Positions 1 through 48,550 of a stretch of DNA of 48,550 nucleotides are shown one piece after another. The DNA lies in the IMG/VR virus record IMGVR_UViG_3300045988_097997. One strand, given 5' to 3'. A model generated the notes under the pieces. It did not search any database. It had not been told where the DNA came from and was given only the letters and a program-made list of their open reading frames with translations. How positions within the stretch are numbered: the stretch's first letter is position 1; each line of letters begins with the position of its first letter. The position numbers and the translations under genes are program-made. The stretch is from a virus.

Positions 1-99
1 CTGAACAATGGAGGCCCATCCCCGGCTACGGGGACTGGTATGAGCTGTCCAGGCATGGAGAGATCCGTTCCTGGTGTGTTACTGGCCCTAGAAAAAAGC
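1..99. repeat. Terminal direct repeat, copy 1 (identical to 48452..48550)
   Basis: A base-by-base comparison shows the first 99 nt equal the last 99 nt. This is consistent with a circular molecule linearised with an assembly overlap. Confidence 0.97.
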
Positions 100-512
100 G
101 CCGGGACGAGCCTCTGATCCTGCGGCCATTTATGGCCCTGCACAAACGGACGCCAGAGCTGCAAATCACGCTCATGCGCAAGACGTATAGCGTAAAAATC
201 TTAATGCGAGACATTTGGATGGCCGGGCCGAAGCCTGGTATGCGAGTAACTTTCATCGATGGGGACCGCACAAACTGTGCTTTACACAATCTGCGATATA
301 GCCCTGTCGAAGAGGTCCGCACAAACCCACAGAACAGATGCCCCATTGCGAAATGCAAGCCGTGGGGGACTGTGATCGCCTATTACCGCAGCATGGCCGA
401 GGCTGCCGAGAAAAACCACATCTCCCGCAGTGGGATGCAGAAACGAATAAACAACGAAACCCTGGCCGATGGTGTGATCTTCCGCCGGGCCAGCGAATTG
501 GAGGGTAAATGA
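3..512 (+). CDS. HNH homing-endonuclease-like protein, 3' part. The ORF starts at ATG 48442 and crosses the circular junction (173 aa in total).
   Basis: The frame is open from the window edge. It encodes EQWRPIPGYGDWYELSRHGEIRSW (NUMOD4-like), FIDGDRTNCALHNLRY (HNH-like) and a C-terminal HTH-like segment YRSMAEAAEKNHISRSGMQKRI. It joins 48442..48550 in frame through the 99-nt overlap. Confidence 0.8.
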   Translation, partial: EQWRPIPGYGDWYELSRHGEIRSWCVTGPRKKRRDEPLILRPFMALHKRTPELQITLMRKTYSVKILMRDIWMAGPKPGMRVTFIDGDRTNCALHNLRYSPVEEVRTNPQNRCPIAKCKPWGTVIAYYRSMAEAAEKNHISRSGMQKRINNETLADGVIFRRASELEGK

Positions 513-997
513 TGAAAGATCGTGTACATAAGATGCTGGAAGCCCTGAACGCTTGCTCTGGCCGTTCCTGTGGCCTCTGCCCCTACACCAGCCCCCGAAC
601 AAGCGCCTGCGAAAGGATGCTCAAGGATGACGCGGCTGACCTGATCTCAGACCTGTGGGGCATCATCTCCCAGCCCGTACAGAACGCACCGCAGGCGTCG
701 CAGCTTGAAACTAGGGCCTCCATCCTGGAAGGTGCCCGCAAGTGCGTCTGCGGCGAGCGAGAGGGGCAGTACGGGACCCCAGAGGACAGCTTTTCTGCCA
801 TCGCCAGGCTCTGGTCGGCCTACTGCCAGGATAGGGATTTTTCCGGCGACGACGTGGCCTGCATGATGGCCCTTCTGAAAATCGCCCGAATCATCTACAA
901 CCCTGAGCACATGGACTCGTGGGTCGATGGCTGCGGCTATCTGGCCTGCGGCGCTGAGATCGCAGCGCGGCGGGCCAGCAGAAGGGATGGCGTGTAA
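509..997 (+). CDS. Phage protein with a Cys-rich N-terminus and a DUF6378-like C-terminal domain
   Basis: ATGA start/stop overlap with the HNH gene. The C-terminal segment GEREGQYGTPEDSFSAIARLWSAY...DVACMMALLKIARI resembles the conserved phage DUF6378 pattern. Confidence 0.5.
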   Translation: MMKDRVHKMLEALNACSGRSCGLCPYTSPRTSACERMLKDDAADLISDLWGIISQPVQNAPQASQLETRASILEGARKCVCGEREGQYGTPEDSFSAIARLWSAYCQDRDFSGDDVACMMALLKIARIIYNPEHMDSWVDGCGYLACGAEIAARRASRRDGV

Positions 998-1150
998 ATG
1001 AACAAGTTTATGAGCAGAAAGGCAATATTTATCGGGGTGACGTTTTTCATCGACATCTTGTGGCTCTGTGGGATTGCGTCGCTTCAAACAGCGGGCATTG
1101 CATCCTTTTATGGATTGATCTACAACCTCATGGAGGAACGAGATGACTAA
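998..1150 (+). CDS. Small hydrophobic protein (50 aa, below the ORF-track cutoff)
   Basis: The ATG directly abuts the upstream stop and the ORF overlaps the next start. It has one clear hydrophobic helix (AIFIGVTFFIDILWLCGIASL). Confidence 0.35.
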   Translation: MNKFMSRKAIFIGVTFFIDILWLCGIASLQTAGIASFYGLIYNLMEERDD

Positions 1151-1427
1151 AAAGCGATATATCAAGCTGCTCATGGCCCAGGGCCATAGTAGGAACTACG
1201 CGAACGAGTGTGCGCAGGAGGTGGCCGATGCAGGCGGCAGATGCAGCTATGAGGAAGCCTACACCCTTTCCTATGCCCTGGATCGCACGAACTGGATTTC
1301 TGCCGCACACCAGCTGGGCGAGGTGATTGAAAGCTTCACGGCCAGTATGATTAAGGTCGTAAATGCGGTAGCGGCTGGAATCGCAGCGTTTGGCAAAGAG
1401 TTCCGGGATGCCTACGAAAATGGATAA
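1143..1427 (+). CDS. Hypothetical protein
   Basis: 94-aa ORF, the last gene of the wrap-around + strand operon, followed by a strong terminator. Confidence 0.6.
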   Translation: MTKKRYIKLLMAQGHSRNYANECAQEVADAGGRCSYEEAYTLSYALDRTNWISAAHQLGEVIESFTASMIKVVNAVAAGIAAFGKEFRDAYENG

Positions 1428-1443
1428 ATACTGACGAATTGAA

Positions 1444-1471
1444 AGAGCCACCTCAATGGTGGCTCTTTTTT
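1444..1471 (+). terminator. Rho-independent terminator
   Basis: AGAGCCACC-tcaat-GGTGGCTCT stem (9 bp) followed by a T6 run. Confidence 0.85.
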
Positions 1472-1596
1472 GTGTCCAGATAAATAAATTTATATCTCTG
1501 TCCATTTCGGGTATACTTTTGTTGGTGATTTTGGTATAGTCTGTAAAGACAGGTTACTATACAGTCCCTTCCGTCGAATATAGACTGGAGAACATC

Positions 1597-1770
1597 ATGA
1601 AAAATGAACGAGAGGAACCTTCAAGCCTGAAAATCTACATCAACATCATTTTTGGAGATGTAACAAATTCAGCCGTGATCCAGGGCGGGCAGCGGAATAC
1701 TTCGTCGCTACAACTGCCCGAGGAGCTGGTAAAACGCCTGATGGATCACATTCGGGGGGACACCTCTTGA
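1597..1770 (+). CDS. Small ORF (57 aa) adjacent to the candidate attP, function unknown
   Basis: GGAG lies 6 nt upstream of the ATG. The segment [17 protein letters not shown] resembles the S/N/G-rich tail of the repressor at 4768..5160. Confidence 0.3.
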
Positions 1771-1818
1771 TATGCATAATGATGGTTATCCTAAAGAATC
1801 GCCATCAGGATGTATATC
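1769..1818. other. Candidate attP core for the serine integrase
   Basis: Imperfect inverted repeat of GATATGCATAATGATGG and CCATCAGGATGTATATC (14 of 17 complementary) around a 16-bp centre. It sits at the 5' edge of the xth-homologous fragment and about 400 bp from the integrase gene end. Confidence 0.35.
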
Positions 1819-2179
1819 GGAAAAACGCCGAAAGCCTGTCATCGTCTGCGGGGACCTGAACGTTGCAGCAAGCGAAATTGATTTGAAGAATCCAAAAGCG
1901 AACCGCCGCAATGCTGGATTTACCGACGAAGAGAGGGGGAAGTTTCAGGAACTCCTGGCCGCTGGCTTCACTGATTCTTTCCGGTATCTCTACCCCGACA
2001 AAGAGGGGGCCTATTCCTGGTGGAGCTATCGCTTTCACGCCAGGGAGAAGAACGCCGGGTGGCGTATCGACTATTTCCTGGTCGATGATCTTGCGAAAGA
2101 TAAAATCGTAGACGCGAAAATACATAGTGACATTATGGGCAGCGACCATTGCCCGGTTGAGTTGGACATTGATCTATAA
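1772..2179 (+). pseudogene. xth: Exodeoxyribonuclease III (Xth/ExoA family), C-terminal fragment only
   Basis: [38 protein letters not shown]...[25 protein letters not shown]...[12 protein letters not shown] matches the C-terminal half of ExoIII/ExoA. The N-terminal half of the approximately 250-aa enzyme is absent. Confidence 0.8.
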
Positions 2180-2182
2180 CGT

Positions 2183-2214
2183 AAAGCCCCTGGCAGTTGC
2201 CGGGGGCTTTTTGC
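2183..2214. terminator. Bidirectional terminator between the xth fragment and the integrase
   Basis: AAAGCCCC...GGGGCTTT stem with flanking T and A runs, between two convergent ORFs. Confidence 0.7.
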
Positions 2215-3755
2215 TATTCTTTCAGGTAGACATCCAGGTGGACTTCTCCACCCTTGTTCCTACCAAAATCAACGCAGTCATATTCGATTTTTCGTATGAC
2301 AGATTTCAGCAGATCGTTCTTTGCCTTTGCAGGGACGCCAGGATCTTCAAGCGCACTCAGGGCCTCTGAGACTTTCGCTATTTTCTCCTTGTAATCAACA
2401 GGCGGGGGAAGGGTCTTTTTGACGTTTTCGATGCTGGCTTGCATGGCATCAATTCGGTCTGACAAAACGCCCTTGCGCTCCATAAATTCCTGCTTCGTAT
2501 AGATGCCTGATTCCAAAAAATCGAACAGTTTCTCTCGTTTTTGTTCGAGTTTCTGGAGTTCGGTATCCATCATGCGTAACATTTCCTCGTGTTGCTTATT
2601 TTTCTTTGCCTCTTCGTCGTTGTTCAGCTTAAATTCAAAGTCGCTGATATAGTCACGCAATGCGGCGGCCACGGCAGCCACAACGTCATCATACGGGGCC
2701 GATTTTACCTTGCACGTCAGCGACGTCCTGTGCGACATGCGGCCTTTAGTTTGTCCACCGCGATATGCAAACGTATTGTAGCTGATCCCCTTCCCGCAGT
2801 GCTTGCACACCATGAGTCTGGCGAATGGGTTTGTTATCGTCGTCTGTGCTTTTAACGGCACCTGTCCGCAAAAAAGCGTCTGTGCCTTGTCGAACATTTC
2901 CTGTGATACAATGGCCGGGTGCTTTCCGTCCACAACCATGTAATCCTCTGGTGTGAGCCTGCGCTTTCTCTTGACGGTTCTCCCGTCGCTACCTTTCTCT
3001 TTGGAGACCTTTCGCCGGTTCCATCTGACCTTTCCTGTGTACAGCGTATTTTGCAGAATGTCCTTTACTGTGGCTCGGTTCCATTCGCTTTTCCCTGTTT
3101 GCGTCGGTATGCCCATCTCGGTTAGACGATTTGCTATCTGGCCGCTGCTTAGTCTCTCATTGACAAACCAGTCAAACATCATTTTGACGTACTGAGACTG
3201 ATCGTTTAATTTCAGAGTCCGTTCTTTCTTATTTATCCGAATAATGTCATAGCCGTATGGAGGAAGGGAACCCACATAGTTGCCCTCTTTGATAGATTCT
3301 ATCAAGCCGCGCTGCATCCGACGGCGGATGGTTTTATACTCTCGGCGGCTCATAAACAGGCCGAACTCGAAGTATTCTTCATCAAATTCGTTGTTTGGGT
3401 CGTAGGTTTTCGTCGGCGTGACAATCAGGGTATTTGACATGGAAAATGCCTCCGCCACTTCGCCCTGATCTTTCGTATTCCCACGTGCCAGGCGCTCAAC
3501 TTCCATTACCAGAACCCCGGCGTAAATCCCGTCGCAAACATCATCTAAAAGTTGCTGCATCTGCGGGCGGTCTGCAATGGACTCACCGCTGACCATTTCT
3601 TCGTAGATTCTAGTGATCTTCAAGCCTTTTTTGTCTGCAAGCTCAATCAGGGCTGTCCGGTGTCGGGCCAGTGTTTCGCCCTCACCAAGGGCCTCAAGAT
3701 CAAGATCCTTGCGCGATTTCCGAAGGTAAATGGCATAGCCGTCAGGTCGTTTCAT
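2214..3755 (-). CDS. Large serine recombinase (phage integrase)
   Basis: N-terminal resolvase domain (YAIYLRKSRKD, catalytic Ser context; VLVMEVERLARG). Also a recombinase domain, a zinc-ribbon (CKHCGKG...) and a C-terminal coiled coil. 513 aa. Confidence 0.93.
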   Translation of the reverse strand: MKRPDGYAIYLRKSRKDLDLEALGEGETLARHRTALIELADKKGLKITRIYEEMVSGESIADRPQMQQLLDDVCDGIYAGVLVMEVERLARGNTKDQGEVAEAFSMSNTLIVTPTKTYDPNNEFDEEYFEFGLFMSRREYKTIRRRMQRGLIESIKEGNYVGSLPPYGYDIIRINKKERTLKLNDQSQYVKMMFDWFVNERLSSGQIANRLTEMGIPTQTGKSEWNRATVKDILQNTLYTGKVRWNRRKVSKEKGSDGRTVKRKRRLTPEDYMVVDGKHPAIVSQEMFDKAQTLFCGQVPLKAQTTITNPFARLMVCKHCGKGISYNTFAYRGGQTKGRMSHRTSLTCKVKSAPYDDVVAAVAAALRDYISDFEFKLNNDEEAKKNKQHEEMLRMMDTELQKLEQKREKLFDFLESGIYTKQEFMERKGVLSDRIDAMQASIENVKKTLPPPVDYKEKIAKVSEALSALEDPGVPAKAKNDLLKSVIRKIEYDCVDFGRNKGGEVHLDVYLKE

Positions 3756-3775
3756 AGCTGCTGCACCTCTTGGTG

Positions 3776-4354
3776 TTATTTGTTTTCTCCGCTGTCGAGG
3801 GTTGGCCTCTGTGCGATTTCCTCATCGGTGTATCCGGCATCTTTCAGGTATGCAGTTCTCGCGTCCAGGAATTGGGTCTCTGCGGTTGGGATGATCTGCA
3901 GGTTTTTCTGTGCCGATTCGAGGCTGGAATACTTTTCGTTATCAATGTAGTCACGAAGATCGTTTGCTATCATATAGACCGTGGAAATATACCCCTCTGC
4001 TGCGTCCTGGTATTCTGCTGCTGTGCCGTCAGCCATATCGACGGCCTTGACGGTGGTCAAAAGGTTGCCCACAAAATCCTTGGTTTCTCCTGCGTAGCTG
4101 TATACGTCTAATAGGTCCGTTTCTCCCGTGTCCATTGTCTGGACCTTATCCGCGAGTTTTACCTGGTACTGCTGGGCGGACCAGACCGACCGCGCAATCT
4201 CCAAGTCCTTTTCCCCGGCAGTCGTTTTGATCTCTTCCGGCGTCATGTTTGAGGTTGTATCGCTATCGCCTGAGCCGATAAGGGCTACAAGAGCGACAAA
4301 TACAACGATCAACGCGACGAGGATGATTAGTACAACTTTGAGTGTCTTTTTCAT
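3776..4354 (-). CDS. Membrane-anchored or secreted protein of the lysogeny module, function unknown
   Basis: N-terminal MKKTLKVVLIILVALIVVFVALVALIG anchor followed by an acidic helical ectodomain. It lies between the repressor genes and the integrase. Confidence 0.6.
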   Translation of the reverse strand: MKKTLKVVLIILVALIVVFVALVALIGSGDSDTTSNMTPEEIKTTAGEKDLEIARSVWSAQQYQVKLADKVQTMDTGETDLLDVYSYAGETKDFVGNLLTTVKAVDMADGTAAEYQDAAEGYISTVYMIANDLRDYIDNEKYSSLESAQKNLQIIPTAETQFLDARTAYLKDAGYTDEEIAQRPTLDSGENK

Positions 4355-4378
4355 GATGTTTTCCTCTTTTCAACAAAA

Positions 4379-4407
4379 GCCCTTGGCTATATGCCAGGGC
4401 CTTTTTT
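4379..4407. terminator. Hairpin or terminator between 4406..4741 and 3776..4354
   Basis: GCCCTTGGC-tatat-GCCAGGGC stem (one bulge) flanked by A and T runs on both strands. Confidence 0.5.
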
Positions 4408-4741
4408 ATATGCCCAACGATGGGACATTGCGGACCGTTATTTCACAATTCTTGTTTCCCCTTATCACCACACTTCCATTGATATTCCCCGATACCTGCT
4501 GGATGACGAACCGGTCCGTTTCTGTTGCTGGAACGCCTGTCACCAGCCAGCCAACCGACACGCCGAGGACTTCCGCAGCCTTGCAGATATTTTCCTCTGT
4601 CGGGGGCAGCGGCATCCGTTTATGCAGCGGTATGCTGGTATCTATTCCCATTCTGGCCGACACTTCAATCTGATTGCGCTGGAGGGCAAAAATCGCCTTT
4701 TGCGCCCGTTCGTGCATTGCAACGAGATCGTACTTATACAT
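4406..4741 (-). CDS. XRE-like HTH protein (second lysogeny regulator)
   Basis: HTH-like segment QIEVSARMGIDTSIPLHKRM...AAEVLGVSVGWLVTG, then an S/N/G-rich tail. Co-oriented with the repressor. Confidence 0.55.
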   Translation of the reverse strand: MYKYDLVAMHERAQKAIFALQRNQIEVSARMGIDTSIPLHKRMPLPPTEENICKAAEVLGVSVGWLVTGVPATETDRFVIQQVSGNINGSVVIRGNKNCEITVRNVPSLGI

Positions 4742-4767
4742 CTCTGCTGCACCTTCCCCTTCCTCTG

Positions 4768-5160
4768 TTATTTCAGCCGTTCCTCTTGCTCGTAAGCGAA
4801 ATTCAATACTGCGATTTGGCCCTTCCTGTCAAGCGAACGGAAGACGCTGATTAGTTCCGCCTCATTGCCCTGTAGCTGATCCCCGTTGCTCACGTTGATG
4901 GAACTTCCTACGCTGCCCTGGACGATGGCGGAATTCCTAACCGCGCCCGTGCTGTTGCTCATGGTGCGCTCGCCGCCGTGCAGCAGATAGTCTGTTGTTA
5001 CTCCGAAATAGTCTGCTATTTTTCGCACCGTTTCACCATACGGGACAGTCCCGTTTTTCCAGCGCCCTGGAGAAGATGGACTAATGCCGAGTTTTCGCAT
5101 AACAGCTGTTGGTCTCACGCCTGTTTCGTCGCATAACTCCTTAAATCTTGTGTAAAACAT
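4768..5160 (-). CDS. XRE-family transcriptional repressor (CI-like)
   Basis: FKELCDETGVRPTAVMRKLGISPSSPGRWKNG...IADYFGVTTDYLLHG is a typical HTH_3/XRE motif. The gene is divergent from the early rightward operon. Confidence 0.85.
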   Translation of the reverse strand: MFYTRFKELCDETGVRPTAVMRKLGISPSSPGRWKNGTVPYGETVRKIADYFGVTTDYLLHGGERTMSNSTGAVRNSAIVQGSVGSSINVSNGDQLQGNEAELISVFRSLDRKGQIAVLNFAYEQEERLK

Positions 5161-5220
5161 ATAAACAGCTCCCTATATTTTGGTAAATTACACAAAAAGA
5201 ACAAAAGGGGACAAATGCTA

Positions 5221-5249
5221 TTGCAAAAGGGACAAATACATATTATAAT
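5221..5249 (+). promoter_or_regulatory. Early rightward promoter (sigma-70-like)
   Basis: TTGCAA, then a 17-nt spacer, then TATAAT. It is embedded among G[GA]ACAAA[AT] repeats and followed by the 17-mer CACCAGAAGGAACAAAT, which is shared with 42690..42706. Confidence 0.65.
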
Positions 5250-5381
5250 AACACCAGAAGGAACAAATGAAAACAGAAATTCCGTAAAACCTATTCCTGC
5301 TGAGTTCGATGTATCGGACAAAAGCATAATAGCACAAAGCGGGACAAAACGCAAGAGAAAAGAACATAAAGGGGGAATAAA

Positions 5382-5579
5382 ATGCAATCCAAATATTACT
5401 CCTGCCAGGACGTAGCGACCATGACGGGAAAGAAGCTTAAGACCGTATGGAACTGGTGCAATAGCGGAAAGCTCCGCGCCAGCCGCCCTGGTGGTCGTGA
5501 TTATCTGATAGCCGAGGCCGATTTCCTGGAGTTCATGCAGAGCGATAACCGCCGGAAGCCTGGAAAAAAGTCAAACTGA
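5382..5579 (+). CDS. Excisionase-family/MerR-like HTH DNA-binding protein (Cro/Xis-like)
   Basis: YYSCQDVATMTGKKLKTVWNWCNSGKLRASRPGGRDYLI matches the HTH_17 pattern. It is the first gene of the early operon. Confidence 0.7.
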   Translation: MQSKYYSCQDVATMTGKKLKTVWNWCNSGKLRASRPGGRDYLIAEADFLEFMQSDNRRKPGKKSN

Positions 5580-5595
5580 GAAGGGAGGGAATACC

Positions 5596-5769
5596 ATGGG
5601 GGAGACAACGAATGTGTTCCGGCACAAAAACGTGATCGTCCGCATCCATGGGAATCAACCGAACCGTGATGTACTGGAAAAAGCCTGCATTAAATTTATG
5701 CTGGCCGTGGAGGCCGCAAAGACTGAGGCCGAATCCAAAAAGGCCGCCGGTGACGAGGGGGCCGCGTGA
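5596..5769 (+). CDS. Small hypothetical protein (57 aa)
   Basis: GGGAGGG RBS 6 nt upstream of the ATG. Tightly packed between neighbouring genes and below the ORF-track cutoff. Confidence 0.5.
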   Translation: MGETTNVFRHKNVIVRIHGNQPNRDVLEKACIKFMLAVEAAKTEAESKKAAGDEGAA

Positions 5770-5770
5770 T

Positions 5771-5971
5771 ATGGCAATGGTTTGTGTCACGCAGGGCCGC
5801 GAGTGCGACGGCTGTATGAACTGCGAGAAGGAAGCCGAGATCGTGGGTATCTGCGAGTCGTGCCGAGAGGAAATTCGAGCCGACGAGACTTACTACGACA
5901 TAGAGGGTGATCTTCTCCATGAGGACTGCCTGCTCGATTGGGCGTGGAAGTACAGGAGAGAGGCCGGATGA
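5771..5971 (+). CDS. Small Cys-rich (zinc-ribbon-like) protein
   Basis: Trimmed from the 5648..5971 ORF to the internal ATG that directly follows the upstream stop. It contains CDGCMNC...CESC cysteine pairs. Confidence 0.5.
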   Translation: MAMVCVTQGRECDGCMNCEKEAEIVGICESCREEIRADETYYDIEGDLLHEDCLLDWAWKYRREAG

Positions 5972-6639
5972 TACAACAACAAATCAACAACGAAGCCCAG
6001 TGGCATGTAGAGCGGGCCAAGGGCATCGGAGGCAGCGAGGCTGCTGCTATCATTGGCCTTTCGCCTTGGTGTTCCAACGTCGAACTGTGGCGGCGGAAAA
6101 CTGGGCGACACGTAGCCCCGGATATTTCCAATAATGCTGCTGTCCAGTACGGCCACGACGCCGAGCCGCTGATCCGGCAGCTGTTTTCCCTGGACTACGC
6201 GGACAAGTACGTCGTGGAGTATGGCGGGGCTTTTGATATGGTCCGGCATCTACAACACCCGTTCATTTTCGCCACTTTGGACGGCAGGCTGACCGAGGTC
6301 AAGACCGGGCGAAAAGGTGTCCTAGAAATCAAAACCACCAGCATCCTGCGTTCCATGCAAAAGGAAAAATGGTGGAAGGATGGAAAGCCTGCCATTCCTG
6401 ACCAGTATTACTGCCAGGTCCTTTGGCAGATGATAGCCAGCGGGTTTGATTTTGCCGTTCTCCACGCACAATTCCGGTATGAGTACGGCGACGAGCCGAG
6501 ATTCGAGCGCCGGACCTACACCATCGAGCGTTCCGAGGTGGCCGACGACCTGGCCTACCTGGAAGCCGCCGGGGTGAAGTTTTGGACCGAGAACGTCAAG
6601 GGAGATCGAGAACCTGATCTTATTCTTCCTACGATATAG
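5968..6639 (+). CDS. YqaJ-like viral recombinase exonuclease (PD-(D/E)XK)
   Basis: W...RAKGIGGSEAAAIIGLSPW.S..ELW..K, LEIKT and QYYCQVLWQM motifs. ATGA overlap with the upstream gene. Partnered with RecT. Confidence 0.85.
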   Translation: MIQQQINNEAQWHVERAKGIGGSEAAAIIGLSPWCSNVELWRRKTGRHVAPDISNNAAVQYGHDAEPLIRQLFSLDYADKYVVEYGGAFDMVRHLQHPFIFATLDGRLTEVKTGRKGVLEIKTTSILRSMQKEKWWKDGKPAIPDQYYCQVLWQMIASGFDFAVLHAQFRYEYGDEPRFERRTYTIERSEVADDLAYLEAAGVKFWTENVKGDREPDLILPTI

Positions 6640-6653
6640 AAAGCGAGGTACCC

Positions 6654-6860
6654 ATGAAAATCGAAGAGATCAACGCCGTGCTGGGCATTGACGCAGAGGC
6701 CGCAACCAGTACCAAATTGCTGGCACGGGCCGCCGAGTTCTGTGACGAGATGGCTGATTGCTATAAGCCCGGCACTCTGGAGCGTCTGGCATTTGGCTCC
6801 CTGCGGTACGCCTTGTGCCATGTGATCGGCCACAGAGAGGATGAAAACAATGCAACTTGA
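6654..6860 (+). CDS. Hypothetical protein
   Basis: 68-aa ORF in operon context with no recognisable motif. Confidence 0.45.
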   Translation: MKIEEINAVLGIDAEAATSTKLLARAAEFCDEMADCYKPGTLERLAFGSLRYALCHVIGHREDENNAT

Positions 6861-7728
6861 GATTTATTCCCCGACTCAGGCTCAACCACTGCCCCCTGTT
6901 GAATGGAATTACGACGAGCTGAAACAGTGGGTATCTGACGGCCTGGAAGCTTACCGGGGCCGCGTGTATACCGAGGACACCGTGACCGAAGCCAAGCGAG
7001 ACCGGGCGACCCTGAACAAGCTGGCCCTGGCCATTGACGACCGCCGCCGGGAGATCAAGGCCGTGTATCTGGCCCCTTATGACCAGTTCGAGAAACAGGC
7101 CAAAGAGCTGGTCGAGATGGTCAAAAACCAGAGCCGTGAGATCGACGCCCAAATCAAAACCTACGACCGGCAGCGGCGGGAAGAAAAGCTCGAAAAGATC
7201 AAAACTGAGCTGTACACCCCCATGATCGGCGATCTGGCCGAGCTGTTGCCCTATAAGAAGCTACACGACCCCAAGTGGCTGAATGTGACTGTCAGCATGG
7301 GCGCTGTCTCCGAGGCCCTGGCAGCGAAAATCGAGAGCATCCGGTCCGGCTTTGCCGCCCTGAACAAATTGGATGTTCCGCAGGATGTACTGCATCAAAT
7401 TCATGCCGAGTTTGCGAAAGATTTTGACCTAGCAGCCGCTATCGCAGCAAAAGATCGCATCATGGAAGAGAAGAAGCACATGCTAGAGTTTGCGCGTCAT
7501 CTGGAAGCTCAGAACGCTACGAGAGCCACGAAAGACGATGGCAGTATGGAACAGCACCCAACTGCTGAAAAGCCAGCAGAAGCGCGGGAGACGGCCCACG
7601 ACGATGAGCCAGTCATGCAGCTGGACTTCCGGGCGTGGGTCACGCGGTCCCAAATGCTGGCCCTGCGGGAGTTCCTGGTAAACAACGGAATCAAATTCGG
7701 CAAGGTGCCGAAAGAAAGTGAGGAATAA
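6841..7728 (+). CDS. DUF1351-like protein (RecT-associated)
   Basis: The N-terminal pattern (LPPVEWNYDELKQWV...YRG.VYTED.V.EAK.DRA.LNK) and the position just upstream of recT are typical of DUF1351. The alternative start ATG 6850 has a better RBS spacing. Confidence 0.6.
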   Translation: MKTMQLEIYSPTQAQPLPPVEWNYDELKQWVSDGLEAYRGRVYTEDTVTEAKRDRATLNKLALAIDDRRREIKAVYLAPYDQFEKQAKELVEMVKNQSREIDAQIKTYDRQRREEKLEKIKTELYTPMIGDLAELLPYKKLHDPKWLNVTVSMGAVSEALAAKIESIRSGFAALNKLDVPQDVLHQIHAEFAKDFDLAAAIAAKDRIMEEKKHMLEFARHLEAQNATRATKDDGSMEQHPTAEKPAEARETAHDDEPVMQLDFRAWVTRSQMLALREFLVNNGIKFGKVPKESEE

Positions 7729-7730
7729 CT

Positions 7731-8675
7731 ATGGCAGTATCCAATTCCCTGGTGCAGTCCAGAGGCGGGAAGCCCAAGACGTTCAGTGCGTTCCTGACCT
7801 CTGACGCGATCAAGCACAAGATCAACGAAATGGTGGGCGGCCGGGATGGGCAGCGCTTCATCACGTCTATTATTTCCGCTGTCAGCACAAACCCGGTGCT
7901 GTCCGAGTGCGAACACTCCACGATCCTGTCCGCCGCGATGCTGGGCGAATCCCTCAAACTGTCGCCGTCCCCGCAACTGGGGCAGTATTACATGGTCCCC
8001 TTCAAAGACAAGAAGCGCGGCTGCAAAGTGGCTCAGTTCCAGCTGGGCTATAAGGGCTACATTCAGCTGGCTATCCGCAGCGGCTACTACAAGAAGCTGA
8101 ACGTCCTGGCGATCAAGCAGGGCGAACTGATCCGTTTCGACCCCCTGGAGGAAGAAATCGAGGTCAACCTGGTCGAGAACGACACCGAGCGTGAGGCTCT
8201 TCCGACCATCGGCTACTATGCCATGTTCGAGTATCAGAATGGCTTCAAGAAAGCCATGTACTGGAGCCGTGAGAAGATGATGGCCCACGCAAACAAGTAC
8301 AGCATGGCGTTCAGCGCCAAGGCGTTTGAGAAGCTCCAGGCGGGCGAGATCCCCGAAAAGGACCTCTGGAAGTATTCGTCCTTCTGGTACAAGGACTTCG
8401 ACGGTATGGCCTACAAGACGATGCTGCGGCAGCTCATTTCCAAGTGGGGCATCATGTCCATCGACCTGCAAAAGGCCATGGACGGAGACATGGGCACCAT
8501 CAATGAGGACGGTTCTGTGGACTATGTGGACAACTACGCCGCCGACGAGTCCCCTGCACCGGCAGAGGAACCCGCCCCCGTTGTGGTGGATGAGAGCACC
8601 GGGGAGATCATCGAAGAGGCCCCTGCGCCCGTTGGAGACGACCCCACCGCCGACTTTTTCAATCAGGAGGGCTAA
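7731..8675 (+). CDS. recT: RecT-family single-strand annealing recombinase
   Basis: SAAMLGESLKLSPSPQLGQYYMVPF...AQFQLGYKGYIQLAIRSGYYK is a typical RecT core. The C-terminal tail is acidic. Confidence 0.9.
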   Translation: MAVSNSLVQSRGGKPKTFSAFLTSDAIKHKINEMVGGRDGQRFITSIISAVSTNPVLSECEHSTILSAAMLGESLKLSPSPQLGQYYMVPFKDKKRGCKVAQFQLGYKGYIQLAIRSGYYKKLNVLAIKQGELIRFDPLEEEIEVNLVENDTEREALPTIGYYAMFEYQNGFKKAMYWSREKMMAHANKYSMAFSAKAFEKLQAGEIPEKDLWKYSSFWYKDFDGMAYKTMLRQLISKWGIMSIDLQKAMDGDMGTINEDGSVDYVDNYAADESPAPAEEPAPVVVDESTGEIIEEAPAPVGDDPTADFFNQEG

Positions 8676-8678
8676 CAC

Positions 8679-9119
8679 ATGAGTTACGACTATTTCAGCG
8701 AGTTCGAGGTGCAGCAGGCCAAGCTGGAGGCGCTGCTCGATGACAACAACCTGCTGCACGAGTTTGCGACGGACGCTTATCCCATCACCCTGACCATCCG
8801 CCCGAATGTGGTACCCGATGCACAAATGGCTATGTACGCGCAGGCGACCGATGGCATGTCCTCAAGGGACGCAAAACTCGTGTTCCAGTTCTTGGTCGGG
8901 GAGATCAACGTCCGGGTCTATGGCCGTCTCATCATCTCCGATGCGCTCATGTCCAAGATCAAGGGACAGGCCAAGAAAATGCTGCTGCTGTGGCTCCAGG
9001 GCGACCATGCGGCCCGTATGGAGCAGCTGGGATATGCCACGCAAGAGGCTGAGGACGACGGCAGCAACGTTTCCGATTTCGACGAGTTTTACGAGGCTGA
9101 CAGTCAAGAGGACGAATAA
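8679..9119 (+). CDS. Hypothetical protein with an acidic C-terminus
   Basis: 146-aa ORF in the replication operon. No motif recognised. Confidence 0.5.
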   Translation: MSYDYFSEFEVQQAKLEALLDDNNLLHEFATDAYPITLTIRPNVVPDAQMAMYAQATDGMSSRDAKLVFQFLVGEINVRVYGRLIISDALMSKIKGQAKKMLLLWLQGDHAARMEQLGYATQEAEDDGSNVSDFDEFYEADSQEDE

Positions 9120-9168
9120 CACCAGAGAGGGGCGGGGAAACCCGCCCCACACATAAGGGGACAATGCC

Positions 9169-10095
9169 ATGAGTGCAAAAAAATACTACTGGCTCAAGCT
9201 AAAGGATGACTTTTTTACGCAGCCAAAAATAAAAAAGCTGCGGAAAATAGCCGGAGGCGATACATACACGATCATCTACCTCAAAATGCAGCTCCTCAGT
9301 TTGAAAAACGAAGGGATTTTGGTATTTGAAGGGATGGAAGATAATTTCGTTGATGAAATTGCCTTGTGTATTGACGAAGAACCGGAAAACGTAGGGATTA
9401 CCGTCAATTACCTTTTGCGGCAAGGCCTGCTCGAACAAGTGTCGGAAACCGATTTCCTGCTTCAACAAACTGTGCAAAATATCGGCTCTGAATCGTCCAG
9501 CGCAGAGCGTGTAAGACGGTTCAGAGAACGCAACAAAACACCGGAAATTGGGACTGGACAAGAGAGAACGGAACGAAAAGCGTTACAATGTAACGCTGAT
9601 GTAACACAGAGAAAAGAGATAGAGAAAAGAGACAGAGAAAAGAGACAAGAGACAGAGATAGAGAAAGAGAGAGAAGAAACGGCGGCAGAGCCGCCTGCCC
9701 CCCGCCCCTCTATCCCCTATGAAGCTATCAAGGCTTTCTACAATGAAACCTGCCTATCCTTCCCAAGATGCACCGCAATGAGCGAGAGCAGGAAAAAGGC
9801 GATCAAAGCCCGTTTCAATAGTGGCTACACTCTGGAGGATTTCAAGAAGGTATTCATCAAGGCTGAGGGTAGCTCTTTCCTCAAGGGCCGGAACGACCGG
9901 AACTGGACAGCCTCTTTCGATTGGCTCATTCGAGACAGCAGCATGGCAAAGGTCCTCGATGGAAACTACGACGATCACGACACAGTGCCTGGTCCTGGTC
10001 CAAGACCGACCGGAGGCGGGAGAAACAATACCGGCTTCAAGACTTCCAACCCGTTCATGGAGATGCTTCAAGAGATGGAGGGACGCGACCAATGA
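9169..10095 (+). CDS. Phage replisome organizer (N-terminal Phage_rep_org_N-like, C-terminal DnaD-like)
   Basis: YYWLKLKDDFF..PKIKKLRKIAGGDTYTIIYLKMQL is the characteristic N-terminus. The C-terminal segment is FLKGRNDRNWTASFDWLIR. Confidence 0.85.
   Translation: MSAKKYYWLKLKDDFFTQPKIKKLRKIAGGDTYTIIYLKMQLLSLKNEGILVFEGMEDNFVDEIALCIDEEPENVGITVNYLLRQGLLEQVSETDFLLQQTVQNIGSESSSAERVRRFRERNKTPEIGTGQERTERKALQCNADVTQRKEIEKRDREKRQETEIEKEREETAAEPPAPRPSIPYEAIKAFYNETCLSFPRCTAMSESRKKAIKARFNSGYTLEDFKKVFIKAEGSSFLKGRNDRNWTASFDWLIRDSSMAKVLDGNYDDHDTVPGPGPRPTGGGRNNTGFKTSNPFMEMLQEMEGRDQ
9608..9672 (+). repeat. 13-bp polypurine tandem repeats inside the replisome organizer gene (candidate ori iterons)
   Basis: AGAGAAAAGAGAT / AGAGAAAAGAGAC / AGAGAAAAGAGAC followed by two degenerate units. 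The + strand is all purine except for a few pyrimidines at unit ends. Confidence 0.75.
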
Positions 10096-10658
10096 CAGAA
10101 AAAGAAACTCTTGCTATTATGTCCGTCTTGCGGGCAGCTTATCCCACCTACTACCGCGATATGACGCGCCACGAGGCTGAAAGCGTGGTTGCCTTGTGGG
10201 CGGAGATGTTTCGGGATGATACCGCCGAGGTCGTGGCCCTGGCCGTGAAAGCGCACATTGCCAACGACAAGAAAGGCTTTCCGCCCCACATCGGGGCTAT
10301 CAAAGAGGCCATAGTCAAGATCACGACGCCTGAGCAGATGACCGAGGCGGAAGCGTGGGGCCTGGTGATCCGGGCTATCAGCAACGGGACGTATGGCTCC
10401 AAGAAAGAGTTCGATGCCCTGCCGCCTGTACTCCAGCGGCTTGTCGGTAGCCCGAATCAGTTGAAAGAGTGGGCGGCCATGGACGCGGACGTCGTTTCCT
10501 CTGTGGTGGCGTCAAACTTCCAGCGTAGCTATAGGGCCAGAGCAGCCAGCGAACGGGAGATGCTGAGTCTCCCCGGAGATGTGAGACAGGCGATGCAGAG
10601 CATTGCAGCGAGCATGGCCCTGCCTGAGCTGTCCGTAGGAGGTACAGGGAATGGCTGA
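10092..10658 (+). CDS. Helicase-loader-like protein (G39P / 'loader and inhibitor of G40P'-like)
   Basis: Trimmed to the ATG that overlaps the upstream stop (ATGA). The N-terminal pattern ILRAAYP.YY......E.....W.EMF.D is reminiscent of that family, and the gene follows the replisome organizer. Confidence 0.45.
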   Translation: MTEKETLAIMSVLRAAYPTYYRDMTRHEAESVVALWAEMFRDDTAEVVALAVKAHIANDKKGFPPHIGAIKEAIVKITTPEQMTEAEAWGLVIRAISNGTYGSKKEFDALPPVLQRLVGSPNQLKEWAAMDADVVSSVVASNFQRSYRARAASEREMLSLPGDVRQAMQSIAASMALPELSVGGTGNG

Positions 10659-11079
10659 GATACGATACACCATCCAAGGAGATCCCCGGACGAAGAAAAA
10701 CAGTATGATGATCGCAGGCAAGGGCCGCCGGTGCCCTGTCTGCAAGAAGTTTGAAAAACAGTGGGTCCGGCAGGGTAAGGCGCACGACGAGTTTGCTGAG
10801 ACGGCCAAATGGCAGTTGCGCCCCCTGCCCCCGAAGCCGATAGACTGCCCCGTCAATGTCCGGTGCCTGTTTTACATGAAGACACGGCGGATTGTGGATA
10901 GCCTGAACCTGCTGGCGACTATCGACGACCTTCTGGTAGACACCGGGATTCTGGCTGACGACAACAGCAGGATCGTCGCAGGACACGACGGCAGCCGCGT
11001 TCTCCACGACCCACTCAATCCCCGTGTGGAGATCACAATCACGAAAATACCAGCCGATGAGCAGCTGGCGATGTTCTGA
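10651..11079 (+). CDS. rusA: RusA-family Holliday junction resolvase
   Basis: Y.I.GDPRTKKN...R, a CPVC zinc motif, and DSLNLLATIDDLLVDTGILADDN, the RusA catalytic Asp-rich segment. Confidence 0.75.
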   Translation: MAEIRYTIQGDPRTKKNSMMIAGKGRRCPVCKKFEKQWVRQGKAHDEFAETAKWQLRPLPPKPIDCPVNVRCLFYMKTRRIVDSLNLLATIDDLLVDTGILADDNSRIVAGHDGSRVLHDPLNPRVEITITKIPADEQLAMF

Positions 11080-11109
11080 GATTTGCGACCAATTTGCAAT
11101 TAAATTAAA

Positions 11110-11157
11110 ACCAACTAATAGACCAACCAATAGACCAACTAATAAACCAACTCAAAC
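11110..11157 (+). repeat. Four tandem 12-bp repeats (ACCAACYAATAR-like) in an AT-rich intergenic region
   Basis: ACCAACTAATAG / ACCAACCAATAG / ACCAACTAATAA / ACCAACTCAAAC, directly upstream of the late-regulator gene. Confidence 0.8.
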
Positions 11158-11175
11158 TAATTTGGAGGGAGACTC

Positions 11176-11622
11176 ATGCAGGGAAACGACACGATGACGA
11201 AGGAACGCCTGGCCTCTTACATCTCCCTCAGGGTGGAGGTTGACAACCAGCTGGAGCGTCTGGCCCGCATGAGAAATGAAGAAAAAATCCCAGCTATGAG
11301 AGAAAGCGATGGATCACAGCACAGCCCTGGAGCCGGGGACCGCATGGAACGAGCTATCATTCGTCGCATGGAGTACGAGAACCGCGTTATACCGCAGATC
11401 GAGGCAGCCCTGGCAGAGATGGAGGCTATCGAGAACGCTATTTATGCGGTGTCGGACCCGATGGAGCGAGAGGTCCTGCGGCTCAGGTACATGGAGGGTG
11501 ATTACATACGCCACCTGCCGTGGCGAGACGTTGCGCTGAAACTGTTCGGAGATGATGACAAGCGCCACATGGTAGCCACCTACCGGCTCCACACGAAAGC
11601 GCTCCACAACATCACAAGCTGA
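11176..11622 (+). CDS. Sigma-70 region-4-like / RinA-ArpU-type late transcriptional regulator
   Basis: C-terminal EREVLRLRYMEG......WRDVALKL......V..YRLHTKAL resembles a sigma region-4 HTH. Good GGAGGGAG RBS. Positioned before the packaging genes. Confidence 0.5.
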   Translation: MQGNDTMTKERLASYISLRVEVDNQLERLARMRNEEKIPAMRESDGSQHSPGAGDRMERAIIRRMEYENRVIPQIEAALAEMEAIENAIYAVSDPMEREVLRLRYMEGDYIRHLPWRDVALKLFGDDDKRHMVATYRLHTKALHNITS

Positions 11623-11627
11623 AAGGG

Positions 11628-11652
11628 ACGCCCAGTTGGGGCGTCTTTTTTA
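11628..11652 (+). terminator. Rho-independent terminator
   Basis: GACGCCC-agttg-GGGCGTC stem followed by T6. Confidence 0.8.
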
Positions 11653-11690
11653 TGCCCTGATCTATACACACTGAATGTGCAAAATAATTC

Positions 11691-11719
11691 TTGCATTTTG
11701 TGTATTGAGTGTGTATAAT
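11691..11719 (+). promoter_or_regulatory. hicAB promoter with overlapping TGTGTAT/ATACACA repeats
   Basis: TTGCAT, then a 17-nt spacer, then TATAAT. TGTGTAT occurs at 11699..11705 and 11710..11716, and its complement ATACACA at 11664..11670. Confidence 0.6.
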
Positions 11720-11742
11720 AGTAAGTGTAAGGGGGACAGAAT

Positions 11743-11916
11743 ATGAAACGCAGAGATTTGATAAAGCTACTGGAGAAAAACGGCTGGTATCTCAAACGGA
11801 ATGGTGGAAACCATGATATTTATACCAACGGGCGAGAAAATGAGCCGGTTTCCAGACAGAGCGAAATCAAAGAAGACCTTGCAAAAGCAATCATCAAACG
11901 GAGAGGGCTGAAATAA
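11743..11916 (+). CDS. hicA: HicA-family mRNA interferase toxin (57 aa, below the ORF-track cutoff)
   Basis: MKRRDLIKLLEKNGWYLKRNGGNHDIY......PVSRQSEIKEDLAKAIIKRRGL is the canonical HicA pattern. Confidence 0.88.
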   Translation: MKRRDLIKLLEKNGWYLKRNGGNHDIYTNGRENEPVSRQSEIKEDLAKAIIKRRGLK

Positions 11917-11961
11917 GCCCTCTCCACCCCCTGCACCATCAAACAAGGAGGGAAAAAGCAT

Positions 11962-12348
11962 ATGAAACGAGCATATCCGGTTATCTTTACCCCGGCGGCT
12001 GAGGGCGGCTACGTGTCCTATATGCCGGACTTCGATATAAACTCCCAGGGCGAGGACCTGGCCGAGGCAATCGAAATGGCGCGGGACGCCATGGGGATTA
12101 TGGGAATTGATATGGAGGACGAAGGGAAAGCGCTGCCGGAAGCCTCTGCGAGTGTAGCGCATAAGCCTGGGGACGTTGTGTCCTTTGTCGATGTTGATTT
12201 CACTGAGTACCGCAGGCAGAACGATATGCGGACCGTCCGGCGGAACGTGTCGTTGCCGTCCTGGTTGAACGCCGAGGCAGACAAGGCGGGGCTGAATGTG
12301 TCCGCCGTCCTGCAAAGTGCCCTCAAGCAAGAACTCGGAAAAGTTTGA
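11962..12348 (+). CDS. hicB: HicB-family antitoxin
   Basis: YPVIFTPAAEGGYVSYMPDFDINSQGEDLAEAIEMARDA is a HicB N-domain. The C-terminal RRNVSLPSWLNAEADKAGLNVSAVLQSALKQEL is RHH-like. Confidence 0.88.
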   Translation: MKRAYPVIFTPAAEGGYVSYMPDFDINSQGEDLAEAIEMARDAMGIMGIDMEDEGKALPEASASVAHKPGDVVSFVDVDFTEYRRQNDMRTVRRNVSLPSWLNAEADKAGLNVSAVLQSALKQELGKV

Positions 12349-12464
12349 TAGTAAATGATAGCTTTTGTGGTTGTTTGTAGCATTATTTGCGTGGTATAGT
12401 ACAACCATCGGAGCAAGGCCGCACGGGGAAACCTGTCGCGGCCTTTTCTGTTGGAGGTGATAGC

Positions 12465-13130
12465 ATGAGCAGCGGCGGGTCTGGAGTTGAAAACTATTCG
12501 ACCGTAGTCAAAGAGATCCGGGGGATGCGTAAGGGGGCTGAGACCTGCATCAAACGAACGATGTCCGATATGCGGACCCGTGTTCCTGGATGGGTAGCGA
12601 CCGAGGTTGCCGCAGTCTACGGCATCAAGAAGGGAGAGATCACCCCGTCAAAGGCTGGCAAGGGCGGCAAGAAAGCTGGCGGTGTCAGCGTCCGAGGTGA
12701 GACGATAGACTCTATGGTGATCGTCTACAGGGGCCGCGTCCTTACCCCCACGCATTTTGGGATGACGCCAAAGGCTGCACCCCCGAACAGAGGGTACACC
12801 CTGAAAGCCTCTATCCTGAAAGGCTCCAAGTCCACCCTGGGCAAGGTGAAGAAGCTCACGAAGAAGCAGCGGAAACAGATCGGAAAAAACTTCCGACGGC
12901 AGGGCACGAGGTCGAGCGACCATTCCCCCATTATGCTCATGGGCAATGGCGGGGGCGGCTCTATCCCATTCCAGCGTAAGAGTCCGAACAGGAAAGACCT
13001 GGAGGTCATCAAGACAGTATCCCTGCCGCAGATGGTGTCCAGTGATAGAACCAAGGACAACATCGAGCGAGCTATCAACGAGGGCCTGGGGAAGCGCCTA
13101 CAGCAAAACCTGAAGCTGATCCTGAAATAG
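12465..13130 (+). CDS. Lambda gpZ-like minor tail / tail-completion protein (tentative)
   Basis: Trimmed to the ATG with a GGAGGTG RBS. The basic middle and the C-terminal ...LEVIKTVSLPQMVSSDRTKDNIERAINEGLGKRLQQNLKLILK resemble the gpZ C-terminus (recalled from memory). Confidence 0.4.
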   Translation: MSSGGSGVENYSTVVKEIRGMRKGAETCIKRTMSDMRTRVPGWVATEVAAVYGIKKGEITPSKAGKGGKKAGGVSVRGETIDSMVIVYRGRVLTPTHFGMTPKAAPPNRGYTLKASILKGSKSTLGKVKKLTKKQRKQIGKNFRRQGTRSSDHSPIMLMGNGGGGSIPFQRKSPNRKDLEVIKTVSLPQMVSSDRTKDNIERAINEGLGKRLQQNLKLILK

Positions 13131-13176
13131 AATAATAAGCGCCACGCCTGCGGATATTATTCGCAGGAGGTGGAAC

Positions 13177-13581
13177 GTGGAGGATACGAGGACGAAGTAC
13201 CGGCTGACGTTGGCACAGTACATGGAAGAGATCAAGAAGGTGGAGACAAAGGCGAAGAGGGCCATGCGGATAACTCTATGGCTCAAGATCATCTTGTCTA
13301 TCGCCACCGTATCTGCTGTGGGCGCATGGCTGAAAGGCCACGGGGCAAAGGAAGTCTGGGCATTCATTATCGTGTTGGCTGAGCTGGCCGATGCTATGAT
13401 GAACACACTGCCTTATGCTGAACAGCGGACGAAGCTGCCGCAGATGAAGATCAAGCTCACTGACATCTATGTGGAGATGGAGCATGACCTGACACGCCTG
13501 GAGACTGGGATAATCACAGAGGACGCCGCGCTGGAGAAATACTTCGCGCACAGGGACACATGGGGGAAAGCACTCGCATAA
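13177..13581 (+). CDS. Small 2-TM membrane protein with a helical C-terminal domain, function unknown
   Basis: GTG start with an AGGAGGTG RBS. Two hydrophobic helices (ITLWLKIILSIATVSAVGAWL and VWAFIIVLAELADAMMNTL) are followed by a coiled segment. Confidence 0.6.
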   Translation: MEDTRTKYRLTLAQYMEEIKKVETKAKRAMRITLWLKIILSIATVSAVGAWLKGHGAKEVWAFIIVLAELADAMMNTLPYAEQRTKLPQMKIKLTDIYVEMEHDLTRLETGIITEDAALEKYFAHRDTWGKALA

Positions 13582-13670
13582 AGCGCGGCTTTCTCTTTTT
13601 CTTTTATTTATTTTCTTTTTCTCTTTTAAGCACATACGAACGTAAGAAGTAATACAGGAAATGGCTACAT

Positions 13671-13744
13671 GGTCTCTTAGCTCAATGGCAGAGCTACCGG
13701 CTCATAACCGGATAGGCATGGTTCGATTCCATGAGGGACCACCA
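13671..13744 (+). tRNA. tRNA with CAT anticodon (Met, or Ile2 if lysidinylated), CCA encoded
   Basis: Hand-folded cloverleaf: acceptor GGTCTCT/AGGGACC, D-arm GCTC..GAGC, anticodon loop CTCATAA, T-arm CATGG-TTCGATT-CCATG, discriminator A plus CCA. Confidence 0.85.
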
Positions 13745-14075
13745 CAGAGGGCATGACCCTCTGGCATTTCTCATGTCTCCTTCTGTAATATATATGACCA
13801 CAACCAGGTAAGGGTCACGCAGGGAAAAGCCAAGGCAACAGCCGAGGCAATACCACCCTGTGCTCCAGTGCAATTCTGGTGAGCCTGGACACCTCAAGGA
13901 TAAGACACCGCACGGGGCCGCTACGTTGCGCTGTGTGGCGTCGAGACACGAGGGAGTATAAGTTGATTAGGTAAGAAGAAAAATGCAGCACAGGCGATCC
14001 TGCGAGGCGTGAGAGAATTTCCGTGGGTCCTTCCGACGGTCGAGGGCGTCTGTGGTGCTCGCGAGCCCATTTTTT
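13745..14075 (+). ncRNA. Candidate structured non-coding RNA (alternatively the cos region), uncharacterised
   Basis: About 400 nt with no credible ORF on either strand. Several stems can be drawn by hand, and the region ends with a hairpin plus ATTTTTT near 14050..14075. Confidence 0.25.
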
Positions 14076-14145
14076 GCCTAGTTTTGAAATTTTGAAAATC
14101 GGCCATTTCGTTACCACGGGCCAAAAACGTAAGAGGTGAACAACC

Positions 14146-14943
14146 GTGAAAAATATAGCTGCAATCAACCAGGAGCGCAGGCTTATTTCCGAACTGAAAC
14201 CTGCTGAGTACAATCCGAGAAAGCGGCTGCGGCCTGGAGATGAAGAGTACGAGAATCTAAAACGCAGTATCCAGACGTTTGGCTACGTTGATCCTATTAT
14301 CGTCAACAAAGACGGTACTGTGATCGGCGGACACCAGCGTCTTTTTGTTTTGTCTGACCTGGGGTATCTGGAGGCGGACGTTGCTGTTGTTGATCTCAAT
14401 AAGCAGGACGAAAAGGCTCTGAACATTGCCCTGAACAAAATCAGTGGTGAGTGGGACCAGGAAAAGCTGGCGGCCATATTTTCCGAGCTGAACCTGGAGG
14501 GCTACGACGCCACTGTTTCTGGCTTCCAGGATGACGAGATAGCCAGTCTGATTTCTGGCGTAGTGGCTGAGGAAGTCGAAGCTGCCGAGCAATACAGCCG
14601 AAAGGTGAACGTCCCACACTACGAGATCACCGGTGAGACGCCTAAAATCAGTGAGTTGTTTGACCAGTCAAAGGCCCTGGCCCTGCTGGATGACATCGAG
14701 AGCGACGGAAGCATCAGCGAAGAGGAACGAGAGTTCCTGAGACTCGCTGCCATGCGGCACGTCGTTTTTAATTACCGAAACATCGCTGAGTATTATGCCG
14801 CTGCCAGCCCTGCGATGCAGGGGCTTATGGAAGACTCAGCCCTTGTGATCATCGACTTGGACAGAGCGATAGCCAACGGCTTTGTGAATCTGTCCAAGGC
14901 CGTCGAAGCTATCATTGAGGATGGGAAGAGCGAAAGTGCGTGA
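14146..14943 (+). CDS. ParB/Srx N-terminal-domain protein with no methyltransferase domain
   Basis: GTG start with an AGAGGTG RBS. LKPAEYNPRK, RSIQTFGYVDPIIVNKDGTVIGGHQR and ALNIALNK are ParBc signatures. The C-terminal half is unassigned. Confidence 0.8.
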   Translation: MKNIAAINQERRLISELKPAEYNPRKRLRPGDEEYENLKRSIQTFGYVDPIIVNKDGTVIGGHQRLFVLSDLGYLEADVAVVDLNKQDEKALNIALNKISGEWDQEKLAAIFSELNLEGYDATVSGFQDDEIASLISGVVAEEVEAAEQYSRKVNVPHYEITGETPKISELFDQSKALALLDDIESDGSISEEEREFLRLAAMRHVVFNYRNIAEYYAAASPAMQGLMEDSALVIIDLDRAIANGFVNLSKAVEAIIEDGKSESA

Positions 14944-15799
14944 CGACTTTGCTGTTTTCATCCTGACTCATGGCAGAGCTGATAACGTGGTTACGCTCAG
15001 GACCCTTGAGCGGCAGGGGTACAGCGGGCGGTGGTATCTGCTCATTGATGACGAGGATTCTATGGCCCCGACCTACTACGAGAAATTCGGCAGGGATCAC
15101 GTCATTACTTTCTGCAAGCAGGCTGCCTTGGACAGGGCTGACACCATGGACAATTTCAACGAGCATCGAGCTATCCTGTACGCCAGAAACGAGAGCTTCC
15201 GAATTGCGCGAGAGCTTGGCCTGACGTATTTTCTCCAGTTGGACGATGATTACTCCATTTTTATGCTCAGGTATCCTGACGGTAGTAAATTGGCCCACTT
15301 GACGCTCACGGGAAAAAACCTGGAGACGCTATTCGAGGCTATGATCGACTTTCTGGATTCCTCTGGGGCGCTGACCGTGGCGTTTGCCCAGGGTGGTGAC
15401 TACATTGGAGGCTTGGCCGGTGGAGCTTATGAGAAACGCTTGATGCGAAAAGCCATGAACACGTTTTTCTGCCGGACTGACCGCCCGATAGAGTTCCGAG
15501 GGACCATGAACGAGGATGTTACGGCATATACCACGCTGGGGAGCCGGGGGGACTTGTTCTTCACTGTCGCGGATGCCTGCATCGCTCAGTTGCAGACACA
15601 ATCTCTGAGCGGCGGCATGAGCGAGGCGTATTCTGAATCTGGGACCTACTTAAAAACTTTCTATTCGGTCATGTCTATGCCGTCCTGCATCAAGGTTAGC
15701 ATAATGGGAGAAAAACACAAACGAATCCATCACAGGATTAACTGGGAGTGCTGTGTCCCTAAAATCCTGGACGAAAAATACAGAAAGGACGTTGACTGA
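14915..15799 (+). CDS. GT-A-like (nucleotide-diphospho-sugar transferase-like) protein, tentative
   Basis: Overlaps the ParB stop. It has an N-terminal FAVFILTHGRADN strand-loop and an acidic LQLDDDY (DxD-like) motif. The coding call is solid; the function is inferred from motifs only. Confidence 0.45.
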   Translation: MRMGRAKVRDDFAVFILTHGRADNVVTLRTLERQGYSGRWYLLIDDEDSMAPTYYEKFGRDHVITFCKQAALDRADTMDNFNEHRAILYARNESFRIARELGLTYFLQLDDDYSIFMLRYPDGSKLAHLTLTGKNLETLFEAMIDFLDSSGALTVAFAQGGDYIGGLAGGAYEKRLMRKAMNTFFCRTDRPIEFRGTMNEDVTAYTTLGSRGDLFFTVADACIAQLQTQSLSGGMSEAYSESGTYLKTFYSVMSMPSCIKVSIMGEKHKRIHHRINWECCVPKILDEKYRKDVD

Positions 15800-16758
15800 T
15801 GCTAGGAATCACTGGTGATAAGATGCTGTCGCACATTGACAGGATCGTCGGAGACAACAGGCCAATAACAGCCGACGTGTTTCTGACCAACTACTGTAAC
15901 AACAGCTGCCCGTACTGCACATACCGTCGCTGGAACCTGGAGGACGGCGCGTACTCGATGGGCTATGACGAATTTGTCCTGTATGCTGAACGGCTGCTAT
16001 CGTTTGGAGTGCAGGGCATTATCCTGACCGGGGGCGGAGAACCTACCGTCTGCCGAGATTTCGAGAAGATCACGTCCTGGATGGAGTCACAGGGAATCCA
16101 CTACGGAATTAACACGAATTTTAATCGGATGGTCCGCATCAAACCTGACTATCTCAAGGTATCTTTGGACGGCTGGGACGAGGATAGCTACGCCGAGCGC
16201 CGGGGCGTCCGACATTACCAGCTGACACGAAAGAATATCCAGGCGTATGCAGCATGGAAGCGAGAGAATAGCCCCAGCACGTCCCTGGGCATCCAGTGTG
16301 TGGTCAAATCTGTGGAAGATGTGGAAAAATTCTTTTCTGCCAACAGGGATTTGGACGTTGACTACATCGTTTTCAGGCCGGAAGAAAGCACCGGTGGGAA
16401 AGCCTATGCTGGGGAATCTGCGAGAGCTTCTGCTGCTGAGATTATTCAGGCGGTGAATAAACTTGCAGAGACAGACGACCGTGTGGTGTGCAACTTCAAG
16501 TGGAACTTGCTGGGCGTCCAGGAGCGTGATTGCGTGGCTGCCTGGTCCCAGATTGCCGTGAATGAGCGCGGCGGCATTATGTTCTGCTGCCACAAGCCGT
16601 ACCAAGTCCTTGGCCACATCATGGACGAGGATATTCTGGAGAAAAAGGCGGCTGCTGTGACGGATATGCGAACCTGTGACATTCCGTGCAGGCTGACAGC
16701 ACCAAACGCTTTCGTAGCCAGCACAATGGCCGAGAGAAAGGACGCTTGTTTTTTATGA
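15799..16758 (+). CDS. Radical SAM enzyme with a SPASM/twitch-like C-terminal Cys motif
   Basis: C33-x3-C37-x2-C40 (FLTNYCNNSCPYCTY), a GGGEPT SAM-binding motif, and C-terminal C-x12-G-x4-CC ... LGHI ... C-x3-C. The start overlaps the upstream stop (TGATG). Confidence 0.8.
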   Translation: MLGITGDKMLSHIDRIVGDNRPITADVFLTNYCNNSCPYCTYRRWNLEDGAYSMGYDEFVLYAERLLSFGVQGIILTGGGEPTVCRDFEKITSWMESQGIHYGINTNFNRMVRIKPDYLKVSLDGWDEDSYAERRGVRHYQLTRKNIQAYAAWKRENSPSTSLGIQCVVKSVEDVEKFFSANRDLDVDYIVFRPEESTGGKAYAGESARASAAEIIQAVNKLAETDDRVVCNFKWNLLGVQERDCVAAWSQIAVNERGGIMFCCHKPYQVLGHIMDEDILEKKAAAVTDMRTCDIPCRLTAPNAFVASTMAERKDACFL

Positions 16759-16778
16759 TCTAAAGGCGGGGTGATCTT

Positions 16779-17339
16779 ATGGCAGAACAGAGCAACTTAC
16801 AACCGACGACTGTGATAGCCCAGATCTTCGGCGTGTCTACCCGGCGGGTGGAGCAGCTAAAGGCCGAGGGCATCATCAAGGGCCACGGGAAACCGACAAA
16901 GTATGACCTGCTGCCTACGATCAAGGCGTACATATCCTACCTATCAGACAAGGCGTATGGGCGGGAGAAGAAGCAGACCGACGCACAGCTGGCAACAGCG
17001 AAGCTGGAGGCTGAGAAGAGAATCAAAGTCGCCAAGGCTGAAATGGCCGAGCTGGAGCTACGAGAGCTGAAAGGTGAGCTGCACCGGGCGTCCGATGTTG
17101 AGGCTATCACTACGGACCACGTCATGTTCCTGCGCTCCATGCTCATGGCACTGCCAGGGAAAGTGGCCGTCGATATGGCTGCGATACAGTCCGCGCCGGA
17201 GGCTGCGGAACGCATGAAACAGGAGGTATACAACATCCTGGGGCGGCTGGCCTCATATCGGTATGACCCTGGCGAATACAAAGATCGAGTGATGGAAAGG
17301 CAGGGTTGGAATGAACGACAAGGAGACGACGACGACTAA
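16779..17339 (+). CDS. Terminase small subunit (Nu1-like wHTH N-terminus)
   Basis: TTVIAQIFGVSTRRVEQLKAEGII...KYDLL..IKAYI.YL, then a coiled coil. Immediately upstream of, and overlapping, the GpA-type large subunit. Confidence 0.75.
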   Translation: MAEQSNLQPTTVIAQIFGVSTRRVEQLKAEGIIKGHGKPTKYDLLPTIKAYISYLSDKAYGREKKQTDAQLATAKLEAEKRIKVAKAEMAELELRELKGELHRASDVEAITTDHVMFLRSMLMALPGKVAVDMAAIQSAPEAAERMKQEVYNILGRLASYRYDPGEYKDRVMERQGWNERQGDDDD

Positions 17340-19257
17340 AAAGCGCCGTATGCGTTCCGTTGATCGGACCTTTGCCCGTTCCTTTGCAAACTATACGCCC
17401 CCTGCTGATCTTACCGTTTCCGAGTGGGCTGAGGCCCACAGGGTATTGTCCAGGGAGAACAGCGCCGAGGCTGGCCCGTGGCGCAATGCCCGAACCCCGT
17501 ACCTGGTGGAGATCATGGACGCCTTTACCGACCCGAAGGTGGACAAAATAAGCCTGGTTGCATCGTCCCAGGTCGGCAAGTCCGAACTGGAGCTTAATAT
17601 CATCGGGTATATCATCGACCAGGACCCTGGCTCGATTCTGTATATCCAGCCTACCGTTGACGACGCAAAGAAATTTTCGCGGCTGCGTATCGCGCCGATG
17701 ATCCGGGATAGCCTGACGCTACGGCAGAAGGTTGCGGACGTCAAAAGCCGGGACAGCGGTAACACCATGCTGCAAAAGTCTTTCCCTGGCGGGATGCTTA
17801 CCATCGTAGGCTCCAACAGCGCCAGCGGCCTGGCATCTACCCCGGCAAAATATGTCCTGGGCGACGAGCGCGACCGGTGGGCCTTATCGGCTGGAACTGA
17901 GGGCGACCCCTGGGCGCTGGCTGAGGCCCGGACGACGACGTTTTACAACTCAAAGATGGTGGATGTATCCACCCCGACCGACAAGGAAACCAGCCCCATT
18001 GCCAAGTCCTTCAACGAGGGGACAAGGGAACGTTGGTGCCATAAATGCCCGCACTGCGGGGAGTATTCCAATATCGTTTTCGACAACATCAAATTCGATT
18101 TTGAGACCGTCGGAAGCGGCAGGAAGAAAGATTACATCATAAATTCTGTTTCGTGGAGCTGCCCGGAGTGCGGTTGCCTCTCCACCGAGGAAGAAATGCG
18201 TAGGCAGCCCGCAGAGTGGATTGCTGAGAACCCCGAAGCCTACGCCAAGGGGCACCGGTCATTTTGGCTGAACGCTTTTTCATCCCCGTGGCAGGCGTGG
18301 TCAAAGGTGGTCTACTCGTTCCTGATAGCCCGGAAGGACCCGCAGCGACTCAAAGTCGTGTACAACACGATGCTGGGCGAACTGTGGGAGGATCGCGGCG
18401 ACCTGGAGGACGAGGACACCATGCTTGGCCGCCGGGAGGACTACGGCCACAGAGAGGATGGAACACCGGTTGAGCTGCCCGAGGGCGTCCTGGCCCTGAC
18501 GTGTGGCGTGGATACTCAGGACGACCGTCTGGAGTACGAGGTCTTGGGGCATGGTCACTACGGCGAGACCTGGGGCATCAAGAAGGGCATAATCATGGGT
18601 GATCCTGCTTACGATGAACCATGGAAGCGGCTGGACGACGTGCTGGAGCACGTTTACCGGTTCCGGGATGGTAAGGGGCTGACCATAGCCCGAACGTTCG
18701 TAGACAGCGGCGGGCACAAGACACAGCACGTCTATACTCAATGCAGGGCGCGGCTGAATAGGCGCGTTTTTGCGATAAAAGGCCAGGGCGGGGACGGGAT
18801 ACCGTTCACCAAGCCGCCGAGCAAAGTCAAGATCGTAGTCAACGGCAGGGCGATGGGTCAAACGTGGCTCTATTCCCTTGGCGTTGACGCAGGCAAGGCG
18901 GACATATTCGCCGCCTTGAAGGTACAAGAAGCCGGTCCGAAGTTCTGTCACTTCCCGAAGGGGGAGGAACGGGGCTACGACATGGCTTTTTTTAATGGGC
19001 TTTTGTCTGAAAAGCTGGTAATGAGGTCTGATCGAGGCCGGACACGCTGGGCGTGGGTGAAGCTGCCGGGGCACGAACGAAACGAGGCCCTGGACTGCCG
19101 AAACTATGCCCTGGCCGCATTCCGTTCTTGGGACCCTGATCTTGACGCCGTGGAGCGCAGGCTTCGTGGTGCTGGAGATGATGCAGTGGAAGCAAAACAA
19201 AGGACGCGGCGGCGCGGCGTGGTGAAACGTAGGACGACCGCCGGTGACGATTGGTAG
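17311..19257 (+). CDS. Terminase large subunit, lambda GpA family
   Basis: LTVSEWAE..RVLS.E.SAE.GPWRN.RTPYL.EIMDA and VASSQVGKSE (Walker A-like). It contains a CPHCGE...CPECG zinc motif. 648 aa. Confidence 0.92.
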   Translation: MNDKETTTTKKRRMRSVDRTFARSFANYTPPADLTVSEWAEAHRVLSRENSAEAGPWRNARTPYLVEIMDAFTDPKVDKISLVASSQVGKSELELNIIGYIIDQDPGSILYIQPTVDDAKKFSRLRIAPMIRDSLTLRQKVADVKSRDSGNTMLQKSFPGGMLTIVGSNSASGLASTPAKYVLGDERDRWALSAGTEGDPWALAEARTTTFYNSKMVDVSTPTDKETSPIAKSFNEGTRERWCHKCPHCGEYSNIVFDNIKFDFETVGSGRKKDYIINSVSWSCPECGCLSTEEEMRRQPAEWIAENPEAYAKGHRSFWLNAFSSPWQAWSKVVYSFLIARKDPQRLKVVYNTMLGELWEDRGDLEDEDTMLGRREDYGHREDGTPVELPEGVLALTCGVDTQDDRLEYEVLGHGHYGETWGIKKGIIMGDPAYDEPWKRLDDVLEHVYRFRDGKGLTIARTFVDSGGHKTQHVYTQCRARLNRRVFAIKGQGGDGIPFTKPPSKVKIVVNGRAMGQTWLYSLGVDAGKADIFAALKVQEAGPKFCHFPKGEERGYDMAFFNGLLSEKLVMRSDRGRTRWAWVKLPGHERNEALDCRNYALAAFRSWDPDLDAVERRLRGAGDDAVEAKQRTRRRGVVKRRTTAGDDW

Positions 19258-19268
19258 GAGGTTTGCAC

Positions 19269-19526
19269 ATGGCAAGTAGAACGGTGCTGGAGCTACGGCT
19301 TGAGCGGAAGAAAGAGGCCCTTGCTGCTGCTGAGGAAGCGTACATTGCACTGCTGAAAGGCCAGGTCAAGGCATACGCAATCGGGAGCCGGAACCTGACA
19401 CGCTTTGATCTTCCGCAGCTGGAGGACACCATTGCGAAGCTGGAAAAAGAGATCGACGAGCTGGAATCACAGCTCAACGGAGGACGCCGCCGAAAGGCTG
19501 TGTCCGTTATCCCCCGTGACTGGTGA
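19269..19526 (+). CDS. gpW-like head-tail joining protein
   Basis: Trimmed to the ATG after a GGAGG RBS. The small helical protein ends in ...KAVSVIPRDW and lies between terL and the portal gene, as in lambda. Confidence 0.6.
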   Translation: MASRTVLELRLERKKEALAAAEEAYIALLKGQVKAYAIGSRNLTRFDLPQLEDTIAKLEKEIDELESQLNGGRRRKAVSVIPRDW

Positions 19527-19591
19527 TTTTTCATCGGTTATCAGCCCGCGCAAGCTGGCTTTTAACATAAAAACGAAGGAAGGAGGAAGCA

Positions 19592-21211
19592 ATGGGAACA
19601 CAAGTCAAACCTAAAAGCGCCGCAAACTCTCGTGTGGTTATGAAGGGTTATTCACAAGCCGGGGCCAGCTACACCAAAAAGGCTCTTAAAGGGTTCCGAG
19701 TCTCCAGCGGAGCGCCGTCTGAGGACATTGACCAGAACAATTACACCCTGCGTCAGCGGTCCCGGATGCTGTACATGGGGGCACCGGTTGCAACGGCAGC
19801 CCTGAAACGGCAGCGGACGAACATCGTTGGTTCCGGCCTGTGGCTGAAAAGCACCATCGACCGGGATACCCTGGGCATGACCAAGGAGCAGGCGGAAGCG
19901 TGGCAGCGCAAGACGCAGGCCGAGTTTGCTCTGTGGGCAGAACGGAAACAAACCTGTGACGCCACCGGCCTGAACAATTTCTACGGGATGCAGCAGCTTG
20001 TTGCGCTGTCGTGGCCCATGAGCGGCGACGTGTTTGCTCTGGTCAAGCGGGCCGAGGTGACGCCTCTTGCCCCGTATTCCCTGCGCCTGCATCTGATCGA
20101 GGCGGATAGAGTGCGAACGCCTGCGGCCAGCGGGGGCATCTTCGCAGCCAACCAGACGAAGGGGAAGAATCCGGCGAACGGAAACACCATCTACGACGGT
20201 GTGGAGGTGGACCGGAACGGGGCTATTGTGGCCTATCATATCGCCAATACCTATCCGTACCAGTACGACGGGACCCCGACAGAGTTTGTCCGGGTGGAGG
20301 CTTACGGGGCCGGGACCAGCCTACCGAACGTCCTGCAAGTCATGGACTCTGAACGTCCTGACCAGTATCGGGGCGTCCCGTACCTGGCCCAGGTGATTGA
20401 GCCTTTGTTGCAGCTGCGGAGATACACCGAGGCTGAGATCATGGCCGCCGTTGTGCAGAGCTTTTTCACGGCTTTCGTGAAAACTGAGGCCGGGGCCGAT
20501 GATATGCCATTCAATGAGCCTATCAGCGCGGACCAGGACGAGGTGAGCAAGGACCCGAACGAGTATGAGCTGGGGCCTGGGGCCATGAACATCATGGAAC
20601 CTGGGGAGGACATCACGTTTGCGAGTCCGACCCACCCGAACACCGGCTTTGATACGTTCGTTCGCGCCATTGTGGAGCAGGTGGGGGCCTCTCTGGAGAT
20701 CCCTGCCGACCTCATGATGATGTCATTCAGTTCTAGCTATTCGGCCAGCCGTGCGGCCCTGCTGGAGGCCTGGAAGGGCTTCAAAATGCGCCGGGAGTGG
20801 TTGGCAGATGATTTTTGCCGCCCAGTCTACGAGCTGTGGCTGACCGAGGCCGTAGCCCGTGGGCGTATCTCTGCCCCCGGATTTCTGACAGACCCCATCA
20901 TCCGGCAGGCGTACCTGGGCAGCGAATGGATCGGGCCGTCTCAGGGACAACTTGACCCGACGAAGGAAGTCTCTGCCGCCGTCACTGCCGTTGAGAACGG
21001 ATTCTCAACCCGCGAGGCTGAGTCCATCAAGTTGAACGGCAGCGAGTACAGCCGGAACGTGGACAAACTGACCACGGAAAATGAGCAGCTGAGGGCGGCG
21101 ACCGGCGGGAACGCACAACCAGCACAGGCGGCCCCTGTGGAGCCGGTAGGACCGCTCGACGACAACGAAGGAATGGAGGGACAAAATAATGGGGAAAACG
21201 ATCCCGTTTAA
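19592..21211 (+). CDS. Portal protein, lambda family
   Basis: LRQRSRMLYMG.PVA.AALKR...NIVGSGL pattern. Size and position match lambda gpB-type portals. Confidence 0.88.
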   Translation: MGTQVKPKSAANSRVVMKGYSQAGASYTKKALKGFRVSSGAPSEDIDQNNYTLRQRSRMLYMGAPVATAALKRQRTNIVGSGLWLKSTIDRDTLGMTKEQAEAWQRKTQAEFALWAERKQTCDATGLNNFYGMQQLVALSWPMSGDVFALVKRAEVTPLAPYSLRLHLIEADRVRTPAASGGIFAANQTKGKNPANGNTIYDGVEVDRNGAIVAYHIANTYPYQYDGTPTEFVRVEAYGAGTSLPNVLQVMDSERPDQYRGVPYLAQVIEPLLQLRRYTEAEIMAAVVQSFFTAFVKTEAGADDMPFNEPISADQDEVSKDPNEYELGPGAMNIMEPGEDITFASPTHPNTGFDTFVRAIVEQVGASLEIPADLMMMSFSSSYSASRAALLEAWKGFKMRREWLADDFCRPVYELWLTEAVARGRISAPGFLTDPIIRQAYLGSEWIGPSQGQLDPTKEVSAAVTAVENGFSTREAESIKLNGSEYSRNVDKLTTENEQLRAATGGNAQPAQAAPVEPVGPLDDNEGMEGQNNGENDPV

Positions 21212-22406
21212 GCCGTACACCATCAACATGGTGGGCGAGAACGACGCCGAGATCAACATGTACGGGGAGGTTGTCGAGCAGCACCCCACGGACTGGTGGA
21301 GCGGCGAACCTGTCCCCGGCAATTTCATTGCCCTGGACGATTTTCTGAACGACTTGGATGAGCTGGGGAGCAAGGACAACATCACCATCCACATCAACAG
21401 CGTGGGCGGCAGCCTGTACGCTGGCCTGGCGATCTACAACCGGCTGCGGTCCATCTCTGCCAACGTGATTACCGTCAACGATGCCCTGGCCGCGTCTGCT
21501 GCAAGCATCATCTTCCAGGCCGGTAACACCCGGAAGGTCCACGCCGGGAGCAATCTCATGATTCATGGGGCCGCTGGTTTCCTGTATGGCTATTACCAGG
21601 TCCCGGACCTGAAAGACGCCATCAAAGGGCTTGAGTCCGCAAACAAAACCGCTGCTGCTGCCTATGCGCAAGCCACCGGGAAAGACGCGGCCAGTGTGAA
21701 AAGCATGATGGACAAAGAAACCTGGATGACCGGCCAGGAGGCCGTTGACGCTGGTTTCGCGGATGAGGTCATCGACGGGGAGTCTGAAATCAGCATGAGC
21801 TTGTCCCCTGACAAGCGTTTCATCGTGTCAAATGGTGTGGCGATGTCCACCCATGGCATGGGAGTATACCCGACAGGAATTAAGACTATGACGGCGGCGC
21901 AGGCCGCTATTTTTGTGGGCAAAAACGCCCCAGAACCTAGTGTGCAGCCTGCCCAGCAGGTCACAAATAAAAAAATCGGAGGTACCAACATGGACAAGAT
22001 CACCACCATGGAGGCCCTGCGCGACGCATACCCCGACCTGGTGTCCCAGGTTGAGGCCGCCGCCAAGGCATCCGAGAAGGCCGACGGCATCAAGGCCGAA
22101 CGCGCCCGTATCCAGGGCATTGAGGCTATCGAGGCCGCCATTGGCGACAAGGAGATGGTCCGGGAGGCCAAGTACGGCGAGACTCCCCTGACCGCTGAGC
22201 AGCTGGCATTCAAGGCTATGCAGGCCCAGGCTGCCATCGGCGCAACCGTCGTCAAGAACCTGGAGGACGACGCGGCAAAGTCCGGCGCTGCTGGTGTGGC
22301 TGCTGATCCTGCGGGCAGCGATCCCAAGACCAAAGAAGAGGATGAGGAAGCGCAGGCCGTCAACCTGATTGCCGGTTTCCGTCCCAAGAACAAGAAGGAG
22401 GGCTAA
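21189..22406 (+). CDS. ClpP-like head maturation protease fused to a scaffold-like C-terminal region
   Basis: INSVGGSLYAGLAIYNRLRS...ALAASAASIIFQAG...MIHGA is a ClpP/S14 core. The Ala/Glu-rich helical C-terminus is scaffold-like. Confidence 0.85.
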   Translation: MGKTIPFKPYTINMVGENDAEINMYGEVVEQHPTDWWSGEPVPGNFIALDDFLNDLDELGSKDNITIHINSVGGSLYAGLAIYNRLRSISANVITVNDALAASAASIIFQAGNTRKVHAGSNLMIHGAAGFLYGYYQVPDLKDAIKGLESANKTAAAAYAQATGKDAASVKSMMDKETWMTGQEAVDAGFADEVIDGESEISMSLSPDKRFIVSNGVAMSTHGMGVYPTGIKTMTAAQAAIFVGKNAPEPSVQPAQQVTNKKIGGTNMDKITTMEALRDAYPDLVSQVEAAAKASEKADGIKAERARIQGIEAIEAAIGDKEMVREAKYGETPLTAEQLAFKAMQAQAAIGATVVKNLEDDAAKSGAAGVAADPAGSDPKTKEEDEEAQAVNLIAGFRPKNKKEG

Positions 22407-22409
22407 ACA

Positions 22410-22802
22410 ATGGCTAACTACGAAGCAATGGGCGAGATGAAATACGCCAACATCTGGAACAGCGCAGACGTGCCTATCATCACCGGCCTGCGTACTATCC
22501 GCAAGCTGTCTGCTGCCGCCACTTACAAGGCCGGTACTGCGCTGGCACTGTCCGGCGGCACCGCAGGCGACGGCAAACTGGTGATCCTGGGCACCGCAGC
22601 CGAATCCAACGAGACCCTGACCGCCAACTGCATCCTGGCTGAGGACGTGGAGATCGGCACCGACGCAGACGTGCAGGCGCTTGTTTTCCTGTCCGGCCAT
22701 GCCAACGCCAACAAACTGACTGTCGCATCCAGCCACACTATCACCGCCGCAGAGATCGAGGCTTTCCGCGCTGCCGGAATCTATCTCGAAAATGCAATGT
22801 AA
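22410..22802 (+). CDS. Head decoration protein (gpD-like)
   Basis: 130 aa between the protease and the major capsid gene. The G/A/T-rich beta-type sequence (AGTALALSGGTAGDGKLV...) resembles the HDPD family. Confidence 0.6.
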   Translation: MANYEAMGEMKYANIWNSADVPIITGLRTIRKLSAAATYKAGTALALSGGTAGDGKLVILGTAAESNETLTANCILAEDVEIGTDADVQALVFLSGHANANKLTVASSHTITAAEIEAFRAAGIYLENAM

Positions 22803-22815
22803 GGAGGGCTAAACA

Positions 22816-23889
22816 ATGGCATTTGACCTGTATAAAACCAAGACCATGCTGGCTGCCGTCGAGCAGATGGAGCCTGTCCATTCTTTCCTGCGTGACCGCT
22901 ACTTTCCCACCGGTGCGGGCGACCTGTTCCCCACCGACGAAGTGCTGATCGAGTACCGAGATGGCACCAACAGAGCTATGGCCCCTGTGGTCGTTGACGG
23001 GCACGACGGTATCACCGTTGGCCGCAACGGTTACAAGACTTTCCGCATGGAGCCGCCCCTTGTGGCACCCAAGCGCCACCTGTCCGAGGACGACCTGCGT
23101 AAGAAGGGCTTTGGCGAAGAGCTGTTTTCCACCATCACCCCTGAGCAGCGGCAGGCTCAGCTGCTGGCAAAGGACCTGACCGAGCTGGATGAGCTGCACA
23201 CCAACCGTGAGGAATACATCGCCGCCAAGTGCATCTTCGAGAACGGCTACACCCTGAACCAGTGGGCCGACGAGTACGGCACCACTGGCAAGTCCAAGGC
23301 ATACGTCATGAAGTTCTACACCGAGGGCACCAACCCCGCCACCTACACCCCCGGCACCAAGTGGGACGCTACCGGGTCCGACAAAATGGCCGACCTGCTG
23401 ACCATGGCCCGCCAGCTGACTACCGCAGGGAACGCGGCAACCGATGTGCTGCTGGGTTTTGACGCTGCCGACGCGCTGATGAACGACGCGACCATCCAGA
23501 AACTGATGGACCTGAACCGTTACGACGCCGGTCAGATCGCGCCTCAGCTGATGCAGGACGGTGCTGCCCTGCTGGGCATCCTGAACGTCCGGGGTCATCG
23601 TCTGAACCTGATCACCTATGACGGCACCTACAAGGACGAGACTACCGGCACCGTCACTGCCTACATCCCTGCAAAGTCCATCTGCGTGACCGCCCCCGGC
23701 GCTGGCCGTGCCCTGTATGGCTGCGTCACCCAGACCGAGCAGGCTGACGGTGCTTTCCATTCCTACATGGGCCGTCGTGTGCCCCGTTACTGGTCCGACA
23801 AGAAGGGCCGCGAGCTGCGGCTGGCTTCCAAGCCCCTGCTGGTGCCCCGTACCAAGAACCCCTTCATCTCTGCAACCGTGCTGGACTGA
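22816..23889 (+). CDS. Major capsid protein, lambda gpE family
   Basis: MAFDLYKTKTMLAAVEQMEPVHSFLRDRYFP......FPTDEVLIEY is a typical Phage_cap_E N-terminus. 357 aa. Confidence 0.88.
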   Translation: MAFDLYKTKTMLAAVEQMEPVHSFLRDRYFPTGAGDLFPTDEVLIEYRDGTNRAMAPVVVDGHDGITVGRNGYKTFRMEPPLVAPKRHLSEDDLRKKGFGEELFSTITPEQRQAQLLAKDLTELDELHTNREEYIAAKCIFENGYTLNQWADEYGTTGKSKAYVMKFYTEGTNPATYTPGTKWDATGSDKMADLLTMARQLTTAGNAATDVLLGFDAADALMNDATIQKLMDLNRYDAGQIAPQLMQDGAALLGILNVRGHRLNLITYDGTYKDETTGTVTAYIPAKSICVTAPGAGRALYGCVTQTEQADGAFHSYMGRRVPRYWSDKKGRELRLASKPLLVPRTKNPFISATVLD

Positions 23890-23911
23890 GGGACGAAAGG
23901 AGCAAAAACAC

Positions 23912-24352
23912 ATGATTAAGATCGTCTGTGGTGTATACGGCCACTACATCGACGGCAGAGTCGTTGCCAAGAACAGCGAGTCCGAGCCGTTTTCTCTGAC
24001 TCCCCGGCAGGAGGCGGAGCTTGTGGCAAAGGGCGTCGCGGCGTTCGTGGATGAGGTCGCAGAGGTCTCCCATACGGAGGCCTCTGCGCCTGTCGGCTTT
24101 GATGAGATGCCAGAGTTACCGGAGGGAGTCACTGCTATTCCCGATTACAGCATCGACTCCAAGGCCGATGAACTGAGAAAGATCGGGAAACTCTGCGGCC
24201 TGACCTTCAAGGTCGGCATGAGCAAGGCCGAAATGGTGGAAGCCCTGGACGGCTTTTTTGCTGAACATCTCATCGACGAAGACGACGCCGAGGATGCAGA
24301 GGACGACGGCATGGACCTGCCCGACTTTGATCCCGCCGAGGCGGTGGAGTAA
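23912..24352 (+). CDS. Hypothetical head-associated protein with a Rho-N/SAP-like helix pair and an acidic tail
   Basis: Trimmed to the ATG after an AGGAG RBS. ADELRKIGKLCGLTFKVGMSKAEMVEALDGFF resembles HeH/Rho_N motifs. Confidence 0.5.
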   Translation: MIKIVCGVYGHYIDGRVVAKNSESEPFSLTPRQEAELVAKGVAAFVDEVAEVSHTEASAPVGFDEMPELPEGVTAIPDYSIDSKADELRKIGKLCGLTFKVGMSKAEMVEALDGFFAEHLIDEDDAEDAEDDGMDLPDFDPAEAVE

Positions 24353-24666
24353 TGGGTTTCAAAGATGCTGTTTCTGCCGACAGGGGCGTTTTTTTGGACC
24401 TTGAGTTTTTCGGCGAGAATGTGACCGTAGAGGGCAAGGAGATCCCCATTGTCGTAGACAACGACCAGCTGAAAACCCGCCAGGGAAGCCAGGAGCTTGC
24501 CATTGCTGAAAGTGCTACGCAGTTCTATGCACGGACTGAGGACCTGCCCAAGGGCCTTGCCCCAGGCAGCAGCCTGAACATCAATGGGCGGGAGTGCCTG
24601 GTTGATGATTACAGCGAGGCAATGGGAGTCTCGACGGTTGTCCTGAGAGAAGCCATAGCAGTGTAA
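24352..24666 (+). CDS. Head-tail attachment protein (gpFII-like), tentative
   Basis: 104 aa. The position and the overall pattern (FLDLEFFGE...V.V.GKEI..., ...INGRECLVDDY...) resemble head-tail joining proteins. Confidence 0.4.
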   Translation: MGFKDAVSADRGVFLDLEFFGENVTVEGKEIPIVVDNDQLKTRQGSQELAIAESATQFYARTEDLPKGLAPGSSLNINGRECLVDDYSEAMGVSTVVLREAIAV

Positions 24667-24680
24667 GGGAGGCGAGCAGA

Positions 24681-25301
24681 ATGTCCGTCGTAAACATCCT
24701 GGATAGCGTCACAGAGTGGGTCCGGGAGAACATCTGTGCTCAAATCAAGCTCAAAGCGCCGCCAGAGAATGATACCGACCCGACCGACTCCGGGTATGAG
24801 TACAAGGTTATCACCCCTGCGGCTTTTCCGCTGTTCGTCCCGGCGAAGGACAAGGCCCCGCCTGGTATCCTGTCCCCGATACCGTCCGTCTGTGTCCGGT
24901 TCCTGGAGGGGGCCGAAAGCCCGGCAGGCAGCAATGGCAGTATCGGGATGCAACTTTGTTTTTCAACCTGGGACCCTGGCGTACACGGGGCTGACATGCT
25001 GCTGCCAGATGGAAACGGAGGGGCCAAGAAATGGACAGGGCCAGAGGCAGACGCCTATTTCCAGCGCAGTGCTGGAGGCTGGCGAGATGCTTGGAATTTC
25101 GTTGACATTGCTCTTCGGGCACTTGGTAGCACGACTATCGTCGGTGGCTATGCTATCGACCGCAGCGTCCCGATGAAGTTCGGTCCCTTGACCGAGGAGG
25201 GGGCTATCATTGACGCTTATCCGCTGTGGTTTGCCTGGTGCTCGTTCTCCCTGTCCTACGACCTGCGCCGCAACATTGCTGATCTATCAAAATTCCTGTA
25301 A
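24681..25301 (+). CDS. Neck / tail-completion protein, function inferred from position
   Basis: 206-aa ORF directly upstream of the sheath gene. Confidence 0.4.
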   Translation: MSVVNILDSVTEWVRENICAQIKLKAPPENDTDPTDSGYEYKVITPAAFPLFVPAKDKAPPGILSPIPSVCVRFLEGAESPAGSNGSIGMQLCFSTWDPGVHGADMLLPDGNGGAKKWTGPEADAYFQRSAGGWRDAWNFVDIALRALGSTTIVGGYAIDRSVPMKFGPLTEEGAIIDAYPLWFAWCSFSLSYDLRRNIADLSKFL

Positions 25302-25313
25302 GGAGGGAAATCA

Positions 25314-26789
25314 ATGGCAGTATACAAACACGGTACCTACGGCGAGTTTTCGGCAAGCATTGGGAAGCCTGCGTCTTCCGCTGGCACTGTCGCCGTCTAC
25401 GTTGGTACCGCCCCGGTAAACCTTGTCCGGGGCTATGCTACCGCCGGTGTCGTGAATGAACCGGTGTATCTGTCCAGCCTGTCCGCAGTAAAGCGGTTGA
25501 TGGGCTACGCGGCAGACTGGGCGAAGTTCACGCTTTGCGAAGCCTTTGCCCTGCATTTCGACAGCGAAGAGAACGTCGGCCCCATCGTGGCTATCAATGT
25601 TCTCAACCCTGCCACCCACAAGAAGAGTGCTGAGACCACGAAACAGCTTACCTTTGCCAATGGGCGGGCTACCATCGACAGCACCACCATCATCCTGGAT
25701 ACCCTGGTATTGGCTGAGAAGGTCGAGGGCGTGGATTTCTCCATCGACTACGACTTCACCAAGGGTCAGGTAATTATCGAGAGCCTGGGCGACACTGAGA
25801 TCACCGGCTCTGTCAACTGCACGTTCAGCGAGATCGACACCAGCAACATTGACAAGGATGACATTGTTGGCGGTGTGACTGCCGCAGGTGTGTACACCGG
25901 CCTGGGCTGTGTGTCACTGGTGTATCAGGATCTTAACATCATCCCCAACCTGATTGCCGCCCCTGGCTGGAGCGACAAGAAGGACGTTTACTCCGCCATG
26001 GTCAAGGCAGCGGCCAAAATCAATGGGCACTGGGATGCTATGGCCGTCGTAGACATTCCCCTCATGGATTCCAGCGCCGCCGTTGATACCATCGAAAAGG
26101 CCAACACCTGGAAAGATACCAACGGCTACACCAGCGAACGAGCAAAGGTCTGCTGGCCCCAGGGCAAGGACAGTTCTGACCGCGTTATTCATGCGTCTAC
26201 CCTGTGGGCATGGCGGCAGATGCTCGTCGATGCTGAACACGACGGGGTGCCTATGGAGAGTGCATCCAACAAGGCTGTCCCTGTTGTCAAGCAGTATTTC
26301 GGCGCGTCCGCCACGAATCGCGGCTTTGACCAGCAGCGGGCAAACGACCTGAACCAGAACGGTATCTCCACCATCGTCTTTTTTGGTGGCCAGTGGGTAC
26401 TCTGGGGTCCCCATACTGCGGGGTTTAAGCACGGCGCGATTACAGACAATCGCGTAATCTTTGACGTGTCCATTCGGATGATGATGCACCAGTCCAATTC
26501 GTTCCAGAAAGACTGGGCGCTGACCATCGACAGCCCCATGACCCGTGCCATGGCCGACACCATCAAGAACCAGGAGCAGGAAAAGGCCGATGCTCTGGCC
26601 TCTATGGGTGCCCTGATCGGTACCCCTGTTGTCCGGTTCGACGAGGACGACAATTCCACCGACGAGCTGGTTCAGGGCAATTTTGTCTGGAGCTACGAGT
26701 CTACCCCGACGCCGCCTTTCAAGAGCGGCACCATGAAGGTTGCCTACAGCTCCGAGGGATTCAACAGCTTTATCGGGGAGGAGGGTTAA
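25314..26789 (+). CDS. Contractile tail sheath protein
   Basis: MAVYKHGTYGEF....G......T.AVYVGTAPV is a typical sheath N-terminus. 491 aa, followed by the tube gene. Confidence 0.88.
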   Translation: MAVYKHGTYGEFSASIGKPASSAGTVAVYVGTAPVNLVRGYATAGVVNEPVYLSSLSAVKRLMGYAADWAKFTLCEAFALHFDSEENVGPIVAINVLNPATHKKSAETTKQLTFANGRATIDSTTIILDTLVLAEKVEGVDFSIDYDFTKGQVIIESLGDTEITGSVNCTFSEIDTSNIDKDDIVGGVTAAGVYTGLGCVSLVYQDLNIIPNLIAAPGWSDKKDVYSAMVKAAAKINGHWDAMAVVDIPLMDSSAAVDTIEKANTWKDTNGYTSERAKVCWPQGKDSSDRVIHASTLWAWRQMLVDAEHDGVPMESASNKAVPVVKQYFGASATNRGFDQQRANDLNQNGISTIVFFGGQWVLWGPHTAGFKHGAITDNRVIFDVSIRMMMHQSNSFQKDWALTIDSPMTRAMADTIKNQEQEKADALASMGALIGTPVVRFDEDDNSTDELVQGNFVWSYESTPTPPFKSGTMKVAYSSEGFNSFIGEEG

Positions 26790-26792
26790 ACA

Positions 26793-27299
26793 ATGGCATT
26801 CGTGAACGTTACCGGCCCCGTAGTGGCCGAGACTGTGTACGCAAACAACAAGCTCGTTGCAAAAGACGTCGAGCTGACCTTGCCCGCCGTGACGCCCACC
26901 ACCGCAGATGTGCAGGCTATGGGTACCATGAGCATCCCAATTCCCCAGCTGCTGGAGAACATGGAGCTTTCTATCACAAAGATCGGCACGGACCTGGGCC
27001 TGTCTTCCATGCTATCCTTCGACGCTTTCCCCATCGAAATCCGTTGGGTGCAGAGTGTGACCGACGCAAACGGCAAGGTGTCCCACATTGGCTGCAAGGC
27101 GTTCCTGCGTTGCATGTCCACTGTGCTGCCCGAAGTGGGGCTTACCCCTGGCGAGGCCAGCGAGAACGAGCTGACCTACACCGTGACCAGATACCAGCTC
27201 ATGCAGAACGGCCAGGAGGCGTGGCTAATCGACCGGCTGGCCGGCATCTGCCGCGTTTATGGCAAAGACTACATGGGCAATATCAGCTCTATGCTCTAA
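26793..27299 (+). CDS. Tail tube protein
   Basis: 168 aa immediately after the sheath gene, with a beta-rich sequence typical of myovirus tube proteins. Confidence 0.7.
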   Translation: MAFVNVTGPVVAETVYANNKLVAKDVELTLPAVTPTTADVQAMGTMSIPIPQLLENMELSITKIGTDLGLSSMLSFDAFPIEIRWVQSVTDANGKVSHIGCKAFLRCMSTVLPEVGLTPGEASENELTYTVTRYQLMQNGQEAWLIDRLAGICRVYGKDYMGNISSML

Positions 27300-27356
27300 G
27301 CACAGAAGCCCTGCCGATGGAAACACCGGCGGGGCTTTTAATATACCGACGAAAGG

Positions 27357-27746
27357 GTGAAACCAATGACCGGAACGTTTAAGCTGCACAATCCTATTGA
27401 CATTAACGGCAAGAGCCACGAGGCCCTGGCCTACGACACCAACGAGATCACCGCCCTGCTTTTCACCGAGGCTGAGGCGAAGCGGAAGAGCGCCGCAGGG
27501 CTGAAAAATGTGACCATCACCCCGGCGGTCGAGTTCGACTTCGGCTTGCACCTATACCTGGGATTTGCCGCCATCATTGCGAAAAATCCTGAGTGCGATT
27601 TTACCGATATGGAGCGCATTCACGGCACCGACCTCATTGACATTATGGCGGTGGGCCGAAATTTTTTGCTGAAATCGGAGGATGCAACGCCAAGCAACTC
27701 CGACGAGCCATCCGAGACTACTCCCAAGCCTACCACACCCCAGTAA
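27357..27746 (+). CDS. Tail assembly chaperone (G-like, short form)
   Basis: 129 aa between the tube gene and the tape measure gene. It contains the slippery site listed below. Confidence 0.65.
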   Translation: MKPMTGTFKLHNPIDINGKSHEALAYDTNEITALLFTEAEAKRKSAAGLKNVTITPAVEFDFGLHLYLGFAAIIAKNPECDFTDMERIHGTDLIDIMAVGRNFLLKSEDATPSNSDEPSETTPKPTTPQ

Positions 27747-27874
27747 CGGACCTAGAGCGCAAGCGGGTGACTGATTTCATCGCTGAGTACATCGAGGCGG
27801 TGGAGGACGAGAAAGAACGGAAGAAGCGAATGCCGAAAGTGAAGCCGGTAAAGAAACCGCATAGAAGAAGGTGA
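27357..27874 (+). CDS. Tail assembly chaperone, -1 frameshift-extended form (GT-like)
   Basis: The -1 frame after the slippery site encodes ...TDLERKRVTDFIAEYIEAVEDEKERKKRMPKVKPVKKPHRRR and ends 4 nt before the tape-measure start. Confidence 0.55.
27662..27668 (+). promoter_or_regulatory. Slippery heptamer T TTT TTG for a -1 programmed frameshift
   Basis: In the zero frame the heptamer reads X XXY YYZ (N-F-L). The -1 frame is open from here to TGA 27872..27874. Confidence 0.6.
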
Positions 27875-27878
27875 TCCC

Positions 27879-30014
27879 GTGTCAAAAGAGCTTGAGGCAA
27901 CAATCCGAATAAGCGGCAACATTGACGCGAGGCTGAGAAGCGCCATCGAACAGGCGGTCAAACGGCTGGACCAGCTGGACGCTGCGGCGAAGGAGTCCGG
28001 CGGTGCTGTTGGTGAACTGGCCGACAAGATCAAAGACCAGAGTTCCGAGCTGAAAGCCGCCCAAAAACAGTATGCGAACTATGTTCTGGCTGGAGAAGAA
28101 GGGTCTGACCAGGCCCGTGAACTGGCTGACAAGATCAAGGAGCTGTCCAGCGACTTGAAGCAGAACAAAAGCTCTTTGGAAGCTGCGGAACGAGCCGCCC
28201 GCGACCTTGCGGACAGTTTTGATGACGCCGACGACTCAAGCGGCGACCTTGACGACAACCTGGACGATATGGATGACTCCAGCCGCAGATCAGGGGAGGG
28301 CTTCACAGTCCTCAAGGGGGCTATGGCCAACCTAGTAGCTGAGGGATTTAAGAAACTGATCGGCGCGGCTGTCGATGCAGGGAAAGCCCTGCTCGACCTG
28401 TCCGAGCAAACCAGGGAGTTCCGGCAGGATATGTCCACGCTCGAAACTGCCTATGATCGAGCTGGATTCTCCACGGAGGCAGCAACGAACACATGGCGAG
28501 AGCTGTATGCCGTCTTCGGCGAGGACGACCGAGCAGTCGAGGCCGCGAACAACATCTCCCGAATGTCCAAGTCACAGGAAGACCTGGATAAATGGGTGAG
28601 GATCACAACCGGTGTCTGGGGAACCTATCAAGACGCCCTTCCGGTCGAATCCTTGGCGGAAGCGGCGGGCGAGTCGGCCAAGACGGGCACCGTGACCTCG
28701 GCTCTCGCCGATGCACTCAATTGGTCAAGCGAGGCGGCGGCCATGTTCTCGAAGTACATGTCTGAGGACGTAACGACCGCAGAGGACGCTTTCAACGTGG
28801 CCCTGTCCAAATGCTCGAACGAGCAGGAACGGCAGGCCCTTATTACTGAGACCCTGACCACGCTATACGGCGACGCGGCTACCAAGTACGAAGAGAGCGC
28901 CGGAAGCCTGATGGATGCAAACAGGGCGGCAGCAGACGCTCAGCTTGCCCAGGCACAGCTTGGCGCGGCGATTGAACCCGTGACAACGGCGTGGACAAAC
29001 TTGAAGACGCAGCTGCTCAATGCTGTTGCCCCTGCTATCCAAGCGGTGAGCGAGAAACTGCAACAGGCTATCCAGTGGATGCAAGCGCATCCTGCTGTGG
29101 TGCAGGCGCTTGTTGCTGCACTGGCTGTCCTGGCGGCTGGAATCACGGCGATCACCATTGCTGTTGCAATCTATACCGGCATTCAAATGCTCGCAAATGC
29201 GGCGCTGCTGCCTGTCATTGGTATAGCGCTTGCGATTGTGGCTGTCATTGCTGTTGTCATTGCCGTGGTGGTGGCCCTGTATACCCATTGGGACACCGTG
29301 AAACAAAAAGCAATGGAGGTCTGGCAGGCGGTACAAAACGCCTGGAGCCAGATCGCTACAGCCGTTACCAACGCAATTCAGACCGTCGCAAATGCCATCC
29401 GCTCAGGCTGGAGTGGTCTCGTTGGCGTTGTGACCGGCATCTGGAACGGTGTCAAGAACGCTGTGATAAATGTTTGGAATGCAATAAAAGCGAGGGCAAG
29501 CTCGTTTGTCAGTGGCGTAAAATCAGTTATTTCCAGAGGGTGGTCCGCGCTGACAGGCATCCTGACTGCGCCGTTCAGGGCGTTAATCAATTTCATTGGT
29601 GGCGTGCAGAGCAAAATTAGTGGATTGTTTGGGAAGATAAGCAGCATCAAAGACAAAATATCCAGCATCAAACTTCCAAAGTTTGCGTCTGGTGGTTTTA
29701 CCAGCGGCCCGTCTATCGCTGGTGAGGCTGGCACAGAGGCAGTCATTTCGTTCAACAAGAAATACCGTGCTCAGAACTTGGCTTACTGGGCCAAGGCCGG
29801 TGAAATGCTTGGCGTGGACGATACTTTTGCCTTGGGCGGCGGAACCTCTGGCACATACGTTGATCTTGGCGGCGTAAATTTCGCCCCCAACATCGTAGTG
29901 CAGGGCAACGCGAAAAAGGACGACATCATTGCAGCTATCCGGGAGTCCTACCCGGAGTTCATGGACATGCTGGACGAGATGATAAGCGAGAGGGAGGAAA
30001 CAGTCTATGCCTGA
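27879..30014 (+). CDS. Tape measure protein
   Basis: 711 aa with a coiled-coil N-terminus, a central hydrophobic Ala/Val/Ile-rich segment and repeated W..xxNAxxxxW motifs. Confidence 0.88.
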   Translation: MSKELEATIRISGNIDARLRSAIEQAVKRLDQLDAAAKESGGAVGELADKIKDQSSELKAAQKQYANYVLAGEEGSDQARELADKIKELSSDLKQNKSSLEAAERAARDLADSFDDADDSSGDLDDNLDDMDDSSRRSGEGFTVLKGAMANLVAEGFKKLIGAAVDAGKALLDLSEQTREFRQDMSTLETAYDRAGFSTEAATNTWRELYAVFGEDDRAVEAANNISRMSKSQEDLDKWVRITTGVWGTYQDALPVESLAEAAGESAKTGTVTSALADALNWSSEAAAMFSKYMSEDVTTAEDAFNVALSKCSNEQERQALITETLTTLYGDAATKYEESAGSLMDANRAAADAQLAQAQLGAAIEPVTTAWTNLKTQLLNAVAPAIQAVSEKLQQAIQWMQAHPAVVQALVAALAVLAAGITAITIAVAIYTGIQMLANAALLPVIGIALAIVAVIAVVIAVVVALYTHWDTVKQKAMEVWQAVQNAWSQIATAVTNAIQTVANAIRSGWSGLVGVVTGIWNGVKNAVINVWNAIKARASSFVSGVKSVISRGWSALTGILTAPFRALINFIGGVQSKISGLFGKISSIKDKISSIKLPKFASGGFTSGPSIAGEAGTEAVISFNKKYRAQNLAYWAKAGEMLGVDDTFALGGGTSGTYVDLGGVNFAPNIVVQGNAKKDDIIAAIRESYPEFMDMLDEMISEREETVYA

Positions 30015-30234
30015 GATCATCGGCTACCGGGAGCATAAGACCGTCGAGGGGGATACCTTCGACAGCCTTGCACTCTGGTATTACAACGACGAACAGCTGG
30101 CCTCTCGTATCATCTCTGCGAATCTGGATTACTGCGACGTGTTGATCTTCGAGGCAGGCGTCACCTTGCGCATCCCCATCATGGATACCGTGGACACGCC
30201 GGAGACCCTGCCACCCTGGAGGCGAAACGCATGA
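30007..30234 (+). CDS. LysM-like tail protein X (XkdP/gpX-like)
   Basis: HKTVEGDTFDSLALWYYNDEQLASRIISAN....VLIFEAGVTLRIP is a LysM/gpX pattern. Confidence 0.7.
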   Translation: MPEIIGYREHKTVEGDTFDSLALWYYNDEQLASRIISANLDYCDVLIFEAGVTLRIPIMDTVDTPETLPPWRRNA

Positions 30235-31154
30235 TAAAGGTCACCTACAAAGGGGCGGACGTGACGTCTGGAGTCTCCATCAACCGCTGTATCCATGACA
30301 TGTATGCAGCTGGGCAGGCTGACACCCTGGACATTCGCTTCAACGACGCGGCGAAACTGTGGGACGGCTGGGCACCGGCTGTCGGTGACGAGATCCGTAT
30401 TGATTATGGGCCTGCATCTACCGGCACGATGTTTGTCCGGTCCTGCGTTGCCGAAAACGGCCTGTATACCATCAAGGCTATGTCCGCGCCCCCGTCTGCT
30501 ATGGAGGTTACGAACAAGGCATGGTCACAAGTCCGGTTGCTCCAGATTGGGAAAGAGATCGCGGGCCGCCATGGGCTGGCTTTCCAGTCCTACAACGTGA
30601 CGGACCAGCTTTTCCCGTACCTGTTGCAGGCGAAAAGTGACTTTGCTTTCCTGCACCGTGTAGCCGTTCAGGAGGGCTGCGGGTTCCTGGTGTACGACAA
30701 GGCCCTGGTCCTTTATGGCGCGGCTGCCATGGAGGCCGTGGCCCCGGTCGAAAGCCTGGAGTTACCCCTTGACGGTGATTACCGCTACAACGACGCACGG
30801 GCCAAGCTGTACGGGTCCTGCATCGTGGAGTCCGGCGACTACTCAGGTAAATTCGACGCTGGGAATGGAGTAAACCGCATCCTGCGCCCTGTCTGTGGCG
30901 ACATGACCATAGGCTCCAACGCAGAGGCGGAACGCTACGCCAAGAACCTGCTGAGAGATGCCAACAAGGACGGCATGACCGGATACATCCGCACCGCTGG
31001 AGTTTCTGCTGGGTATGCTGCTGCATCCACGGCGAAGCTCGCCAACCAGAGGGCACCGTCCTGGGACGGACCTGTATTCCTGTACCACGTCCGGCACGAC
31101 TACGGCGTGGGAGAGAGTAAGCTATTTTTCCGTAAACCATTGGAGGGGTACTGA
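30231..31154 (+). CDS. Baseplate hub / late control D-like protein (XkdQ-like)
   Basis: Size, position after LysM/X, and the motif FLHRVAVQEGCGFLVYD. Confidence 0.55.
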   Translation: MIKVTYKGADVTSGVSINRCIHDMYAAGQADTLDIRFNDAAKLWDGWAPAVGDEIRIDYGPASTGTMFVRSCVAENGLYTIKAMSAPPSAMEVTNKAWSQVRLLQIGKEIAGRHGLAFQSYNVTDQLFPYLLQAKSDFAFLHRVAVQEGCGFLVYDKALVLYGAAAMEAVAPVESLELPLDGDYRYNDARAKLYGSCIVESGDYSGKFDAGNGVNRILRPVCGDMTIGSNAEAERYAKNLLRDANKDGMTGYIRTAGVSAGYAAASTAKLANQRAPSWDGPVFLYHVRHDYGVGESKLFFRKPLEGY

Positions 31155-31522
31155 TGATCGACAAAGGCTATGTTTCGTCCATCCTGGACGGAGGGAAAAA
31201 GGTCACGGTTATCCCGGCCACATCCGGCGACGTTGTGACGCAGCCGTTGACCGTCCCTTTTTTCCTGCTGGGGACCATGAAGCCCCGGAAAGAAGTCGTG
31301 TTTTGCTCGTTTCCGGACGGCACAGGGCTTGTCCTGGCGGCACTGGACGGCGGTTGGAACCACAACCTAACTGGTAATGTCTCTGTCGCCGGGACGCTCT
31401 CTGCGGGCGCTGTGGCGGCTTCTGGCGCTATCTCTGGTGGCAGCGTGTCCACCGGTGGCGTGGACCTGGGCAGCCATACGCACACGGACTCCCGTGGCGG
31501 GGCTACGTCCGGGCCGCAATAA
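31154..31522 (+). CDS. Baseplate spike / gpV-like protein
   Basis: N-terminal OB-like segment, a Gly/Ser/Ala-rich repeat and a C-terminal GSHTHTD motif. Confidence 0.45.
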   Translation: MIDKGYVSSILDGGKKVTVIPATSGDVVTQPLTVPFFLLGTMKPRKEVVFCSFPDGTGLVLAALDGGWNHNLTGNVSVAGTLSAGAVAASGAISGGSVSTGGVDLGSHTHTDSRGGATSGPQ

Positions 31523-31535
31523 GGGGGGGTACATC

Positions 31536-32042
31536 ATGGGATATACAGCACGATGGGGGCCGAAGGGTTTCATCATATCGGCCTCTAAAGTCGTAGCCCT
31601 GGAGGATTTCAAGACGAGCTACGCGCTCAAGAGCGACACCAACTCAGACACCAGCGGGACGCCGCCGACCAACACGCAGGGTTTGGAGCTGCAACCCCTG
31701 GAGCTGTCCACAAGGTACCTTCGCGCCCTTGGCACTGATCCCCTGGGGCAGATAGCCGAGTGGAAAGCCCAGATCGGGAAAAGCTATCCGTTCATCCTGG
31801 GCGGAAAGCAGTTCGGGCCGAAGTTCACGCTGAAAAGTTTCGACGTGAGCGACACCATGTTCACCCCGGCTGGCGTGATGATCGGCTGCACCATCTCGCT
31901 GAAATTCGAGGAATACTCCACGGCATCCACGACGAATGCGTCCGCCAGCAAAAAGACCGCTGCATCGACCAAGGCCAGCAAGAAGACGCAGGCCATATCG
32001 TCGAAGCCTACCACGTCGTCAAAGTCGTCGAAGAAGAAGTAA
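31536..32042 (+). CDS. Tail/baseplate component with a Ser/Thr/Lys-rich low-complexity tail
   Basis: Trimmed to the ATG after a G-rich RBS. Lies within the baseplate block. Function not recognised. Confidence 0.4.
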   Translation: MGYTARWGPKGFIISASKVVALEDFKTSYALKSDTNSDTSGTPPTNTQGLELQPLELSTRYLRALGTDPLGQIAEWKAQIGKSYPFILGGKQFGPKFTLKSFDVSDTMFTPAGVMIGCTISLKFEEYSTASTTNASASKKTAASTKASKKTQAISSKPTTSSKSSKKK

Positions 32043-32055
32043 GGGGGGCGAGGAT

Positions 32056-32325
32056 ATGAGAGGAAGCGGAAACGGGGACGTTGCACTGTGTGCAGAGAAT
32101 CTGCTGAGGATTTTCCGTGGCGAAAACCCCTATGAACGCATTAAGGGCATCGACGCCCGCAGCCTGGACAAGCCTGCCCTGGACGCGGAGGCTGAAATTT
32201 TGCAGGACGCTGAGTTCTGCATTGAAAACTACGAGCCACGGGCGCAGATAGACAGCCTGGACGTTTATGGGCTGGACCGTGAGCGCGGAGACTTCCGGGT
32301 CGTTGCTGCCGTGACTGAAATCTGA
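32056..32325 (+). CDS. Baseplate wedge protein, gp25/gpW-like
   Basis: Trimmed to ATG 32056. IENYEPRAQIDSLDV......GDFRVV matches the GPW_gp25 pattern. Confidence 0.6.
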   Translation: MRGSGNGDVALCAENLLRIFRGENPYERIKGIDARSLDKPALDAEAEILQDAEFCIENYEPRAQIDSLDVYGLDRERGDFRVVAAVTEI

Positions 32326-32334
32326 CAGAAGGGA

Positions 32335-33489
32335 GTGAAGCGCGTGGCGAATGACTACAACTTCGTAGAAACCGACAGTGCGAAACTGTACACAGCCATT
32401 GTGGGCAGCCTCATGGACTACTGCGACGAGCCTCTGTACCCCGGCGACGAGCGCCGGATCTTCGGCGAGGCTCTGGTTGCTGTCCTGGTATCCCTGTACA
32501 ACGAGTTCAACGACAAAATGAAGCAGCGGACGTTGCAGAACGCCCGTGGCTACGTCCTGGACGCTATTGGGGACATGTTTTACCGGGTGGAACGTGCCGC
32601 CCCGGCACAGGCCCATGCGACGTTCCGGTTTGCCGTGGATGCTGCCTTGCAGGAAAATGTTATCATCCCGGCTGGAACCCGCGTGACGACCGACGGCAGC
32701 GTGTACTTTGCCACGCAGGAAACCGCCGTGTTACAGGCCGGGGAAACCTACGTTGACCTGCTGGGCGTCTGCACGACCGGCGGCAGCGACTACAACGGAT
32801 TCACTGCCGGGACCATCGGGACCCTGGTTGACCTGATCCCCTACATTGCATCCGCGAAAAACACCACGATCTCCACCGGCGGCGACGATGGGGAACCCTA
32901 CACCGAAGAGGGCGATAACAGATTCCGGGAGCGTATCAGCCTGTCCTATGCCAAGCTGTCCACAGCTGGCCCAGAGAGTGCTTACAGGTATTTTGCGCTG
33001 TCTGCTGATCCTGACATTATCGACGTGTCCATTGACGTGCCCAGTGCCAACGTCGTGGATATTTACGCCTTGATGAAGGGCGGCGAGCTGCCCGACGAGG
33101 AAACCCTGGAGAAGATCGAGGCAGCCGTCTCTCAGGATGACGTGCGGCCTATGACGGACACCGTGACGGCAAAGGTGCCTGATACCGTCGATTACACGGT
33201 AAACATCAAGTATTACGTCACCAAGGACAACGAGGCGTCTACTATCCAGCTCATTGAGGCTGACGGCGGGGCAATCGACCAGTACAATGCCTGGCAGCAG
33301 TCCGCCCTTGACCGTGACGTAAACCCCGACAAGCTGCGGGAGCTGATCCTCACGTCCCTGGCTGAGTACAAATTGACCGGTGCTTTCCGTATGGATATTA
33401 CCGGCCCGATCTACACCGCCGTAGGCAAGAATGAGGTTGCGAAGCTGTCCGGGGCTGCGACTGTCTCCCATTCCATCATCGTAGGGTAA
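32335..33489 (+). CDS. Baseplate J-like protein
   Basis: 384 aa following the gp25-like gene, with a typical Baseplate_J arrangement. The start codon is uncertain (GTG 32335 or GTG 32344). Confidence 0.8.
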   Translation: MKRVANDYNFVETDSAKLYTAIVGSLMDYCDEPLYPGDERRIFGEALVAVLVSLYNEFNDKMKQRTLQNARGYVLDAIGDMFYRVERAAPAQAHATFRFAVDAALQENVIIPAGTRVTTDGSVYFATQETAVLQAGETYVDLLGVCTTGGSDYNGFTAGTIGTLVDLIPYIASAKNTTISTGGDDGEPYTEEGDNRFRERISLSYAKLSTAGPESAYRYFALSADPDIIDVSIDVPSANVVDIYALMKGGELPDEETLEKIEAAVSQDDVRPMTDTVTAKVPDTVDYTVNIKYYVTKDNEASTIQLIEADGGAIDQYNAWQQSALDRDVNPDKLRELILTSLAEYKLTGAFRMDITGPIYTAVGKNEVAKLSGAATVSHSIIVG

Positions 33490-33502
33490 GGGGGGCCGGA
33501 AA

Positions 33503-34075
33503 ATGAAACTATCAGACCTTGATTTCATCCGGCTGCTGCCTCAGTTCATGCGGGAGGACGGTGCTGTCATCGGCCTTGCGAAGGGGCTTGACAGTATCAT
33601 TCCGAGCTTGTCTGAGTCCATGAAGATTTTGACCACTTGGGACCATATCGACGAGCTGGCCGAGGGTGAGCTTGACGAGCTGGCCGTAGAGCTGAACGTC
33701 CTTTGGTACGACATGGGCGCTACGTTGGACACCAAGCGCGACCTGATCAAAAACTCCATGGATGTTTACCGGCACCTGGGGACCAAGTGGGCTGTGGAGT
33801 CCGTTATCCATTCCTATTTTGGCGACGGATACGTTGCTGAGTGGTTCGATTATGACGGAGACCCTGGACACTTCCGGGTATACTCCACCAACCCAAGCCT
33901 GACCAACGAAAAGCTGCTTGAGTTTATCAATCTGCTGGAGAAGGTCAAACGTGCGTCGTCCATCCTGGACGGCATTTTTATTTCCCTGACCGGACAAATG
34001 AATCTCTATACAGGCGTAGCGATTCACGAGTCCGGCAAGGACGTTTACGCCATCGGTGCAAAGCCGTTGGCCTGA
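33503..34075 (+). CDS. Tail protein I (P2 gpI / XkdU-like)
   Basis: LLPQFMRED....GLAKGLD......S...L..WD.IDEL.E.ELDELA.ELNV.WYD...TLD.KR.LIKNS..VYR.LGTKWAVE. Confidence 0.8.
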   Translation: MKLSDLDFIRLLPQFMREDGAVIGLAKGLDSIIPSLSESMKILTTWDHIDELAEGELDELAVELNVLWYDMGATLDTKRDLIKNSMDVYRHLGTKWAVESVIHSYFGDGYVAEWFDYDGDPGHFRVYSTNPSLTNEKLLEFINLLEKVKRASSILDGIFISLTGQMNLYTGVAIHESGKDVYAIGAKPLA

Positions 34076-34089
34076 AAGGAGCGTGAAAC

Positions 34090-34731
34090 ATGGGAAGTTT
34101 TGCGAACAACGTCATCACTGATGCTGGCCGCATCCTTCACGCGGACTGTCTGGCCGGGGCTGTCTTCACGCCGACCAGAATTGTGATCGGTAGCGGTACC
34201 CTGCCCAGCGGTACAGCAATCGCAAGCCTGACCGCAGTCATTACGCCCGTGAAGTCCCTGACCATCAACAAGGCACAGCGGACGCCCGACGGCAAGTGCA
34301 TCTTCGGCGGCGTCTACTCCAACAAGGACGTCACCCAGGATTTCTACTTCCGGGAGCTGGCCTTGTATGCCAAGGGCGTCTACCTGAACGACGACGGGAC
34401 CGTAAAGAGCGAGACGGCGGAAACCCTGTACTCCTACGGCAACGCTGGCAGCACGGCTGACCTTATGCGGGCGTACTCCACAGAGCACGTTGTCGAGCGC
34501 CAAATGGATCTCGTTTGTTGGGTGGGCAACACAGCACAGGTCAATCTTACGATTGCCAGTGACGTGTATGTCACCAGGGAGCAAATCGCGGACCTGGGGG
34601 GCGGCCTTGTGGTCATCCCCATTGGCGAAGACATCCCTGTGGCCGAAAGAAAAACCGGATTCTTGTACTTCAAGGAGAAAAACAGCGTCACTCTCCAGGT
34701 GACACAAGAAATCGGCTTGAAATTTGAATGA
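34090..34731 (+). CDS. Tail-collar fibre protein (DUF3751-like)
   Basis: N-terminus ITDAGR.L.A......V.FT.IVIGSG and ...FRELALYAKG, typical of tail-collar fibre proteins. Confidence 0.7.
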   Translation: MGSFANNVITDAGRILHADCLAGAVFTPTRIVIGSGTLPSGTAIASLTAVITPVKSLTINKAQRTPDGKCIFGGVYSNKDVTQDFYFRELALYAKGVYLNDDGTVKSETAETLYSYGNAGSTADLMRAYSTEHVVERQMDLVCWVGNTAQVNLTIASDVYVTREQIADLGGGLVVIPIGEDIPVAERKTGFLYFKEKNSVTLQVTQEIGLKFE

Positions 34732-36878
34732 ATGGAGGGGCTGGGATGGCTGATACTAGACCAATTACAAGACTCACGATCAAGGACAAGGAGACCGGAA
34801 CCGAAACCGAGACTGACGTCAAAACCTGTGCAAGAGGTGTAACGTGCGACGAGGGCAAGACCGCCCAGGACCACATTTCGGATTTCGTGGCACATAAAAA
34901 GGACGTCAACCGTCACGTCCTGGTGCAGGTCGGCGGAGACGAACCGGCAACCGGGCCTGCTCTGTGGATCGACGAAAAAAACCTACTGCACTACAAGGAT
35001 AAGAGCGGGAGCAAGGACGACCTGTACCCCGCAACGAAAGCCGCCCTCGTGGAGGGCCTGAGCGCACTGCTGGCTGGGGTAAAGAAAACGGCACAAACCG
35101 ACCTGAGTTCACATACCAGCAACAAAAACAACCCCCATGGAGTGACAGCCGAGCAGGCAGGCGCTGACCCGAAAGGCGCGGCAGCTGCTGTGCAGGTGAA
35201 CCTGGATACCCACACGGGGAACAAGAGCAACCCGCACAACGTCACCTGCGACCAGATTGGGGCTATCAAATCCTCTACGCTTGGCAAGCCCAACGGTCCG
35301 GCAAAGCTGGATGCCGATGGGAAACTGATCAAGAATCAACTGCCCCCCGTTGGCGGCAGCCGAATCACCATCACTTTCGAGCCTGCGTTCCAGGGCGCAA
35401 CCTGGACGCTGACCGGTGGCGGGGAGAATTACAGCGGCGTGGTGGACAGCACCCTGAAAACGGTTGTCCCTGTGATGGGTGTGCAGACACTGTATACCGT
35501 GTCCGCCTCTGTGAGTGGCACGAAATACAGCACAGAGGTTATGACGCTGGACTACTTTACCGCTCTGTCTGTGGCCTTAACGCAGTTCCAGGCGACCATC
35601 ATCGTCACCGTAGACGCTGATTCCACCGTCACTGCCGTATGCGGCACCACCACCCTGACCAAAACCAGCACCGGCACAGCGATTTTCACCGTCGGCAAAG
35701 CTGGTACCTGGACCATCACCGCAACCAAGGACGGCAACACCGCCACCGGCACCGTAGAGATCACCGCAAGCGGCCAGAGCAAGAGCTTGACCCTGGACTA
35801 CGCGACAGTGTTCGGCGTCTGCTGGGATACCTTCAACAGTTCCACTGCACTAACCCGCCTGACTAAAACCTCTGACCCCTATGGCTTCGTGACGAAGAAC
35901 ATCACGGCTGAACCGGTTCCGGCGGTGGGTACTGGGGCGGGCAGCTCACCGTTCGACAACTATGCACCATGGAATGGCATGAAAAAATGCAGTCTTCTTT
36001 CCGATGGCTCCGTGTATGCTTGGGAAAACCAGACAGATTTCTCTTACCTTGGCGCTTACGTCATGGTCTATATTCCTACGTTCTATGTCGCACAAAAACG
36101 AAAAGATGCGAAACAGTATTTCTACATCTCGGATAAGGCTAAAACTGGATTCACAAAACATCCTGGTAGCGGAAAATTTGTCGGTCGGTACCACATGAAT
36201 AGTGACGGATATTGCAATTCCAGACAACCACCCTATGTCAATATGACTAGGGCTGTTGCACGCAGTAAGGCAAAAAACAATGGAGGAAAGTTTTGCCTCT
36301 ATAACTTCGCTACCTACTGTGCCATCATTTGGCTGTATGTTATGGAGTTTGCGGATTGGAATTGCCAAAACAAGATTGGCAGAGGCTACGTTGATAACCA
36401 TAACTCCGCTATTAACTCCGGCGGAACCGACAGTATGACTTATCACACAGGCCGTGCCGCTGGCACTGACGGCAGTACCGCTGTCCAGTACCGCTGGATC
36501 GAAAACTTGTGGGGCAACGTCTACCAGTGGATCGACGGCTTCAACGCGAACGGTACAACGGCATACTACCGTATCGACCCTTCCCGATACGCTGACGACA
36601 CCGCGACTGGATACAATCACATTGGGACGCTACCGCCTAACGGTTGGATTAAAGATCTGACTGTGACGGATAACGGCCTGCTGATCCCCAAGACTGTCGG
36701 TGGCAGTGAGACTACGTTTATCCCAGATTACGCCTGCTCGTCTTCCGGGTGGCGCGTGCTCAATGTGGGTGGCAACTGGAGCAACGGCTCGAGCGCGGGC
36801 TTGCTGTACTTCGACGCGAGCTTCTCGTCGTCGAACTCGTACTCGTACATCTCTGCGCGTCTCCTGTGTGAGGCGTAG
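34728..36878 (+). CDS. Tail fibre / receptor-binding protein; DGR target with a C-terminal CLec/FGE-sulfatase-like variable domain
   Basis: Phage fibre repeats (HTSNKNNPHGVTAEQAGA and HTGNKSNPHNVTCDQIGA). The C-terminus ...GWRVLNVGGNWSNGSSAGLLYFDASFSSSNSYSYISARLLCEA carries the VR. Confidence 0.9.
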   Translation: MNGGAGMADTRPITRLTIKDKETGTETETDVKTCARGVTCDEGKTAQDHISDFVAHKKDVNRHVLVQVGGDEPATGPALWIDEKNLLHYKDKSGSKDDLYPATKAALVEGLSALLAGVKKTAQTDLSSHTSNKNNPHGVTAEQAGADPKGAAAAVQVNLDTHTGNKSNPHNVTCDQIGAIKSSTLGKPNGPAKLDADGKLIKNQLPPVGGSRITITFEPAFQGATWTLTGGGENYSGVVDSTLKTVVPVMGVQTLYTVSASVSGTKYSTEVMTLDYFTALSVALTQFQATIIVTVDADSTVTAVCGTTTLTKTSTGTAIFTVGKAGTWTITATKDGNTATGTVEITASGQSKSLTLDYATVFGVCWDTFNSSTALTRLTKTSDPYGFVTKNITAEPVPAVGTGAGSSPFDNYAPWNGMKKCSLLSDGSVYAWENQTDFSYLGAYVMVYIPTFYVAQKRKDAKQYFYISDKAKTGFTKHPGSGKFVGRYHMNSDGYCNSRQPPYVNMTRAVARSKAKNNGGKFCLYNFATYCAIIWLYVMEFADWNCQNKIGRGYVDNHNSAINSGGTDSMTYHTGRAAGTDGSTAVQYRWIENLWGNVYQWIDGFNANGTTAYYRIDPSRYADDTATGYNHIGTLPPNGWIKDLTVTDNGLLIPKTVGGSETTFIPDYACSSSGWRVLNVGGNWSNGSSAGLLYFDASFSSSNSYSYISARLLCEA
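36730..36865 (+). repeat. DGR variable repeat (VR)
   Basis: 136 bp aligning with 36998..37133. There are 13 mismatches, and every one lies at a TR adenine. Confidence 0.92.
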
Positions 36879-36902
36879 CCGAACACAGTCCCCTCCGGGG
36901 GA

Positions 36903-36922
36903 CCGGGGGTCGCAACCCCCGG
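36903..36922 (+). promoter_or_regulatory. GC-rich hairpin downstream of VR (candidate DGR homing-enhancing stem-loop)
   Basis: CCGGGGGT-cgca-ACCCCCGG is a perfect 8-bp stem with a 4-nt loop. It is preceded by a second hairpin, GTCCCC-tccg-GGGGAC, at 36888..36903. Confidence 0.55.
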
Positions 36923-36942
36923 CGCTTTGCAAAGCGGTTTTT
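36923..36942 (+). terminator. Terminator-like hairpin after the fibre gene
   Basis: CGCTTTG/CAAAGCG palindrome followed by GTTTTT. Confidence 0.5.
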
Positions 36943-36997
36943 AACAACGAAATAAATTAAGGGACTGTCTGCGCGTCGTGGAGTGTTACCGCGCCCG

Positions 36998-37133
36998 ACG
37001 CCAACTCGTCTTCCGGGTGGCACGTGCTCAATGTGGGTGGCAACTGGAACAACGGCTCGAACGCGGGCTTGCTGTACTTCAACGCGAACAACACGTCGTC
37101 GAACTCGAACTCGAACATCTCTGCGCGTCTACT
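36998..37133 (+). repeat. DGR template repeat (TR)
   Basis: Non-coding copy of the VR, rich in AAC triplets in the VR reading frame (NWNNGSNAGLLYFNANNTSSNSNSNISAR). It lies directly upstream of the RT gene. Confidence 0.92.
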
Positions 37134-37295
37134 TTTTCCAACAAATTTGAATCGTCTCATTGCGCAGGCTTTCCCTCATCCCTTGATGAAAATCATACCC
37201 AGAGGACGGGGCCTAGTAGGTAAACTCTCGAACGGCCCCGCAGGTAAAAAGGAAGTGCTAGTATTCCTAAGAGAGTTGGATTCCTCTATAACAAA

Positions 37296-38387
37296 ATGCT
37301 GAACATGGCATTTATCAAAGAAACGATACTTCTTGCTAGCAAGAGAAAGAAAAATCGCCGCAGTGTGCGGCGGGTGCTGGCAAACATCGACGAGTACGCT
37401 GAGAGGTTGCTTGTCATGTTGGACACGGATACCTTTGTTCCGACCAAGCCGAAGATCAAGCAAGTATATGATCAAAGCTCCAGGAAGTGGAGAGAGATCA
37501 AAGTTGTTCCGTTCTTCCCTGACGCCTGTGTTCATTGGCTGTGCGTCCGGGCGATGAAACCCGTGCTAATGCGCGGCATGCACCACTGGTCGTGTGCCAG
37601 TATTCCAGGCAGAGGCGGCGCAAGAGCCGTGAGACAAATCGGGCGTATGATACAGCGCCGCACGAAGAGCAGTAAATACGCTGCTCAGTGTGATGTGCGG
37701 AAGTTCTATGACAGCATCCCGCCGGATGGTGTAAGAAAGGCTCTGGAACACAAGATCAAAGACCGACGCTTCGTTCGGCTTGTGATGAGCATCATTCAGG
37801 ATGGCCTCGCAATCGGCTACTACATCTGCCAATGGCTTGCCAACGTCTACCTGGAAGGTCTGGACCGGGTGCTTTGCAGGCAGAAGGGTGTGACCTGTGA
37901 GGTGCGATACATGGACAACGTAACGTTGTTCTCCCGCAGTAAGAGGGCCTTGCATAAGGCGCTGAAAGCGGCAAGCTCTTATCTCAGGACGATAGGGCTT
38001 TCCCTCAAGGGAGACTGGGCCGTATTCCCTGTGTCGAAGCGGGCTGTCGATGCCATTGGGTACCGTTTCAGCCGAACGTGCATTATCCTACGCAAGCGCC
38101 CTTGCCTGCGGCTTATGCGGCAGTGTCGGCGGGCAGTGAAACGCAAGAAACGCGGCGGTGTTGCTGTGAAAATGGCACAGGCACTTATGGCTCGAATTGG
38201 CCGGTTGAAAATGTGCGCAAAGAAGAAACTAACAGACCGCTACATTCGGCCTGTTGGAATGAAATACTTGACAGGAGTGATTCGACGTGCGAGTACACGG
38301 AGACGTAAAGCCGCCCGAATGGACGGCAGAAAGCTGCCCGAACAAGCCGGGCACGGCGCTGGTGCGCTTTTGCCTGAACCCGGTTGA
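37296..38387 (+). CDS. DGR-type reverse transcriptase (variant motifs IGYYICQ and YMDN)
   Basis: Aligns by eye with DGR RT blocks: CDVRKFYDSIP (motif A Asp), GLAIGYYICQWLANVYL (the I/LGxxxSQ position) and VRYMDNVTLF (the YxDD position). The C-terminal tail is very basic. Confidence 0.85.
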   Translation: MLNMAFIKETILLASKRKKNRRSVRRVLANIDEYAERLLVMLDTDTFVPTKPKIKQVYDQSSRKWREIKVVPFFPDACVHWLCVRAMKPVLMRGMHHWSCASIPGRGGARAVRQIGRMIQRRTKSSKYAAQCDVRKFYDSIPPDGVRKALEHKIKDRRFVRLVMSIIQDGLAIGYYICQWLANVYLEGLDRVLCRQKGVTCEVRYMDNVTLFSRSKRALHKALKAASSYLRTIGLSLKGDWAVFPVSKRAVDAIGYRFSRTCIILRKRPCLRLMRQCRRAVKRKKRGGVAVKMAQALMARIGRLKMCAKKKLTDRYIRPVGMKYLTGVIRRASTRRRKAARMDGRKLPEQAGHGAGALLPEPG

Positions 38388-38901
38388 GGAAACGGCAGAC
38401 GAACGGACCGGCTGGGTCTACGATGAATTTACCGTAGAGGTACCTGACGGTGAAGATCTGCAAGAGCGCGTAGCTGAACAGTTCGACGACCTGCTGCGGC
38501 AGGCTGTTGGTGCTGGGGCGTCCCTGGATGATATGCGGGACCAGCGCATTGCGGAGACCAAGGCCGCCCTCGCTGAGTGGCTTGTTGAGAATCCACTGAC
38601 CTGGACAGACGGCCACCAGTACGCGGTAACGCAGGAGAAGCAGTCTCAGTTGACATCCACTTTGGCCGTACAGCAGGTAGCTCTAGCTTCTGGCGTTGAC
38701 CGGAAGCTTCGGTGGAATACTACCGGAGATGAATGTACGGAATGGACTTATGAAGGATTGTGCGCCTTGGCTCTGGCAATCTCTGATTACGTCGAGCCGA
38801 GAGTTTCTATCCAACAGGCCGCTGAGGTAGCTATCCGCGATGCGAAAACTGCAAAGGGGGTCCTCACCGTTGTCTGGGACTACGATATGCCGGTGGCATA
38901 A
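38287..38901 (+). CDS. DUF4376-like phage protein (XkdW-region analogue)
   Basis: C-terminal pattern W.....H.Y....EKQ..L......V...SG......W......C.EWTYEGL.AL...I..YV is reminiscent of DUF4376. The annotated start overlaps the RT by 101 nt, so the true start is uncertain. Confidence 0.5.
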   Translation: MRVHGDVKPPEWTAESCPNKPGTALVRFCLNPVEETADERTGWVYDEFTVEVPDGEDLQERVAEQFDDLLRQAVGAGASLDDMRDQRIAETKAALAEWLVENPLTWTDGHQYAVTQEKQSQLTSTLAVQQVALASGVDRKLRWNTTGDECTEWTYEGLCALALAISDYVEPRVSIQQAAEVAIRDAKTAKGVLTVVWDYDMPVA

Positions 38902-39298
38902 TATCGCCCTGCATTGTGTGTTCGGCCTGATTGCTGGCTGCATCTATCTGCTGATCGAACTGGCATGGCGCGGGCACACCCACTGGACGATGCTGCCCTT
39001 GGCGGCGGTGATCTTCGTCTGTGCTGGGCTGCTGGACGAACGGCCCAAGCCGCCGCCCCTGTGGTTGCAGGTGGTAATTGGTACCTCCATTGCCACGGCA
39101 CTGGAGCTGGCCGCAGGGCTGATTCTCAATGTGTGGCTTGGCCTGGGCGTTTGGGATTATTCCAAGCTGCCCGGTAACATCCTGGGGCAGATTTGCCCTC
39201 AATACACGCTGGCCTGGGCAGCCCTCATGGTTGTGGCTATCAAGCTCGAAAATTTGATGCACAAAATCGCGGACTGGATAATTGACCGGAAGAAATAG
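38840..39298 (+). CDS. Multi-pass membrane protein (PF06541 'putative ABC-transporter type IV'-like), holin-associated candidate
   Basis: Four hydrophobic helices and the motif GVWDYSKLPGNILGQICPQYTLAW. The start is uncertain (ATG 38840 or GTG 38918). Confidence 0.5.
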   Translation: MRKLQRGSSPLSGTTICRWHNIALHCVFGLIAGCIYLLIELAWRGHTHWTMLPLAAVIFVCAGLLDERPKPPPLWLQVVIGTSIATALELAAGLILNVWLGLGVWDYSKLPGNILGQICPQYTLAWAALMVVAIKLENLMHKIADWIIDRKK

Positions 39299-39313
39299 AA
39301 AGGACGGGATAGC

Positions 39314-40153
39314 ATGAACCTCCATAAGTTGATCCTGACGAAAAACGAGTGCTATATCAGAGGGGTACCTATCACTCCCATTGGCGTGATGGTACACAGC
39401 ACCGGGGCTAACAACCCCAACCTCAGACGCTACGTCCAGCCGGACGACGGCCTACTGGGGACCAACAACGCCGGGAACCATTTCAACCAGCCGCGCCCTG
39501 GTGGCCGCAAGGTTTGTGTCCATGCCATTATTGGCAAGCTGGCCGACGGTTCTATCGCCACATACCAGACGCTTCCCTGGGCCATGCGAGGCTGGCACAG
39601 CGGCACTGGCTCCAAGGGCAGCGCCAACAACATGGGGTACATCGGGTTCGAGATTTGCGAGGACGGCCTGACCGACCCCGCGTATTTCAAGAAAGTCTAC
39701 CGGGAGGCGGTGGAGCTGACCGCCTACCTCTGCAAGCTGTACAAACTGGACCCAAAGAAGGACGGCGTTATCATCTGCCACAGCGAGGGGCACAAGCGCG
39801 GCATTGCATCCAACCACGAGGACGTAATGCACTGGTTCCCCAAGCACGGGAAAAGCATGGACACGTTCCGGGCGGATGTGGTGAAGGAAATGAGCATCAA
39901 CGACAGAGAGAAAGAAGAGGGTGACGACATGGACATCAAGAAGTTTCTCAAACAGCTGACGCCTGAGATGTGTTACAGCATCATGGCCGAAGCCATGGCC
40001 TATGCAGCCAAGCAATCAGAACCCGAATGGAGCCAGAAGGAAGGACACTGGGCCGAGGCCACGAAAAAGGGCCTTGTGAACGGTTCCGCCCCGGAGGGCT
40101 ACGTCAAACGGGACGAGCTGGCCGCTGTGTTGGGCCGTGGGGGGCTGCTGTGA
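39314..40153 (+). CDS. N-acetylmuramoyl-L-alanine amidase endolysin (Amidase_2/PGRP)
   Basis: GVMVHSTG.N......Y........NAGNHF, VHAIIG, WHSG....ANNMGYIGFEICED and ICHSEGH....SNHEDV. Confidence 0.88.
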   Translation: MNLHKLILTKNECYIRGVPITPIGVMVHSTGANNPNLRRYVQPDDGLLGTNNAGNHFNQPRPGGRKVCVHAIIGKLADGSIATYQTLPWAMRGWHSGTGSKGSANNMGYIGFEICEDGLTDPAYFKKVYREAVELTAYLCKLYKLDPKKDGVIICHSEGHKRGIASNHEDVMHWFPKHGKSMDTFRADVVKEMSINDREKEEGDDMDIKKFLKQLTPEMCYSIMAEAMAYAAKQSEPEWSQKEGHWAEATKKGLVNGSAPEGYVKRDELAAVLGRGGLL

Positions 40154-40587
40154 GTGCATGGCTGGCTGAGTATGGCGGCAAGCTGATCGGCGGCCTGGTG
40201 ACCCTGCTGGCCTCTTCCGTTGTGGTCGAGATCGTACCCATCAAAATCTGTCCTTGGACTGCGTTTTTTCGATGGGTAGGGAAGAAGATCAATGGGGACG
40301 TTCGGGAGAAACTGGACGAAATCTCGAACGACCTCTCCACTCATATCCACGAGGATAACCAGCGCAACGCCAAACGCGCACGAGTGAGAATCCTACGCTT
40401 CGCTGACGAGATACTCCAGGGAGAACTCCACTCGCGGGAGCATTTCGACGAGATCCTGGAGGACATCACGGAGTACAACCGCTATTGTTCGCGGCATCCT
40501 GAGTTCCCGAACGATAAAGCGACTCTCTCCATCGCCCATATCGAGAGAACCTACCGCACGAGGATGGAGAAAAACGACTTTCTGTGA
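40150..40587 (+). CDS. N-terminally membrane-anchored protein in the lysis cassette, function unknown
   Basis: GTG start overlapping the endolysin stop. One TM helix (LIGGLVTLLASSVVVEIV) is followed by a helical cytoplasmic domain. Confidence 0.5.
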   Translation: MSAWLAEYGGKLIGGLVTLLASSVVVEIVPIKICPWTAFFRWVGKKINGDVREKLDEISNDLSTHIHEDNQRNAKRARVRILRFADEILQGELHSREHFDEILEDITEYNRYCSRHPEFPNDKATLSIAHIERTYRTRMEKNDFL

Positions 40588-40604
40588 GAAAGGGGGTGGA
40601 ATCC

Positions 40605-40817
40605 ATGAACCTGACAAACAAATCATGGTGGAGGGCCGCAGCTATCCGCGCGACCAAAACCGTAGCGCAGACAGCTATCGGCTGTATCGGTGCAGCTGCC
40701 GCTCTGGGAGACGTCAACTGGCCTATGGTGGTTTCGGCTGCTGTCCTGTCCGGCATCGTATCCGTGTTGACCAGCGTAGCCGGTCTGCCGGAGGTCGATA
40801 CGAACACTGAGGCATAA
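40605..40817 (+). CDS. Holin (r1t-type/LL-H-like)
   Basis: Trimmed to the ATG after an AGGGGGTGGA RBS. W.RAAAIRATKTVAQTAIG is followed by hydrophobic helices. 70 aa. Confidence 0.65.
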   Translation: MNLTNKSWWRAAAIRATKTVAQTAIGCIGAAAALGDVNWPMVVSAAVLSGIVSVLTSVAGLPEVDTNTEA

Positions 40818-40853
40818 CACTGGGGAATCTGAGCCACGAAAGGGGGTGGACGC

Positions 40854-41246
40854 ATGGCAAACGCTGAGACCACAATCATGTCCGGGGCGCTGGAGGACGA
40901 CAAGGGCCGGAGACTGCTGCCGGAAACCACAGCCGCGCAGGTAATCCATACCGACGGCGAATCCAGCGAGACTAAATTCAAGCGGCAGGCAGGCAGCGCG
41001 AATATGTCCGCGACGCTGGCCGCCTCTGCCGCCAAGACGGTGGTGGACCTGTCGGCCTACATAACGAATCGGTCAAAGACGTCCTATCGGCTGGAAATCC
41101 TGGCATCTACGGCAGACGGCGAGTCTCCGGTTGCTACCGTAATCGCGGAGCTTATCGGGGACTATGCCGTATTCTACCGGCAGGGCGTCTCTGTTGCGAA
41201 GGAAATCACGATCACGTATCGCCTTGTATCAATGCCCCTGGCTTGA
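40854..41246 (+). CDS. Fibre-N-terminus-like protein
   Basis: The LLPETTAAQVIHTDGES motif resembles N-terminal motifs of phage fibre/tailspike proteins. The RBS is near-identical to the holin RBS. Confidence 0.4.
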   Translation: MANAETTIMSGALEDDKGRRLLPETTAAQVIHTDGESSETKFKRQAGSANMSATLAASAAKTVVDLSAYITNRSKTSYRLEILASTADGESPVATVIAELIGDYAVFYRQGVSVAKEITITYRLVSMPLA

Positions 41247-41288
41247 TGGGGCAGCAAGGCCCGCATGAAAGGTTAAGAGGTTTGTACT

Positions 41289-42512
41289 ATGAGCACTACG
41301 AATTTCTCCCCTGAGATCGACGACAACACCTTGTATCACAAGGGCGACATTGAGGCGAGCACCGCCCAGCTGATCGACGACGCACTGGCAGCCGCAAACG
41401 CGGCGCTGCCTAAAGCAGCTCAACTCGCTGTCTCAGACATGGACGAGCTTCGGACCACGGGCTTTTTCCATGGCTATGGGACGCTCAACGCCCCTGAATC
41501 CGGCTTCATGTATTTCCTGGTCATTGCCTACCCGGACGGCTACAACTACTGGGTGAAGCAGCTGGCGTTCAGTTTCACGGACAGTAAGACCTATATCCGC
41601 ACCATGGCAAACGGCATCTGGAGTGCCTGGGAGCCGATTCAGACCGGCACCAGGCTGGAGGATAAGGTCGGGGACCTGGCAGGGCTTGGCACCGTGGACA
41701 AGACCAACGCAGTGGCCGCCATCAACGAGCTGGTGGCTGCCCTTGACGTAGTACGCAGCGAGGTTGCTATTGCTGGAGCGCTGGCCGCTGCTGCTGCACC
41801 AGCCAACCACAACCACGACGGCGTGTATGCTCCCACCACGCACTCCCACCCCCAGTATTTGACCTCTGTTCCCCAGTACAACAGTAACACCGGCGAGAAC
41901 ACCTACGTCTGCGGCCCGAACCGGACCCACAAGACGCTCCAGGCGTTGGTCGATAGCCTGCCGAAGTTCAGCATCGGCCCCCGCCGCCTCCAGGTGGATG
42001 CTGGGGACTACGCCGAGAAGGTGGTGCTGAGAGGCTTCCATGGTGGCCCTATCACCATCGAAACCAGCGGCGCATATAGCGGGCGGGCGAATTTCCTGGG
42101 CATCCTGATGGAGGATTGCACAGCCACCATCAACGTGTCCAACGTAAACGTCGGGCCTGCTGGCGGGCAGAATCCTTCCCATGGTGTTTACCCCACCCGT
42201 TGCGGTATCGTGCGGGTGGAGAATTGCAACATCCAGACCGTGGCCTTTGGCGTCTACGCTGTCCGTACTGATAAGATCATCGTTCGCAATGTTACTGTCA
42301 GCCACATCGGCGGGAACCTGTCCGCAGCCGTTGGCATGGCCGAGTCCGAGGGAACCTTTGTCGCCCTGGACGGCCTGACCGTCAACGGTGGCTATGGTGC
42401 TACGGCAATCCAGGCGCAGAACGCCGTTGTCGTGGGCAAGCGCCCCACCATGAACAGCGTGGACGTGGAGCTGAACTCCAACGCAGGCGGCGTCTATTAC
42501 AATGTGATCTAA
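41289..42512 (+). CDS. Receptor-binding-like protein: knob-like N-domain, fibre repeat and a C-terminal beta-helix-like region
   Basis: TTGFFHGYG..NAP...FMYFLVIAY......VKQLAFS...KTYIRTMANGIWSAWEPI is pyocin-knob-like. NHNHDGVYAPTTHSHPQY is a fibre repeat. The repetitive V.N.-rich C-terminus suggests a parallel beta-helix. Confidence 0.5.
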   Translation: MSTTNFSPEIDDNTLYHKGDIEASTAQLIDDALAAANAALPKAAQLAVSDMDELRTTGFFHGYGTLNAPESGFMYFLVIAYPDGYNYWVKQLAFSFTDSKTYIRTMANGIWSAWEPIQTGTRLEDKVGDLAGLGTVDKTNAVAAINELVAALDVVRSEVAIAGALAAAAAPANHNHDGVYAPTTHSHPQYLTSVPQYNSNTGENTYVCGPNRTHKTLQALVDSLPKFSIGPRRLQVDAGDYAEKVVLRGFHGGPITIETSGAYSGRANFLGILMEDCTATINVSNVNVGPAGGQNPSHGVYPTRCGIVRVENCNIQTVAFGVYAVRTDKIIVRNVTVSHIGGNLSAAVGMAESEGTFVALDGLTVNGGYGATAIQAQNAVVVGKRPTMNSVDVELNSNAGGVYYNVI

Positions 42513-42532
42513 CTGAATACCACCGAACGAAG

Positions 42533-42567
42533 AGAGGGCTGCCCCATGTGGGTAGCCCTCTTTTTTT
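42533..42567 (+). terminator. Strong rho-independent terminator ending the late operon
   Basis: AGAGGGCTGCCC-catgt-GGGTAGCCCTCT (12 bp with one G-T pair) followed by T7. Confidence 0.9.
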
Positions 42568-42658
42568 GTGCCATTCTTTCCAATATATGCACTTTTAACA
42601 ACGCAAACATTATGGATTTGTGCATTTAGTCGATTTGTTCTTTTTGGTGTAAAAACTA

Positions 42659-42687
42659 TTGCATATTCTGTTCCGTCGTTGTATTAT
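42659..42687 (+). promoter_or_regulatory. Promoter of the second early/accessory operon
   Basis: TTGCAT, then a 17-nt spacer, then TATTAT, followed by the 17-mer CACCAGAAGGAACAAAT (42690..42706), identical to 5252..5268. Confidence 0.6.
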
Positions 42688-42741
42688 AGCACCAGAAGGA
42701 ACAAATCAGATACAAAAGAGAACAAACAGGAGGAAACAGAA

Positions 42742-42942
42742 ATGAGACTTTACATTGAAGGACGCCGCAATGGCTACAGCCCAGATCAATGCGGGCACAC
42801 GATGACGGTCCAGGAATTGATCGAATACCTGGAACAGTTCGACGAAGACACCGAAATCTTCTTAAAGAGCGACGGCGGATACACCTATGGCAACATCGAT
42901 GAAACCAGCTTTGAGGAAAGCGACGAAGAAGACGCAGAGTGA
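42742..42942 (+). CDS. Small, highly acidic protein (66 aa)
   Basis: Trimmed to the ATG after an AGGAGG RBS. First gene after the promoter. C-terminus ...IDETSFEESDEEDAE. Confidence 0.6.
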   Translation: MRLYIEGRRNGYSPDQCGHTMTVQELIEYLEQFDEDTEIFLKSDGGYTYGNIDETSFEESDEEDAE

Positions 42943-43014
42943 CAGGGGCCCGGCCCCTGGTAATGCGGGACCCGAAAGGGTGCGGTCACAACCCCGCGAA
43001 GAGGAGGAAATACC

Positions 43015-44052
43015 ATGAAGTTTATCGCAAAGTTCTGGAGAGCCAACCCCCAGCTGAAAAACGGCGGTTACGAAACCACCAGAAAGATCGAGGCCGAGAC
43101 GATTTCCGCCGCCAAAAAGCTGGCCTACGAGATCGAGAAGAAAGCCGCCTATGGCTCTATGTCCTTGCGGTCCATCGAGGAGGCCGAGGCCCCCGTTGAG
43201 GCCACCACCCAGGAAGCTACCGAGGAAGCTGCACCCACCGCCAAGAAGCTGTACAGCGCAATGGTGAAGGATGGAAAGCGGGTCGTCATCATCCGGGACC
43301 AGGATTACCCCAACAAGGCGGCGTTCATCCATGATCTGAGAGCCAACGGCTACCGGGTCAACCCCAAGAAGGTCAAGCCCTCTGATGTGTTCGACTACAT
43401 CATGGACCACACCGACTGCAACCCCTGGGACTGGGACCTCAAGAAGGTCCCCGAAGAGTCCATTGCAGCCCAGGAAGATGAGGTCGAAGAGACCACCAAG
43501 GAGGCAGACACCATGACGAGACGAATTAAGTTCGCACACATTACGATGCAGGGCGGCCTGGAGGCCGTACTGTCCACCGTCGAACTGGAGCCTGGACTGT
43601 ACGAAACTATGCTGGCATCCCCTGACTTCGATACGGAGTACGCGCAGCTTCGCTCGACAAACGAGGGCACGGCTATCTCGGACTTCAACTTCCTGCGAAA
43701 GAAGTTCCACGTCTCGACTTTGACCGGCAAGTACGCTGATCTGGCAAAGGACCTGGAGGCAGCCGCAGCCTACGGGCTGGAAGTCGCAGCCAACGTAGAA
43801 GACGGCGGCACCTGTAATATGGACGCCGTTGCCCTGGACCTTCGCGGCTGGAGGCGCGACAAGGTGGAGCAAGCGGCCAAGGCCGCCGGAGTTGGCTGTT
43901 TCGTTTGGTCCTTGTATGGTCACAAGCGGCGCTATGTGTTCACGGTCCGCAGCGGCGGTCAGGCGAACCGCAGGACGGCAGCAGCCGAGGCCATGCGTGA
44001 GGCTCTGAAACTCTCCGGCTACGATGCCGGGATGTATTACCAAATGGATTGA
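43015..44052 (+). CDS. Hypothetical multi-domain protein (ICE/plasmid-like accessory protein)
   Basis: 345-aa ORF with a good RBS. Its domains are not confidently assignable by eye. Confidence 0.6.
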   Translation: MKFIAKFWRANPQLKNGGYETTRKIEAETISAAKKLAYEIEKKAAYGSMSLRSIEEAEAPVEATTQEATEEAAPTAKKLYSAMVKDGKRVVIIRDQDYPNKAAFIHDLRANGYRVNPKKVKPSDVFDYIMDHTDCNPWDWDLKKVPEESIAAQEDEVEETTKEADTMTRRIKFAHITMQGGLEAVLSTVELEPGLYETMLASPDFDTEYAQLRSTNEGTAISDFNFLRKKFHVSTLTGKYADLAKDLEAAAAYGLEVAANVEDGGTCNMDAVALDLRGWRRDKVEQAAKAAGVGCFVWSLYGHKRRYVFTVRSGGQANRRTAAAEAMREALKLSGYDAGMYYQMD

Positions 44053-44075
44053 CAAACCGAAACGGAGGAATTGAC

Positions 44076-44981
44076 ATGAGATACTACGAGATCAACGAGG
44101 ATATGGCCCGCCGTGCCAAGGAAATGATGAGCTTTTCCGATTACATACCTGGAAGCAAGACCGCTGAGTACAAGCGGATGGTCGATGGGGCTGTCGAGCT
44201 GGGGGAGCGCGAGAAGAAGCGCGTAGACCCCATGTATCATGAGAAGATTGACCGGCTGGTGGACAGCTATTCCCGCCGGTTGGCTGACAACCTCAACGAC
44301 GCAAGTCGAATCGGAACTATGTGCCCGTCCGTGATGATCTCCGGCGGCTCCAACTTCCCGGTCCGCAAGAAGGAAAAGCAGAACGCCGCCAGCGACCGCA
44401 ACATGCAGGAGTACATGGAAATTCAGGGCATCCTGGACAAGATTAAAAGCGTGGGCAAGGGCGGCATAAGCTCTGACGATCCCCAGGCTATTGAGAAGCT
44501 ACAGGTCAAGTTGGACAAGTTGGTAAAGCACCAGGAAATGATGAAAGCGGCCAACGCAGCCATCCGCATGAAGGACCCTGAGAAGGGCAATGCAAAGCTG
44601 GCTGAGATGGGCTACACCCCGGATGAGATCAAGCAGCTCCGTGAACCTGATTTTTGCGGGCGCATCGGCTACCCTTCCTATCTGCTGTCGAATAACAACG
44701 CGAACATCAAGCGTATCCGCGACAGAATCACCGCTCTTGAGAAGAAGAAGGTTGAACCTGCTCCGGAAGGATGGGACTTCGAGGGAGGCTCCGTAATTGC
44801 GAACACCGAAGCAAACCGTCTCCAAATCCTCTTTGACGAAAAGCCCGACGAGGCCACCCGTGCCACGCTGAAACAGAACGGTTTCCGCTGGTCTCCCCGC
44901 AACGAAGCATGGCAGCGCCAGCTCACCCCTAACGCAGAAAGCGCCGCCCGCCGACTCTTCGGCACGAATACCAAGCTGTAA
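44076..44981 (+). CDS. DUF3560 domain-containing protein
   Basis: C-terminal RLQILFDEKPDEATRATLKQNGFRWSPRNEAWQRQLTPNA is the DUF3560 signature. Trimmed to the ATG after a GGAGG RBS. Confidence 0.7.
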   Translation: MRYYEINEDMARRAKEMMSFSDYIPGSKTAEYKRMVDGAVELGEREKKRVDPMYHEKIDRLVDSYSRRLADNLNDASRIGTMCPSVMISGGSNFPVRKKEKQNAASDRNMQEYMEIQGILDKIKSVGKGGISSDDPQAIEKLQVKLDKLVKHQEMMKAANAAIRMKDPEKGNAKLAEMGYTPDEIKQLREPDFCGRIGYPSYLLSNNNANIKRIRDRITALEKKKVEPAPEGWDFEGGSVIANTEANRLQILFDEKPDEATRATLKQNGFRWSPRNEAWQRQLTPNAESAARRLFGTNTKL

Positions 44982-45031
44982 TCACAATGACATGCCTGTC
45001 CTACCGGGCCAACGGGGAGAAAGGGAACATC

Positions 45032-45262
45032 ATGAACGCAGTACAGAAGATCAAGGCCCGCCACGAGGCGCGTGAGTGGGCAGACATCGAGGGCATTTGG
45101 CGGAGCATCCAGCCCGCCCTAAAAGCCAACGTGGAACGCCGCCGGGAGGCGGAGGCCCGCAGAGCCGGGATCTCCACGCAGCAGCAGGCAGTGGAAAATG
45201 CCCGCACGGAGCTGGTCAACCTGGCCCTGTGCCGCGCCGGACTTCCGTTCCAGGTGCTGTGA
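45032..45262 (+). CDS. Hypothetical protein
   Basis: 76-aa helical ORF, trimmed to an internal ATG with an upstream G-rich RBS. Confidence 0.45.
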   Translation: MNAVQKIKARHEAREWADIEGIWRSIQPALKANVERRREAEARRAGISTQQQAVENARTELVNLALCRAGLPFQVL

Positions 45263-45402
45263 TGGGGCCGGTATATCGCCTCTGCCGCCGTTGTGGGGAG
45301 CGGTGGAACGTGAGCTGCATCTACCCCGGTGAGAAAACTTACATATGCCCCCTCTGCGCCTGGAAAGCGCGGCAGGCGGTGAGAAAGGAGCGAACAGCAT
45401 GA
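45262..45402 (+). CDS. Small zinc-ribbon protein (46 aa)
   Basis: CRRC...17 aa...CPLC, with start/stop overlaps on both neighbours. Confidence 0.4.
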   Translation: MGPVYRLCRRCGERWNVSCIYPGEKTYICPLCAWKARQAVRKERTA

Positions 45403-45701
45403 AGATACCGGAAACAATGAGCGTGTGGGAGGGTTGGAACAGATGGACAACCACACCTGCAATGTACGAAGCCCTGGCGGAGGAATGCACTGAGCTGGCT
45501 CAGGCCGCGCTGAAAATGGCGCGAGTGCTGAGGGCAGAAAATCCAACGCCGGTTTCCCAACAGGAGGCTTTCGAGATGGTCCGTGAAGAGCTTACGGACG
45601 TAGTTAGCTGCGCTATTGCCCTGGGGCTGGAGGTGGACGACGATCAGTCCGTTAGGAAGTTCCGGCGGATGCAGGAAAGGAGCGAAGGGCATGAGCGTTA
45701 G
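45399..45701 (+). CDS. MazG-like nucleotide pyrophosphohydrolase (tentative)
   Basis: ALAEECTELAQAALKMAR....(about 20 aa)....EELTDVVSCAIALGLEVD resembles the EExxE...ExxD four-helix MazG pattern. Confidence 0.5.
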   Translation: MKIPETMSVWEGWNRWTTTPAMYEALAEECTELAQAALKMARVLRAENPTPVSQQEAFEMVREELTDVVSCAIALGLEVDDDQSVRKFRRMQERSEGHER

Positions 45702-46080
45702 AGTGAACGGCTTCCGCATCCAGACCGAGGGCCATAGGCCCTGGATGTACGCCACGACGCCGGAGGATACCCCGGAGCGTCGAGGCGCGTACCACCACAA
45801 GGACAGGCCGGAAATCCTGGAAGCCTGCCTACACTGCCAGGCGGAAACCTGCAAGACAGGCCACTGCGCCACGCTGCAACGCATGGGAGTCGGCAAAACC
45901 TCCAGAGGCACCAGGGAGATGGCCAAAATCCCGATGCCAAAGGGATTCAAGAGGGCGTTCAAGGGGAAGACGTTGCAAGCCCTAGCGAAGCGCTATGGGG
46001 TCAGCATCAATACTGTGGTCCGCTGGCGCGACGAGGCTGGCCTGACCTCAGTACAAGGGCCAAGGAAGGGGGTGAAGTGA
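45691..46080 (+). CDS. Hypothetical protein with a Cys cluster and a C-terminal HTH
   Basis: CLHCQAETCKTGHC and LQALAKRYGVSINTVVRWRDEAGL. Confidence 0.5.
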   Translation: MSVRVNGFRIQTEGHRPWMYATTPEDTPERRGAYHHKDRPEILEACLHCQAETCKTGHCATLQRMGVGKTSRGTREMAKIPMPKGFKRAFKGKTLQALAKRYGVSINTVVRWRDEAGLTSVQGPRKGVK

Positions 46081-46289
46081 TGCCCAAGCAAAGCACTCCC
46101 ACGCCCGACAAGCGGACGCAGGGCCGCCCGTACTACGTTGGCATTGCCCTGGATGCGGAAGAGTTCGAGTTCATCCTGAACATAACAGCAAAGCTGGGAA
46201 TGAACCGAGCGCAATACATACGCTATCTTCTCCATCGCGAGAAGGAAAACGAATTACTTAACGAAGTCGGCCTTGGCTATTTCGTGTGA
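46077..46289 (+). CDS. Ribbon-helix-helix-like small DNA-binding protein
   Basis: GRPYYVGIALDAEEFEFILNITAKLGMNRAQYIRYLL resembles an RHH/MobC-like fold pattern. Confidence 0.45.
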   Translation: MMPKQSTPTPDKRTQGRPYYVGIALDAEEFEFILNITAKLGMNRAQYIRYLLHREKENELLNEVGLGYFV

Positions 46290-46308
46290 TCTATCAGGAG
46301 GTACCCCA

Positions 46309-46494
46309 ATGAAAGAGAAAAAGAACCCACCCCAGAAGAAAGCTGCCCATGCCACCGTCAAGGTAAGCAAGAAGAACCCCACCACCAACTATCCCCGCGA
46401 CAGCCATAGAGCGTTCTGCAATCGCTGTTTTTATGGCAACAACCGCCGCTGCCCTATTACCGGGCGCAACAGCACCAAGCGGTGTAGACTGTGA
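46309..46494 (+). CDS. Small basic Cys-containing protein
   Basis: Trimmed to the ATG after an AGGAGG RBS. 61 aa. Confidence 0.4.
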   Translation: MKEKKNPPQKKAAHATVKVSKKNPTTNYPRDSHRAFCNRCFYGNNRRCPITGRNSTKRCRL

Positions 46495-46501
46495 GGGCGG
46501 C

Positions 46502-46912
46502 ATGGAGTCCAAACGAATCAGCAAGCGCGATTATTACCTGTTCATAGCCCGCGCTGTTGCCCGCCGTAGCACCTGCATCCGTCGCCACTATGGCGCTGTG
46601 ATTGTCAAGGACGACAGGATCATTGCTACCGGCTACAACGGTGCGGCCAGAGGCGAACCGAACTGCTGTGATGTAGGGGAGTGCTGGAGAGCTGCCCACA
46701 ACATCCCCCATGGGGAACAGTACGAGAAGTGCGTGGCAGTCCACGCCGAGGACAATGCCATTTCCCAGGCTGGCCGGGAGGCCCTGGGCGCGACCCTCTA
46801 CCTGTGGGGAGAAGATGCCCAAGGAAACGAGATCCCCGCCGCCCCCTGCATGATGTGTGCCCGGAAGATCAAGAACGCCGGGATTGTGGAGGTCGTAAGC
46901 TATGGACATTAG
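46502..46912 (+). CDS. Deoxycytidylate (dCMP) deaminase
   Basis: AVHAEDNAI (HAE zinc ligand/catalytic Glu) and PCMMCARKI (PCxxC), with a ComEB/CDA-like size. Confidence 0.85.
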   Translation: MESKRISKRDYYLFIARAVARRSTCIRRHYGAVIVKDDRIIATGYNGAARGEPNCCDVGECWRAAHNIPHGEQYEKCVAVHAEDNAISQAGREALGATLYLWGEDAQGNEIPAAPCMMCARKIKNAGIVEVVSYGH

Positions 46913-47264
46913 AAAGCTGTCCGAGCCTGAACTGAAAGCGCTGGCCCTGCGCAAGAACGCGCAGGGCTGCGCCACAGCTGCCGCGCTCAAGGCCCAGGCT
47001 ATTCTCTATGAGCGCCTGCACTGGCCTAGCTATAACGAGCTGCTGTCCAGGGGGATGGACCGCGATGGGAACCATTACACTTCACTTGCGCCCAGCTCAG
47101 TGAGTTGGAAGATGCAGCAATCGTCGGTGGGGTCGATGGCTATCACAGACTGCTGGAGGACTACACTGGGATCAAGGCCGTTAGACATGATGTGTATCTG
47201 TATTACGATGCCGAGGGTAGATATGTCGGAGACAGCGACAATACCCCGTTGGCCTGGATGCTAA
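46902..47264 (+). CDS. Hypothetical protein; the 3' third looks out of frame
   Basis: The first 55 aa or so look protein-like. The tail (…WKMQQSSVGSMAITDCWRTTLGSRPLDMMCICITMPRV…) looks like an alternative-frame read of 47105..47299. Confidence 0.35.
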   Translation: MDIRKLSEPELKALALRKNAQGCATAAALKAQAILYERLHWPSYNELLSRGMDRDGNHYTSLAPSSVSWKMQQSSVGSMAITDCWRTTLGSRPLDMMCICITMPRVDMSETATIPRWPGC

Positions 47265-47299
47265 AGAGGGCTGGCGTGGAGACTACGGAGGCAGAATGA
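47105..47299 (+). CDS. Hypothetical protein (TTG start, or the C-terminal part of a frameshifted gene beginning at 46902)
   Basis: Protein-like sequence (VGGVDGYHRLLEDYTGIKAVRHDVYLYYDAEGRYVGDSD). The frame is open upstream to 47036 but has no ATG or GTG there. Confidence 0.4.
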   Translation: MEDAAIVGGVDGYHRLLEDYTGIKAVRHDVYLYYDAEGRYVGDSDNTPLAWMLKRAGVETTEAE

Positions 47300-47553
47300 T
47301 GGATAACAAACAAGCTGTCGCCTGGTTTCAGAATCGCCTGAAAGCTGGGATATTACCAGGTGCTAGAGCCGCGTTCGAGACGGCCTTGGCTGCCCTGGAA
47401 GCCGCTGGCGATGTAAAAATCGTTCGGTGCCAAGATTGCGAGTGGTCTAACTGCTATGATGCCGTACTTGGTAGAATCGAGTGTACCCGTTTTCTTGGGT
47501 CCATGCAGGTCCGCGAGGATGATTTTTGTAGTTATGCAGTGCCCAAGAAGTAA
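47296..47553 (+). CDS. Hypothetical phage protein (Cys-containing)
   Basis: VRCQDCEW...C......FCSY pattern, common in small Firmicutes-phage ORFs. ATGA overlap upstream. Confidence 0.55.
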   Translation: MMDNKQAVAWFQNRLKAGILPGARAAFETALAALEAAGDVKIVRCQDCEWSNCYDAVLGRIECTRFLGSMQVREDDFCSYAVPKK

Positions 47554-47571
47554 GAAGGGAGAATCAGAAAG

Positions 47572-47937
47572 ATGAAAGACCTGACCTACTTGGAGAAGTA
47601 CCGGGACACGCAAACCGAGCGTGATTACTATCACCGCCGGGGCGATTCCGGCAATGGTGCTTTCAAAGTGTACATCAACGGAAGATCGTTCTTCTGTATC
47701 GCCAGTAACGGCGGAGGATGGGAGTACGTCAGCGTGTCCCCCTGCAACCGCAAACGGGCGACACCGCCCACCTGGGCTGAAATGTGCGAGATCAAGCACA
47801 TTTTCTTTGAGGACGAAGAGACCGTGGTGCAGTTCCATCCACCGCGCAGCGAGTATGTGAACATCCATCCGTACTGCCTGCACCTGTGGCGGCCAACGTC
47901 GCAGGAAATGCCAAGGCCGCCGAAGAAGTTTGTTTGA
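47572..47937 (+). CDS. Conserved phage protein of unknown function
   Basis: GNGAF.V.INGRSFFCIASNGGGWEYVSVS......PTW.EMCEIK..FF.DEETVVQFHPP.SEYVN.HPYCLHLWRP is a widespread phage motif set. Confidence 0.6.
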   Translation: MKDLTYLEKYRDTQTERDYYHRRGDSGNGAFKVYINGRSFFCIASNGGGWEYVSVSPCNRKRATPPTWAEMCEIKHIFFEDEETVVQFHPPRSEYVNIHPYCLHLWRPTSQEMPRPPKKFV

Positions 47938-47950
47938 TAGGAGGGATAAT

Positions 47951-48268
47951 ATGGCTGAGTACATAGATCGGGAAGCGGCAATCAAGGAAGCTGAAAAATA
48001 CGGATTATCCTGCGGTAGCGTAATTGGCCGACATTCTGGTATTGCAGACTGCATTGCATCGGATATTTCTAGGATACCCGCCGCCGACGTTGTTCCGGTG
48101 GTGCATGGGCACTGGAAAAAAGACCGGGATACGATCAAATGCACGGTCTGCGGCTTCGGGATGTTTCCGAATCGGTACACGTTCATGAATGGCGTCTGTG
48201 TGACGGACAATGAACTGCCGAACTACTGTGAAAACTGCGGGGCGAAAATGAGGTATGGCGATGGATGA
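47951..48268 (+). CDS. Hypothetical phage protein with a C-terminal zinc-ribbon
   Basis: Trimmed to ATG 47951 (AEYIDREAA...). Cys pairs CTVCG...CENCG. Confidence 0.55.
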   Translation: MAEYIDREAAIKEAEKYGLSCGSVIGRHSGIADCIASDISRIPAADVVPVVHGHWKKDRDTIKCTVCGFGMFPNRYTFMNGVCVTDNELPNYCENCGAKMRYGDG

Positions 48269-48455
48269 GCTGAAAACGTGCCCGTTCTGCGGCGGAGATG
48301 CAGCCATAGGACAAGCTGCTATAGGCAGCAAGAAATACCACGTTTGGTGGGTGCGATGCAAGCGGTGTGGTGCTACTACGGCGTCGCACGGCTCTGAGGG
48401 AGGCGAAGAAAACGCCGTAAAGGCGTGGAACAGGAGGACGTATGACAAAAACTGA
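48255..48455 (+). CDS. Lar-family restriction alleviation protein (tentative)
   Basis: LKTCPFCGG.A......(about 17 aa)...V.C..CGA.........E.AVKAWNRR matches the Lar_restr_allev pattern. Confidence 0.6.
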   Translation: MAMDELKTCPFCGGDAAIGQAAIGSKKYHVWWVRCKRCGATTASHGSEGGEENAVKAWNRRTYDKN

Positions 48456-48550
48456 ACAATGGAGGCCCATCCCCGGCTACGGGGACTGGTATGAGCTGTC
48501 CAGGCATGGAGAGATCCGTTCCTGGTGTGTTACTGGCCCTAGAAAAAAGC
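48442..48550 (+). CDS. HNH homing-endonuclease-like protein, 5' part (continues at position 100 after removing the duplicated 99 nt)
   Basis: ATG 48442 overlaps the Lar-like stop and encodes MTKTEQWRPIPGYGDWYELSRHGEIRSW... Confidence 0.8.
   Translation, partial: MTKTEQWRPIPGYGDWYELSRHGEIRSWCVTGPRKK
48452..48550. repeat. Terminal direct repeat, copy 2 (identical to 1..99)
   Basis: Exact 99-nt identity with the window start. Confidence 0.97.

Follow-up and report, generated by a model that had tools for sequence, protein, structure and literature searches.

What does a set of three tightly packed genes directly upstream of the terminase do in a phage genome, and on what would its products act? 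The question is raised by IMG/VR virus record IMGVR_UViG_3300045988_097997, a stretch of 48,550 nucleotides called the window here. In a preliminary description the genes were read as coding for a ParB-domain protein, a GT-A-like glycosyltransferase and a radical SAM enzyme with a SPASM-like domain, that is, as a candidate system for modification of DNA or of the virion. Features of the locus are listed in Table 1.

Table 1. Predicted features of the cassette and the adjacent terminase genes, in window coordinates
Feature	Coordinates	Strand	Remarks
ORF1, ParB/Srx-like, 265 aa	14146..14943	+	GTG start
ORF1 C-terminal domain (CTD), about aa 150-255	14593-14910	+	conservation in alignment A4
ORF2, TAGT-family GT-A glycosyltransferase, 287 aa	14936..15799	+	PF20691
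ORF3, radical SAM enzyme with C-terminal twitch-type domain, 319 aa	15799..16758	+	ATG start; Radical_SAM
terS, terminase small subunit	16779..17339	+	PHROG 57, 3e-37
Terminase large subunit, GpA type	17311..19257	+	Pfam GpA_ATPase 1.5e-77, GpA_nuclease 8.9e-84

The coordinates of the three overlapping ORFs and their spacing from terS (20 nt between the ORF3 stop and the terS start, on the same strand) were borne out, with one adjustment. The ORF1 stop TGA (14941-14943) falls within the start of ORF2, and the ORF2/ORF3 junction at 15797-15801 reads TGATG. The mechanical call of ORF2 opens at TTG 14915; because homologues begin with MRDDF (alignment A3), GTG 14936 is preferred and is likely the true start, so that ORF2 overlaps ORF1 by 8 nt, GTGCGTGA. 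No excess of terminator-like sites was observed between the cassette and terS. All motifs quoted in the preliminary description are present, including KPAEYNPRK and VIGGHQR in ORF1, FAVFILTHGR and LQLDDDY in ORF2, and CNNSCPYC, GGGEPT and the C-terminal cysteine pattern in ORF3. Elsewhere in the window, a dCMP deaminase was confirmed by Pfam and PHROG scans, and the ORF described as MazG-like retained a weak PHROG match (7e-6) but no Pfam match at E<=0.01. No link was found between these distant genes and the cassette, to which they had been tentatively related.

Judged by its sequence, ORF2 belongs to the TET/JBP-associated glycosyltransferase (TAGT) family, which contains the glycosyltransferases acting on DNA in base-J synthesis and on phage 5hmC. 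It matches Pfam TAGT (PF20691) at 3e-43 (148.6 bits, cut-off 27.5) and PHROG 842 at 4.2e-69, an assignment in agreement with, and more specific than, the earlier one. Phage GT-A DNA glycosyltransferases share the active-site motif R...DDD...EDY/F, and the proven acceptors of the TAGT group are 5hmC and 5hmU (bioRxiv 10.1101/2023.12.21.572611). Alignment A3 shows no variation at R, at DDD or at the D of ED, and at least 90% conservation of the E; the corresponding residues of ORF2 lie in THGR, LQLDDDY and NEDV, with V instead of Y/F in the final position. The number of ORF2 homologues, counted as 90%-identity protein clusters, exceeds 7372.

To our knowledge, every characterised member of the TAGT family depends on 5hmC or 5hmU, the source of which is either an O2-dependent dioxygenase or a dNMP hydroxymethylase. 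A Pfam scan of 46 non-structural ORFs of the window (outside the structural genes at 19251-37000) gave no PF12851 TET/JBP, thymidylate-synthase-like (ThyS) or C5-methyltransferase match, and no 5hmC- or 5hmU-making enzyme was found within 8-10 kb in the Pfam-annotated loci of relatives, PF12851 being a model that can miss divergent 5mYOX dioxygenases (PMC13229309). What sets the cassette apart, according to these scans, is that it has a radical SAM enzyme but no detected TET/JBP or ThyS partner.

In ORF1 an N-terminal ParB/Srx nucleotide-binding domain is followed by an acidic linker and then by the conserved CTD of ~110 aa. Over its full length it matches PHROG 620 'ParB-like' (3.8e-55), while its N-domain matches the N-terminal module of PHROG 498 'DNA methyltransferase' (3.3e-43) and, at positions 11-149, the PADLOC Type II MTase model (MTase_II, 2.6e-38). 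The Pfam ParB_N score of the single sequence, 23.8 bits, is just below the cut-off of 26.3; homologues carry the PF02195 annotation, and their profile matches Noc/Spo0J/ParB structures (2.6e-11). The Pfam scan of ORF1 disclosed no HTH and no other domain beyond ParB_N, and the AF2 model is of low confidence (pLDDT 44.6). A partition ParB of the ParABS type was considered and rejected, based on the lack of a ParA/CbiA family match in the window, the missing HTH and an NCBIfam parB_part score of 19 bits vs a cut-off of 58. All three cassette proteins are acidic, ORF1 with a pI of 4.5 and a net charge of -22; this acidity, and the lack of a recognisable DNA-binding domain in ORF1, speak against DNA as the target.

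Searches of Pfam and PDB gave no match to the CTD, which has 1138 cluster representatives in a library of 1.84 billion proteins. Its residues Y150, P157, Y159, P166, R204, H205, Q225, E229 and D237 are invariant in alignment A4, which spans E. coli phages and a haloarchaeal virus. ORF1 shares the ParB N-terminal module and the genomic position with ParB-DNA methyltransferase fusions located upstream of phage terminases. Unlike in these fusions, the place of the methyltransferase domain is taken by the novel CTD, which is accompanied by a TAGT encoded separately or, occasionally, fused. DNA thymine dioxygenases are activated on dsDNA by cognate ParB homologues that have no DNA-binding domain, and phage 5mYOX genes are most often flanked by GT, ParB and terminase genes (PMC13229309). 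In these activators a linker joins the nucleotide-binding domain to a C-terminal domain on which function depends. Since phage DNA-modification enzymes with ParB partners are thus on record (PMC13229309, PMC8256090) and ORF2 falls into a TET/JBP-associated family, the proposal that the cassette lies outside the known phage pathways does not hold. A cognate 5mYOX dioxygenase was not found near ORF1 in the window or in the loci of relatives, and its neighbour is the TAGT instead. We infer that ORF1 is a dedicated TAGT partner, with the CTD as its TAGT-specific part.

ORF3 matches Pfam Radical_SAM (PF04055) at 2.2e-11 (44.7 bits, cut-off 29.5). Its CX3CX2C motif (C33-x3-C37-x2-C40), invariant in homologues together with GGGEPT (which holds the SAM-binding GGE motif), is accompanied by the C-terminal pattern C245-x12-G258-x4-C263C264...C293-x3-C297, and all eight cysteines are invariant among homologues at 48-79% identity (alignments A1 and A2). 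Domains of this subclass are marked by a C-terminal CX9-15GX4C motif and additional Cys ligands; SPASM domains have 7 cysteines and two clusters, while twitch domains have fewer cysteines and one cluster. The presence of five conserved extra cysteines, not seven, suggests that a single-cluster twitch fits better than a full SPASM domain; scores are 14.7 bits for Pfam SPASM (cut-off 21.5) and 32.6 for the NCBIfam twitch model (cut-off 170). The earlier SPASM-like label is supported in the sense of a twitch/SPASM-type enzyme and is less apt in the sense of a full SPASM domain.

No curated NCBIfam family reached its cut-off with ORF3, and all scores are far below, in accordance with its previous placement outside housekeeping radical SAM families. 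Rejected candidates include tungsten cofactor maturase (58 vs 380 bits), viperin (32 vs 180), MoaA (32 vs 325), and PqqE, QueE and anSME, for which equivalog cut-offs were not reached. All 626 homologues are unnamed or generically named, and the 'tungsten cofactor maturase' label carried by some is an over-annotation in view of the above score.

The AF2 model of ORF3 (pLDDT 84.5, pTM 0.85) was compared with PDB using Foldseek, a check proposed in the preliminary description. The radical SAM folds matched were those of DesII (1.5e-11), SuiB, BlsE (2.5e-10; TM 0.63/0.62), anSME, viperin, BtrN and SpeY. DesII, a TDP-4-amino-4,6-dideoxyglucose deaminase/dehydrogenase, and BlsE, a cytosylglucuronate decarboxylase, tailor sugars or nucleotide sugars; BtrN and SpeY are twitch dehydrogenases. 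ORF3 resembles DesII, BlsE, BtrN and SpeY in its fold (1.5e-11 to 7e-6), in having a probable twitch/SPASM-type domain C-terminal to the CX3CX2C core, and in a genomic link to glycosyltransferase and NDP-sugar genes. It differs from them in sequence (12-17% identity), in matching no curated model, in its own cysteine pattern and in its location in a phage late operon. The peptide-modifying SPASM enzymes SuiB and anSME equal DesII and BlsE in Foldseek score, and no DNA-acting radical SAM enzyme, such as spore photoproduct lyase, is among the top 50 fold matches. ORF3 more likely acts on a sugar, probably a nucleotide-sugar donor, than on DNA-bound material.

A weak similarity to viperins was also observed (NCBIfam 5.4e-8, PADLOC pVip 1.8e-8, Foldseek matches to viperin-CTP structures). 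Combined with the binding of CTP by ParB N-domains, it could mean that the cassette makes or destroys a nucleotide-like small molecule in counter-defence or host takeover, for example a viperin-like NTP that is then glycosylated. However, the viperin score reflects the shared radical SAM core only, and the conserved five-Cys C-terminal domain is absent from viperins. In addition, NTP-binding residues were dispensable in the one ParB partner tested so far, and a late-operon place directly before the terminase is atypical for early counter-defence genes; we consider this explanation highly improbable.

Co-occurrence of the genes in other phage genomes, also proposed previously as a check, was surveyed in two sets of loci. 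TAGT lies directly upstream of the radical SAM gene in 75 of the 78 related viral loci with room, and the gap between them is <=35 nt in 70/71 loci. Identities of TAGT and radical SAM to the window proteins are correlated (r=0.94, n=62), while those of ParB show no such correlation (r=-0.12), and the terminases are unrelated between loci carrying the pair. The TAGT-radical SAM arrangement is not due to chance. Stop/start overlaps are common in phage operons and by themselves no proof against the three genes being unrelated adjacent morons, with ORF3 as a housekeeping enzyme. That explanation is effectively refuted by gene order kept on unrelated phage backbones, by the co-divergence of TAGT and radical SAM, by ParB and TAGT joined in one 543-aa ORF (L183 and L184), and by the lack of a match to any curated housekeeping family.

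The second set consisted of 80 independent TAGT loci, in which ParB or the CTD is adjacent in 79, and the CTD alone adjoins TAGT in at least 10. TAGT and ParB occur without radical SAM in 74 of them, many derived from the same gut metagenome, and radical SAM is present in only 6/80, which is not an unbiased frequency because the loci were chosen by rank of similarity to the phi jlb1 TAGT. Homologue numbers differ in the same direction (626 for radical SAM vs >7372 for TAGT). ParB+TAGT is the widespread, commoner core, and the radical SAM gene is an accessory add-on; the trio described initially is a genuine, syntenic and uncharacterised cassette, although not an indivisible one. The core adjoins many unrelated terminase and capsid types, and consequently is accompanied by no conserved protein target. 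Prophage copies with named hosts (n=14) were found in Blautia, Muriventricola, Clostridia MAGs and Phascolarctobacterium of gut or rumen, taxa that are strict anaerobes.

Other partners of the radical SAM gene, and other occupants of its slot, are informative about its substrate. In six sibling-cassette loci the slot is filled by an NAD-dependent epimerase/dehydratase (SDR; PF01370, 1.2e-37). Radical SAM homologues (48-58% identity) are paired with a GT2-like transferase near capsid genes in L072 and L067, a layout among head genes that would suit protein glycosylation equally. In L093, from a cellular rumen MAG, the homologue is paired with a GT8 transferase, and the locus also codes for a SIS isomerase and for a fusion of a sugar-phosphate nucleotidyltransferase with a phosphatase. 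In MW202801 a distant radical SAM-plus-GT cluster comes after the gene for the major capsid protein. Overall, the radical SAM is linked to three GT families plus NDP-sugar genes, and is almost never found without any GT. Together with the sugar-tailoring enzymes among its fold neighbours and the SDR sharing its slot, this points to a sugar-directed accessory.

The same data bear on the possibility that ORF3 is an O2-independent substitute for TET/JBP (5mYOX), which would convert the methyl group of thymine or 5mC into 5hmU or 5hmC for glycosylation by TAGT, in an anaerobic base-J-like route. In such chemistry a methyl hydrogen would be abstracted, the auxiliary cluster would take the second electron, and water would add. 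This route would supply the proven acceptors of the family, fits with ParB homologues as activators of phage thymine dioxygenases, and would fill the place of the 5mYOX or ThyS not found in the window or relatives. Dioxygenase chemistry is impossible in strict anaerobes, as all identified hosts are, and the fold neighbours anSME and BtrN, twitch/SPASM dehydrogenases, perform comparable two-electron oxidations. However, the dependency is reversed, since in the sampled loci the core mostly lacks radical SAM, and radical SAM hardly ever lacks a GT. The pairing with GT2-like, GT8 and NDP-sugar genes in non-DNA settings, the SDR in the slot of sibling cassettes, and the top 50 fold matches free of DNA-acting radical SAM enzymes also argue against this route, which we regard as quite unlikely.

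The target could alternatively be a protein (a capsid, portal or terminase component), with the ParB-like protein as an adaptor or an enzyme unrelated to DNA. Such a target would agree with the hydroxymethyl-base source not found in the window and relatives, with the acidic ORF1 devoid of a DNA-binding domain, and with the radical SAM-GT pairs amid head genes in L072 and L067 and 3' of the major capsid gene in MW202801. Furthermore, the TAGT-family domain of human GREB1 is described as glycosylating a protein (PMC7968844), ParB/Srx folds include small-molecule kinases, and SbnI is a weak match. On the other hand, the ORF1 N-domain is the specific ParB module fused to DNA methyltransferases, dsDNA is the substrate of ParB partners, DNA is also the substrate of characterised phage GT-A/TAGT members and of the base-J glucosyltransferase, and no protein target is conserved alongside the core. 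On balance, a protein target is unlikely.

The reading we favour, to which about an even chance is given, is a late-expressed module for ParB-guided glycosylation, probably of DNA, with a sugar remodelled by the radical SAM enzyme. ORF2 would move the sugar from a nucleotide-sugar donor onto the acceptor, and the ParB/Srx N-domain of ORF1 would offer dsDNA to ORF2, by analogy with ParB-activated thymine dioxygenases. ORF3 would remodel the sugar via H-atom abstraction in DesII/BlsE/BtrN-like chemistry (oxidation, dehydration, deamination, epimerisation or decarboxylation), most likely on the donor prior to transfer, which would let the phage attach an uncommon sugar in a strictly anaerobic setting. 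Phage DNA is the most probable target, modified about the time of packaging. The idea of adding a sugar and radical-modifying it, put forward in the preliminary description, comes close to this mechanism, the best supported one. A bolder version is tentative and, in our estimate, somewhat unlikely. In it, phages of gut anaerobes would glycosylate DNA independently of oxygen and bypass 5-hydroxymethylpyrimidines made by TET/JBP or ThyS, the ParB-guided TAGT adding the remodelled sugar to a canonical base, or else to a pyrimidine-methyl site oxidised by the radical SAM enzyme.

Phage 5mYOX-GT clusters (PMC8256090, PMC13229309, bioRxiv 10.1101/2023.12.21.572611) share with the cassette a TAGT/JGT-like GT-A enzyme bearing the R...DDD...ED motif, a frequent terminase-adjacent position, and a ParB homologue in which a nucleotide-binding domain and a C-terminal domain, but no HTH, are recognised. 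Further common traits are one or two tandem GTs and, at times, sugar-modifying partners such as epimerases. In contrast to them, the cassette and its relatives have no detected 5mYOX, C5-methyltransferase or ThyS-type hydroxymethylase, their hosts are strict anaerobes, and the cassette carries a twitch-type radical SAM enzyme, a kind of enzyme that the three papers do not mention. Base J of kinetoplastids, made by the thymine hydroxylases JBP1/2 and JGT, has in common the TET/JBP-associated GT family and, presumably, post-replicative sugar transfer to DNA, while no JBP-type hydroxylase was detected with the cassette. Because a tailoring radical SAM co-evolves with the GT, the sugar of the cassette is probably not plain glucose, unlike in base J. 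The E. coli Rac-type ynaK and its downstream gene, located upstream of terS/terL, are homologous to ORF1 and ORF2 (35% and 48% identity). This pair differs from the cassette in having no radical SAM and a facultatively aerobic host; no functional study of it was found in the literature.

Phage DNA hypermodifications govern resistance to restriction and CRISPR, and they are a source of epigenome-sequencing tools. The ParB+TAGT+radical SAM module is conserved and uncharacterised, and since no TET/JBP, ThyS or C5-methylase was found, it probably makes a modification of a kind not described before. The TAGT family is large and, in the loci sampled, nearly always paired with ParB or its CTD, the Pfam-annotated examples that were examined yielded neither type of hydroxymethylating enzyme, and in several hundred loci, from phages of strictly anaerobic gut Clostridia, an uncharacterised radical SAM is added. 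If the oxygen-independent bypass pathway is real, it would define a chemically new class of DNA hypermodification. The ynaK-type ParB+TAGT core of the pathway also occurs in about 29% of complete E. coli genomes (1580 of 5426), where its location in Rac-type prophages makes the pair accessible to genetics and the question directly testable. Knowing the acceptor and the sugar would bring to light either a new modification of DNA (or of the virion) that abounds in the human gut virome, or a new reaction of twitch-type radical SAM enzymes.

The window is a temperate phage genome of 55.6% G+C, with genes nearly all on the plus strand. The three ORFs that the preliminary description had singled out, and every motif it quoted from them, were found in the window where it had placed them; coordinates of these and of other features are collected in the table below. 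GTG is the likely start of ORF2, since its homologues open with MRDDF, and this codon gives an 8-nt overlap with the ORF1 stop. The terS start lies 20 nt past the ORF3 stop. Within the cassette, promoter-like and terminator-like sites are no more numerous than in shuffled sequence, which is consistent with one late operon continuing into terS and terL. An ORF at 12387-13130, upstream of the cassette and terminase and apart from the remaining structural genes, matches "tail completion or Neck1 protein" (PHROG 27, 3.7e-16).

Features of the window and architectural variants of the cassette in related loci
Feature	Position	Strand	Remarks
HicA/HicB toxin-antitoxin pair	11743-12348		
tRNA-Met (CAT)	13671-13744	+	in 565-bp gap between ORF 13177-13581 and cassette
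ORF1	14146-14943	+	265 aa, GTG start
ORF2	14936-15799	+	TAGT; likely start GTG 14936, mechanical ORF from TTG 14915
ORF3	15799-16758	+	rSAM; A of TGATG common to ORF2 stop
Variable repeat	36730-36865		C-terminus of tail-fibre gene 34728-36878
Template repeat	36998-37133		90% identical to variable repeat
RT-18 RNA	37177-37254		Rfam RF03021, 62 bits
Reverse transcriptase	37296-38387		RVT_1, 2e-12
Type-P5 twister ribozyme	42933-42997	+	Rfam RF02684, 53.7 bits, gathering score 37.6; just upstream of ORF 43015-44052
NTP pyrophosphohydrolase (MazG-like)	45345-45701		weakly supported
dCMP deaminase	46433-46912		
Lar restriction-alleviation protein	48255-48455		
Architectural variants (ParB-TAGT fusion, P-loop NTPase-TAGT, tandem TAGT)	L183/L184 8382-10013; L018 4583-6004; L021 4292-5990; L073 4287-5995		contigs other than the window

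The GT-A fold suggested earlier for ORF2 is borne out by its membership in the Pfam family TAGT (TET-associated glycosyltransferase, PF20691; 148.6 bits, cut-off 27.5) and by a conserved R...DDD...ED motif. In an alignment of ten diverse TAGT homologues, R...DDD...D is invariant and the E of the ED pair is at least 90% conserved. ORF2 also matches PHROG 842; run as a profile against the PDB, the TAGT alignment found no match. The family was reportedly defined by Iyer et al. in 2013 (NAR). The same motif has been described for phage GT-A enzymes which glycosylate 5hmC in DNA and are similar to the trypanosome base-J glucosyltransferase (bioRxiv 10.1101/2023.12.21.572611).

ORF1 is comprised of an N-terminal ParB/Srx nucleotide-binding domain of ~145 aa, an acidic linker and a C-terminal domain (CTD) of ~110 aa, and is strongly acidic as a whole (pI 4.5, net charge -22). 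A homologue profile matches Noc, Spo0J and ParB structures (2.6e-11), and the N-domain is of the subtype that phage DNA methyltransferases carry N-terminally (PHROG 498, 3.3e-43; PADLOC MTase_II, positions 11-149, 2.6e-38). Partition ParB was considered as an identity of ORF1 and ruled out, as both ParA and an HTH are missing. The CTD, located at 14593-14910 of the window, has no relative in Pfam or PDB; its residues Y, P, Y, P, RH, Q, E and D are invariant in the alignment of ORF1 homologues, whose sources range from phages of E. coli to a virus of haloarchaea. Its census was based on an exhaustive HMMER search, which disclosed 1138 cluster representatives (a word-indexed search with the CTD as query returned merely 8 proteins). 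Most form the C-terminus of ParB-like proteins of 250-300 aa, and the domain also occurs as stand-alone proteins of 120-200 aa, often alone beside TAGT, as in locus L073 (3932-4297). The AF2 model of ORF1, built on a 7-sequence alignment, reached a pLDDT of 44.6.

ORF3 is a radical SAM (rSAM) enzyme (PF04055, 44.7 bits, cut-off 29.5). Its invariant cysteines are C33, C37 and C40 together with five more, in the pattern C245-x12-G-x4-C263C264...C293-x3-C297, which fits a putative single-cluster twitch domain. ORF3 scores below all curated NCBIfam cut-offs, the best values being 58 bits for the tungsten-cofactor maturase (cut-off 380) and 32 bits for viperin (cut-off 180); viperin, MoaA, QueE and the tungsten maturase were excluded on these grounds. 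P0114 and other ORF3 homologues in public databases carry the label "tungsten cofactor oxidoreductase radical SAM maturase", an over-annotation in view of the maturase score. In a PDB sequence search, matches were confined to the N-terminal core, with HydG and HydE. The AF2 model is confident (pLDDT 84.5, pTM 0.85), and its nearest PDB structures are DesII (1.5e-11), a TDP-sugar deaminase/dehydrogenase, SuiB, BlsE (2.5e-10, TM 0.63/0.62), a cytosylglucuronate decarboxylase, anSME, viperin, BtrN and SpeY. The majority of fold neighbours are tailors of sugars or nucleotide-sugars, and no DNA-acting rSAM is present within the top 50 PDB fold matches.

That the trio is a real cassette, as the preliminary description had assumed, is confirmed by its synteny. 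In a similarity-ranked sample of 80 loci on viral contigs, scanned with ORF3 (48-100% identity), 78 have enough sequence ahead of rSAM to hold TAGT; it is directly upstream in 75 of them, at a gap of up to 35 nt in 70/71, and in 72 loci ParB in turn precedes TAGT. The terS and terL genes are recognisably related to those of the window solely in the closest relatives, and the module thus moves between phage backbones. In a comparison based on identity to one reference, short of a full co-phylogeny, the identities of TAGT and rSAM to their window counterparts are strongly correlated (r = 0.94, n = 62, relatives with > 90% identity excluded), and ParB identity is without correlation (r = -0.12). 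We found no paper that combines radical SAM, ParB, glycosyltransferase, terminase and DNA modification.

A second scan addressed diverse TAGTs in 80 loci, a sample biased because loci were ranked by how closely they resemble the protein of Lactobacillus phage phi jlb1; in it, ParB or the CTD alone adjoins TAGT in 79 loci, and rSAM is present in just 6. The homologue counts, 626 for rSAM and over 7372 for TAGT, agree with this rarity. Phages of Lactobacillus, E. coli, Salmonella and Nocardia, as well as a haloarchaeal virus, carry the ParB-TAGT pair ahead of terminase genes, and at least 30 of 71 further loci have a recognisable terS or terL up to two genes downstream. In E. coli the pair corresponds to ynaK and the downstream gene of Rac-type prophages (L003, 4217-5933), annotated merely as a ParB/Srx protein and a "hypothetical protein". 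Of 5426 complete E. coli genomes, 1580 carry the pair, nearly full length in 889, and the literature search disclosed no functional study of ynaK or ydaY. On two contigs, L183 and L184, ParB and TAGT are fused into a single ORF of 543 aa. At least 10 loci combine TAGT with a CTD devoid of the ParB N-domain and, together with the pair statistics, they indicate CTD and TAGT as the minimal unit. The ParB N-domain is a frequent extension of this unit, and rSAM is a third member that may be present or absent.

As substrate of ORF3, the sugar is favoured over the DNA base by four lines of evidence. The first is its fold neighbourhood of sugar-tailoring enzymes, and the second is the asymmetric dependency, in which rSAM nearly always has a glycosyltransferase (GT) partner and TAGT is usually without rSAM. 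Third, a sugar epimerase/dehydratase fills the rSAM slot, between TAGT and terminase, in six sibling cassettes (NAD-dependent, PF01370, 1.2e-37; L114, L121, L123, L124, L155 and L158); a different rSAM occupies the same slot in L146 (3287-4129; PF04055, 1.4e-14). Finally, some rSAM homologues are accompanied by GTs of other families. The partner in L072 and L067 (rSAM identity 55-58%) is a GT2-like gene amid head genes. In L093 (2123-5954), from a cellular rumen MAG, a GT8 transferase overlaps the start of an rSAM of 48% identity, next to a sugar-phosphate nucleotidyltransferase-HAD phosphatase fusion and an SIS isomerase; this is a cellular glycan or nucleotide-sugar setting for the rSAM family. 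What the three GT families, presumably with different acceptors, share is the nucleotide-sugar donor, and ORF3 would remodel the sugar of this donor. The earlier idea of radical chemistry on a sugar agrees with this reading.

A role of rSAM as an anaerobic replacement for TET/JBP would account for the missing dioxygenase and for the anaerobic hosts: 14 prophage copies reside in genomes or MAGs whose names point to Blautia, Muriventricola, further Clostridia, Phascolarctobacterium and comparable taxa of gut or rumen, the named ones being strict anaerobes. All four lines of evidence for a sugar substrate contradict it, and we consider it improbable.

In the cassette, function beyond family membership is what we infer, and DNA is the most likely target. 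ORF1 carries the ParB module used by DNA methyltransferases, which favours DNA. So do two published findings: ParB homologues that lack a DNA-binding domain stimulate a DNA thymine dioxygenase, and do so specifically on dsDNA, and phage genes for TET/JBP-type dioxygenases, 5mYOX, most commonly have GT, ParB and terminase genes next to them (PMC13229309). Characterised TAGT relatives act on 5hmC or 5hmU (bioRxiv 10.1101/2023.12.21.572611). No TET/JBP, ThyS-type hydroxymethylase or C5-methyltransferase was detectable in a Pfam scan of 46 non-structural ORFs of the window, which lie outside the structural genes at 19251-37000 and include at most a minority of the minus-strand ORFs, and relatives with Pfam annotation showed none across 8-10 kb either; PF12851 may miss divergent 5mYOX (PMC13229309). 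Glycosylation of a protein would suit the acidic cassette proteins, the location of the L072 rSAM homologue amid head genes, and the precedent of human GREB1, in which a TAGT-family domain is reported to glycosylate a protein (PMC7968844); weighed with the arguments for DNA, it is unlikely.

Elsewhere, the window incorporates a complete diversity-generating retroelement (34728-38387), in which 13/13 differences between variable and template repeats fall at template adenines. The relevance assigned earlier to the dCMP deaminase and MazG-like gene did not hold, and a functional link with the cassette was dropped, as they are 30 kb away and not conserved alongside it.

The view that the trio belongs to no known pathway family did not stand either, as ORF2 places it close to 5mYOX-GT and base-J systems. 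The cassette would work like 5mYOX-GT hypermodification clusters and base-J synthesis, but without a detectable counterpart of their hydroxylases and with an additional rSAM, for which neither system has a reported counterpart; the word "radical" is absent from PMC8256090, PMC13229309 and bioRxiv 10.1101/2023.12.21.572611. Variants include two tandem TAGT paralogues and TAGT with an N-terminal P-loop NTPase domain (L018, P0175 and P0224). Pfam, PHROG and PDB matches of this domain are all weak, and one idea is that it could be a candidate 5hmU DNA kinase. Tandem TAGTs and the P-loop NTPase-TAGT fusion suggest further glycan diversity.

Follow-up and report, generated by a model that had tools for sequence, protein, structure and literature searches.

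A probable Avd-less diversity-generating retroelement with a YMDN reverse transcriptase at the tail-fibre gene of a gut phage

The DNA analysed here (the window: IMG/VR virus record IMGVR_UViG_3300045988_097997, 48,550 nt, one strand) very probably carries, judging from its sequence, a functional Avd-less diversity-generating retroelement (DGR) belonging to a temperate phage of myovirus type with gut Oscillospiraceae as hosts. [quoted passage not shown] A further proposal, which we hold with about equal belief and doubt, is that the RT is part of a large and evolutionarily successful set of DGR RTs, undescribed as far as we have searched, in which the 'invariant' second Asp of the YxDD box is replaced by Asn and which would nevertheless be active in vivo with two of the three canonical carboxylates. 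The cassette runs in the order fibre gene with VR, GC hairpins, TR, structured spacer RNA and RT, confirming the gene order given previously (target-VR, hairpins, TR, RT) and placing the spacer RNA between TR and RT. The lack of Avd, the non-mutagenic boundary mismatch and the YMDN motif described below had gone unremarked in the earlier note. The features of the cassette are as follows:

34728..36878, + strand: DGR target, a 716-aa tail fibre or tail protein (phrog_5302, phrog_25620, position)
36730..36865, + strand: VR (repeat search; mutable part about 36735-36847)
36852..36865, + strand: GC-rich, IMH-like terminus (3') of the VR, TCTGCGCGTCTCCT, in which C at 36863 is the fixed marker; an analogue of the IMH in BPP-1
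36889..36901, + strand: first small GC hairpin, 5 bp, conserved (RNAalifold consensus, 33 loci)
36903..36922, + strand: second hairpin or cruciform, CCGGGGGT-CGCA-ACCCCCGG, 8-bp stem and 4-nt loop (covariation)
36923..36943, + strand: terminator-like palindrome with T-run, separating the fibre gene from the TR unit (sequence)
36961..36974, + strand: conserved leader GGGACUGUCUGCGC upstream of the TR, pairing with the spacer box
36998..37133, + strand: TR, with an IMH*-like end at 37120-37133 and the marker A at 37131
37162..37175, + strand: spacer box GCGCAGGC..UCCC, whose complementarity to the leader gives a long-range duplex bracketing the TR
37177..37254, + strand: structured spacer RNA, Rfam RF03021 'RT-18 RNA' (covariance model, full-length match)
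37296..38387, + strand: DGR RT, 363 aa from ATG (RVT_1, phrog_1423, 8ub7)
38287..38901, + strand: conserved acidic ORF 'X' overlapping the 3' end of the RT gene

VR and TR align without gaps over 136 nt at 90% identity (repeat search), their homology ending abruptly on both flanks; on recheck, the previously reported coordinates, length and 13 mismatches were reproduced exactly. At all 13 mismatches the TR base is A (AA to TG, A to G four times, AACAACA to AGCTTCT, AAC to TAC twice and A to C once), which, with exactly 30 adenines in the TR where a hand count had given roughly 30, has a hypergeometric probability of P=2.5e-10. Twelve of the 13 fall at codon position 1 or 2 of the VR frame, as do 29 of the 30 TR adenines, and in that frame the TR holds 11 AAC codons and translates as ...NWNNGSNAGLLYFNANNTSSNSNSNISARLL, in line with the abundance of AAC codons already remarked upon. 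The VR occupies the final 49 codons of the 716-aa ORF and is separated from the TR by 132 nt; no second VR is present in the window.

Regarding the last mismatch (A37131 in the TR, C36863 in the VR), it is fixed in 7/7 close relatives and, across the clade, a VR reading CTCCT faces a TR reading CTACT, CACCT, CAACT or CCACT in 33/33 unique pairs. This invariance identifies it as the marker of an IMH versus IMH* boundary rather than a product of mutagenesis, leaving 12 mutagenic mismatches. The earlier claim that every difference lies on a TR adenine thus stands, with the restriction that one of the 13 is not mutagenic. At the sequence level, the boundary shows both fixed differences and a GC-rich inverted repeat found only after the VR: the 8-bp hairpin, absent after the TR, has two pairs with full compensatory switches (UA:16/CG:16 and CG:27/UA:5; RNAalifold, 33 loci).

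VR turnover was judged from the genomes of relatives, in place of read pile-ups. About 60 related loci share the cassette with A-only mismatches. Between the window and one relative (L006), the TRs are identical and the VRs differ at 20 columns, 20/20 of them TR adenines, implying that the lineage has diversified recently. Over all pairs of seven relatives, 277 VR differences lie at columns where both TRs have A, versus 23 at shared non-A columns, and non-A changes in a relative's TR are mirrored in its own VR. Taking 58 unique related pairs, 711/1536 TR adenines are changed (46%) versus 24 non-A differences, with a skewed spectrum across the clade (A to G 64%, A to T 31%, A to C 5%).

The RT ORF begins 162 nt after the TR, in agreement with the roughly 160 nt given before, or may alternatively start at an ATT codon at 37263. 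It matches RVT_1 (E=4e-13) and phrog_1423, and among solved structures the BPP-1 DGR RT is closest to it (8ub7, E=2e-13), with group II intron RTs ranking behind. This places it in the DGR RT lineage, as does the (I/L)GxxxSQ motif carried by most of 150 diverse relatives; its C-terminal tail is very basic. Two motifs depart from the usual pattern. Motif 4 reads IGYYICQ, retaining I, G and Q of the signature (I/V/L)GxxxSQ but with S replaced by C (N in some relatives). As about 10% of the DGR RTs in DiGReF vary in the last two residues of this motif (SP, SH, NQ, PA, AQ, VQ) and still look functional, IGYYICQ is a deviation and not grounds for exclusion. Motif C reads RYMDN in place of the catalytic YxDD box, whose second Asp (D216 in bRT) is regarded as catalytic and whose two Asp were 100% conserved among the 155 DGR RTs of the DiGReF survey. 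The Asn occurs in 96/96 related loci (AAC in 87, AAT in 9) with RT identities of 41-100%, and xDN is also present in 29 of about 147 diverse representatives; the outgroups Brt, Arawn and Epona have YMDD. No mention of motif-C YMDN in DGR RTs was found in the literature searched, nor is an active-site variant mentioned in the passages of Roux et al. 2021 (PMC8144416) consulted. In the clade of the window, YMDN is accompanied by the S-to-C/N change in motif 4, a motif linked to adenine mutagenesis. The A-specific TR/VR signature, together with VR turnover between relatives with identical TRs, implies that YMDN enzymes are active in vivo; Asn stands where the second catalytic Asp would be, and the evidence suggests that the RT is nonetheless functional. 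These enzymes may differ in metal use or fidelity, with the skewed spectrum of the clade in view, and may work without Avd.

The leader:spacer duplex is 100% paired over 288 cells, with double changes in 7/12 pairs, values reached by 0/500 shuffles. Downstream of the box, the spacer scores 62.2 bits with the RT-18 model (gathering score 41.3; E about 1e-10). Its elements are a hairpin of 4 bp, an AAAAU that does not vary, a long stem with covariation and an SD-like AAGGA; the covariation amounts to 98.8% pairing and 84 double-change cells versus 20.5 in shuffles. The same model matches all clade members tested as well as Lactobacillus phage LBR48, and the leader-pairing box lies outside it. 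Relatives of about 50% identity have a TATAAT box in front of the leader. In the window, no promoter of sigma-70 type was detected at this place, and neither a priming nucleotide nor a template:primer duplex was identified; we count these negatives against our main reading.

The target gene directly follows Baseplate_J and Tail_P2_I genes (Pfam), and its product matches phrog_5302 'tail protein' (E=1.5e-70, residues 266-714), with tail-collar-fibre repeats at the N-terminus (phrog_25620, tail collar fibre) and a conserved C-terminal receptor-binding region of about 450 aa ending in the VR. The earlier note had assigned the VR to a CLec/FGE-fold context. The TR argues for this: it matches the BPP-1, VHML and VP585 TRs (blastn, E=1e-6), shares 76% identity with the annotated BPP-1 TR across 92 nt, and encodes a peptide (GGNWNN.SN.G....N.NN..SNSN.NI.AR) sharing 19/31 residues with that of BPP-1 (z=9, 0/3000 shuffles), a TR-level homology to the CLec1 class that contains BPP-1. 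Confirmation on the protein side was not obtained, which also counts against the main reading. No Pfam domain occurs in any of more than 1000 target homologues, and no Pfam family, the Mtd, FGE-sulfatase and DUF1566 domains included, matched the target even at E<=10; PDB sequence and profile searches with the target returned no match, and hhalign aligned the VR of the window with that of BPP-1, each at the extreme C-terminus, but with weak scores (E=0.029, probability 1.7%). The structure prediction of the fibre C-terminus that had been proposed as a check gave, in two AlphaFold attempts, pLDDT values of 34 and 47, and Foldseek found nothing with E<0.6. CLec1 targets lacking domain hits form 'category c' of Wu et al. 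(PMC5758913).

An ordinary duplication or gene conversion as the source of the repeat, with an adenine bias due to chance or composition, is hardly conceivable: the bare existence of a repeat is all that speaks for it, while the bias of the 13 mismatches recurs independently in the 58 unique pairs, a DGR-type RT lies next to the repeat, and the annotated TR of BPP-1 is a homologue of the TR. The adenine bias in the window, in the roughly 60 loci and in the 58 pairs refutes this explanation. More serious, and still very improbable, is a fossil, namely a DGR that was once active, whose YMDN RT is now catalytically dead and whose VR/TR differences are relics. Motif C indeed lacks the second of two Asp conserved throughout the surveyed DGR RTs, and YMDN could in principle denote a dead enzyme, the D186N substitution inactivating HIV-1 RT. 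Against decay, however, the Asn is kept at every related locus with both of its codons in use, and the RT ORFs are intact and of full length. Relatives whose TRs are identical or nearly so have VRs in which differences are confined to A columns and non-A drift is all but absent; since the RT genes of these relatives are about 8% divergent in DNA sequence, such A-only differences require retrohoming after the Asn was fixed. Moreover, IMH marker, hairpin, leader:spacer duplex and RT-18 have all been maintained by compensatory evolution.

Regarding accessory proteins, none of the 121 small ORFs of the window matches Avd (23S_rRNA_IVP/Avd), no Avd or HRDC/MSL/CH1 protein was found, and the VR-TR gap of 97-305 nt in all relatives leaves no room for avd. 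Such a protein is not obligatory, since Architecture A (Avd-less) accounts for 29% of DGRs (PMC5758913). It could be argued that the DGR works and needs a substitute for Avd, provided by ORF X, whose translation would be coupled to that of the RT. In BPP-1, cDNA synthesis depends on Avd, and X, a member of an unannotated family (phrog_18126), has an N-terminal domain that 22/23 diverse loci contain and that always starts inside the 3' end of the RT gene. We consider this unlikely, if less so than a dead RT. A pI of 4.1-4.7 makes X strongly acidic, in contrast to the basic Avd proteins, which bind nucleic acids and have an average pI of 9.5; in MT835573.1, a 30-kb contig with neither RT nor TR, X directly follows a homologous fibre gene; the C-terminus of X in the window has weak DUF4376 and phrog_1348 tail-fibre matches; and X has no detectable relationship to the ORFs downstream of the RT in LBR48, Epona and Arawn. 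From these sequence features, X is probably a fibre-associated protein and not a DGR accessory factor.

For the Avd-less DGR that we favour, a scheme can be proposed that involves neither Avd nor any other encoded accessory protein. By analogy with BPP-1, an RNA would be made from the leader (36961) through the TR into the spacer. Covariation shows that the leader pairs with the spacer box so that the two bracket the TR, after which the spacer folds as RT-18. The cassette RT, its role again assigned by analogy, would copy the TR into cDNA with misincorporation opposite A, in keeping with the A-only signature observed. The A/C boundary marker is never transferred, which places the start of cDNA synthesis upstream of TR position 134. 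At the end of the fibre gene, the cDNA would take the place of the VR, the GC-rich IMH-like end and the 8-bp hairpin just downstream acting, by analogy with BPP-1, as guides, and new receptor-binding tips would result, with up to about 27 variable adenines in 14-15 codons, a figure drawn in part from the sequence.

The prototype BPP-1 (mtd-VR / avd / TR / brt) shares with the window A-specific TR-to-VR differences, a VR at the C-terminus of a receptor-binding tail protein, homologous TRs, a GC-rich IMH followed by an inverted repeat of 8 bp with a 4-nt loop (CGGGGCC-GAAA-GGCCCCG in BPP-1), a structured spacer RNA between TR and RT, and an RT that is the closest solved relative. In the BPP-1 RNP, an upstream:Sp duplex ('cPRT Stop') is followed by a small stem-loop and adenosines, an arrangement that the leader:spacer duplex of the window resembles. 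Unlike BPP-1, the window has no avd and only a short VR-TR gap; its spacer is RT-18 and not RF03022 Phage_DGR, the two having no significant sequence similarity; its RT has YMDN and IGYYICQ where BPP-1 has YMDD and IGSLTSQ; the rest of its target has no detectable similarity to Mtd; and the predicted host is a Gram-positive gut anaerobe. Avd-less DGRs of target-TR-RT order have been documented as 'Architecture A1' (Wu et al. 2018, PMC5758913), exemplified by Faecalibacterium phage FP_Epona (Cornuault et al. 2018, PMC5883640), which likewise has no accessory gene, the succession of Tail_P2_I, tail-collar fibre, target with VR, non-coding TR region, RT and lysis genes, a host family of Oscillospiraceae/Ruminococcaceae and a gut habitat. 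Its RT, in contrast, is only about 33% identical to that of the window, with canonical RYMDD and LGFYISQ, and its spacer is an RT-4 motif. Viral gut DGR clades 1, 4 and 6, as described by Roux et al. 2021 (PMC8144416), are also phage-encoded, with gut Firmicutes hosts and tail-protein targets; their VR regions are of C-Lec type, as proposed for the window from its TR.

Weinberg et al. 2017 (PMC5737381) had presented RT-18 simply as a motif in the neighbourhood of RT genes, the main text of that study assigning RT-10 alone to a DGR and speculating on other links. Compared with this description, RT-18 lies in the window exactly between the TR and a DGR RT, preceded by the leader-pairing box, and this orphan Rfam motif can be assigned to the TR-RT spacer of a group of Avd-less DGRs. 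The duplex suggests that the architecture of the BPP-1 bRT-Avd RNP, with an upstream:Sp duplex bracketing the TR, has been kept even without Avd. The window is of value as a clean and complete specimen in which target, IMH marker, hairpin, leader, TR, RT-18 RNA and RT are all mapped to the base, and the compact (363-aa), accessory-free RTs of its clade are candidates for engineering targeted-mutagenesis tools. The DGR itself is a further example of a well-documented strategy of gut phages, the hypermutation of tail-fibre tips. Finally, a clade of apparently active YMDN DGR RTs offers a natural test of the dispensability of the second motif-C Asp and, if the proposal is true, these enzymes would be natural RTs polymerising with only two of the three canonical carboxylates.

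[quoted passage not shown] The locus is organised as follows:

34728-36878: target ORF, 716 aa, the VR forming its last 49 codons
36730-36865: VR
36903-36922: second of two GC hairpins, CCGGGGGT-CGCA-ACCCCCGG, with an 8-bp stem and a 4-nt loop
36961-36974: leader, GGGACUGUCUGCGC, a conserved box upstream of the TR
36998-37133: TR
37162-37175: spacer box, GCGCAGGC..UCCC, in the RNA between TR and RT (the spacer)
37177-37254: match to the RT-18 RNA
37296-38387: RT gene
38287-38901: ORF X, a conserved acidic ORF

A single long direct repeat was found in this region by repeat search, with VR and TR aligned ungapped over 136 nt at 90% identity and homology stopping sharply at both flanks. Compared base by base, the two copies differ at exactly 13 positions, with A as the TR base at 13/13, so that both the alignment and the mismatch pattern previously read from the sequence by eye proved exact. 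The TR adenines, estimated at roughly 30, number 30 exactly, giving a hypergeometric probability of 2.5e-10 that all 13 mismatches fall on A. In the fibre frame, 12/13 mismatches and 29/30 TR adenines occupy codon position 1 or 2, and the richness in AAC codons noticed in this frame amounts to 11 such codons. No third copy of the TR is present within the 48.5-kb window. Likewise, the RT gene noticed 160 nt after the TR is there: the ORF located 162 nt 3' of the TR is a reverse transcriptase matching RVT_1 (E=4e-13) and phrog_1423 (E=4e-66), for which the best solved structure is the DGR RT of the Bordetella phage prototype BPP-1 (8ub7, E=2e-13), group II intron RTs ranking lower.

Regarding the target ORF, it matches the phage tail-protein family phrog_5302 (E=1.5e-70), with tail-collar-fibre families matching its N-terminal part, and its 5' neighbours are Baseplate_J, Tail_P2_I and a short fibre-like ORF. 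Taken as a whole, the window is that of a temperate myovirus-type phage; its genes include those for a serine integrase, YqaJ/RecT, a replisome organiser, terminase, portal, protease, major head protein, sheath, tape measure, baseplate proteins and an amidase endolysin. Prophages with related RTs are found in cultured Oscillospiraceae, among them Agathobaculum, Dysosmobacter, Flavonifractor, Yanshouia and Hominicoprocola (the first four of these with prophage relatives of ~50% identity), and related RTs also in Subdoligranulum MAGs; among deposited phage genomes, none has an RT above about 36% identity to that of the window. Elsewhere in the window, three consecutive ORFs (14146-16758) possibly constitute a DNA-modification module: one weakly ParB_N-like, one a TET-associated glycosyltransferase (TAGT, E=3e-43) and one a radical SAM protein. 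A dCMP/cytidine deaminase-family ORF is found near the right end (about 46433-46912, coordinates inferred from synteny with the related locus L002). Among the ORFs of 85-175 aa, one matches the Endonuclease/Exonuclease/phosphatase family (E=1.3e-15) and another the HicB-like antitoxin family (E=2e-07).

Read pile-ups over the VR had been proposed as a check of activity, and the best available stand-in for them is a comparison of TR and VR across the clade of loci with related RTs. In 96 such loci, retrieved by scanning IMG/VR and GTDB genomes, a cassette detector (self-BLAST and counting of bases at mismatches) returned a cassette with A-biased mismatches in essentially all loci having sufficient upstream DNA. 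Many related contigs end exactly at the TR, and those with the closest RTs (L002, L003, L004, L010, L011 and L012) start 180-520 nt 5' of the RT or inside it. Contig breaks at the TR are typical of assemblies across a TR/VR pair, and these ends fit breakage at the hypervariable repeat. The window and the related locus L006 have identical TRs and VRs that differ at 20 columns, 20/20 of which are TR-A columns. Within a close set of 7 relatives (RT identity 92-100%, 21 pairwise comparisons), 277 VR differences occur at columns where both TRs have A versus 23 at columns sharing the same non-A base, and where the TRs of L008 and L009 differ at non-A positions, the VR of each carries the base of its own TR. 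The RT genes of this set differ by 4-13% at the DNA level, and the VR is devoid of ordinary drift, which argues that the TR has repeatedly overwritten the VR. Clade-wide, 711/1536 TR adenines (46%) are changed in 58 unique TR/VR pairs, with only 24 non-A differences. The changes at adenines (A>G 64%, A>T 31%, A>C 5%) form a skewed spectrum which may reflect either a misincorporation bias of the RT, possibly tied to its unusual active-site motifs YMDN and CQ, or selection on the encoded residues. In the closest full relative (L005, 97% RT identity), the VR (5433-5570) exceeds the TR by 2 nt inside the AAC-rich part; this excess would frameshift the last ~20 codons. It may have arisen in the assembly of a mixed VR population or be a real DGR indel, indels opposite AAC repeats having been reported (Wu et al., 2018; PMC5758913).

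The active site of the RT departs from the canonical one, motif C being RYMDN instead of YxDD and motif 4 IGYYICQ instead of (I/L/V)GxxxSQ. YMDN is not a lesion peculiar to the window genome: (Y/H)MDN occurs in 120/120 homologues among the matches listed, down to 45% identity, and the Asn is encoded in 96/96 loci with a readable motif (AAC in 87, AAT in 9). Among 150 nearest 50%-identity-cluster representatives, 29 have xDN, with various motif-4 endings. In a rough NJ tree rooted on Brt (the BPP-1 RT, also called bRT), Asp is ancestral, at least 6 D-to-N changes are required and, of the all-Asn clades, the largest contains the window RT. YMDD and SQ are the states of the outgroups Brt, Arawn and Epona, YMDN and CQ those of the window. 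The catalytic residues of bRT are D138, D215 and D216, and the modelled Mg2+ adjoins D138 and D215 (10.1101/2023.10.23.563531); the Asn of the window motif stands in place of the D216 equivalent. A full-text search of the open-access literature for RTs with a YMDN/YxDN-type motif C returned nothing relevant. On the comparative evidence from TRs and VRs, the YMDN RTs of the clade are most likely active. The frame of the window RT extends, open and conserved, 11 codons 5' of the ATG at 37296 (37263-37298, IPKRVGFLYNKM). Relatives of ~50% identity begin the same peptide with ATG behind a GGAGG box, at a codon that reads ATT or ATC in the window and the 70% group; the box at 37249-37255 of the window is AAGGAAG. 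Translation of the window RT may therefore begin at the rare ATT, perhaps at a low level, or at the internal ATG.

The putative cis elements comprise a boundary marker, two hairpins and a terminator-like palindrome. At column 134 (TR A37131, VR C36863), all TRs of the close set carry A and all VRs carry C, and a mismatch at this boundary is found in 33/33 unique clade pairs (VR CTCCT versus TR CTACT, CACCT, CAACT or CCACT). Being fixed across the clade, it marks the boundary between IMH (VR end) and IMH* (TR end) and not mutagenesis, and it also places the start of cDNA copying upstream of itself. Two GC hairpins lie 3' of the VR, themselves followed by a terminator-like palindrome; in the second, 2 base pairs switch completely between UA and CG among loci, and its geometry is that of the BPP-1 inverted repeat CGGGGCC-GAAA-GGCCCCG.

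The spacer is a full-model match to Rfam RF03021, "RT-18 RNA" (62.2 bits vs a gathering score of 41.3), which is also present in 8/8 clade members tested and in Lactobacillus phage LBR48; the spacer RNA of BPP-1 is RF03022 and that of FP_Epona is RT-4. RT-1 to RT-19 were described as motifs near RT genes, only RT-10 being tied to a DGR and the others speculated to be (Weinberg et al., 2017; PMC5737381). In our own alignment of 42 spacers, these stems were recovered and covary strongly (98.8% of cells paired vs 30-49% with slid partners; 84 double-change cells vs 20.5±3.5 in shuffles). Outside the Rfam model, the leader, ~35 nt 5' of the TR, is invariant and present in every locus, and it is complementary to the spacer box, likewise outside the model. 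In 24 distinct sequences, 288/288 leader:box cells pair and 7/12 pairs show compensatory double changes; 0/500 shuffles attain these values and slid partners pair at 28-72%. In the window the duplex joins 36967-36974 to 37162-37169. In the ~50%-identity group, a TATAAT lies 5' of the leader at the right distance for a transcription start; a promoter scan of the window found no sigma-70-like promoter ahead of it. Three copies of the 10-mer TCTGCGCGTC are present, at the VR 3' end (36852-36861), in the leader region (36968-36977) and at the TR 3' end (37120-37129), so that in the window phage the box could pair with either of the latter two. A "template:primer" duplex of box and TR 3' end found no support on inspection, a TR change in the 50% group having no compensation in the box. 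In the bRT-Avd RNP of BPP-1, a duplex between a TR-upstream segment and Sp 59-70 (Sp, its spacer), named "cPRT Stop", is needed for cDNA synthesis; next to it come a short stem-loop and unpaired adenosines (10.1101/2023.10.23.563531). The clade has the same order, namely duplex, 4-bp stem-loop (37177-37188 in the window) and adenosines (an invariant AAAAU), and this likeness is structural only. An apparent sequence similarity to the BPP-1 Sp, GGC(C)TTTCC(C)TCA at Sp 34-45 of each, was rejected as non-significant (shuffle P 0.04-0.5), and the shared offset fails in other clade members.

The earlier note had also placed the VR in a CLec/FGE-fold context, of which the relationship at the repeat level stands, the other searches for the fold having been negative. 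The window TR matches the annotated BPP-1 TR, at 76% identity over 92 nt, and further those of Vibrio phages VHML and VP585 (E=1e-6 to 4e-6, 2.3-Gb database), and the TR-encoded peptides of window and BPP-1 have 19/31 residues in common (z=9). VR alignment is the class criterion of Wu et al., in whose survey some CLec1 targets lack a recognisable domain (Wu et al., 2018; PMC5758913), and by this sequence criterion the VR is of the CLec1 class. The target has no BLASTP similarity to Mtd, the BPP-1 target, and its domain has no Pfam match at E<=10 and no PDB match by phmmer or profile search; with hhalign, the VR regions of target and Mtd alone align, weakly. AlphaFold2 modelling of the C-terminal domain from alignments of 40 and 121 sequences, all at least 66% identical (the targets of loci L018-L100 have 37-64% identity), gave low confidence (pLDDT 34 and 47), and a Foldseek search of the PDB with the better of these models gave no informative match. 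A C-type-lectin fold is plausible.

Concerning accessory proteins, a Pfam search of 121 small ORFs on both strands found no member of the Avd family, and in none of the relatives could a gene fit into the interval from VR to TR. In a survey of 372 DGRs, 29% have the Avd-less Architecture A, and "Lineage 3 notably lacks avd" (Wu et al., 2018; PMC5758913); FP_Epona has the same synteny as the window and is likewise without Avd. Of note is ORF X, whose N-terminal ~90 aa (MRVxGD..PNKPG..VRF..GWxYDEY) are found in 22/23 diverse loci, always starting within the RT 3' end. Its C-terminus varies (coiled-coil in most loci, weak DUF4376 in the window), and the family is strongly acidic (pI 4.1-4.7) and unannotated (phrog_18126). 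That it serves the DGR as an accessory factor is a minor possibility, down-weighted by the faecal phage contig MT835573.1 (L105/L106), in which an ORF X homologue lies directly 3' of a homologous fibre gene and no RT is found. This fibre (L105 4289-5986) has a VR-like end (…GWRVLSVGGGRDYGSSSGMF…IGARLLF), and the 30-kb contig lacks a TR or second repeat copy as well as a GC hairpin. The sequence is either a frozen VR remaining from a lost DGR, or the DGR is located off the contig. ORF X is hence read as a fibre-linked protein, with the TR-RT unit placed between the fibre gene and ORF X.

Roux et al. (2021; PMC8144416) describe DGRs as common in gut phages, with mostly tail proteins as targets, and the present element is thus of a well-known kind. 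It has no close relative among deposited phages and belongs to an Avd-less, RT-18-type group. Of specialist interest are the YMDN catalytic motif throughout a clade that is apparently active, the link now made between RT-18 and DGRs, and the leader:spacer duplex with its covariation.
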